Below are positions 1 through 64,000 of a DNA stretch of 64,000 bases, piece after piece. The translations under genes and the position numbers were made by a program. The number at the start of each line of letters is the position of its first letter. Within the stretch, counting starts at the first letter, position 1. The notes beneath the pieces were generated by a model, which saw only the letters and a list, made by a program, of their open reading frames with translations, was not told the origin of the DNA and did no database searches. The stretch is from Mytilus californianus (Eukaryota), in the NCBI RefSeq assembly GCF_021869535.1, contig NW_026262734.1, positions 15,438,001 through 15,502,000 on the forward strand. Direction: 5' to 3'.

Positions 1-3000
1 GTAGCATCCCTTTCTCTGGCCTAATCATAGACAACAAAATTGTAAGTACAAATCAGGGCTTCCAAAATTATTTTTAGCCAGCCGGACATTTTATATATTA
101 TCCCGATTTTAATCCCTTAAGACTAAATAAACAAAAGGCAATTATCGTATTCAGTTGCTGAGTTGGCCATCCCAATGATTGCCATTAAAAAAAAAAACGA
201 TATTAAACTTTCTTTGATTCAAATTCAAAGTTCTGACGTTAACTGTTAAATTGGCAGTGCATCATTCGAAGTGTGCAACATCAGCGTACTTATATCTGCC
301 TTAGACTCTTTATTTGTGCAAAATAACGTTGTCAATAAACTGCTTCGCTGAGCGCAGCTAGATACGCCCACTGAGGTCCAACCCTGAACAGTTGGGGCAA
401 AAATGGACACAATATTCAAGCTTGATTCAGGTCTGAATTTGGATTGTAATTAAATATTTGACATATTATAGGTTTCTGAATAAATGTAGTCTAAGAACTT
501 GAAATTGGTTATATGAATTGAATTTATATTCAATTAAAGATTTCTTGCTGTTGTGCAATACTTAGTAAATCTGTTGCCAGACTATAAACAATTAAAGTTC
601 AATTAATTCTCAATGTCATATTAGAAATTTATGAAAATAAAAAGGGAGCTTACATCAATAGATATAAACAATTCACCAAAGTTTCATGAGAATTGCTGAC
701 AGCATTTTTGAGTCCGAAAACTGGAAAATCACCCCTTTTTTTAATGAATAAAACCCCATAACTCAGAAATGTAAAGTGTAAAATTTATAAAATTCTAAGG
801 GGAGCTTACATCAATACATACAAACAATTCACCAAAGTTTCATAAGAATTGCTGAAAGTATTTTTGAGTTTTTGTCCGAAAACTGGAAAATCCCCCCTTT
901 TTTATGAATAAAACCCTGTAACTCGGAAACGTAAAATCTAAAATTTATAAAAATCAAAAGGGAGCTCATGTCAATAGATATAAACAATTCACCACAATTT
1001 CTTGCAAGTTGGTGAAAGCATTCCTGACTTATTGTCCGAAAACTGGAAAATCCCCCTTTTTTTAATGAATAAAACCCCATAACTCGGAAACGTAAATATC
1101 TAAATTTTATAAAAAAAGAAAGGGAGCTCACGTCAATAGATATAAGCAATTCACCAAAGTTTTATGCAAATTGGTTAAAGCATTTTTGAGTTAATGTCCG
1201 ACATGTTGACGACGGACAGACGGACGGACGGACAGAGGTATACCATAATACGTCCCGTAAACGGGCGTATAAAAACTTTACATTCGTTAAAATCTTTTAC
1301 CGGATGTTATCTTGACAATGGTAAAACATGGATCAGAGACGGATACGTAAATTCCGTGTACGTTTGCAAAGCATGAATGAGTGTACGTAGCTCTTTCTAC
1401 GTTATTTCTTCAAGAAAATATTCGAAATAAAAGTGAGATAAAGGTATCAATGACAATTTAAGCATTTTTTTTAAGAAATTAGGATGCATAATTAAATTTC
1501 ACACCTGCGCACACGTGTACTAGTTCAAACAGAGACATGTCTCTGGTTCAAACAACGTGGTTATGACGATTTTTCATTTTCACCTTTTTAATTTTTTCAT
1601 CAAATCATATTTGTAAACGTATTTCTGATAATTTTAATCTTTTTGACTAAATTAATTAGATGCAAACCGCTGAAATGTAAGAAGATAACTTTGAATAGAC
1701 CGATCAATGTCCGGTTCAAAATAGTTTTCCTGTCACCTGAACAGGTAAATTTCAGCTGTTCGACAACTAATTAGCCTTGATTAAAATGAGAAGGTATTAA
1801 AGTAGGGGTTGTTTTGATAGTACTTAATGATCATGTCACTTTTATGACCGGAAATGTGTGGCTGTTAAAGGCAAAAGGTTGGGTCAAAAAGATCGTGAAT
1901 TATGTTAATATGACCGTCTCTTAAGAAAGCCTTGTAAACTAAAAAGTAGATGACCGTTTCATGCTTTGCCCAGCCGGACTTTTACCGGACATTATACAAA
2001 TGTCCGGAATATATGACCGTTTTGGAAGCCTTGGTACAAATCTACATCTTAACAAATTATAAACTTGGTCAATGTCATTAAATGTCATTTTTTTTAGAGT
2101 AAACTTTACTGTAGAAAAATATTGCTTTAGCATTGTGCTTTTTAGCATCCAGTTTTCATTTGGGTCAGCTCCCTTTGATAAAGTTCTGATAGTGCAAATC
2201 AGCTCACTTGATCACTTTAGGAAATACTGCACTAAGTTTTATCTTATAAAAATCAGCAAACTATTGTAAAGTTTTTACTATAGCCTTAAAACTTGTGATT
2301 TTATTTTATATCAATGTATGCAAAATTTGTGTTGATGATTGAAAATTAATTTCTGTCCTCATTTGAAGCATCAGTGGACTGAGATTTAAACTATTCAGTA
2401 TTACTGAAAAGTCAACAAACAGAATATAATTTTAGGGTAGCTACTTAATAAATCCTAATAATCCCATCCCATATTCTAACACTAGATATGTAGCAAATTC
2501 TAAAATTTATGATCAATGCAATACAAAATTCTGTAAAACACAACAACTTTATACATATTTATTTATTTCAGTATATATCCTAGCATTACAGCAAGTATCA
2601 TAGAATAAAATCTGCCAACCAATAATTTCTTAGCTGATCTTTCCCTGTTACAAAGTTGAAGAGGGGATAAAATTCAAACAGATTATGTCCACTTCATTTT
2701 AACTTTGGTGGATAGTTGTCTCATTGGCAATCATACCACATCTCCTTATTTTTATATGACTCCATTCAATTTACTCTGGCTGGTTATACCAGTGTGCAAT
2801 GTTTTTTGTAAATGTTACTCTTGCCCTTATCACATGGTTTCTTACCTGAAGTTCTTAACAATAAGTTGTATTTCTGTTTAAATTGATCAAATGTTAATCT
2901 TACCCTGGTAATGGGGTTTTCATACTCCATTTTAAACGTTCTGGCTGTTCCTAACAATGAGCCTTGGTGTACAAAGTCAAACAATGCCCATAGTTCCTGA

Positions 3001-6000
3001 AAATAAACTTCCTTTTTATCACATTGACGAACATGTTTAGGTTACATTTAATTCATTTTCTATTTGATTTGATTTTATACTGGAAAGATATAACTTTAAA
3101 AAAAAATTCTACAAAAATAGATTTCTCCCTTTCTTTTTTAATTATTGACTTAAAGATGTGCCCTTTATATGTGACATCATCAGGCATGTTCGCCTATTTT
3201 CGTTACTTCACAATGAGAAATTCAGAGGAAAACATGAACATTTTACATCATAATTGAATTTTGACTAATGAGGAACTGAAATCAAATGAACCACTACTTA
3301 AAAGGTAAACTCACCTTCAAATTATTTTGTATCGGTGTCCCTGTTAGTATAATTCTATTCTTGGCAGGAATTGCATGGACACCTTTTGTAGTTTTTGTTG
3401 GATTCTTTATTTTGTGTCCTTCATCAAGGGCCACATAGTCCTGAAAAAAAAACCCTCAGATGTTCAAATTTCTACTGCCAATCAGAAATATTTTTTTAAC
3501 ATCAAAACTGGACTGGCTGCTTAAAACAACCACTGGTTGATGATGACACATGTTTCTACTTACCTGTATTAAAATTATAAATATGAACAGGCTACATTAT
3601 ATAAAATCAGCTAAAAATCCTGAAATTTCTTCATTTGTTTGATAATAAATAACACATCTAATTGATTGTTCCTTGCTTAAAGTCCACTTGCAAATATTTC
3701 ATGCATTATCAGGACAATAAATAAAAGGAAACAGTAACCTAATTTCACCAACAGCAAAAAAAAAAATTTTTTGTTTATTCTACATTGGCTAGAGGTATAG
3801 GGGAAGGGTTGAGATCTCACAAAACATGTTTAACCCAGCTGCATGTTTGCGCCTGTCCCAAGTCAGGAACCTATGGCCTTTGTTAGTCTTGTAAGTTTTT
3901 TAATGTTGGTTCATCTATTTGTTTCGGAGTTTAGTGTGACGTCCATTTTCTCTGAACTAGTACACATTTTTATTTAGGGGCGATTGAAGCCTGCCTACCG
4001 GGTGCGGGTATTCTCTCTGTGTTGAAGACCCATTGGTGGCCTTCGGATGTTTTCTGCTCTTTGGTTGGGTTGTTGTCTCTTTGACACATTCCCCGTTTCC
4101 ATTCTCAATTTTATTATAGAGGTTAACATACAGGTTAGTCGGTAATAAGTTTGTTTTCTGTTGTTATAAGTGATTTTTAACTATGACATTTTGATACTAC
4201 CATGAGGTTTCATTACATTAGTTTTTTATCCTATTCTTCAACTACAATCAACTCATATTTCACAGATGTAGCTGACTAATTTGTTTTTCTTATGCTTTAT
4301 ATTTTTCAAATTAGTAATAAAAAAAATATCTAAATATCCTGATAACTGACAATCCAAAATTCTAGTTATAAGTTGTAAACAATGGTGGTCATAAGTGTAC
4401 CTAAACAAGAGTTCAAAGCTATCTGAATTTTGATTAAATCACCTTCAGATGACAAGACAAAATGTCTTAGAATATCAACAAAAGATCAATATTTACCCAT
4501 ACAAACTCTCTTCCATCTTGTTTTCCAATAACTTCTGAGCTAGTGACTACCAGTCCATAAGATGTCAGGAGAACTCCTCCCCGTCTTTGTACTTTACCAA
4601 GAGCTCTTTCCTTTTCCTTCTTACTACTACCATGGTAAGCTTCTACTCTTATACCTGGTGCCCTAAAACAGTTATTACAAGAATAAAAGGAGATATAAAT
4701 GTCATAGCCAGAAACCCAACAACAGAAAAATCAATAGACATCTAGAAGTCAACATAATATCTTCAACAATATGTCCACCTCTTAAGTCGTCCAAAGTGTA
4801 GAAAATGAATATACATATTGATGGAACAAAAGGCTTCAATAACTTTCTATCAACTATCTGCCATTTATTCATAATATTAGGGCTTTTCATAGATTACAAA
4901 AGTCATCATATATTGGCAGTTAAAAGGGCTTTGAAGTACGAATACCAATATGAATACTTTATCAAACCAATTGTCTCCCATAAAGGGTATGTTACATATA
5001 ATGATTACAAATAGACATAAGTAAAGAAACAACAATGATGTGGCTTATGATAATAGGGATTTAAATATTGCAGTTGTTTTCTTATTGTAAAACATTTATA
5101 ACAAATCAAAGCCACAGTGCTGAATATTCCTTCATGTTCACAAGAAAGAAGCCAAATAAATCTGTTTTCTGTATTTAGATTTTGAAATCATTACACATTT
5201 TTAAAGCAGAATTTATCATAACTTGTCATTGTTGTTCGAATACAGGACATTGCATCAGAAAAGGATTTCATCTTCAATTGAATTTCAAGAACAAAATTTA
5301 CAATTTTTTTTTATCTTTGTCAATCTTTCTATATAACAACCATGTCAATAGCTAATTTATGAGCACTAATTCTCATTTGTGTGAGGTGCTTTATAGTTTA
5401 AAATTTCTGTAAATACTACACAAAAAGGTTCACAGAATGTTTTTTCCAAGTTTAAGGGGGAAAATCACTAAATCAATCATTCAGGCAAAATTTTGACATG
5501 TTATTTATGTACCTGGTTTAACCATGCATGTATGAGGCACATTTTTTTTTCTAAATGTTGAAGGAAAAACATATATGTAGCAAGGATGATGTGTAAAGGG
5601 TGAGACATTCTTAAATAAATTGCCCCTAACAAAGCAATAAATTCTACTTGATTCCATATTCATAAAAGAACACAGCTTGCTATGCAGTATAGGTTTTGCT
5701 CATTACAATAGACCATATGGTGACCTATAGTTGCTGACCTTCTACATCATTTGGTTGCTGGTGGAGAGTTGTCTCAATGGCAACCATAACACATTTTCTT
5801 ATTTTTATAGTTCCCATGTTCTGCATAACATATATATAAGTGAGTAAAATTTTATTTGTTTAAAAATATTGAAAATAGTTTTGTTTTTCCATACAATTTG
5901 ATTATAAGTGTAAATAGTGAACTGTTCTTTAAGGGTATGCATACAATAAATAAAATATTACCATTTTTGGAATTCTTTTTCCCAGTTAACAATAAGAGAG

Positions 6001-9000
6001 ACTGGCATAACAATGAGTACCGACTTGACTTTGTCCATATCAAACAATCCTGACAGGAATGATATTACCTGTATAGTCTTACCAAGTCTGAAAAATAAAC
6101 CAACAATCCTCACAGGAATAATATTACCTTATAGTCTTACCAAGTCTGAAAAATAAACCAACAATCCTGACAGGAATGATATTATTACCTGTATTGTCTT
6201 ACCAAGTCTGAAAAATAAACCAACAATCCTGACAGGAATGATATTACCTGTATAGTCTTACCAAGTCTGAAAAATAAACCAACAATCCTGACAGGAATGA
6301 TATTATTACCTGTATAGTCTTACCAAGTCTGAAAAATAAACCAACAAACCTGACAGGAATGATATTACCTGTATTGTCTTACCAAGTCTGAAAAATAAAC
6401 CAACAATCCTGACAGGAATGATATTACCTGTATAGTCTTACCAAGTCTGAAAAATAAATCAACAATCCTGACAGGAATGATATTACCTGTAAAGGCTTAC
6501 CAAGTCTGAAAAATTAAACCAACAATCCTGACAGGAATGATATTACCTTATAGTCTTACCAAGTCTGAAAAATAAACTCACAATCCTGACAGGAATGATA
6601 ATACCTGTAAAGGCTTACCAAGTCTAAAAAATAAACCAACAATCATTCTTTACACTGTGAAAGTATGTCTATCAGTGGAATATCAATTAGTGGATAGTGT
6701 GTCGTAACGGTTAACCCTATGTATATATTCGGTTGTTGGTTAGTTCCAAATGAAATAATTTTCATTGAACCAATGATTTTTATAACATTGGAATAGGCAA
6801 ATAAAATATCTTTCACAATATTAAATACTGCATGAAGACTCTGTGTTGCAAACATTGCTGAAAATACTCCTCACATTTGTACAATTTTCAAATCTATCTG
6901 GTAATCATGGTAATACTGTCATAAGGCATTTTTCTAAATCCAGACAAAAACTTATTTTTCTGCAAAACACATCAAATATTAAGCCTTAATATGTTAATTT
7001 GTAGTTTAACCACATCTCTTTTACTGTTATCTATTTGAAAAAAATCTGCATTGCTTCCCATTACATTAGTTTATCAAAACAGTGAAAAATTGTTGCTTTA
7101 CATAGTCATGATTATAAGTAGCTATTCAACAAATAATCTCAGCTAAAATCAAAGAATAGAGTCAACATTTAAATAAGTTCATTCTAAGCAATACATGAAA
7201 TTCTTAAAACATAACAAATAAAATTAATGAAGGTGAGCCCTATCTTTTATGAATAGTTGATGAGATTAATAAATTGGTTGATTTTAAATGTCCAGTGGTA
7301 AATATAACATGCATCTTTAGATCTACATGCTGAGTCAGTTTTTTTAAAGTGATAGATTACAAGGAAATGGTATACAGGAAGATATTTTTGAACAATTTAA
7401 CCAAGCTCTGAGCTGACCAACTTTGTTTTCCTCTAAATACTGTTAGCTTGATTGATGAGAAGTTAAATACCAATTTGAAGTCTTTGGTTTGACCCACTAA
7501 TTCCTACACTTGAGATTAACACACAACTACAGGGGCAGTAAAGATTGATGACCATATCACTGTCAATCTCCTGACCAAAGAAGAAATCATTCATTCCATT
7601 TTTTGGAAGAATGGATAAATGAACTGACAGACAAAGTGAATAACCCAGTGGTGCTATAAATAATAAAAAAAATATCTCCTCAGAAAAGGAACAAGATATT
7701 GTTTTACCAGTAACTCTAATTGCCTGCTCCAGAGTAATAATCTCATTCTATTAGAAACTATTTTCTATATGAATAATCTCAAAACAAATTTACCCCATAT
7801 CATCACCAAGAATTCCTCCCTTTCGCTTCTTGTGTAAACCCCACATCCATAAAACAGCCTCTTTCTGATGATCATATAACTTTTCAAACAACTCTTTGTA
7901 CATGAAATAACCATTCCCAACATGCACCATTCCATTATTCTCCTCGTCATTGCCTTCTTCTTCATTTCCATGTTCTTTCAGGTATTGCTGAAAGAAAAAA
8001 AAATGTGTTTCAACTTATCAAATTTTTGGTCAGTGTAAAAAAACTATTAACTGACTTATTGCAATATTTAACAATCATGTATTTACCAATATAATTACTT
8101 TTCTCTACTTTTTTCAATCACCAAACAGTTCCAATTTTACGAAAAAAAATATGATGTAAAAAGTGTTGTCTTCACAGCTTTTTCTTGCAGAAAAAGATCT
8201 TTGTTTATCATGTTTATTGCAAGGAAATTTAAAATCCCTTGTGTAATCATCATGATTTCTAAAATGGGTTAAGAAAATTTTAACAAGTTCAATGCTTATT
8301 ACTCATATGTGTATTTATATAGGCATTCAGAGCTCACAAAACCTACCACATTTAGTATATGCCTGTCCATAGTCAGGAACCTGTAATTTGGTAGGTGCTG
8401 TTGGTTACTGTGTATCACATTTGTTTTTTCGTTTGTTGTCTTGTAAATGGCAGGGCATTTAAAAGCTTACTATACAGTATGGGTTTTACTATTTGTTGAA
8501 GGTTGTACTGTGACCTATAGTTGCATTCATCTATGTCATTTGGTCTCTGGTGGATAGTTGTTTCATTGGCAATCATACTGCATTGTCTAATTTTTATATT
8601 GTAGTTCTGAGAAAAATTATATTAGAAGTTATAATTCGAACAAATCATGTTTTCAGTTGTTTATTTTCTTAAAATCCTGTCATAGCCTGTCTGAAAACTT
8701 CAGCATTATCAATCTTATAATATGGTGAATTTTTAGGCATGACATATTTACTTAACTCTTACGAAAATTTCTTAATTCAATCTTACTTCCATTTTAGCAA
8801 CTTTCTTTGCTAATTTTTCACTGTGGCAGATGGTTAATGCTTGTCTATTTAAATCCAGAGCAGCTTTGACTTTTCCGTCACCAATGAGCTGTTTGGCCTC
8901 CAGAACAAGCTTGTTAAATTTGTCCTGTTCATTCTGATTATTCTGTGATTTTCCTGGTGTCTTTGTGACACTTGGTTTGATGTCTCCATTTGAACTTTGT

Positions 9001-12000
9001 TCTACAATCAGACATTATTATCTTGAGAATGGATTAATAATTCCCACTATATCTTGTAAACCTTCTATCTTATGTAAATCAACAATATATCATAATTTTC
9101 CCCAAAATTCTAAATGCGACAAGAATGCACATGTTGTCATGATAAGCATACATGTACATCCACTCGTAATTCTAAGTATTGGAAACAGGAAGTAGGTGTC
9201 TGATAAAAGCACCTACACATTACAACTCATTACTATCAAGCTACTGACCCTAATATGAAGTCAGTCATTTTCTTTGGTAATTTTTAAAAAAATTGTGAGA
9301 AAAATATTTGTTTTCATTCAAGTCATGTTAAATCAAAATATCTACAAACAATAAGTAGGTGTCCCACAGATCCAAAATACTCTCACATATTACTACACGT
9401 CATTGGCAAGCTGATAAGTCATTCTGTTCAGTAATACTGGAGAAATGTGTAACCTAAATTTTTAAGTTCATTCAACATATTGAAATATATAAAGTATTGA
9501 CAAATAAAAAGTTTGTGTCTGACAGATCCCAAAAGTGTTCACACTTTATAACTCAACATTGTCAAGATGGTGACCAAATATGAAAGTATTTGTATAGCAT
9601 TTCCTATGAAAAGTGTGACAGAAATAGGTGTAGGATAAAAAGAGGGATGAACAAGGTGATTGCATTATAGCCCCACTTTTAGAGTAGGAATATAAAAAGT
9701 GGGGGCTATAATAAATCCTTTTATGACAATGTGCATGCATGTTCATAAAAGATATATAAAAATAAGAAGATGTGTGGTATGATTGCCAATGAGACAACTC
9801 TCCACAAGAGACCAAATGACACAAAAATTAACAACTATAGGTCACTGTACTGCCTTCGACAATGAGTAAAACCCATACCACATAGTCAGCTATAAAAGGC
9901 CCCGAAATGACAAATGTAAAACAATTCAAACGTGAAAACTAACGGCCTGATTTATGTACAAAATAATGAATGAAAAACAAACATGACACAAAAAACAAAC
10001 GACAACCACTGAATTACAGGCTCCTGACTTAGGACAGGCACATACAGAATGTGGCGGGGTTAAACTAGTTTGAAGGCGTGCTAACCCTCCCTCTAACCTG
10101 GGACAGTGGTGTAACAGTACAACATAAGAACAAACTATAAAAATCAGTTGAAAAGGGCTTAACTTATCAGATCGATACAAAGTAGAAATAGCAGTCAATA
10201 AGTTTGATCCATAACAGTATTTCAAACAAGATCATGTGATGTATATCAAAAAGATCATGTGATGTATCTCAAACAAGATCATGTGATGTATTTCAAACAA
10301 GATCATGGGATGTATCTCAAACAAGATCATGTGATGTATCTCTAACAAGATCATGTGATGTATCTCTAACAAGATCATGTGATCTTTTATTCATTTTATT
10401 TATCACTTAATGGCTTACCTGTGTTATTTACTTCTGCTTCATTTTCATAGTTTTCTTTGATATATGCCTGGAAATTAAAGTATGTTAATGATTTTAAAAT
10501 GTATATGTATACTGGTGTTTTTAGAAAGTATTATTAAATTTATTGTTTTACATCCAATAGCCCATTTACTCTACATATCAATATACATTATTGTTTAGGG
10601 GCCAGCTGAAGCCAGTCTATGGGTGCAGGATTTTCTCCATGCGTTGAAGACCTACTGGTGGCCTTGGGCTTTTTACTGTTCTTTGGTCGGGTTGTTGTCT
10701 CTTTGATACATTCAGCATTTCCATTCTTTATTCTATTTAAAACTGCTTTCCATTTACATTTATTGAGAAACACTTGTAATTTTTAGACCCTTCACCAAAA
10801 GAAAAATTTTATATATGTATTACATACATGTGACAATAAGAATTCACACTTCTACAATACATGTATATAAAATAAAAAAATAATCAAAATGTGTATTTTC
10901 CTTGTTCTAGATAGATCCTATGTACATGTAGTAATCTAAAAAACTAGGAAATAAAAAGTATATATAATTATTTATTAAATGATATGAATAAATCAGCCAT
11001 AATACGAATATGATAGGTGTTTTATTGTGATCATATGCAAATACTTGCTCAAATCCTTATCAGTGTATCAAACTGTAAATATTTCAAAACCAGATATCCA
11101 ATGATACTCACCTCTGGAGCCACAAATTATATCATTTCTTTATTTCATTTAGGCAGTATGCCTGTAAGTGTAACTTAACAGTATCCATTTTCCATAAAAA
11201 GTTTCAGATGTTTTATTGGTTTTCTTAGAGAATAAACATTTCATATTTTTATTATTTATCATTATACACAGCTAAATATTCTAAAGATACACAAAACGGT
11301 CACACTATATATCAAGATGAAGTCTCGAGTGAAAAAAAAAATTACAGAAAAAAGAATGTGAAAAAAGTAGACTATTAAAAATAAGAAATCAAAATATGAC
11401 AGAGACATCCATCTCTATAAAATGCATAACAAGCATGGACTATTGTCAAATTGTTCAAAATATGCGGAGAAATAAAACAAAACATCACTTTTTCGATTTT
11501 TACAGGTTTGTAGTTAAGCATGGGTTCAATTTAGGTATTCCTAATTAGACAATTTTGGATCTTATGAAGGTCAGTTCAAACCAATTTTTCTATGATGCAG
11601 TATGGATTCAAAACTAAATTTGTGAAACAAAATAGAAAATGAGGATACATCTACCAAAATACACAGGATGTAAACTTTTGTCTGTTTCTTAAATAAATGA
11701 AGGAGAAAAACTGTCAAAATGGGTGCAATTGGGTACCTCACATTAAAGTTTCATGGTGTTGGGCTTTTAGTATTTTATTTATCTGCAACACACAGATACA
11801 CAAATAGACTAATTTACAAAATAATACAGTGATATCACTTCCAACCACTTTTAAATCAGTACCTCAATCTTTGATATTTTCTTTGTCAACTTTTCACTGC
11901 TATAGATTTTTACTGCCTCTCGATATAATTCTAGAGCACCTTTTAAGTTGCCTTCGTCAGTGTATAGTTTTGCTGTTTGAACAAGTTGATTGAAATTCTC

Positions 12001-15000
12001 TTGATCCTCCTGGGAAACAGATTTTTTCTTTGGTGTCTCTGAAGGAACATTGGATTTTTCTTTATTTGATGGCTTGTGTTCTGAAACAAAATAAACAACT
12101 TGTAATTCAGTGTATTTAGTAATTTTAAAAAATAATAAATTTACATTAAAAAAATTTATTGCCCCGACATGCATGCCCCCTGTGCCCCCCGTAAATCTGA
12201 AAATGAATATAAATCTAAATTTGCTATTATTAACATGTCTAAGACTAAATGTGTTTTTATAAAGCAGAAAAATGTTTATTTTTGACTGCTGTGTCATTGT
12301 CCAGTTTTGGGGTATTGTTTTTGTTAATCAGGATATTGCAAAAAGCAGTCCTTTCATGAATAAATTGCACATATAAAACTTCTGGTGAAAAATGGAAAAA
12401 AAATATAGACTTACTGTCACACTAAAAATTTGGACCAACATCATAAAAACCTATATATTGATTTCATATTCCATGAAGTATATTATATTAAAGTGTAAAT
12501 GTGTACAATACCTTCAGTAACCTTTTGTTCACTTAAAAATGTCTCTCCTTCTGTTTCCTTTAAATAAATCTGTAATAGAGAACATATGTGTCAATGTACT
12601 TCAGACAGAAAATAAGAGAAACACTTTTGACAAACATAAATCTGAAAGTCATCTGGATATGAAAGTTAAAAACACAGATGAAGTTTAAGAGTATAATATA
12701 TTTAAGGTACATGTAAGTGATAAAGAATATATGCATATAAAGTATTTATCCATTCTTTCCATCTTTCCAGCTTTATCCAGGTGGTGTTTTTCAAGTTTCC
12801 ATTTTACAAAAAGAAATCTGAAGTAAATAAATATTCCCCATTTCCATTCTCAATTCTATGTCTCACCTTTATGTGATTTTGATAATATAATGCAATAATT
12901 GAAATTAAAGTACAAACACTTGAACATGTAAACTTTGCAAAACATTCCAAGTCAATGCACCATGACTGAATGGGCAAGGCAAAAAAAACTCTGTGAAAAT
13001 GAGAAATGCCAAATTGAATGTTTATATAACTACATACCAAATAACATTGACTTATCATAAGAGGTTCCATTTAAACAGACCTTAACACAAACTAACAATA
13101 AACTATGCAAAAATTTCAAAGTCAATGAACCATGATGAGGCAGCTGGACCAAAATATCTTAATGGAAATACAGTAAGATGTGCCAATGCAAATACAAAGG
13201 CATATCAAATATCATTGACCTTATCACAAACTAATACATTGTTGACTCCACAGCCTCCAACGACACCTCTGGAAACAGCATGCCTAAGTCTCGCTCTTTC
13301 AATTTTGTTGAGGTGGGATAAAAATCACTTACTGACATTTTCACTTACTGCTGGCCATGACAGATGGTTATTTTATAAAAGTGATGTCCATTCTGATGTC
13401 CCTATGCAAAATCCATAAAGGTGGTTTTAATTCTTTCAAAAAACTGTTCTCAAACTTCAAGTTCCCATGAAATTCCACATTTTTAAAATTATCTAAATGA
13501 GTTAAACAGAAGCCCATTGTCTCTATTTTCATCCTGATAACAAGTTAAAGAATGATAGTAAAGTAAAAGAATTTTAACAGTTTGTTAACTAAATTACTTC
13601 AATCTTGGCTATTTTCTTAGCCAGTTTGTCATGGTTTGGGTTTATTTTCAAAGCTTCTCTATACAGTTCTAAAGCATCTTTTATTTTGCCCTCATCTGTG
13701 TACAGCTTGGCAGTCTGAACAAGCTGGTCGAATATTTCTTTATTATCTTCTGAAATGTTTTCTTTAAATGGAGTTCCTCCTATTGACTCTGGTTTTGTTT
13801 CTAAAAATATAAAAAAATAATCTATTTGGTAAACCAATCTATGTACACATTTTTAATGCATATTAAATTCTAAAAAAGTATTGCTAAAAATAGTTATCAC
13901 AGCAGCCATAAAAACTGAACTTGATTTATAACAATATTTAATTACTCAATTAAATTTTGTTATGTCAGATTCTTAAACAGCCGTAAATTATATTTGTGCA
14001 TATTTGGTGATAAAAAAATTAAGATTGTGCGTAGTATTTTATCACATTTGTGCATATCCATTTTACAGGTAACACAGGTAAATACAGGTATATAGATTAT
14101 TCATAACAAATAAGTCAATTTTTAAAATTTTGAATATTGAATGAATTATGTTTAATATTTTTCATAATGAGGACATAAATCCCAGTCATTTAATATTACA
14201 AAGTAATAAGGAAACCTGTAAGATTTAAGGTTTCATATGACTAGTTTTTATATTTCCAGGATTTGGTGCTTTTTTGACTGAATGATTGTGGCCAATGTAA
14301 CAAAAAGATGTGTGAAAATGTAATTGTAATGCATGTCAATGTAATACACCACTTAAATCTATTATTCTTACCTTCTTTTGTTGCATCAACATCATCATCA
14401 GTTCTATGATTTGTTTGCTCCTCATTTTGTTTTAAATATACCTGGAATATTAAAAACAAAATCATTAAAAGTTAACCAATAAGAGTGCTTCACAAGAAAT
14501 CTTGACAAACATTTTAACACACATGCTGCTAGCTATTTGTGAACAGATGACTTAAATTATTATTTAGTAGTATGATCTTAAAAACAGTCGAAATTACCAT
14601 GGAATTATCTGCAACATCCCTAGATAAGCTGGCTTTACAAGCAAACTGTCACTTCCATAAGAGTTTCTAATTCTTTAAAATGTGAAAAAAAAATTTGGGA
14701 AAGTTCCCACATTTATTTTAGTATATTTTTGATAGCTTTTCATTTATAAACCGATTGTGTCAAATCAAAATGCTTGTCAATTGAAAGGGCTTCAACATAT
14801 TAATTTAATGAAATAAATTCTCTGGTCATCATCTGTTTGGCAATAAGTTTTCTTTAGATTTTAACACAGTTAATTTTATTTTCTTAATTTTTTAAAGTCA
14901 GCCATAAAGTTTTTATTTTTTATTTTATAATGAAAAACATTGTTTCCTGATTTTTTTATTTACGTTTATAGATTATTATTTTTAATATAGTTCTCATCAA

Positions 15001-18000
15001 TCATGTTTATTCATTTCAGAACCTTTAGAAAATTCCAATCTCCAATAAATTATTTTCATTGAATAATCAATAGATTGAGTTTAAAACAAAATCCTAAATT
15101 CACATAAAAAAAATCCTAAATTCACATAAAAAAAAATATTATCAAATTAAACTTAAAATATAAATAACCTCTATCTTGGCTATTCTCTTAGCAAGTTTGT
15201 CATGATCGGGATTAATCTTTAAAGCTTCTCTATAAAGTTCTAATGCCGCTTTTATTTTGCCTTCTTCAGTGTATTGCTTGGCTGTTTGAATAAGCTGGCT
15301 GAATATTTCATTATTTCCATCTGAAATGCTCTCTTTCTGAGCAGTTTCTGCCTTTGGTGTACCTGTGTTTAAAACTAGTAATCAATATGTACTAAAATCA
15401 ATTACACAATACATGGTTATTACAAAAATTTTACTTAAACTTTTCAAAACTCAAAATTAATAAACTTTTAAGTTAATCATTGATCACTTATACATGTATA
15501 TTCAATCCATACCTTACTTTCAAATTCCAACTGTTGTTCCATAAAGATAAACTTGAAAAGTCGTACGAATCCTATTTTCAGATGAGCTGACTTTGATTGG
15601 ACATTAATAGAAATCTTTCACAGCGAAACTTCCTGAACATGCATTATGTTTAATACTTCTGAAGATCAAACATGAAACTAATGAATATTTATCTATATTT
15701 CCATTCTACATATAAGATTTATAACAACAACTCTTTATAACCTGAACAGTATATCCAGACTGACCTTGACTCTTAATATTCCCTGTACCTTGATTACCAC
15801 TGGTCTTTAAAAACATCTAAAAACAAACAAAAATCTCAAGATAAAATGATTCATTAAAAAATATCGTTCTCACTTGTATTGTATGGAAGAAACTTTATCA
15901 TTAATAGTCTATAAACTTCACTGAAAGTCAGTATGTAAAGACTTTATGATCAAACAATAGGCTACTGTAAATTCAGATATTATTGCGTGCATTTATTTTT
16001 GTGATTTTTGAAGACTGTATAAAAATGCGAGATCAATTATTGCGATTTCAGGAAATTCGGCATACAGATAAATGTATCAGATGTCAGAATGCGAGTTCTT
16101 ATTATTGCGAAATCCACCCAGTCGCATTAATAAAAACCTCGCAAATAATTTCTAAATTTACAGTATTCAAAATCTATTTTCAGGGACATGTAATGTCATA
16201 AAGCAAACGATTTAGTACAAATGTATCAGACAATATTGAGAAAAAAAAGATTAATGATATTTATAGATTATTACATGGCATTTTCCATATTGGCCCTGGT
16301 ATCAGCCCTAGACTCCCATATCAAGCCAGAGGGCTTTAGCCCGAGGGCTTGATATGGGTCGTGGGCTGATACCACGGACCATATGAAAAATGACATGTAA
16401 TAATCTATTTATCACATATTTTCAAGCAAGAGAAAAAAGATAGCATATACCAAATTATGTTTGATATTTTCAACAAAAATTCAAAAAAACATTTAACGAA
16501 AAAAATTTAAAAAATGTATCACAGTGAGTTAACAAAGTTCGAATCCCAGTGAGTAAACAAAGTTTTGTGAAAAGTTTAACAAATAATTAACAATAAATAT
16601 ATTAATTCCCAGAATTGTAATTATTAAACGACTTTAAAAAGTGTTACATTTCCAATTAATGCTGACGAAGAATACACCATATCGCTACTATGATTTGGAA
16701 ATATGTTCCGCTTGAACTTTCGATGTCATACAACAATCGCTTTTTCATTGTGACGTCATATATTTTCTAAATTCTTTATGACGTCCAAATTTTACGGGAA
16801 CTTTTGTGATTTCCACTGTTGATTTTTTACATTTTTTCTACTACAGCAGATTCGTAAATTTCTAAATTTCTTTTCATTGTGTTCTCATTTTTCATTTCTT
16901 GTATGAATTTACATACATCGTCATTTGATCTCTCTTGATCGTCTAACTGCTTTGGATGACAACTTGTTTACAAATAGTTTTTGATTGACAGGTTACCGGA
17001 AGTTAAACTCGGGGGCTCGATATGGATTTCAAGGGCTGATATCGATATTGGCCCCGAGGGCTGATAACCAACCTTGACTTCCGGCTATTATTGGCCATGC
17101 AAAAACGTACATATCAGTACAAAATATGTGATAATCAGTAGTATTGCATGTATCCCTTAAAATCATGATCCTATCATAAAGTAAAACAACTTTGTCTTGT
17201 CTTGTCAAAATTTTGTCATACAATATAGTGAGTAACTGCATGTGATCTTGAGTGCTGTCATTTGGGACAATATTATTTCAATTTGTGGTACATTTGAATA
17301 ACCTTATACTACAGTTTCAACATAAGACATCATTTAACATGTTAAACAGATATTATTCTTGGTTGAAAATAACTAAATTTACCTGACCAAAAGAAACGTA
17401 TTTCTATACTTCAAACAACTACAATGGGTCATTCCCAGAAAATAATTTTCAGGATCCTTTATTAAGCCCAAAATGTGTGTTACCATTTCTGTGTAACTCA
17501 TTAGTTACTTAATGCAATTTGAATGACTCACAAGGACTTCTGTTCTAATTTCATTTTTTTGGGGGCTAAAAGTGATACATCTAATAACATCTGATAGGAC
17601 TTTATAAAAATACCTCCATTTTAGTAATTTTCCTGGCAAGTTTTTCACTGTGATATATCTTTAAAGCTTCCTTGTTTAAGTCCAAAGCCTCTTTAATGTT
17701 GCCCTGCTCCACCAGATTTCTAGCACCAGATATCATCTGATTGTAGATCTCCTGGTCCTCTTCAGAAAGGTTCTCATCTAGCGGGTCCGTAGAACTTGAC
17801 CCAGATCTGTCTCCTTCAAATACAATTAACAAGTCAATCAATGTCAGAGCAAAACTAATTGTAACTGTGTACTATGTTTATTGCATGAAGATGTTGTATA
17901 CATTTGCATTCTATTTAAGCTTTATTTAAATACACCATTGTTTAATAAAAATTATTAAGTGTTGTGATTTTTTTTGGTTTTAATCTTGCTTAATTCATAG

Positions 18001-20851
18001 TAGCAGCCATGCTATAGTATTTTTGCCTCAACTTTGTAAATGCAAACTTATAGCTGACTATGAGGTATGGGTTTTGCTCATTGTTGAAGGCCATACAGTG
18101 ACCTGTAGTTGTTAACTTCTATATCATTTGGTCTCTGGTGGAGAGTTGTCTCATTGGCAATCATACCACATCTTCTTATTTTTATATTATTAGATTCATC
18201 AAAACATCATGGTCTAAATTAATGGACAAATAAATGGACAACAGCAATGCATTCATAACTTTATTATTTGGTTATATTCATAAATAATCTGACAAAATAA
18301 TAATATTGTTTCCTCTTTAATTACTCATGATTGTTGTTTTAAATTCATAATGAACTGGAAGAATTTCAGATACAGATATTGCTTATAATAAATGTGGGCA
18401 AGTGGTAGATTTTTCTGAAACCAATAATTTATTTTAAAGGTCAAGGTGCACATAGGTAGAAGGTTTTTCTTATATTATAGTTACCAGTATCTCCATCTTC
18501 ACCTGTTTCTTTAAGGTATGCCTGAAAAAAAAAACGTATTATTCAATTATCTTTTGCTCTTCATTATACATTTGTAAGAAGATTTCTGCAGCCGGTTGTA
18601 CGAACGTGGCATTAGCCTAATGAGTCATTAAGTCTTCATTAAGCCTTTATGATGCATTAGGCTAATGAAGACTTAATGACTCATTAGAATGATGACACCT
18701 TTGTACAACCGGCTGCTGACATACAGAAAATTGATCTGGTAGCAAAGTTTGAGGGCAAAGGTTACTTTCATAGAGGGAGATAACTACCAGAATCTAAGGT
18801 CAGGCAAATGTGATGTCTGATTGGTTAACATTCAGTTACACATAAAAAATTCTCTGACAATAAAGTTGTAATCATAATAAATATGCAATATCATATTTTT
18901 GTACCTCCAAAAATCATGGTTTTCTGGTAATTTTTATGCATTTGAAGTATACAAGTTAGCTTTAATGGAACAAAAGGTTCTGACATTCCTCCAAAACTAA
19001 GGATCAGGATATCTGCCAAGTAAGTGATTTTTTTTTTATTAATTTTCCATCTATTCCACTTCATTAAATACGATAAAAGACAGGTTTAACCATGCATGGA
19101 AAATATTCCCTTTTTCCATTTGAACTAGAATGAATATGATGAAAGAACCCACCAAACTGGTAAGATTAAATCATTCTGCATATTTATTTTGGCTTCATGA
19201 TACATTTAGTAATACCTTGGCTTGTGCAAATCAAAATTTTCTATAAATCTGAAAACTATTTTGCCTTGTCTCTAGATTATACATATCAAACAACACTAAT
19301 AGTATGGTGTTTTTTAATTTTATTGAAGGATATATCTTAAAGCTTAGACATAGCTAAACATACAACTATCATTGGCTCCTAATAACCTATCAGGGTTATA
19401 TGTAACACAAGTGTTAATGTTATTTACTTTAGGAAGGCTCAAAATGTATCAATTTGCACTTTCAGATATAATTGATTCTATTCCCAGAACCAGAAATAAC
19501 ATCAAAGAAAAATAACATATCAAAGTTTTTAGCTGATAAATAATTTACTATTTTCAAGGAATGTAAATCAGAATTACTTCCAGCTTCGTATAACTTCTCA
19601 GAAACACAAATCTGTTCAACACATACCTCCATCTTTCCTATCTTTTTGGCTAGTTTTTCATGGTAATGCATCTTTAGTGCCTGTCTGTACAAATCTAATG
19701 CATCCTTTATTTTCCCTTCTGTTGTTAATTGTTTAGCATTTGTGATCAACTCAGTAAATATTTCCTGTTCTTCTTCAGTCATTTCTGGAAAATGAAAAAA
19801 CCTGGATTTCATTTGTTCCCATGATTTTGACAAGTATAGAGTTTAGTGCTTTTTTGGGACTTATTTTTGTAAATGTATGTTCTTTTATGAACCTCTTGTT
19901 ATTCAAGTGAATTTACTAAAGGGGAGAGTTGAGTCGATAAAAAGCAAGGTTAACCAGGACACATATTAATGTGCCTTTCCTTAGTCAGGAACCTTGTCAG
20001 CGGATTCTTTTTGGTTTTTCTGTCCTTCAAGAAATTTTGTGTTTATAGTAAACCTTTGGTAGTCTTTCTTAAATGTATTCACAACCTGTCAAGACTGAAG
20101 TGATTTAGAGCTTGACAAACAGGTGCCACATGTGGAGCAGGATCTGCTTACCCTTCCGGAGCACCTGAGATTATCCCCAGTTTTTGGTGGTGTTTGTGTT
20201 GCTCAGTCTTTAGTTTTCCATGTTGTGTTTTGTGTACTATTGTTTGTTTGTCTTTTTCTTTTTTAGCCATGGCGTTGTCAGTTTATTTTCCACTTATGAG
20301 TTTGAATGTCTCTTTTGTATCCTTCACCACTCTTGGTATAGACAATTGTGTATTGCTGATGAACCTAGTTGACCTCTAGATATCTTTTTGTTTTTTTGTG
20401 TTTCTGGGTTGTTGTCTTATTGTGATAAACCCTGCATCTGTTCTTCACACACTGATTATAAAAATATATAATCTGTTGGGGGAATATTTGAGAAATAGTA
20501 CATAAAACATATAAAATGGTAAATGTGGTTTTGTTCATGCTTATTATCTGAACACAGACATGTTAGTGTTATAGGGTTAAATTATAGTATGTATTGCTGA
20601 AATGAGCAGTTTGGAAGTATTGAAAGCCAATTCTGAAAATACTTGATTTTTAGAAAAACATTTAACTACTTACCTTTCAAAAACATAGAGGGTAGGGTTA
20701 CATTTATGTGGAAAACAAAGATGAAACAATTTTAAATCCTGACCTGGCTAATCATGTACAGACAGAGAATACATGTTAAACTACCTTTAGTTTCATGTGA
20801 TATTGATACTCTTGATAAGCCATCCCCAGTTTCTTGTACATCCTTGTCCAT
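1..20851 (-). CDS. ERCC6L: DNA excision repair protein ERCC-6-like (PICH), SNF2-family helicase; 5' part only, continues beyond the left edge
   Basis: Coding exons on minus: 20851-20785, 19784-19627, 18521-18485, 17813-17614, 15816-15765 (or 15789), 15362-15169, 14441-14372, 13800-13598, 12569-12512, 12080-11863, 10467-10419, 9001-8787, 7987-7794, 6087-5962, 4662-4497, 3440-3315, 2996-2904, 20-1. All are GT-AG and phase-consistent. The translation contains LYDHQKEAV (Q motif), GGILGDDMGLGKT (Walker A), YVALDEGHKIK (Walker B), LTGTPIQNNLKELW and FDFVHQGSLLGTARTFKMEYENPITRARERDAT. The last matches my recollection of human ERCC6L (FDFACQGSLLGTLKTFKMEYENPITRAREKDAT). Confidence 0.95.
54..2033. 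mobile_element. Non-autonomous hAT-type DNA transposon, about 1.98 kb
   Basis: TIRs CAGGGCTTCCAAAA (54-67) and TTTTGGAAGCCTTG (2020-2033) match at 13/14. Perfect 8 bp TSD GTACAAAT at 46-53 and 2034-2041. No transposase ORF. Confidence 0.85.
337..1275 (-). mobile_element. HINE/Helentron-like element nested in the hAT element
   Basis: On minus, the 5' end is TTTTATACGCCCGTTTACGGGACGTAT followed by a (GTCC)n microsatellite. About 180 bp internal tandem repeats follow. The 3' subterminal IR GGGCGTAT and a terminal hairpin lie at about 340-370. Confidence 0.7.
3780..4115 (+). repeat. Abundant dispersed short repeat (CCTGTCCCAAGTCAGGA ... TTGTCTCTTTGACACATTCCCC family)
   Basis: The same motifs recur at about 10590-10735 and 30540-30612 in this window. 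Confidence 0.6.
6045..6645 (-). repeat. 58-62 bp minisatellite, 10 copies; each copy is a 3' splice site plus the first about 40 nt of the ERCC6L Walker A exon
   Basis: Minus-strand unit ttgttggtttatttttcag|ACTTGGTAAGACTATACAGGTAATATCATTCCTGTCAGGA. Acceptors give exon starts at 6623, 6564, 6505, 6446, 6387, 6328, 6266, 6207, 6145 and 6087. Confidence 0.95.
9760..10200 (-). repeat. Abundant dispersed repeat ending ...GAGAGTTGTCTCATTGGCAATCATACCACATC
   Basis: Related copies or fragments at about 2700-2755, 5690-5810, 8350-8600, 18050-18185, 21340-21700, 28325-28510, 48980-49170 and 59460-59700. Confidence 0.65.
10217..10383. repeat. 24 bp minisatellite, 7 copies
   Basis: Unit gtat(t/c)tcaaacaagatcatgtgat, in an ERCC6L intron about 35 nt from the 10419 donor. 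Confidence 0.9.
15965..16163. mobile_element. Tc1/mariner-type MITE, about 200 bp
   Basis: TA|CTGTAAATT ... AATTTACAG|TA terminal inverted repeats with TA TSD. Confidence 0.75.
16263..17110. mobile_element. Palindrome-headed non-autonomous element (possibly Crypton-like)
   Basis: Near-perfect arms of about 65 bp (16263-16327 and 16346-16408) around GAGGGCTTTAGCCCGAG. A related GGGCTGATA/GATATGG motif recurs at about 17010-17070. Confidence 0.5.
18589..18715. repeat. Foldback palindrome, about 127 bp (MITE-like)
   Basis: CAGCCGGTTGTAC...CTAATGAGTCATTAAGTCTTCATT pairs with AATGAAGACTTAATGACTCATTAG...GTACAACCGGCTG. Confidence 0.75.
20120..20335 (+). repeat. Dispersed SINE-like repeat (GGTGCCACATG(T/G)GGAGCA..TTACCCTT..GAGCA(C/T)CTGA family)
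   Basis: Second copy at about 26640-26865 with the same order of motifs. Confidence 0.55.
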
Positions 20852-22189
20852 TATTCTAAAATATCAAAGATTCACGTTTAATGTTGAGACATTTGTTTAG
20901 TACACATGTGGTATGATGAATAAAGGTTATGTAATATGGTTATTATAGTCTTAAATAAATCATTTATTTTAGTTTTCAACTTTTCAGGAAAATACAGGCA
21001 AATGACAGTATTGAACACTAGAAATTTTAATATAGGTTGATCATGTAAAAGCAAACTTTAACTCTGGCAAGGCTTTAACTGTGAAGTGGATAACATGAAC
21101 ACATTTAATACACTCTTTTATAATATAATTTCACATTAATTTGTAGTGCAATTTTTTTTCTTTTTTCTGGCATATCTAGATAATAAACCTTATCACCATT
21201 TGTCCACCATTAATGGACATAGTCTTAGATACATAATTTTTTTTGTTATTGTTATTGCTTTGACTAGCTGTCAGAAACTGTGAGTACTCTAAGATCTGTA
21301 CTTAATGTCTTTTTTGTTGTTAGGGATGAGGGATGGATAAATACCCTGCCATGTCCAGTCTGTATTTTTGTTTGACGTTTTTCTGCATTCTTAATGTGCC
21401 TGTCCCAAGTCAGGAGCCTATAGTTCAGTGGTTGTTGTTTGTTCAGGTCTGTCATGTTTGTTTTTCATAAATTGTTTTGTTATAAAGTAGGCCTTTAGTT
21501 TTCTCAATTGAATTGTTTCATACTTTTCAAGTCAGAGCCTTTTATAGCCGACAAAACGGTATGGGTTTTTCTCATTGTTGAAGGCCGTACAGTTGTCTAT
21601 AATAGTTTACTTCCAATTCATTTGAACTTTGGATGATAGTTGTCTCATGAGTCATGGGCATTGCAATTATACTAGTTTATTACTACATCTCCTTATTTTT
21701 ATATAACAGCCATTCCCATAGGCAGATAGGGAGTGTTTTTTTTCATGAATGAGTTACACAGCTTTACCCGAAGGTCAATTGGCGTAAACAACATCATTGA
21801 ACATAGGTTCTTACTTTGACATAATATCACAAGCATTTTGACGCAGAAAATTTACAGGAAAGTGCACAAATTCGAAAAAGTCGTCTATCTGACATGTCTA
21901 TTGCCCGTATTGGGGCATAACTATTTTGGTGAATCATTCTCTCATATGCACAAATAGTGAATAAATGAACTAATGTTCTGGGTCATTTTAATAAGGAAAT
22001 AAGTCAAAAAGATGTAATTCCCCATTTAGTAAAATGTCTCTCAACTCATTTTATCTGTTTTATTATTATTAATATTAACTTTTTTAGACAAATGGGTGAA
22101 TGACAACAGTCATAAAGGTGCTTACTCTATAGATGTTGCGTTAAGTTTAAGGATTAATATGTCTGGTTAATTAAAACAAGTTTTAGCAA

Positions 22190-22290
22190 AAGTCTTTGCG
22201 CCCAGACTGAACTTTACATTTCTGATATTATTTTTCGTTTTTGAAAGTTCCGCCAACAGGAAGTGACGTTTTCAAATCCTTGTTTTGGTC
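22190..22290. promoter_or_regulatory. Putative bidirectional promoter shared by ERCC6L and BRAP
   Basis: Lies between the divergent ATGs (20851 minus, 22631 plus). Contains TTTGAAA (22240-22246), TTCCGCCA (E2F/CDE-like), CAGGAAGTGACGT (ETS plus half CRE) and TTCAAA at 22271-22276 (CHR on the minus strand). Both ATG-containing exons are preceded by acceptors (20857-20856; 22612-22613), so 5'UTR exons should start here. Confidence 0.55.
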
Positions 22291-22630
22291 AAAATCAAGT
22301 TGATTTATCGTATACACAAATGTTACGTCTTGGTTATTGGTATCATAGAGATACAAACATTTATAGGTGTATGAATTAAAATTTCTAGTCCCATATATGA
22401 TCAAGTATGACCAAAAAACTTTACAACCATATGTATTAAATATCCGGAAATATATTTTCCGTCATTGATTTTCTTTAGGGAGCTCTTTTTTTTGAAGATA
22501 GAAATGTAATATTCTTGGAAAAAACTGGAAAAAATAAGAAGGAAAAAAATTGGATTCGTTCTGGCAAGGATTTTGTTAGTCCTACTATAAAAATCCATGT
22601 TTCTAACATTTAGACTCTGATGAATTTCAC

Positions 22631-25600
22631 ATGTCTGAATCAATCTCTTTGTGTATTCTGAGGCTAGAAATAGAGAATGATCACGAAATCCCAAAATCTT
22701 TCAATTACTGTGGTATGTTATGGCTTATGCTGTTATGTTCATAGAATAACTCAATATTTAAAGAAGTCCACAAATCAGTTCCAAATTTGATATGAAATTG
22801 ACTGTAGGTTTCCATGTCTTTCTGTCCAATGGCAATGTATTTATGTCGTCAATATTGAATCTTTTCCAGCAAATTATAGGCCCCTTCACAGTTAGTGCAG
22901 CCATGTTGAATAGGGGGCAGATTTTCATAATGGAAGTAAAAATGGTTTGAAAAATACGGGAAAACATCATTAAAAGACGACAGTTGCTTAAAACATGCAA
23001 AGGATTTCCCGTACTACATGTACTATCATACTATTTTCACCTCTATCCAAAAAATCTGCCCCCTATTCAATATGGCCAAACTAACCGTGAAGTAGCCTAT
23101 TCATCTGCTCTCTTTCCTTTTGAAAGAAATACACCTGTGTAAAACTTCTCTGGCATATATTCTTACGGGTTTCATTTCCGATGACATAAACACACTAGTG
23201 AAAAGAAGCAATATGTGAGTGCTCTTTATGTAAGTAGTTGGAAGTTCTTCAGACCAGAATGAAATTACACCTCCACCCCCATGTGAGTTTGCCCCTTATC
23301 ACATTTAATAATAATGTAGGAGAGTTCTAGCTAGAATATAAGGGCTCACAGACAGGCATTTTGGGCTGTGAACATGTTAATGAAAGATTTTTGACAATTA
23401 AATATGTACATGCATATGTAGTAGGAGAACTTTACCTATTTGTCGATTGTTATCAAAAATTCATTTTCTGATGAGAAACTAACTTATGTTTATTGGTTGT
23501 AAGACATGTATATCTATATTTATGTAATTGTGGGAAAATATATGATTTCCAGAAAGTCTTCCAAATTTTCATTCAAGTGAACATAGATTCCTGGAAGACA
23601 GATAGTTTCAATTATGTTTAACTTCCAGCAACACTCAAAGACTTCCAGAGGAAATAGTATTAACTCAAACATATCACAGTATTCCTCCATATGGTGAAAA
23701 ATGTACCTTTACCTGAATGATCTTTGATGTGAGTCGCTAAAGAAGATCCTTGATTTGTTATTGCTATTTTTTTTAAGGGGGTTGGGTCGTACCCCATAAA
23801 AATTTCCTTTTGAAGAATTGTATTCATGTAACAACTTTATTTCTAGTTTCGTTAAACAAATTACCTGATAGAAGGGTGGTTATTTTAGTTAGTTCATGCT
23901 GAAATATCAGTGAATGTAACATGAACTTTAGGCATGCATACATGGCTAACCCTCCTTAATTGGTTTAGTTTTATCATACATTTCTTAAACATTTTCCCAG
24001 AATTCAAAATTACTCCAGATTCAATTAATTCCTTGTTTCAATAAGATCTGCCTAATGAGTTAATTCTTTACCATTAATATAAATTTTGGTTTTTAGTGAA
24101 CATTTTTTATTTGTTTCTTAGTTGTCAATGTTTTATATATCACCTAATTCCCTTGTCATGCTTGTTGGAGATAGATATTTATAAATTGTTTTTATGCCCC
24201 ACCTACGATAGTAGAGGGGCATTATGTTTTTCGGTCTGTGCGTCTGTCTGTCCTGCTTCAGGTTAAAGTTTTTGGTCAAGGTAGTTTTATATTGTTTTTA
24301 TAGTATTTGTATTTAAGCACAGGATTTCCATATAGTAGATACAGAATCTGATATTTATATTTCAGCATCAGACCTCCATACTGCTAACATACAATCTAGG
24401 GATAGAATTCAATCTGATATTTGTATTTCAGCATCAGACCTCCATACTGCTAACATACAATCTAGGGATAGAACTTAATCTGATATTTGTATTTCAGCAT
24501 CAGACCTCCATACTGCTAACATAGAATCTAGGGTTAGAATTCAATCTGATATTTGTATTTCAGCATCAGACCTCCATACTGCTAACATAGAATCTAGGGA
24601 TAGAATTCATTCTGATATTTGTATTTCAGCATCAGACCTCCATACTACTAACATACAATCTAGGGATAGAATTCAATCTGATATTTGTATTTCAGCATCA
24701 GACCTCCATACTGCTACATGTAATATAGAATCTAGGGATAGAATTCAATCTGATATTTGTATTTCAGCATCAGACCTCCATACTGCTAACATAGAATCTA
24801 GAGATAGAATTCATTCTGATATTTGTATTTCAGCATCAGACCTCCATACTGCTAACATACAATCTAGGGATAGAATTCAATCTGATATTTGTATTTCAGC
24901 ATCAGACCTCCATCCTGCTAACATACAATCTAGGGATAGAATTCATTCTGATATTTTTATTTCAGCATCAGACCTCCATACTGCTCACATAGAATCTAGG
25001 GATAGAATTCATTCTGATATTTTTATTTCAGCATCAGACCTCCATACTGCTAACATAGAATCTAGGGTTAGAATTCAATCTGATATTTGTATTTCAGCAT
25101 CAGACCTCCATACTGCTAACATAGAATCTAGGGATAGAGCATCGTATGCTTCAGTTGTTAATACATCCGGACCAAATTCTAGTGTAGAAAAGTCTCCTGT
25201 AGAGTTGAACCTCACTTGCAGAGGACAGCGTGGGTTTGGTGACTTCACAATAGAATCTTATTTCTCGGGTAAGTATAAAATGAATTTTACTTGCATAGTT
25301 GTAGGGAAAATTGACTGTTCTGAGAAGTCACATTAAATTCTATTTTATCGGATACTTGTAAATTACAAATTTTTAAATGTATTTTATTGTGCAGGGAACA
25401 GTGTTAGTTACCATAAATGATGTGATTAGAAATAGATTTCACATGAAATTTCATGATATATTATTTATTTAGTAGTATTTTGTTTCTCAAATAAGACCAA
25501 AATTAATGTAATACATTTTTACACAACCACAAATTTGTAAGGACATATAATGGAAATGGTTTATTGTTTGTTGTCATCTTCATTGTAAAGTTATCTGCTA

Positions 25601-28600
25601 TGTCTACCATTTATGACAATTGATATTGATGTTTAGAATTGTGGCTCTACCTGTTTCTTGGAAAAAGGGCAAAAGAGGTTTAAAGAGTTTTTACTAGTTT
25701 ATATTTACCATTAATAATGTTTAATCCGCTTTAAAAAAATCCCTTTTTTTGTAAATTAACAGATTCAGTTCCCCAGTAATAAGCTAAGGAGCCCTATATT
25801 AGTCACGTCCCAAAATTTTCTGATTATTTTCAGTGTAGATTATGATTCACCATTTTCTTTGAATTCCTTATAAAAACTTGTCTTTAAGTTTTAATCAGGT
25901 TAGTGGTAGCTCTTTGTTTCCGAGCTATAAATGGTAAGAGTGGTTGAAAATGGGATTATTACAAACAGGTACATGTACAATGTACATATATTTTTAAATC
26001 TTATTTGGATGAAATTTATTCATATAGTTCCTAATAAGCTCATTATTGTACTTGGACAATTTTAAGGGAATACTTATAACCTTTATATGTATTTTTTGTT
26101 TTCAACAAATGTTGTTAGGTTGCTGTTATCTAACAAGTACTATCATAATTTGTCTGTCAATGTTTATCTAAAATACACATGTGGTTTACCCATGCCATTC
26201 CAGATTCTTGTATCATATACTGTGGATTCATTAATATTCGTTGGATACCAATTTTCGTTGGAACAGGGGAACCAGGAATTTAAATGCTCAACGAATGACA
26301 TATTTTCTAAAGGAATGTATGCAGACTTTGACAAAGCCACAGAATTTTAATATCCAGGTAAATGCAAGTTTTCCTCAATCCACGAAAATTGGTACCCACG
26401 AAAATAAATGAATCCACAGTACCTGACTAACTAATGTTTTACAGACCTATAGATTTACTGCAATATGTGAAGAAGATCTTAACAGACAACATCATGTGTT
26501 AGTTGACCGTAGGAATATCTCTTTAACAGATGATGATGGATATGCTCCAATTGTCATAACCAAAGTCCTGTCCTCTTTTGCTTGAATGTGACCTACTGAA
26601 TTAGACTTATTACTGGGTTTGTACTAACATGAGCAACACAACAGGTGCCACATGGGGAGCAAGATTTGCCTACCCTTAAAGAGCATCTGAATTCACCACC
26701 AGTTTTTGGTAAGGTTCATGTTGCTCAGTCTTTAGTTTTCTAGGTTGTGTTCTGTGGACTGTTGTTTGTCTTTTCGTCATTTTTCATTTATTTACCAGGG
26801 CATTGTCAGTTTGTTTTCGACCTTTGAGTTTGGCTATCCCTTTGGTATCTTTCACCTTTCTTTTTAAACCAGCAATTATCACTTACCAATCATTTCTACA
26901 TTGTAGTAAATTTTGAAACCAAATCTGAAATGAAAGCAGCTGAAGACAAGACCGACAGGCATACTGAAGACTTTAAACCAATTAAAGATGGCCAGTCTCC
27001 TGGTCCATCATCAGATGACCACAGACCTGGCAGCAGTCAGAGTACAAGGCCTAAGAGTCATACACCACCACTGAAATCCCCACATATGATACACTTTTAT
27101 TCTGGAAATCCAATGGTGGAAAAGACCAGGGGAATACTTCATCTTTATAAAGACGAGTAAATGTTTTATTTTAATTTTCACTAGCATAAGGTTTACATCA
27201 TTTTAATGTATAACAGGTACCTTTACAGTTTGCCTATAGTTTGTCTGCTGAGGTAGATTCGAGGTGGGGTGCACTTGACATGTGCTCCCTAAAACGCGAA
27301 AAAATTATAGTATAGAATTAGAAGCTGTACAGAGGCGGTTAGAAGATCCACTAGTGCAAGTTTCTTGTTTAAATAAGGTTCAGATTATTTATTATAGTCA
27401 TTCACCATAACAATCACCTTTGTAGTTTCATGGTATCATGCTCTCCTTGGGTGCAGGAGGTCATTGGTTCGAACCATTGAGTCAGGTCAAACCAAAAACT
27501 TTGAAAGTGGCATTTGCTGCTTCTCTGCTAAGGGCCCTGCATTTAGGAGTAAGAGCAAAGATGGGCAGCTTGAAGTCAGAATAATGTGTTTGGCTAGGTT
27601 GTCATGTCTTCCTGTGGACTTTTGTTACCGTTTGAACTATCATGTTAAAAGTCCAGTTCAAAGTTTTAGTCTGTAGTATATTTTATAGAAAAGAAGCAAT
27701 GCCCATATTACAAAACAACATCAATAGATATTTTCAACAGTTCTCAAGGGGATAGGTAACCTGTTTCTTATTAATTCATTTTGGTCAAATTTACATCAAA
27801 GTTCATTTATTCGGAAGCAGGACAAATCGCCCCACTGGCAAATCGCCCCACACCAAATCGCCCCACTTTTTCACCAACTCGCCCCACTTTTAAAAAATCG
27901 CCCCAAACTGGTTTACCAACTCGCCCCACTTTTAAAAAAATCGCCCCACTTCTGAAAAGGGTTAAATCCCGTTAATTTTTCTCCTGCCAACTCGCCCCAC
28001 TTAATGAAATAATGTAAACCTAGATGAATATATAATTTCAGGTCTGCCAACTCGCCCAACTTAACCAAAAAAATCTTTTACACAGAATACAAAAAAAACG
28101 AAAATTTACTAAATCATTATTATTGACATTGAGTTGGCATGACTCAACTTGATTCATCAGGTATTTTCTATTTTTCATAAGTGGGTCGAGTTGGCATTAC
28201 TCAATTCATCAGGATTTTTCTATTTTTCACTGGTTGGGCTAGTTGGCATTCACGTCACAGAAAATACTGATACTCACTTCTTTATGCTTTATTTCAACAA
28301 AAAGAAAAGAACTAAAAAATAGATAAAAGAAGATGTGGTATGAGTGCCAATGAGACAACTCTCCATCCAAGTCACAATTTGTTAAAGAAAAACCATTATG
28401 TATAGGTCAAAGTACTGTCTTCAACACGGAGCCTAGCTTGGCTCTCATCGAACAGTAAGCTCTAAAGGGCCCCAAAAATGACTAGTGTAGAACCATTCAA
28501 ACGGGAAAAACATGTGTATCTAAGGTTTTAATAGGTATTGATTTTATTTATAAGTGGGGCAGGAACATATATATACAACGGGATTGCATCTTTCATAAGT

Positions 28601-31600
28601 GGGGCGAGTTGGCATTACTAATTCATCAGGATTTATCTATTTTTCACAAGTGGGGCGAGTTGGCAGACCTTATATCAGAGGGATTTTTTCCCCTTTTCAT
28701 AAATGGAGCAATATATCCAACCTATTTTCAATGGGATTTTATCCTTTTCATAAGTGGGGCGAGTTGGTAAACAAAAGTGGGGCGAGTTGGTGAAAAGGTG
28801 GGGCGATTATGTGTGGGCCGATTTGCCAGTGGGGCGATTTGTCATGGATTCATTTATTCTCTATTCTAAGAATAAGGATTATCTAAACTGCATGAGAAGA
28901 TTTCATATCTAAGAAATAGACCATATGTAATGTTGCATACTTGACTTGACTTGACTTGGCTTTGGTAAATATTTATGTCTAATTCCTCCTATTTCAGTGC
29001 AGATATGTAAAACTTCCATTGATTTTTGTCCATGTGAATAATGACTCTGTAAAATAGAATAAACTTCTTTGCATTTATTATTGCAAATGTTGAACAGTTG
29101 AAAAATAATACTTTCAACACCTAAAATTTGAGTTTTTATTTTTGCAAAACCAGTCCATCATGATTTTTCAATCAAAAGTTGATATTATGGAGTTACGGGG
29201 AGGAGTCAAAAGGTGTCATTATGGATAAAAGTGGTAGGCATCTAAAGGGATTATTATGGAGGAAAGGGAGAGGTATCAAGGGGCTTCATAATGAAGGAAA
29301 GTGGAAGGCATCAAAAGGCATTATTAGAAAGAAATGGATTAACGGACTTATCATGTATGTTGCTTGAACTAGCACATTAAGGGATTAATGTTTTATTTAT
29401 TTTATAGTCAAATAACATCCCTGAAGTCTGGAGTACTAAGAAGTGAGTTGATCTTCATGGTAGCTGTACTGACACATTAAGAGATAAATGTTTTATTTAT
29501 TTTATAGTCAGATTACATCCCTGAAGTCTGGAGTACCAAGAAGTGAGTTGATTTGCATGGTAGCTGTCCCAGCTGCTTATACCATTCATGATTTACTCAA
29601 CTTCACAGCAGCAGTTCAGTAAGTATTTTAAGTCCCATACCGGCAAAGTGGAAGGGGACTTTAGGTTTGCACTCTGTCCGTCTGTCCATCGGTCTGTCAC
29701 GGCAAATCAGTTTACCACACTTTTTTCTTCGATTTTGAAAGTATTGGTTTGATATTTGGTATATAGTTTTATCATGACAAATTACCAATCAATTTTGAAT
29801 TTTGTTCGGTTTACAAGATTTTTTTGCAGAGTTATGGTCCTCTGACTTAAAAAATGCATGCAAATAGTCAGTTTTTCACACTTTTTTTCGTCATGCTTGA
29901 AGATATTGATTTGATATTTGTTATATGATTTAACCATGACAAGTTATAGATCAAGTTAGCATTTTGTTCCAGTACAATGAATTTTCAACTGGTAGGGGAC
30001 TATGTTTTACCATACAATACTCTAAAGTGCTTGGTGTACAATATTTTTGTATACTGTAAGGTGACAAATGTTCACGAGTGTTTTAATTTCTGCTAATTTT
30101 GAGTCTGTGCACTGTTTACTCTTGTTTTACAATTTAAATGAGCTATTTAGTTTTTAAAAACACCTTTTTCAGTGAAGGAATAGAATACCTAAGAATAGTC
30201 AGAGACAGTACTCCAAATCAGTATATGGTGTTAGTGAAATTCAGGACACAGGTAACTAAATATTGACCTATTTTATAGATCAAACTAATTATTTGTAAAT
30301 GGACTAAGATAAATTTGCAAACTAATCACAAGTGATTTGTCAAGTGGAATTATATGTATTTCATATTTTGTAAAAACTTGATATCTAGAAAAATATATGA
30401 AAGAGTAATGGAGTGAATCACTAACTTGGTCAGTTTCATCTTTTTTTATCATTTTTTACTTACTTTTGTCAAACTTAACACTGGGGTTATATCTTTGGTA
30501 ATGTAGCATTGAGAATGTTAATAACTCACATTGAAATGCAATTTTGGCTGTTTTCTGCTCTTTGGTCGGGTTGTTGTCTCTTTGACACATTCCCCGTTTC
30601 CATTCTCAATTTTACCTTTTTATGCTTCAATTCCTCTTTCTTTGCAGCAGATTACAATCAAATATTAATGCTGGGAAATGCATTTATGTTACAGAAGATA
30701 AATCTGATATATCAAAATAAAACAATATTATACATTTATTTCCCGTGCCTGAGGGAGATATGAAGATTTGTTCACCCAAGAATATTCATATTTCACGAGG
30801 GCTTTGCCCAAGGAAATATGTTTTTTAGAGGGTGAGCAAATCTTCATATCTCCCAAAGCTAAGGGAAATGAATGTTTTATTCCACTGCCTATGCTTTGTT
30901 TACTATCTGAACATAAAATATTAGTTTGCATACATTTGTTTTCTTATCCCCTTGTTTTTATAACTAAACACGACAAACACATTGATAAACAATACGGATC
31001 AAAAGTTAATTATTAGTCTTTTTGTTTTAACGTCTGAAATAAATTTGAACATGATAACGTTTTTTGCTATTGCAATTTAAAAAAAAGAAATTCAAAACAT
31101 TATGTACATTAACCGCCCGTAACGTCGCACGATGTAGTCCAGAAATTTCAGAGGGGAATATGAAGATATGTTCAATGACACGTGGGATAGTCTCAACCAA
31201 TCAAATATTGATTAAACTATCAATATTTATAAACAGTGGAATAATTTTCCGCATCCATTGCAATAGTCTGGATTAAACTATATCAGGGCCACTCGCCAAA
31301 CTTTGAGACACCCAAAGAGGAAAAGAACATTGGGAGGTTTATAACCTATAAGGAGGTGAAAGGAATAGCCAGAATCATGCTATTTAGCTTTTGATTTATT
31401 CAAACACTACCTATGTTTGTATTATTTCTTTGTGATTTAATGATATTTCTTTGTGATTTAATGTTATTTCTTTGTAAGTTATTTTATCTTTTGCATCTTC
31501 CAGAAACTAGCAGATGAATTCTTCAACACCTATAACAATGTAACATACAACTCAATAGAACCAGATATTTGTTTATTGACTTATGTTGCTAAAATGGAAA

Positions 31601-34600
31601 CTTTAAAAGAAGAAGAGGTAAATATAGAATTATTATTTAAGCTATAAGTTTAAGACTTAACAAATGTATCCTCATTCTAGTTTTGCTGGTGGTTATTATA
31701 GAAATGAGGATATGTGGTATGATTGCCTTTGAGACAAATATCCACCAATGACCACTTAATTACTACAGGTCACTTTATGGTCATCATAAAACCCATGTTC
31801 TATTGTAAGTCAGCTATTTAAAAATCTTAGGTAAAAATATGCCATATGCAAAAGCCTTGAGATTATAAAATTTATTATACTTCAAGTTAAAATGCCAGAT
31901 TTTGATTGGTTAATACTACTCTATCTTATGGCTTATACTCCGCAGCGGAGGGGGCATTAAGTGTTACCCTTGTTTGTCTGTACGTCCATACATTCGTAAG
32001 TCCCGAAATTGGTTTCCGTTCTGAAACTTATACACAATGCTTATTACCACAAAACACAGATCACTTTTGAATTTGGGTGACGTCACATTTACCTTTCTAG
32101 AGTTGTGCCCATTTACAAATGGAAAAATTGCTGAATTTTTCGTTTCCGTTCTTAACATAAGTTTGCCTCAACCAAATGTTATGAAACTTATACACAATGC
32201 TTATTACCACAAAACTCAGATCAAGTAAGAATTTGGGTGGCGTCACTTTTACCGTTCTTGAGTTATGGCTCCTTATACCATTATATGCTAGCGGGGTAAT
32301 AATCTGTGTCCCATGGACACATTCTCCATTTATTGTGTAATGCTTCAGAGTCAAAGTGTTTGAAAATGTTGCAAGGCAATTTTTACAGGAAAAGTTAGCA
32401 AAGCAAGATAATTAAATTAATGAGTTGACTGTTTTAGGATGTTAGCTTACCTGTGCCAGGGCTAACAGAATTACCCAACTGTCCTGTATGCTTAGAAAGA
32501 ATGGTAAATATAACAGTTGATTAATTAGGATATACTGTAATAGCAGACATTTTTTATTTGGTTTATTTCATAGTTGCATATCTACAAATCAAAACCCCAA
32601 TGACAAATTTACCCATACAGAATATTTTTTCAATTGGAAACCTAGAAAATTAGTCCTTATGAAATCAATTTTATCAACAACAAAAAAACAAATTTTAACC
32701 CTATAAAAAATTACAGGTTTCTTCAGTATTTGGCAAAAATGTAAACTTGAATTCTTTAGTTTATTAATACACAAATATGATCTTTTTCTTTTCCAAATGT
32801 TTGCCCTTATGAATGAGCAAGAATTTAAGAGTTTTATAAATACAAAGCTCAATTTTCACTATTGCAATCTTACAAAAAGATATAGATAAGATGTAAATAA
32901 TGTTGCTTTATTGGCTTTTTGTATTTATGTATGCTAATGATATATACATGTATTCATAAAAGTAAGAAAAACTTTTCAGATTCTTTACCGAGGCACAAAA
33001 AAAAATAACACTTTTATTTATCTATAAACAGGATGAATCTGTGGATGGAATATTAACAATCCTGTGTAACCATGCTTTCCATATGAAATGTTTGGCACAG
33101 TGGGGTGATACAAGGTAAGATTTCATTATAGTGATGAACTCCATATCAAATGTTTGGCCAAATGGGGTGATACCAGGTAAGATTTTATTGTAATGATTTG
33201 AGATGTCTGGCACAGTGAGGTTATACACTAGATTTTATATAAGTGACTTTTTAGATTCAAAATATGATATTTATCGGGGTTACCTTTATATTTTACTGCA
33301 GTGCACAGTTTTTCTGAGAGCAGGATTTTCCTGTCTTTTCTTTTGGTCTTAAAATGCTCTGATGACATGAAAAAACAATGCAAAGACCAGTATGGTGATG
33401 TCTTTAAGAATTTTACTTTTTAAAATGAATTATCTGTAGAATTTATATTATTTACCTTTTACTTAAAGATTTCTTACACAACGTTGCTGTATACATGTGC
33501 ATTGTTGTTATATTAACAGATATATGACCTGTGGTTCTCTGGAGGTCTGATAGTGCTATTATACTATATCTTGTTTCTGTTTAAGTTGCTATTTTATGTT
33601 CATTTCTACAGACAGTAGCAGATGTACCATACACTGTATAAATAGCTTGTGAATCTATGTAGCTCTGAAGGCACCATTTTAATGTGGTCTTTGTTCTGTT
33701 TTAGTTGTCCTGTATGTAGATATCTACAGACACCTGAAGAAGTAGTAGACAACAGATGTATGACTTGTGGATCACAAGAGGTCTGGTTTATTTGATAAAA
33801 TACTGGTAGTTGAAATCTATCGTTTGCAATCTTTAGGCAACAGTTTGACAAATTGTAACATTTATTGTGAAAGGAATGAAACTTTTCCTCGGAATCATCA
33901 CTGGAAATATAAATTATATGTTCTGGTAAATTAATCAATGAATGATTGGCTTTTACAAGAAAGTTCACATACACTAGTTTTATTGTAAAACTTAGCCATT
34001 CAAGTATATAAAACATTTTCAACTTTTTTAGCTCACTTGGCGTCCGTCATCCGTCGTCCTGCGTCCGTCGTCCGTAAACTTTTACAAAAATCTTCTCCTC
34101 TGAAACTACTGGGCCAAATTTGACCAAACTTGGCCATAATCATCATTGGGGTATCTAGTTTAAAAAATGTGTCCGGTGACCTGGCCAACCAACCAAGATG
34201 GCCGCCATGGCTAAAAATAGAACATAGGGGTAAAATGTAGATTTTGGCTTATATCTCTGAAACCAAAGCATTTAGAGCAAATCTGACATGGGGTAAAATT
34301 GTTTATCAGGTCAAGATCTATCTGCCCTGAAATTTGAAGATGAATCTGACAACCTGTTGTTGGGTTGCTGCCCCTGAATTGGTAATTTTAAGGAAATTTT
34401 GCCGTTTTTGGTTATTATCTGAATATTATTATAGATAGAGATAAACTGTAAGCAGCAATAATGTTCAGCAAAGTAAGATCTACAAATAAGTCAACTTGAC
34501 CAAAATGGTCAGTTGACCCCTTAAGGAGTTATTGCCCTTTATAGTCAATTTTTAACCATTTTTCGTAAATTTTTGTAATCTTTTACAAAAATCTTCTCCT

Positions 34601-37600
34601 CTGAAACTACTAAGACAAATTTAACCAAACTTGTCCACAATCATCATTAGGGTATCTAGTATAAAATATGTGTCCAATGACCCCGACATGGCTAAAAATA
34701 GTACATAGGGTAAAATGCAGTTTTTGGCTCATATCTCTGAAACCAAAGCATTTAGAGCAAATCTGACAGGATAAAATTGTTCATTAGGTCAAGATCTATC
34801 TGCCCTGAAATTTTCAGACCAATCAGGCAACACGTTGTTGGGTTGCTGCGCCTGAATTGGTAATTTTAAGAAAATTTTGCAGCTTTTGGTTATTATCTTG
34901 AATATTATTATAGATAGAGATAAACTGTAAACAGCAATAATGTACAGCGAAGTAAGATCTACAAATAAGTCAACATGACCAAAATTGTCAATTGACCCTT
35001 TAAGGAGTTATAGCCCTTTATAGTCAATTTTTTACAATTTTCATAAATTTTGTAAATTTTTGTAAATTTTTACAAAATATTTTCCACTGTAACTACTGGG
35101 CCAAGTTCATTATAGATAGAGATAATTGTAAGCAGCAAGAAAGTTCAGTAAAGTAAGATCTACAAACACATCACCATCACCAAAACACAATTTTGTCATG
35201 AATCCATCTATGTCCTTTGTTTAATATGCACATAGACCAAGGTGAGCGACACAGGCTCCTTAGAGCCTCTAGTTTTTTAATTTGAAGTTTCATATGACTT
35301 TAAGAAATGTCTTAAGTACAAGGCTTATATAATAATTTAATCAATGTGAATAGTCCTTGTGCTTTTTGTATATCTGTAATCACCACATGTATAATGGTAT
35401 ACATGATATCCTTCTTAATTTTAAAGGAAAATATAGTATTAAGTATTATTCTCTTGAAAATTTGATTACAAATTTTATTCCTCATATAAAAACCTTAAAT
35501 GACCCAGGTGCAGCAGAAGGGAAAGCATTTTAAGCTCTGCACACAAAGTCCAGAGGGTTCTGCATGTTTGGGACGAATGACACATAAAATCACATGGTCA
35601 AATTTTTCGCTTGCTAAAAATAATACTAATTGATGTATACAGATGTCAAATGAACTTAAGTAGACAGAAAAACAGGCTTTATTCTAAAAAATACGTACAG
35701 TGGATTGCTTATAATATAAACATGTTGTGCCAATTTCTTTCGATTCTGTGGATAAAGGTAAAACTTAAATTTAAATGCTGAAAGAAATATAAATTTTCAA
35801 TAGACTTGAATGCATATTTTGGCAAAACCATAAAATGAAATTTCCACAAAAAATACAATTTTTCCTCAATAGAGGAAAATAAATGAATCGACAGTATTTA
35901 ATAGTGTTTCTGTTTAGTTTGATAATTATTGTAAGAGTTTGTTTTTACAGTTCAAGGTTATTTTTTTTTAAGAGTTTATGGATATGTTTGATTTGTGGAA
36001 ATATTGGCTGTGGTAGATATACTGGACAACATGCACACAGGTAAAACTCTTTTTATATGGAGGCTTGTAACATACGAATAGTTCTATAAATACAATAAAC
36101 CTACCTAAATGAGATTAAAAAAAAATGTTAAAACAGGTGCCATTTCTCTTATTTTGCGTCTTATTTAATAAAACAGCCCAATTTTCATTATAATAGAGGT
36201 TATCCCTATAACTATGCCACATTTCTTGATATGGAAGGGAGATGGGATTACTGTATTTTCACACACTCAAAATTCTTGTTGCAGTCATTTCGTAGAAACA
36301 CAGCATACTTATTCCATGCAGCTTGGTAACAATCGTGTGTGGGATTATGCTGGAGATAACTATGTCCATAGATTAGTACAAAACAAAGGAGATGGTAAAC
36401 TTGTCGAGGTAGATGAAGGAGGGCGGGTAGTACATGAAGAGAAAATAGATTCTCTAGCTTTAGAGGTAAATTTAAGTGAGCTTACATACACAATCAGAGA
36501 TTGAAATCCCATACTTGCCAAATGGCATTTTGTTTTGAAATTGATTAAATAGAGTAAAAAACAAATGTATTTACAGAGTGCTTGTGTAACCACAGCTATA
36601 TCTTGATTTGATACAATTATATAAACTGTACAAATATAAATATTAGGAGAATTTAAAATGATTAGGCCTACATAACCTATATTTCATGGTCAATATTCCT
36701 GTGATGTTCAATGTTCAGTACTTTAACACAGAGTGACAAATGGTCAATAATTTAATGTATGAATGTATACAAGTATGTCTGGCCACTTCCCTCTCAATAA
36801 TATGCCATTCTGACTCATTTAACACTTCATGAAAGTACATACAAGTAAAATGCTCAGATATTGAATGGTCTACAATCATATGTAACTCAGGTGTTTTCAA
36901 ATAAATTTAAAAGCAAGATATGAAAAATATGTGGGTGAATTATTTACTTTCGTTAATTAAGATAACTGGGTAAAGTTGGTCTAATTCAGGTGAACTAAGT
37001 GGCCTACAATCATAAAAATGACATTAAGGCTGTTTCTAGTGGAGATCAAAAGCGTTTCCCCTAAGTTAAGTTAATCTGACCTACATTTCATACTTCATTG
37101 AATTAGGTTAAGTTTAACATCCCTGTTCAGGTTCAGTTACTATTTGGCAAACAATCATATAATTTAGCAAATGAAGGATAAACTATTTTTCATGGTCAAA
37201 TCTTTTTTTAAACATGTTAAAAGTGAAATAACTCCAGATAAACTGATTTAAGAAAATATTCTAAATTTTAAACAGAATGAACTGAAAGATTAAAAATCTC
37301 CAAAGGGAAGGTTTATAAAGCCAAAAACCTAATTACCATAATGGGTTTAGAAGTTGTCTGCAGTGTTTTTATGTTTTATGATTAAAAATTTCTTCTTTAT
37401 TTACTTAAATTTTTATGTCTGTATTTTTTGGTCAAAAATTACTTTGATGATGATTTCAGTACACCTACCTGCTGACAAGTCAGCTAGAATCACAACGACT
37501 TTACTTTGAAGAAAAAATGAATCAGATAGAAGAAAATGGAAAACTGACGGTGAGGATATATGTCAGAGAAGGAATAACTCAATGATGTATCATAATTAAA

Positions 37601-40600
37601 AAGTTTTAGTAATTGGGAAATAATTGAATAAGATAGAAATCTTTGAATGCCATATTTTTGACGTAATACAGTCAGTTAAATTTGAGTGTAAGCAAATTCA
37701 CTGACTATAATATAAAAAAAAATTAATTTAATACAGTATAAATGGACATTTAAGCTGAGGTAAAGTTTGATATCAAAGATTTTCACTTTTACAGTAGTTA
37801 TGGTCCATGATAGATTGGAAAATGGCATTTTCTGTTGTTTTTATGCTGTAACTTATTAACCAGCAGCAATTTTTTTTTCAATTTTTGATATGTTGTTACT
37901 CATGACAAAATAGAGATCAAGTTCAATATTGACTATTTTCACTTTTGGTGTTCAGGAGTTATGGTCCTTGATGGATTTGAAAAATAGCACCATTTCCTTT
38001 CTGTGCAATAACTTATGAACTATTACGCCAATGCTTTTCAAATTTAAATATTTTGTTACTGTAGACAAAATGTAGGTCAAGTTTAATATTGACAATTTTT
38101 ACTTTTACCATTCAGGAGCTATGGTCCTTGATAGAATGGAAAATAGGCCCAGAACATTGCAGATCAAACAAGCCTGAAACCATCATACATCAATTTCATT
38201 CCTACTGACCACCAATGGTTACCTTCAAAATACAGAAAACCTGGTTTGCTTTCAATTTGACAGCTCATTTCTTGTTTAAATTTTTAATGAAGATTTTATT
38301 TAATATAAATTTTACAGGCACAAGAGTTAGATCACAGATTACAGAAGGAAAGGGAAGTTAATGAGGATATACAATTAAAACTTCGGGAAACAGAAAAAGA
38401 TAAACACAGCATGGACAAGAAATGTAATCATGTAGGTCAAATTATATTTTTACTTGTTTCTAACTATAGACAAAGATTTTTTAAGATGTCTAAGCATTGT
38501 GATATGGTTACACTTCATAAGCTTTAAATAACTTGAAAGAGATTTTTTGTCACCCTCTGAGTGAGGCAAAATGCTTGATTTCAGCATTTTTGTCTTGAAA
38601 ACTTGGTTTTCATTTCATGTTAAGTCATGTATATTAGTTGGAGAATTTGCAGGTACAAATCGTGTATAATGTATTTTCTAATCTGTAACAGATCATTCCA
38701 GCATATTAAGGATATTTTTGTTAAATCGTTACATTATCCTAGGTATTCCAAATATCTTCTACCAACAAAAAGGGCTACCATGACATTGTATAAATGTATA
38801 GAATAGAACTAATTTACTTAGTGTTCTAATCAGAATTTTCAAAACAGTGTTCATGTACTTTTATTTAAATGAGATCTGTAAGAAGTAATCTTTGGTATAT
38901 GTGGCACTTTATTATCACCTCTTTATAAGGCAGTGGAACAGCATTTTCTTGACTTATTATTGGACATCTTTCTTCAAAATCGGCCCATAGGTCAAAAATG
39001 CTGCATTACTATAGGCTTGCCCAAGTTATCAGAGTGATTGTTCAAGTCAATGTTGCCGATTTAATAATAATTCTTGATAATACTGTAGTTTTTGTCTCGC
39101 CTTGACGGAGTCAAAAAGCGAGACATAGGTATGCTGTTTCCGGCGGCGGCGGTGTCAACAATGTATTAGTTTGTGATTAGGTCTAGTTCATGGTGAACCA
39201 CTAGTGGTAGGTCAATGATATTTGGTATGCAGTTGTATTAGCATTGGCACATCTCATTACCATGGAGATTATTTGGCCCCGCCCCCTCAGTCAAGGTCTA
39301 TTGACTTTGAAACTTTTCATAGTTTACATGTATTAGTTTGTGATTAGGTCAATTTATGGGGAACCACTAGTGGTAGGTCAATGATATTTGGTATGCAGTT
39401 GTATAAGCATGGGCATATCTCATTTCCATGGAGATTATTTGGCTCCGCCCCCTTAGTCATGGTCTAAAGACTTTGAAAATTTTGCTAAGTTAACATGTAT
39501 TAGTTTGTGATTAGGTCAGTTCAAGGGGAACCATTAGTGGTAGGCCAATGTTAATTGGTGTTCAGTTGTATAAGCATTAGCACATCTCATTTCCATGGAG
39601 AATATTTGGCCCCGCCCCCTCAGTCATGGTCTATTTACTTTGAAACTTTTGCTTAGTTTACATGTATTAGTTTGTGATTAGATCAGTTTAAGATGAACTG
39701 CTAATGTTAAGTCAATGATATTCGGTATGCAAATTTATTGGTATTTGCAAGTATCGTTTCCATGGAGATTATATAGCACCACCCCTGATCATGGTTCATT
39801 GACTTTGAAACTTTTACATAGTTTACAAGTTAATGTTTGTGTTTAGGTTTGTTTAAAGGGAACAACTTATGATAAGTCAATGCTATTTGGTGTGCAGTTG
39901 TATTAGCATTGGCACATCTCATTCCATGGAGATTGTTTAGCCATGTACCTTCAGTCATGGTTCATCGACTTTGAATATTTGCATAACTTACATGTTAAAG
40001 TATTGCTATTTTAATTTCAACATTTGCATTATCAAAATAACAAAAAGGCGAGACATATCTCTGTGATAACAGTTTATTCACTCTTATGGCAAATTTTTCT
40101 TTGATCTTTCTGTATGATAATTTTCCATATCATGTAACTCGATTTTTCTCAGCCATGTAGAAAGAGAATATATATGATTTCTAAGCCTACGTCATTGGTG
40201 TTGCCTAGGATAATAACAATAAATCAATTATCAGTGGTCTGACAAACTCAGGGATGTTTCTAGGCTACATCTCATCTGAGGGCTATCGCCCTTTGATGAG
40301 ATTATGGCAGAGAAACTCCCTCTTGTTTGAAGAAGCATGGATAATCAATAAATATTTATATCATGTACACAAGATTTTTAACTACATGTATTCAAAATAT
40401 GAATTCTTTCCTCATGAATACAAAAAAGTTAGTTATTTTCCTTCATGTCAAAAAATAAGCATCTGATTACTACACAAAATACACATACGCACTCTTATAT
40501 GAGCTTACAGCTTTTTTTATGTGGTCCTTGATTCAATTAGCATATGTAGCAGTTATTATTAACAGCAGAATTTTGTAATGTATTCAAATATTTCTGTTTT

Positions 40601-42185
40601 CTCCTTTAGCTGCATTCAAGGCTTACAAAAGTTTTATCAGAGTTACAAGAGGAAAAACAGATGAATAAATGTTTACTGGAAAACCAACAAGTGTGGCAGA
40701 AAAAAGTTCAGAATCTAGAATCTCAAGTCAAAGATCTAACATGTACAAAGGAAAAGGTACAAATTTGCAGTTAAAAACAAATATTTATATTATAATGTTA
40801 TCTAAATGTTCCGTTTTAATTGAAGAACATCAGATATATTACTGTTCATTTTTTTGGCAAAAAATTATAGTGGGGTCTGCATTAATAACCTGTGAGTTTT
40901 AGAATTGAGACATTTAAAAGATGTTTAAAAAGATGTTCAAAAAAAAATGAATGAAAGGAAACAAAAATGTATGTCTGCTATTTTTAACTTTCAGCATATG
41001 CAAAAAAAAAAAATTTACTTAAGGAAATGATATTTATGATTATAACAAAATTCTTTAAAACTAAATAATTACATTACATGTATGTTTTTTTATAATACTT
41101 TATTTTGATTGGCTAACAGCAATCTTGCGACATTCTGAAATTAACCTTCATTTCAAAATTTCGAGCTTCCACAATAAAGTGCACAGGTTAATAAAGAAAA
41201 ACTTGCATTTGATAGATTTCGTGATCCTTGCATAAAAATGTAATTATAAATATTGAATTGCGCTTCAGCACTTCATACAAAATGTACTTCAGTCAACACT
41301 TTTACACCCCAATAAATTTACAAAAAGAAGCCTTCAATTCTTAAATATATCACTGGTTAAAAATGGCTTATTTGAGATGTCATATGACATAACCTTATTT
41401 ATACATAACGTTAGTGTCTGAATTATAGTAAATTTGTTGTGGCTATGGAAGATTTTCAAAGTAGATTATATCCCATGTACCAGAATAGAATTTAATCAAA
41501 TGTATTTTTTTATGTTCCATGATGGATTGGCAAAGTATCTTCCATCTCCAATTATAAATGCATTATAAGTAAGTCTGATAGGTTAGTTCAGCATGACTTG
41601 GGTCACTTTTCTGGACGTCGCTATTAAGAAAAAAATTAATAAATAAATTAACAGTAAATCAAGCAAACATCACTTTTAAAAACAGAATAGACATATCTCA
41701 TAATACCTGTGCATTACATAGGTAGACCATAGATATGATCTGCAAATACAAAAAAATATGACATAAATCATCTTTATGAACAAACATACATTTGTACGTA
41801 TACATTGACAGTTAGGGTTAAGCTAAAGTGAAATGAAAGGGTATTGTACCAATAATTTTTTTTTCTAAAATCAGTTTGCTGCCTTAGTGGCAGATTATCC
41901 ACATTTTCCTTTATTCATATTTATAGATAGTGTCTTCTTTATTGAGAAAAATCACTAATTAAAGCACATATGTTTATGACTGATTTAATTGTAATTATAT
42001 TACAGGAAATAAATGAGTTGAGAGAACAGTTACGAGATGTCATGTTTTACTTAGAAGCTCAACAAAAATTATCTAGTGCTACAGAAATATCACAAGAAGA
42101 AATACAAGACGGTAAAGTAATAGTTGGTGCTTCTGGTAATACACCATCACCCATATCTAGACGAGGAAGGAAAAAAGATAGATAA
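22631..42185 (+). CDS. BRAP: BRCA1-associated protein (BRAP2/IMP/RNF52): RING E3 ligase with ZnF-UBP domain and coiled coil, about 603 aa
   Basis: Exons 22631-22712, 25098-25268, 26907-27156, 29508-29618, 30173-30251, 31504-31617, 32438-32503, 33032-33114, 33705-33780, 35973-36040, 36285-36465, 37460-37549, 38318-38431, 40610-40756, 42006-42185 (1812 nt, in frame). Diagnostic peptides: [132 protein letters not shown]. Confidence 0.97.
22878..23098. mobile_element. MITE with long imperfect TIRs in BRAP intron 1
   Basis: AGGCCCCTTCACAGTTAG..GCCATGTTGAATAGGGGCAGATTTT pairs with AAAATCTGCCCCCTATTCAATATGGCC..CTAACCGTGAAGTAGCCT. Confidence 0.65.
24345..25139 (+). repeat. 66 bp minisatellite, 12 copies; each copy is a 3' splice site plus the first 40 nt of BRAP coding exon 2
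   Basis: Unit CATCAGACCTCCATACTGCTAACATA(C/G)AATCTAGGGATAGaattcaatctgatatttgtatttcag. Exon starts at 24366, 24432, 24498, 24564, 24630, 24696, 24768, 24834, 24900, 24966, 25032 and 25098. Confidence 0.95.
26220..26419. mobile_element. Tc1/mariner-type MITE, 200 bp
   Basis: TA|CTGTGGATTCATT ... AATGAATCCACAG|TA. Confidence 0.85.
27415..27650 (+). mobile_element. Degenerate tRNA-derived SINE
   Basis: B-box GGTTCGAACC at 27466-27475, followed by a core GGTCAAACCAAAAACT..GCTGCTTCTCTGCTAAG..AGGAGTAAGAGCAAAGA resembling mollusc core-SINEs. The family needs a Dfam/Repbase search. Confidence 0.55.
27813..28851. mobile_element. Foldback MITE, about 1.04 kb, with arrays of AA(A/C)TCGCCCCACTT subterminal motifs
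   Basis: Left arm GACAAATCGCCCCACTGGCAAATCG is mirrored by the right arm CGATTTGCCAGTGGGGCGATTTGTC. Flanking direct repeat TTCATTTATTC at 27802-27812 and 28849-28859 (8-11 bp TSD, MULE- or hAT-like). Confidence 0.8.
29373..29570 (+). repeat. 100 bp tandem duplication of the BRAP exon 4 acceptor and exon start
   Basis: aatgttttatttattttatag|TCA(A/G)AT(A/T)ACATCCCTGAAGTCTGGAGTAC occurs at both 29408 and 29508. Confidence 0.9.
29628..30035 (+). mobile_element. Short HINE-like element
   Basis: 5' AAGTCCC..GGGGACTT inverted repeat, a (GTCT/GTCC)n microsatellite, and a 3' GGGGACTA subterminal IR. Confidence 0.55.
30728..31275. mobile_element. Second palindrome-headed element (GAGGGCTTTGCCC centre)
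   Basis: Arms GGGAGATATGAAGATTTGTTCACCC and GGGTGAGCAAATCTTCATATCTCCC at about 30746-30854. Same architecture as the 16263 element, different sequence. Confidence 0.5.
31925..32332 (+). mobile_element. Short HINE-like element
   Basis: 5' TTATACTCCGC..GGGGCATTAA, GTCT/GTCC microsatellite, an internal duplication of about 150 bp, and a 3' GCGGGGTAATAA..TGTCCCATGGACA hairpin. Confidence 0.5.
33078..33235 (+). repeat. 62 bp duplication (plus a degenerate third copy) of the BRAP RING-exon end and donor
   Basis: CCATAT(G/C)AAATGTTTGGC..TGGGGTGATAC(A/C)AG|GTAAGATTT ends at 33114 and again at 33176. Confidence 0.85.
34024..35273 (+). mobile_element. HINE/Helentron-like element (TTAGCTCAC family)
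   Basis: 5' TTTTTAGCTCACTTGGCGTCCGTC plus (CGTC)n; internal duplication of about 480 bp; 3' AGGTGAGCGACACAGGCTCCTTAGAGCCTCTAGTT. The termini match the element at 52116-53990. Confidence 0.8.
39089..40074 (+). mobile_element. HINE-like element (TTGTCTCGCC family) with internal tandem repeats of about 165-180 bp
   Basis: 5' TTTTGTCTCGCCTTGACGGAGTCAAAAAGCGAGACA; 3' AAGGCGAGACATATCTCTGTGATAACAG. A near-collinear copy lies at 62237-63214. Confidence 0.8.
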
Positions 42186-44595
42186 TTGTTAATTTTACCT
42201 TGTTTTTTATTGTTTATTTATATTTGTTGTAATAAGGGAGCATTGGAATAGTAATTGCTTGTTGTAAATTGTTAAATTTCTATATTTTAAAACAAAGACG
42301 TCAGGTGAAAGGTGAAACTTGTTAGGATGAAGGTGAAAGTTCTGGTATTACACTGAGAGCATAATAATTACTTAGTATTTAAGTATTAGAACAATTGCTT
42401 TTATTCTTTACACATTTTACAGACTAAATCTAATTATAAATCACAATGGAATTCTTTACAGACTCTTTGTCTATTTCTTGCTTATGAATATTTTACTGAT
42501 CCAATAATCAACCATTGTACAAAGATGCAATAAAAAGATATTTTCCAATATCTGTCATTGTTCACATTAATGCAACTGTGTAGTAGATAAATAAGCAGGA
42601 AATTAATTAATTGTAGACTATCATTATCGCATTTTCAGAAAATGCACTAGAAATATTGATTTTCTATTGACAGTTATTTGTATTCTAAATTGTTGATTGC
42701 AATTCATGCTTTATAGCTTAAATTAAGCTGTTGCATTATTCACTATCATACATTTTGAAACATAATAAATATGATTTTTGATAATTTGTTTTTAAAATAC
42801 GTGCCAAAACAGTCCAATTATTATATTGTGATATCAAAATATCAGAAACTTTAATGGTATAATTTTATTATTTTCCTGTCTTTAGAGCTTTGAAAATGTA
42901 AATAGTATTATTAATTTTGTACACAGAACATTAGTCGTCATCATATTTTTAATCAGTAGAATTTTTTGTAATGCTATGTTAAAATGTCTACTTTTTAATT
43001 TAATATCAATTCATGCCTACTGTTTTCAATGAAGCTGACCTTTTTATCATACAACATGTAAACATTGGATTTTTCTCAAGCCTGAATTGTCTACAATTTC
43101 CAGTATCTTGCTGTATTTTAGCATCAATATGGATTTAATAACACATTTGAAAATTTGAAAAAAAAATGGCTATGTACAAGTTATGGCAATTGTTGTGATA
43201 CAGTATAATTTTTTGCAAGAGGGTTAATCTGTTCCTTTGTAAATCTGTAAAGCTTATTGTTAAAAGATAGAATTAGTTTGTACAGGTTATCAAAACAGAT
43301 TTAGAATTATTGTTACCATATTTGTTGCTCTACTCTGTGTATGTTATGTATACAATATTTGACCATTATAACCAGAATGAAACACAACTAGTTACTAATA
43401 TGATCAGAAAATTCTTTAATTTTGATTAATTTAATGCAAAACCAAAGTTTGTTGCATATTATTATCAGAATTTAAATGATGTTTAACTTATGTGACTTAT
43501 TCAACCTAAGCACTGTCAAGTTTTAAAATCTAAATGCATTAAAATCAAAGGAAAAACAGAGAGGGGCTCACCATCTAAAATTTAAATGCGTTAAAATCAA
43601 AGGAAAAACAGAGAGGGGGGCTCACCCATCTGGCAAAAAAAAAAATTTTGTAGTTTTATTTTTTGACAGCCAGTGCAACCTGAATTTTCTCTTCCTTTAT
43701 AGCCAAAAAATTGTGTTCTTTTAATAGTTCTTTTTTATTTTTGACTCCGAGTGCCCACCTTTATTTTTCTTTGGGGTCACTTCAGGCACAATATTTAAAA
43801 ATTCATGGGATCTCTGTCATAAAACTTGTGCTTGAAACACGAAATCCAGCATTTTGATTGGTTGATTTTTGAATCTGAGTACGATAATCATGCTGGAAAT
43901 GTTTTTGACTGTAAGGCTGGATCTGCCTCTGAAAAATGTTCTTTCATGTTCAACCTCATAAGTTAACTGCTTTTAATAACATGAATCAGCAGAATACATT
44001 TCATTTCACTTAAGAAAATGTTAAACAAACAACAATCAAACATTCAACTTTAAGAAAACAACAACAGACCTTCATTGCATACTGTTTTATTTGATAGTCT
44101 GACTGGTATGACAGGTACTTGAGGAATGAGTTATGAGATATGTGTATTTATGCTAAAAATGTCAAGTGCAATTCATCTGTGATAAAATATCATGTACAAA
44201 ATAAAAATATTTGAAAAAAACTTACTTGATTTGTTTTTAAACAACCTGAATCACAGGATCATGTTAGCCTTCTTGTTGCTTGGTATCTATTGTCCATAGG
44301 AAAATATTTTTTTTAAAAACTTAAAACTCTGAAACTGCTGTTCCAATTGGGTTCAAACTTCAACTGATTCATCAGTATTAGTAGATGAGACAAAAAAAAA
44401 AATTCTATGACAATCCCTATTAATAAGGGCATATAATACTGATACAGGGAAGGTTATAACATCAAAGTCAAAATACAACATTCTGGGAAAAGATGTATCT
44501 TTCACTGATTTTAATAGTTAATTTGAAAACAAGTACATAAATCACTGGTTTTATGTAACAGGACATCAAGCTTAGTTATGCAAGAATATTTTTTG

Positions 44596-46560
44596 TACAA
44601 TTTTTGTCTCGCCTGCAAAGAAAGTCTCAGAATGCGAGACATAGGGATTACAATCTGGCTGCATTATAATCTATTTGTATTTAGCTTTTTATTTCAGAAG
44701 GTAGAAGACAGGATGCTTCATACCTTCTTCATACCTTATATACAGATACCTTATGTTTCCATCTGTCATATATGTCCATTGTCCTTGACCTCATTTTCAT
44801 GGTTAGGGGACGACCATTTGATATTCTGGGGGGGGGGGGGCCAGGAGGATTTTGAAAATAAATAACTCAGCCTTGATAATCACAAAAATAAATGGTTTGT
44901 TCTGTGGTAGTTTGAAAATAAATTACCTGACTTGCAATGTATTGAAAATAAATAACTCAGCAGGTCTAATCGAAAGTATGAGATGGCACCAGATTCTTCA
45001 TAAATTCATCTTTTTTCCAAAAAAAAAATCGGGAAACACTTCCCATATCTTTTAATAATAAAAGTATAAATATTATTTAAATATACTTGAAATGTCAGAA
45101 AATTGGTTTCATTTAACTTGAGGTTAATTGTCTCAGGAACACTTACCTCACTTTTATTAAATCAGGGCCGTAACTACATTGAGACAAATGCCTCATGTAG
45201 GAAATTTCAAAACCAAACGCTTGTCTCCATATCAAATTGTGTTCACCGTGAGTGCCTTGCAAGAAGCAAGTTCTGTTCTCCCTCAGATGTAGCCCCTGAT
45301 TTTTCGGGATCAATGTTTCTTATTTATTTGTCTTTTGTTCATTGATTGCCCTTCTGTATTCTGTTAGTGTTGCATTCATTTTGTAATTTAGTAATTTTAT
45401 TATTAACTTGATCATGAGTTTAAAAAAACACAGCAGCCACAGACTTAACTATGTGAATTACATTTTTGCTTTATCATGCATATTTGTCTTTTGATGTTGT
45501 CCCTAGAAACTTAAGTCTAACACTGAATCTATAACGTGATTTTGCTTTGAGACCAAAATATTGTCATAAAATTATTAAAACAGAACTTGCATTTTCAGTT
45601 TAAGAAAGGGTCTGGGGAACACCCAGAAGGCATGATTTTGCATCATTTGTTCTATAGCTTCTTGGGCCTTCAGCTGTTCAAAAACCCTACAAAAATTTTT
45701 TTACCTCGTTCTGCTCGGCAAAACATGTGTGCCAATACTTTTAAAAGAGCCTTAGTTACAACCAAACTTTAATACTGTGTATGTATGCAATACATGTATA
45801 TGCATTGGGGAATATAGAAGATTCATTTCTGCAGAGGATAATAATTAATTCTGATTAAATGGTACATAATGACTTGACTATACATGAATTATTTATAATA
45901 AACAAATAATTTAAAAATTGTATGTTTTCGAATATTATAAATATAGTTGTGAAAATAAATAATCAGTCCCTTGCTTTAATGAAAATGAAAAATCTTGCTT
46001 CAATAGTGCAGAAAATAGATAATCTGTCCTCTTAGGTTACAAAAATAAATAACCGATCCAAAACAAATCCTCCTGGCCCCCCCCCCCCCCCAGAATATCA
46101 AATGGTCGTCCCCTTAAGTGACTGCTTGAAAATTAATTAGTTTTTTTGTCAGGTGTAATATTAATTAAGAGTAATAGGATAACTATATTTTGTATATGGC
46201 TTCCTTGCAACATCTACATATTCGTCAGGTAGGGTTCACCTTACCTCAACCTCATCTTATGGATCTGTGATCAGGGTTAAAGTTAATGGTCAAGTCCATA
46301 TCTCAGATACTATAAGCATTTGGTCAACTTTATTCGGTGTATGGAATGATTGTAAGGTGTACATGTCTGTCTGGCAAGGTTCATATGACCTTGACCTCAT
46401 TTCCATGGTTCATTGGTCAATATTAAGATTTGTGGTTTATTCTGTGCCTCAGGTACTATTAGTGATAGGATCACAATATTTGGTGAAGGGAATGATTGTC
46501 AGGTGTACATGTCGGTCTGGCATGGTTCATCTTACAGTGACTTCATTTTCATAGAACAAT
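44596..46560 (+). mobile_element. Degenerate HINE-like element interrupted by a Harbinger-type MITE
   Basis: 5' TTTTGTCTCGCCTGC..GCGAGACATAGG. The GACCTTGACCTCATTT(T/C)CATGGTT motif occurs on both sides of the 44806-46113 insertion. Confidence 0.5.
44806..46113. mobile_element. PIF/Harbinger-type MITE, 1.3 kb
   Basis: TIRs of about 45 bp, GGGGACGACCATTTGATATTCTG(G)nCCAGGAGGATT and its reverse complement. TTA flanks both ends, consistent with a 3 bp TWA TSD. Confidence 0.8.
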
Positions 46561-46608
46561 GATGTTTAGTTTATGTGATACTTGTAGTAAGATCTTCATA
46601 TTACAGAC

Positions 46609-47270
46609 TTGTGTTACCTCGACGAAGTGGCTTAGGCGAGACTTAGTGAGGTGTTCTGTTTCTGTCTGCCTCATCAATTTGTTAAACTTTGTGATCAGGT
46701 CAGCTTAAGGGAAACAACTCATGGTAAGTCAATGATATTTGGAAACTATTGTATTAGCATTGGCACATCTCATTTCAATGAAGATAACTTGGCCCATACC
46801 CTCAGTCATGGGCTATTGACTTGAACCTTTTGCTTATTTTAAATGTTAGTGTGTGTGAATAGGTGTGTTTGAGGGGAACCACTAATGTCAGTCAATGTAT
46901 AGTACAGTATGATTAAGTTCACCTGCATGAGCACATCTCATATCCATGCAGATTAATTGGCCCAGCCATCCTCAGTCATGCATGGTCTATTGACTTTGAA
47001 ACTTTTGCATAGTTTACATATTAAAGTGTGATTAGGTCAGTTTTTGGGGAACCTCTAATAGTAAGTCAATGACATTTGGTATTTAGTTGTAATTAGTAAT
47101 AGCACATCTCATTTCCATGGCGATTATATGGCCCCGTCCCATTGGTCATGGTTCATTGACTTTGGAATTTTTTAATAGTTAACAAATTAAAGTTTGTGAT
47201 TAGGTCAGTAAAGGGGAGGAAGTCAATGGATAGTCAGCTGTATGAGCATTGGTACTTCTCATTACCATAA
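46609..47270 (+). mobile_element. Truncated, degenerate relative of the 39089/62237 HINE family
   Basis: Same internal repeat (tgtgattaggtcag..gtcaatgatatttgg..gcacatctcatttccatgg..attgactttgaaac). It breaks off at the start of the 66 bp satellite. Confidence 0.65.
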
Positions 47271-48900
47271 TGTACCCTTTATAAAATTCATGGCTAGAAA
47301 AGCGGGATGTTCTATATCAGATATGTATTACCATAATGTACCCTTTATAAAATTCATGGCTAAAAAAGCGGGATGTTCTATATCAGATATGTATTACCAT
47401 AATGTACCCTTTATAAAGTTCATGGCTAGGAAACAGGATGTTCTATATCAGATATGTATTACCTTAATGTACCCTTTATAAGTTCATGGCTTGCAAACCG
47501 GGATGTTCTATATCAGATATGTATTACCATAATGTACCCTTTATAAAGTTCATGGCTAGCAAACCAGGATGTTCTATATCAGATATGTATTACCATAATG
47601 TACCCTTTATAAAGTTCATGGCTAGCAAACCGGGATGTTCTATATCAGATATGTATTACCATAATGTACCCTTTATAAAGTTCATGGCTAGCAAACCGGG
47701 ATGTTCTATATCAGATATGTATTACCATAATGTACCCTTTATAAAGTTTTTGGCTAGCAAACCGGGATGTTCTATATCAGATATGTATTACCATGTTGCA
47801 CCCTTTCTGAAGTTCATGGCTTGCAAACCTGGATGTTCTATATCAGATATGTATTACCATGTTGCACCCTTTATGAAGTTCATGGCTTGCAAACCGGGAT
47901 GTTCTATATCAGATATGTATTACCATAATGTACCCTTTATAAAGTTCATGGCTTGCAAACCGGGATGTTCTATATCAGATATGTATTACCATAATGTACC
48001 CTTTATAAAATTCATGGCTAGTAAAGCAGGATGTTCTATATCAGATATGTATTACCATAATGTACCCTTTATGAAGTTCATGGCTTGCAAACCGGGATGT
48101 TCTATATCAGATATGTATTACCATAATGTACCCTTTATAAAGTTCATGGCTTGCAAACCGGGATGTTCTATATCAGATATGTATTACCATAATGTACCCT
48201 TTATAAAATTCATGGCTAGAAAAGCGGGATGTTCTATATCAGATATGTATTACCATAATGTACCCTTTATGAAGTTCATGGCTTGCAAACCGGGATGTTC
48301 TATATCAGATATGTATTACCATAATGTACCCTTTATAAAGTTCATGGCTAGCAAACCGGGATGTTCTATATCAGATATGTATTACCATAATGTACCCTTT
48401 ATAAAGTTTTTGGCTAGCAAACCGGGATGTTCTATATCAGATATGTATTACCATGTTGCACCCTTTCTGAAGTTCATGGCTTGCAAACCTGGATGTTCTA
48501 TATCAGATATGTATTACCATGTTGCACCCTTTATGAAGTTCATGGCTTGCAAACCGGGATGTTCTATATCAGATATGTATTACCATAATGTACCCTTTAT
48601 AAAGTTCATGGCTTGCAAACCTGGATGTTCTATATCAGATATGTATTGCCATGTTGCACCCTTTATGAAGTTCATGGCTTGCAAACCTGGATGTTCTATA
48701 TCAGATATGTATTACCATGTTGCACCCTTTATAAAATTCATGGCTAGAAAACCGGGATGTTCTATATCAGATATGTATTACCATGTTGTACCCTTTATAA
48801 AATTCATGGCTAGCAAACCAGGATGTCCTATATTATATATTTATAACCATATTGTGCCCTTCACAATATTCATGGCTAGCAAATCCAGCCACACTCTGTA
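47260..48900 (+). repeat. 66 bp minisatellite, about 24-25 copies, carrying a 493-codon open frame (47486-48967)
   Basis: Unit atggct(t/a)gcaaaccgggatgttctatatcagatatgtattaccataatgtaccctttataaagttc. Only one of six frames is stop-free in the unit (MACKPGCSISDMYYHNVPFIKF). No recognisable homology. Confidence 0.9.
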
Positions 48901-50251
48901 TGTGCAGGTCCAAAGTTTAGAGTCTGTTATTGTCATTTTTGTTGCAGTATATCATAATTGTTTTTAGTTTGTTTTGTACATAAATCAGGCAGCAAGTTTT
49001 TTTTTGAACTGTTTTACATTTGTCATTTTGGGGCCTTTTACAGCTTGCTATGCCATATTGGTTTTGCTCATTGTTGACTGCCGTACTGTGACCTCTAGTT
49101 GCTAACCTTTGTCATTTGGTTTCTGGTGGAGAGTTGTTTCATTGGCAATCATACATCTTATTTTTATACTGCATGTCTTCTGTAGCAGATATTTATTCCC
49201 ATAATGTACTCCTTACAAAATTCATTGCTAGAAAGGCTGGGTGTCCTTGATCAATCACTTATTGCCATACAAAATTAATGACCAGAAAACCTAAATGTTC
49301 TATATCCACAATCACAATGCACCTGTTACAAAATACTGAATATCCTATATCATTTGTATTGCCATCAAGTACACCATACATATGATTCATGCCCAGCAAA
49401 CTTGGGTGTTGTATACTGTAATAATGTGACTGGGCGAGTATCACAATAATAACTTGCATTGTGATATCTGATGCATATATCTGTGTGCACCTCGTCCTGA
49501 AATCGCAATAAGTAATCTCGTATTCATGTCCATTCTTTAATTAAATGCTCTGTGGGGCGGAGCTTGATACAACTGCAGAGTGATGGTTGTCGTATACATC
49601 CTTTACAAAACCCATGGCTAGCAAACCTGAATGTCCAACAACTCTTTAGTGGTACATAGATGGAGCAAACCTTAATGTCAAACAACTCTTTAGTGGTACA
49701 TAGATGGCCTTTGGAAGGCAAAATAACTATCCCTATCCAATATATACTTATTTTACAGTGGCAATCTAGTTTACCCTAACCTTCATCCCAAATGGCCTTT
49801 AATACAGGACCTACCTTTTGTTTTTATTGCGTTTGTTCTCGTCCTGAACATGCATGAAATATTTGCCACTGGATGTTAAGCGACCAACAAATTGCTAGCA
49901 AACCTGGATGTCCTATATCATACATTTATTACCATAAACATCACACTCTGATGGATAGTTGTGTCAAAGGCAAGTATACCACATCTCCTTTAATATTTGT
50001 ATACCATTTTAATATGTGTATTTTGTGACCTTGGCCTTCAAGATATGGCCATGGAGTCACTGCCAAGACATGCTACAACTGTGCGAGGTATGATGTATCC
50101 ATGTACTAAGTAACTCACAAGATATGACACCATTATAAATTGAAGGACAGACAGACATGGCAATTTATATGCACTCTTAAAATGTTTGCAGGAGTATAAA
50201 CAAGGACAAATGTATCATAATACAACATACACAAAAATACAGATTGTTTTT

Positions 50252-50257
50252 TTTATT
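50252..50257 (-). terminator. RPL23A polyadenylation signal AATAAA
   Basis: tttatt on plus, about 28 nt downstream of the TAA stop. Confidence 0.7.
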
Positions 50258-50284
50258 TCAGTCCCAAATAAAATGAGGTCCTTT

Positions 50285-61537
<11,253 letters not shown>

Positions 61538-61712
61538 ATTGAACTTAAAAAGGAAGTAACGATGTTCCCACGTGGTCAATATCGCATTTGCGCAAGCGCC
61601 AATTAAAATATATTTCCTTTCGTTCGGAATATTTTGGACTTTTTATTGTTGAGCAAGAAACGTCTAGAAACATTGCAAAATTTTCGCGTACATAGTTGCA
61701 CTTCCGGAAATT
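61538..61712 (-). promoter_or_regulatory. RPL23A promoter with 5'TOP/TCT pyrimidine tract
   Basis: Minus strand reads CTTCCTTTTT at 61556-61547, 19 nt before the ATG, which is typical of ribosomal-protein TOP starts. Also E-box CACGTG at 61569-61574, GCGCAAGCGC nearby, and ETS-like CACTTCCGGAA at about 61700-61710. Confidence 0.75.
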
Positions 61713-62236
61713 TAAAGACTGAATCAGAAGACAATCTACATGAACAAATTATACAGGGTCAAATAGGACGCTTTAAGAACACACAAGCTTAATTCATTTC
61801 GTGGTGAGAAAACCCGGAAATTCTATTTTCAAATTGCTGACCTCAAAGTAAACGCTCATTCAAACAGCTACAACGTCTATTCCTTTTCTTTCACTTTCAA
61901 AATGTCAAATGGTTCACAGCTTAACAAAAATGTAATATGAGGCATGTGTTACCTGTGAAAGGGGTCGAAGTCAGCAAACCTTTAGAATACTTGACGATAT
62001 CCCATTAACAGCAGATTTACATATTTAAAGTTAATATGAGGCAGGTGTTACCTTTGAAAGAGGACGAAGTCCCTATAATTTATTTTCGGAATTCAACCAT
62101 ATTTTAACTTCAGAATCTGTTGAAACAGAAACGGTAATACTGAAACGTTTCCGATGTTGGTCCTGTTGTTAGGGATTTTAGTTGTGACATCATTTTTAAT
62201 GTAAACAAAGAAACGCTATCACCATTCAGGTAAAGG

Positions 62237-63214
62237 TTTTTTTGTCTCGCCTTGACGTTGTCAAAAAGCGAAACATAGGTATGCTGTTTCCGGCGTCGGC
62301 GTCAACAATGTATTAGTTTGTGATTAGGTCTAGTTTATGGTGAACCACTAGTGGTAGGTCAATGATATTTGGTATGCAGTTGTATCAGCATTGGCACATC
62401 CCATTACCATGGAGATTATTTGGCCCTGCCCCCTCAGTCATGGTCTATTTACTTCTAAACTTTGCTTAGTTTACATGTATTAGTTTGTGATTATGTCAGT
62501 TTATGATGAACCACAAGTGGTAGGTCAATGATATTTGGTATGCAGTTGTATAAGCATTGGCATATCTCATTTCCATGGAGATTGTTTAGTCTGGCCCCCT
62601 TGGTCATGGTCTATTGACTCTGAAACTTTTGCTTAGTTTTTATGTATAAGTTTGTGATTAGGTTAGTTTAAGGGGGACCGTTAGTGGTACGCCAATGTTA
62701 ATTGCAGTTGTATAAGCATTAGCACATCTCATTTCCATGGAGAATATTTGGCTCCGCCCCATCAGTCATGGTCTATTGACTTTGAAACTTTTGCTTAGTT
62801 TACATATGTATTAGTTTGTGATTAGGTCCGTTTAAGGTGAACCACTAATGTTAAGCCAATGATATTTTGTATGCAAATGTATTGGCATTTGCAAGTTTCA
62901 TTTCAATGAAAATTATATAACCCCACCCCCTCATTATGGTTCATTGACTTTGAAACTTTTACATAGTTTACAAGTTATTGGTTGTGTTTAGATTTGTTTA
63001 AAGGGAATGACTTATGATAAGTCAATGGTACTTGGTATGCAGTTGTATTAGCATTGGCACATCTGATTTCCATTGTTTAGCCCTGTACCTTCAGTCATGG
63101 TTCATTGACTTTGAATATTTGCATAACTTACATGTTAAAGTATTGCTATTTTAATTTCAACATATGCATTATTAAAATAACAAATAGGCGAGACATATCT
63201 CTGTGTTAACAGTT
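62237..63214 (+). mobile_element. HINE-like element, sister copy of 39089-40074
   Basis: Same termini and the same order of internal repeats. Confidence 0.8.
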
Positions 63215-64000
63215 TATGTTTCATATCAAAGAATTTTTAAAATAAAATTGTTATAATTTATATCTTTAAACAATGAAGATACCAAGTCGGCTTGTTATTC
63301 TTATCAGATACTGAAATCTGAAGTTGATCTGTCAGATCAGGTAAGTTTCTTACATGTCAAGAGAACACATTTTGTTTGCTATAAAATCTTATGTTGAATA
63401 AGCTCCAGACTCATTTTAAAATGTAAGGAATTTATTTTAATTGTTTAACTGGCAGTATTCTTTCGGTAATCAAAAACAACAAATTTGCAGGAAACAGTAT
63501 ATATTTTTCTCAAAGTCTCGTGACAAACGAGACCGGAAGAAAGAAAGAGATTTATGTGCAAATGCGGGGAACTAAAAAAGTTAGACAAAAAAAGTTACTG
63601 ATTTTAAGTTCATAAGTTTTTTTTTTTTTTTTTTTTCTTCAATTTTTTTATTTTCTTACTGTAATTCGGGACTTTGTCCCTATATAAACATTTATTGTAA
63701 AAAAAAAAATTCCCAACATAATTTTTAGTGATTAAAACATAATAATTTATACCTAAAAACAATGAATTTACAAAGTCAGTTTATTACTAATCTTTGTACA
63801 GATACATGTACACAAATCTGCTTGATTGATCTGAGTTGAGTTTACCCAGAGAACTCATTTTGTTTGCCATAAAATAGTATGTTGTTTAAGCTCTAGACTC
63901 CCTCGAAAGGAAAAAAATTTAAATGTTTGTCCTCATAAGTCTGCACCTTTAGTCAATAGTTTAATGCTACAGACTAGACTAGACTATGACATAAAAAGTT

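Follow-up and report, generated by a model that had tools for sequence, protein, structure and literature searches.

The 5' end of the mussel PICH/ERCC6L gene

The window, meaning the whole 64,000-nucleotide stretch of Mytilus californianus DNA analyzed here, carries on its minus strand, from 20851 down to 7794, the start of ERCC6L/PICH: coding exon 1, six TPR exons that are homologous to one another, five short linker exons between them and the first SNF2 exon. Coding exon 1 (20785..20851, 67 nt) opens with an ATG at 20851, spans 22 codons plus one base up to a phase-1 donor, and encodes MDKDVQETGDGLSRVSISHETK. It shares 94% identity with the orthologous exon at the start of the gene in M. 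galloprovincialis, and this N-terminus, left out of the RefSeq M. californianus model, is also annotated in M. edulis and M. galloprovincialis. The first helicase exon (7794..7987) encodes QYLKEHGNEEEGNDEENNGMVHVGNGYF...GGILGDDMG, its first codons being the apparent template of the linker exons. With the ATG at 20851 and the end of the helicase exon at 7794, both limits set by the initial annotation are correct. Further SNF2 exons of the same gene lie on the same strand at approximately 6128-5961, 4661-4497, 3449-3315, 3002-2898 and from 20 to beyond the window start, past which ERCC6L runs on for more than 30 kb.

Between exon 1 and the helicase exon, TPR and linker exons alternate, all on the minus strand. 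TPR exon T1 (19627..19784, 158 nt) is entered in phase 1 and left in phase 0, and holds the Met used by RefSeq at 19782; linker exon L1 (18485..18521, 37 nt, AYLKETGEDGDT+G) runs from phase 0 to phase 1. There follow T2 (17614..17813, 200 nt), L2 (15765..15816, 52 nt, MFLKTSGNQGTGNIKSQ+G), T3 (15169..15362, 194 nt), L3 (14372..14441, 70 nt, VYLKQNEEQTNHRTDDDVDATKE+), T4 (13598..13800, 203 nt), L4 (12512..12569, 58 nt, IYLKETEGETFLSEQKVTE+), T5 (11863..12080, 218 nt), L5 (10419..10467, 49 nt, AYIKENYENEAEVNNT+) and T6 (8787..9001, 215 nt). T3, 79% identical to T4, is the youngest duplicate, and T6 clusters with the lone TPR that other molluscs carry. A tblastn search with the module peptides returns exactly six copies, all on the minus strand. 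A six-module profile run against the 1499 ORF pieces of the window recovers the six modules at E 5e-30 to 2e-36, with the next best match at E 1, and the same six are the sole matches in the whole 1.65 Gb genome. A candidate seventh, decayed module at 16967-16830 was rejected (E 1.9).

In every TPR exon the last residues are ...K(M/I)E, and a phase-0 GT donor follows; the next exon, always entered in phase 0 behind a polypyrimidine-AG, opens with x(Y/F)(L/I)K (starts at 18521, 15816, 14441, 12569, 10467 and, for the helicase exon, 7987). The junctions from a linker exon to the next TPR exon (T2-T6) are all phase 1, and the successive linker-plus-TPR pairs measure 237, 246, 273, 276 and 264 nt, all multiples of three; T1 plus L1 comes to 195 nt. 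Since the KME-AYL motif is conserved in single-TPR orthologues as well, it reflects homology and not chance. The splice phases, the six homologous TPR exons ahead of the SNF2 domain and the six-fold amplification as frame-preserving two-exon cassettes, all proposed from the letters of the sequence, are thus borne out by copy number, phase and exon length, and the N-terminus put at about 500 aa reaches approximately 545 aa ahead of Walker A.

Judged by its sequence, the window gene is the 5' third of the M. californianus PICH/ERCC6L orthologue, which would make its product an SNF2 translocase. The RefSeq protein XP_052074016.1 (1901 aa, ‘ERCC-6-like [Mytilus californianus]’) matches the window exons exactly, and its N-terminus follows the order T1-L1-T2-L2-T3-L3-T4-L4-T5-L5-T6-helicase without deviation. 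The exons in the window and the upstream DNA encode an SNF2 ATPase core with Walker A (DDMGLGKT), the DEGH box and the helicase C lobe. The identity given in the initial annotation is further supported by Pfam matches on protein P0173 to SNF2-rel_dom (224 bits, 2.6e-66) and Helicase_C (89 bits, 2.7e-25), and by a C-terminal TPR that the module profile matches at residues 1832-1896. Pecten ERCC6L used as a query finds the mussel protein at 1319 bits and 68% identity with 53% of the query covered, and nearly all of the best 120 matches listed are labeled ERCC-6-like or ERCC6L, metazoan-wide. One more exon, beyond the window and some 30 kb from its start, encodes FTKQELKELF...LDAHIAYLYSLG; it resembles the corresponding stretch in the fetched orthologues and is a candidate for the PICH family domain (PFD) that follows the helicase in PICH.

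Conservation and transcription of the array

Comparison between species and between copies indicates that all six modules are old and under purifying selection. DNA similarity between the units is limited to exons, and the introns between modules are no longer alignable. Synonymous sites are saturated between modules (pS 0.5-0.99), and dN/dS is 0.07-0.16 in the six pairs with an estimable dS. At the genomic locus of M. galloprovincialis, 13 of 13 exons are collinear with M. californianus, and the calculation per module suggested alongside the initial annotation finds constraint in all six (pN/pS 0.14-0.27 for each TPR exon; pooled dN/dS 0.16 at dS 0.33). The helicase exon at 7794..7987 shows zero non-synonymous changes in the same comparison, and the modules are better conserved than the linkers. 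An M. edulis locus (L014) is without the N-terminal exons and was set aside.

These data bear on whether the upstream modules belong to PICH at all. They might form a separate gene, or persist as untranslated or decaying exons, with T6 alone contributing to a functional PICH, and two RefSeq models in relatives do begin inside the array: XP_076106514.1 from M. galloprovincialis and the new isoform X1 from Crassostrea virginica start at internal Mets in T5 and T4, respectively. Shorter 5' forms may exist, or those models may be truncated. Against a separate gene stand six exons with open frames, canonical splice sites and compatible phases, purifying selection on all modules between species, several separate annotations in four Mytilus species that link the modules to the helicase, and the lack of any stop codon or start context pointing to a separate gene. 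A spliced transcript contig from a related mytilid (Logan contig L010) likewise links modules to helicase: in it, spliced BRAP lies head-to-head with a single ORF that runs through exon 1, five modules and the linkers into the start of the helicase. A separate upstream gene, which the initial annotation had itself named as an alternative, is close to refuted, and we regard this reading as highly improbable. Logan proteins P0289-P0292, considered as evidence for the array, were rejected; they derive from the large C-terminal exon.

With the modules read as part of PICH, their uniform phases raise the further possibility that the array serves above all for regulated cassette skipping, yielding PICH isoforms with one to six TPRs whose valency would be tuned by tissue or stage. 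Splicing would stay in frame from any TPR donor to every later linker or helicase acceptor, both being phase 0, and from any linker donor to every later TPR acceptor, both being phase 1; all phases are compatible and each cassette is a multiple of 3 nt. Two annotation models display such events, namely M. galloprovincialis VDH97717, which is without exactly T4+L4 (a phase 1-1 skip), and C. virginica isoform X4, which is without exactly one linker-plus-TPR unit (a phase 0-0 skip). The transcript contig of the related mytilid, however, retains all its modules, RefSeq gives a single form for M. californianus, and uniform purifying selection on six of six modules fits constitutive inclusion at least equally well. 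Nor were skip joints recovered in M. californianus reads over 7900-13899, where mapping of four runs at 90% likeness gave a depth of approximately 0-2 on exons and up to 10^6 on intronic repeats. In the raw RNA run T4-T6 received no depth, and the splice joints listed, in lists filled by intronic repeats, included none there. Because read mapping showed near-zero depth on exons and depth drawn by repeats, the 0.06-0.16 word shares of the ‘RNA?’ runs probably reflect repeats and not exons. The one 179-nt contig on T4 extends 12 nt into the intron and is therefore unspliced. On balance, we consider skipping as the main role of the array a doubtful proposition, and favor an mRNA that would encode six separate three-helix TPR-like bundles that precede the motor and are joined by disordered linkers, either acidic or rich in Ser/Thr.

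Distribution and proposed origin of the cassettes

Multiple N-terminal modules are uncommon among animals. Four Mytilus species have six and the related mytilid five; six occur in three oysters (C. virginica XP_022343267.1 and isoforms, Saccostrea cucullata XP_062566324.1 and S. echinata XP_061162866.1) and in a bryozoan, three each in a spider and a trematode (fluke), and two to eight in metagenome animals. In approximately 100 further animals, scallops among them, the module is single; the Pinctada model is missing its N-terminus. A multi-TPR N-terminus is thus not the common invertebrate state, and the initial description of the array as ‘lineage-specific’ holds in that sense; it does not hold as exclusivity, given the recurrence in oysters, bryozoan, spider and trematode.

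The Pecten locus, in which exon 1 leaves in phase 1 and a single TPR exon, entered in phase 1 and left in phase 0, precedes the helicase exon, suggests how the array may have been built. This layout would be the ancestral molluscan one. A TPR exon of this kind is not frame-symmetric by itself, and in-frame multiplication would be possible only with a companion exon running from phase 0 to phase 1. That companion would be the linker exon, putatively a shortened copy of the opening 12-23 codons of the helicase exon; its xYLKE residues would supply the end of the module's third helix. By repeated duplication in tandem, the two-exon unit could then have produced five modules in the ancestor of Mytilus and the related mytilid, with a sixth arising in Mytilus, where T3 and T4 form the closest pair. 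A latent phase-1 donor in the helicase exon, considered as the origin of the linker exon, is unsupported by the present sequence (GGA ATG GTG).

Mussels and oysters may have gained their arrays independently, or may share a part of them. A single duplication in an early pteriomorphian bivalve, from which both arrays at least partly descend, followed by loss in scallops, would dispense with a double origin. The S. cucullata locus has the same two-exon cassette, in which the phase-0 end of the TPR exon is followed by a short linker exon (xY(L/I)x) that runs from phase 0 to phase 1, and this identical exon design could be read as inherited; it is weak evidence of common origin, because the ancestral exon phases force it. 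The T2 modules of mussel and oyster are each other's best match, their 60% identity exceeding that of either to its own paralogues, and a T2+T2 clade is not rejected by the AU test (p 0.50). The test likewise does not reject monophyly of all mussel (p 0.23) or all oyster modules (p 0.46), so that it does not separate independent from partly shared origins, and the LSEEDQ motif common to the T2s is ancestral, being present in single-copy species. Moreover, T3, T4 and T5 of Mytilus cluster in a clade confined to mussels (99/96), none of the other mussel modules pairs with one from oysters, and four scallop species have a complete N-terminus with one module. We hold a shared bivalve duplication to be possible, though not likely.

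Structure, function and comparison with known arrays

The N-terminus is predicted to be a beads-on-a-string arrangement of six separate TPR-like units. Modeling with AF2, as proposed with the initial annotation, returns for residues 1-560 six 3-helix units at pLDDT 80-92 on linkers below 40 (pTM 0.23), consistent with separate bundles on disordered linkers, and in this model helix C straddles the exon junction. The accompanying HMM search places the whole protein above the Pfam cut-offs for TPR_1 (69.0 bits against 27.8) and TPR_2 (68.7 bits against 27); scanned singly, five of the six modules match TPR_1 (best E 8e-7), T1 alone falling under the cut-off. The modules are homologous to the human N-TPR: their profile aligns end to end with chain B of PDB entry 5JNO, positions 16-68 falling on chain residues 2-54 (E 7e-4). 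In PDB searches phmmer with T6 alone did not reach 5JNO, which only the six-module profile found. Foldseek aligns the AF2 model of T6 with the same chain at probability 1.00, a target-normalized TM of 0.75 and an rmsd of 0.9 Å; for a domain of this size, the accompanying E-value of 0.3 does not reach significance.

In human PICH there is a single N-TPR, and it binds BEND3 (PMC5737856; PMC8565832), in agreement with the background invoked in the initial annotation. [quoted passage not shown] The BEND3-contacting residues are reported to show little conservation beyond one aromatic (PMC5737856), and localization to ultrafine anaphase bridges, PLK1 binding and BEND3 binding are reported for the human protein only (PMC8565832; PMC5737856). 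BEN domains occur in the M. californianus genome at 17 or more loci, with no BEND3 orthologue identified among them. By analogy, the array could act as a multivalent docking platform, with higher avidity for an N-TPR ligand or with several partners bound at once; we infer such multivalent partner binding from the architecture. A connection with a repeat-rich genome, raised in the initial annotation, is unsupported. The account as a whole, comprising a PICH orthologue, tandem two-exon duplication, six bundles and putative multivalent docking, is in our judgment likely to be right.

Far more speculatively, and with low expectation that it is correct, the PICH N-TPR might be a recurrent target of copy-number selection, probably independently in mussels, oysters, bryozoan, spider, fluke and metagenome animals; module valency would set the tethering of the translocase to a chromatin-bound partner, such as a BEN-domain protein on satellite or rDNA repeats, and the cassettes would let splicing tune that valency. 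The role of the PICH N-TPR is only partly understood, and natural six-fold arrays in mussels, oysters and a bryozoan argue that module dosage per molecule matters, selection having been measured in mussels only. Proteins with one, two, three, five, six, seven or eight modules form a natural series for comparison, which could test whether the N-TPR works by avidity and help to find its conserved ligand outside vertebrates. Literature searches found no paper describing a multi-TPR PICH array. The array does not open a long-standing question; it is a real evolutionary variant of moderate novelty, protein models of which, including XP_052074016.1, are already public.

Four known systems place the mussel array in context. 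Like each mussel module, the human N-TPR (5JNO chain B, in complex with BEND3 BD1) is a three-helix TPR-like unit, and it lies directly before the SNF2 motor. At the column of its conserved Tyr, which we take to be Tyr21 in human numbering, all six mussel modules have F or Y, and the C-terminal TPR is common to both proteins. Human PICH has one N-TPR unit where the mussel has six on flexible linkers, and since the human coding sequence lies in essentially one exon, the cassette logic does not apply there. The oyster ERCC6L-like proteins also have six N-TPR modules. The cassette phases of S. cucullata are those of the mussel, its last module resembles the single-copy TPR, and an annotated C. 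virginica isoform is without one cassette. Oyster linkers are longer than those of the mussel and rich in Ser and Pro, and oyster modules do not correspond one-to-one with mussel modules, T2 and T6 being possible exceptions.

Classical TPR arrays such as those of OGT, Hop/Sti1 and kinesin light chain are contiguous repeats stacked in one superhelix. The mussel modules share their helix-turn-helix motif (Pfam TPR_1, TPR_2); unlike them, the mussel units are lone capped TPRs with 20-30 predicted disordered residues between. Finally, under the phase-compatibility rule of exon shuffling, a domain-sized unit with compatible flanking intron phases multiplies in tandem and in frame, and the mussel cassettes are likewise in-frame tandem multiples. 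Unlike in the usual tandem exon duplication, however, the mussel domain exon is itself asymmetric (phase 1 to phase 0), and a second mini-exon, derived from the exon that follows, would therefore have had to join the repeat unit. The mussel locus would thus offer a clean textbook case of an asymmetric-phase exon amplified by co-opting a mini-exon of its neighbor, which also finishes the last helix.

Gene identity and the exon array

A scallop ERCC6L query retrieves XP_052074016.1, 'DNA excision repair protein ERCC-6-like [Mytilus californianus]', whose residues align 90-100% with the exons of the window and whose N-terminus follows the order T1-L1-T2-L2-T3-L3-T4-L4-T5-L5-T6-helicase, where T1-T6 are the six TPR exons (modules) and L1-L5 short linker exons. 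Pfam detects in this protein an SNF2-related domain (224 bits), Helicase_C and TPR_1/TPR_2 above their cut-offs. The C-terminal TPR is also matched by the module profile, and the ERCC6L gene extends more than 30 kb past the window start.

The initial annotation described 7794-20851 as PICH (ERCC6L) with its N-terminal TPR (N-TPR) amplified six-fold, in frame-compatible linker-plus-TPR cassettes. Its outer coordinates prove exact: on the minus strand, the ATG at 20851 opens a 67-nt first coding exon ending in phase 1, and 7794 is the last base of the first helicase exon. The six-fold array is likewise borne out by tblastn, profile and splice sites. Module peptides taken from the window find six homologous minus-strand copies and none more (tblastn); searched against the window's 1499 ORF pieces, a six-module profile recovers its own copies at E 5e-30 to 2e-36, the next match lying at E 1, and across the whole 1.65 Gb genome these six modules are the only matches. 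In the six-module alignment, identity to T1 is 50-60% for copies 2-6, and T3 and T4 share 79%. A GT directly follows ...K(M/I)E at the end of each module exon, and the next exon opens in phase 0 with x(Y/F)(L/I)K behind a pyrimidine tract and AG (minus-strand starts at 18521, 15816, 14441, 12569, 10467 and 7987). The linkers carry good phase-1 donors and T2-T6 phase-1 acceptors. Given the lengths of the linker-TPR pairs (237, 246, 273, 276 and 264 nt) and of T1+L1 (195 nt), every cassette keeps the frame.

With these phases, each TPR donor can be spliced to whichever linker or helicase acceptor follows it, and each linker donor to whichever TPR acceptor lies further on, so that cassette skipping may occur in M. 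californianus. Among annotation models, M. galloprovincialis VDH97717 is without exactly T4+L4 and Crassostrea virginica isoform X4 lacks exactly one linker-TPR unit; RefSeq models also start at internal Met residues, in T5 (M. galloprovincialis XP_076106514.1) or T4 (the new C. virginica X1). XP_052074016.1 itself begins at a Met inside T1 (19782) rather than at the upstream ATG. The 23 residues added by that 20851 exon are conserved, and M. edulis and M. galloprovincialis annotations treat them as coding. The RefSeq M. californianus model is probably 5'-short.

Transcripts, introns and constraint

A 3.6-kb RNA contig of a related mytilid from the Logan assembled-reads collection (L010, run SRR23320463) contains spliced BRAP and, head to head with it, a single ORF comprising exon 1, five modules with their linkers and the start of the helicase. 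This contig is transcript-level proof of the module architecture in a relative. Its modules match Mytilus T1, T2, T3/4, T5 and T6; the lone T3/4 counterpart suggests a younger duplication behind the T3/T4 pair. The two mRNAs are fused in this one contig with only 384 nt between them. In the window, a BRAP orthologue (RING and UBP zinc finger, at least 11 exons) occupies 22631-36465 on the plus strand, upstream of PICH; the two genes stand head to head about 1.8 kb apart (interval 20785-22631), an arrangement suggestive of a bidirectional promoter region common to both.

Read mapping to the array yielded no RNA evidence for M. californianus: repeats in the introns took up the reads and left hardly any coverage on the exons. 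The dispersed repeats (about 8300-8700, 9700-10300, 10500-10900 and 12700-13300, with further copies at 18048-18188 and 21386-21500) attract contig depths that sum to as much as 10^6, as well as hundreds of raw RNA reads, and probably account for the misleading word shares of 0.06-0.16 in runs marked 'RNA?'. The T5-T6 interval also holds a short tandem repeat (10217-10383, ~71-nt period, 93% identity), and other introns hold three self-reverse-complementary stretches of 39-148 nt with a MITE-like look (14424-14462, 16263-16408 and 18582-18722).

DNA similarity between units is limited to exons; the intervening introns no longer align. Comparison of the modules with one another shows saturation at synonymous sites (pS 0.5-0.99); non-synonymous divergence amounts to 0.10-0.33, and dN/dS, where computable, to 0.07-0.16. 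The M. galloprovincialis genomic locus (L015) retains all 13 exons in the same order. The per-module rates proposed initially are low throughout in this comparison, with pN/pS of 0.14-0.27 for each TPR exon and a pooled dN/dS of 0.16 at dS 0.33; linkers stand at 0.31, and the helicase exon has zero replacements. Both among Mytilus species and in a more distant mytilid, conservation is higher in the modules than in the linkers. The stretch holding the 13 exons measures 8.7 kb in M. galloprovincialis (L015 501-9224, including 2352 N) versus 13.1 kb in M. californianus (20851-7794), a difference that is all intronic.

Distribution and origin of the arrays

Modules were counted by profile among ~120 ERCC6L proteins listed, most of which have one. 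Six occur in M. californianus, M. edulis, M. coruscus and M. galloprovincialis, in the oysters C. virginica, Saccostrea cucullata and S. echinata, and in the bryozoan Watersipora subatra; three occur in the spider Uloborus diversus and the fluke Echinostoma caproni. A single module characterizes four scallops, Solemya, unionids, Mya, Mercenaria, gastropods, a chiton, Lingula, Owenia, a nemertean, echinoderms, amphioxus, vertebrates, corals and horseshoe crabs. A few truncated models have zero. The Pinctada imbricata model (P0189) begins mid-module, probably with upstream exons missing, so that its count of one is no safe basis for listing the species as single-TPR. In intron-poor animals from metagenome assemblies and Logan contigs (proteins P0002/P0158, P0001 and P0029), single ORFs encode 7 and 2 N-TPR modules, and a further ORF of 717 aa carries 8 modules and no helicase; the helicases of these animals are only ~45-54% identical to those of molluscs. 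The multi-TPR state is thus not the common invertebrate condition, yet neither is it confined to mussels: the proposal of a lineage-specific amplification holds in the first respect and must be widened in the second, the pattern being recurrent across phyla.

Saccostrea shares the mussel two-exon cassette with identical phases. Pecten has exon 1 (phase 1), a TPR exon, phase 0 and the helicase exon, presumably the ancestral layout; the bryozoan has the phase-0 intron after the TPR in common, with partly different cassettes. In the module tree, mussel T6 and oyster T6 group with single-copy molluscan TPRs. A clade made up of mussel modules alone unites T3, T4 and T5 (99/96), and pairings of a mussel with an oyster module are absent from the tree. 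Mussel T2 and oyster T2 are reciprocal best matches (60% identity), and AU tests on the 53-column alignment reject neither mussel-module monophyly (p 0.23), oyster-module monophyly (p 0.46) nor a T2+T2 clade (p 0.50). Since scallops have one module, we lean towards independent expansions in mussels and oysters.

Predicted fold and comparison with human PICH

The AlphaFold check proposed at the outset was run with AlphaFold2 on residues 1-560 together with four mytilid orthologues. It predicts six separate three-helix units (pLDDT 80-92), joined by stretches of 20-30 residues with pLDDT below 40; given these stretches and a pTM of 0.23, no fixed arrangement among the units is predicted. The third helix of a module is modelled as continuing past the exon junction to take in the xYLKE residues, and KME-AYL is conserved also in single-TPR species as far apart as scallop and sea star, which explains why every duplicate has retained the opening residues of the following exon.

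Human PICH carries two TPRs, one at either terminus, and BEND3 stimulates its ATPase and translocase activities (PMC5737856, PMC8565832). The mussel protein would most likely carry six independent copies of the docking unit on flexible tethers, which could confer higher avidity or engage several partners at once. BEN domains are present in the M. californianus genome, where neither a BEND3 orthologue nor any ligand was identified. The initial suggestion that the array is suited to a repeat-rich genome finds no support. The array sequences are already public as automatic models; a literature search found no description of a multi-TPR PICH.

The human N-TPR, solved with BEND3 BD1 (5JNO), is aligned end to end by the mussel module profile, and T6 modelled on its own (pLDDT 89) superposes on it with an rmsd of 0.9 A and a target-normalised TM of 0.75. 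The array is an altered version of a known protein, made by a known evolutionary process, with an instructive twist in that an asymmetric domain exon was amplified with a borrowed mini-exon.
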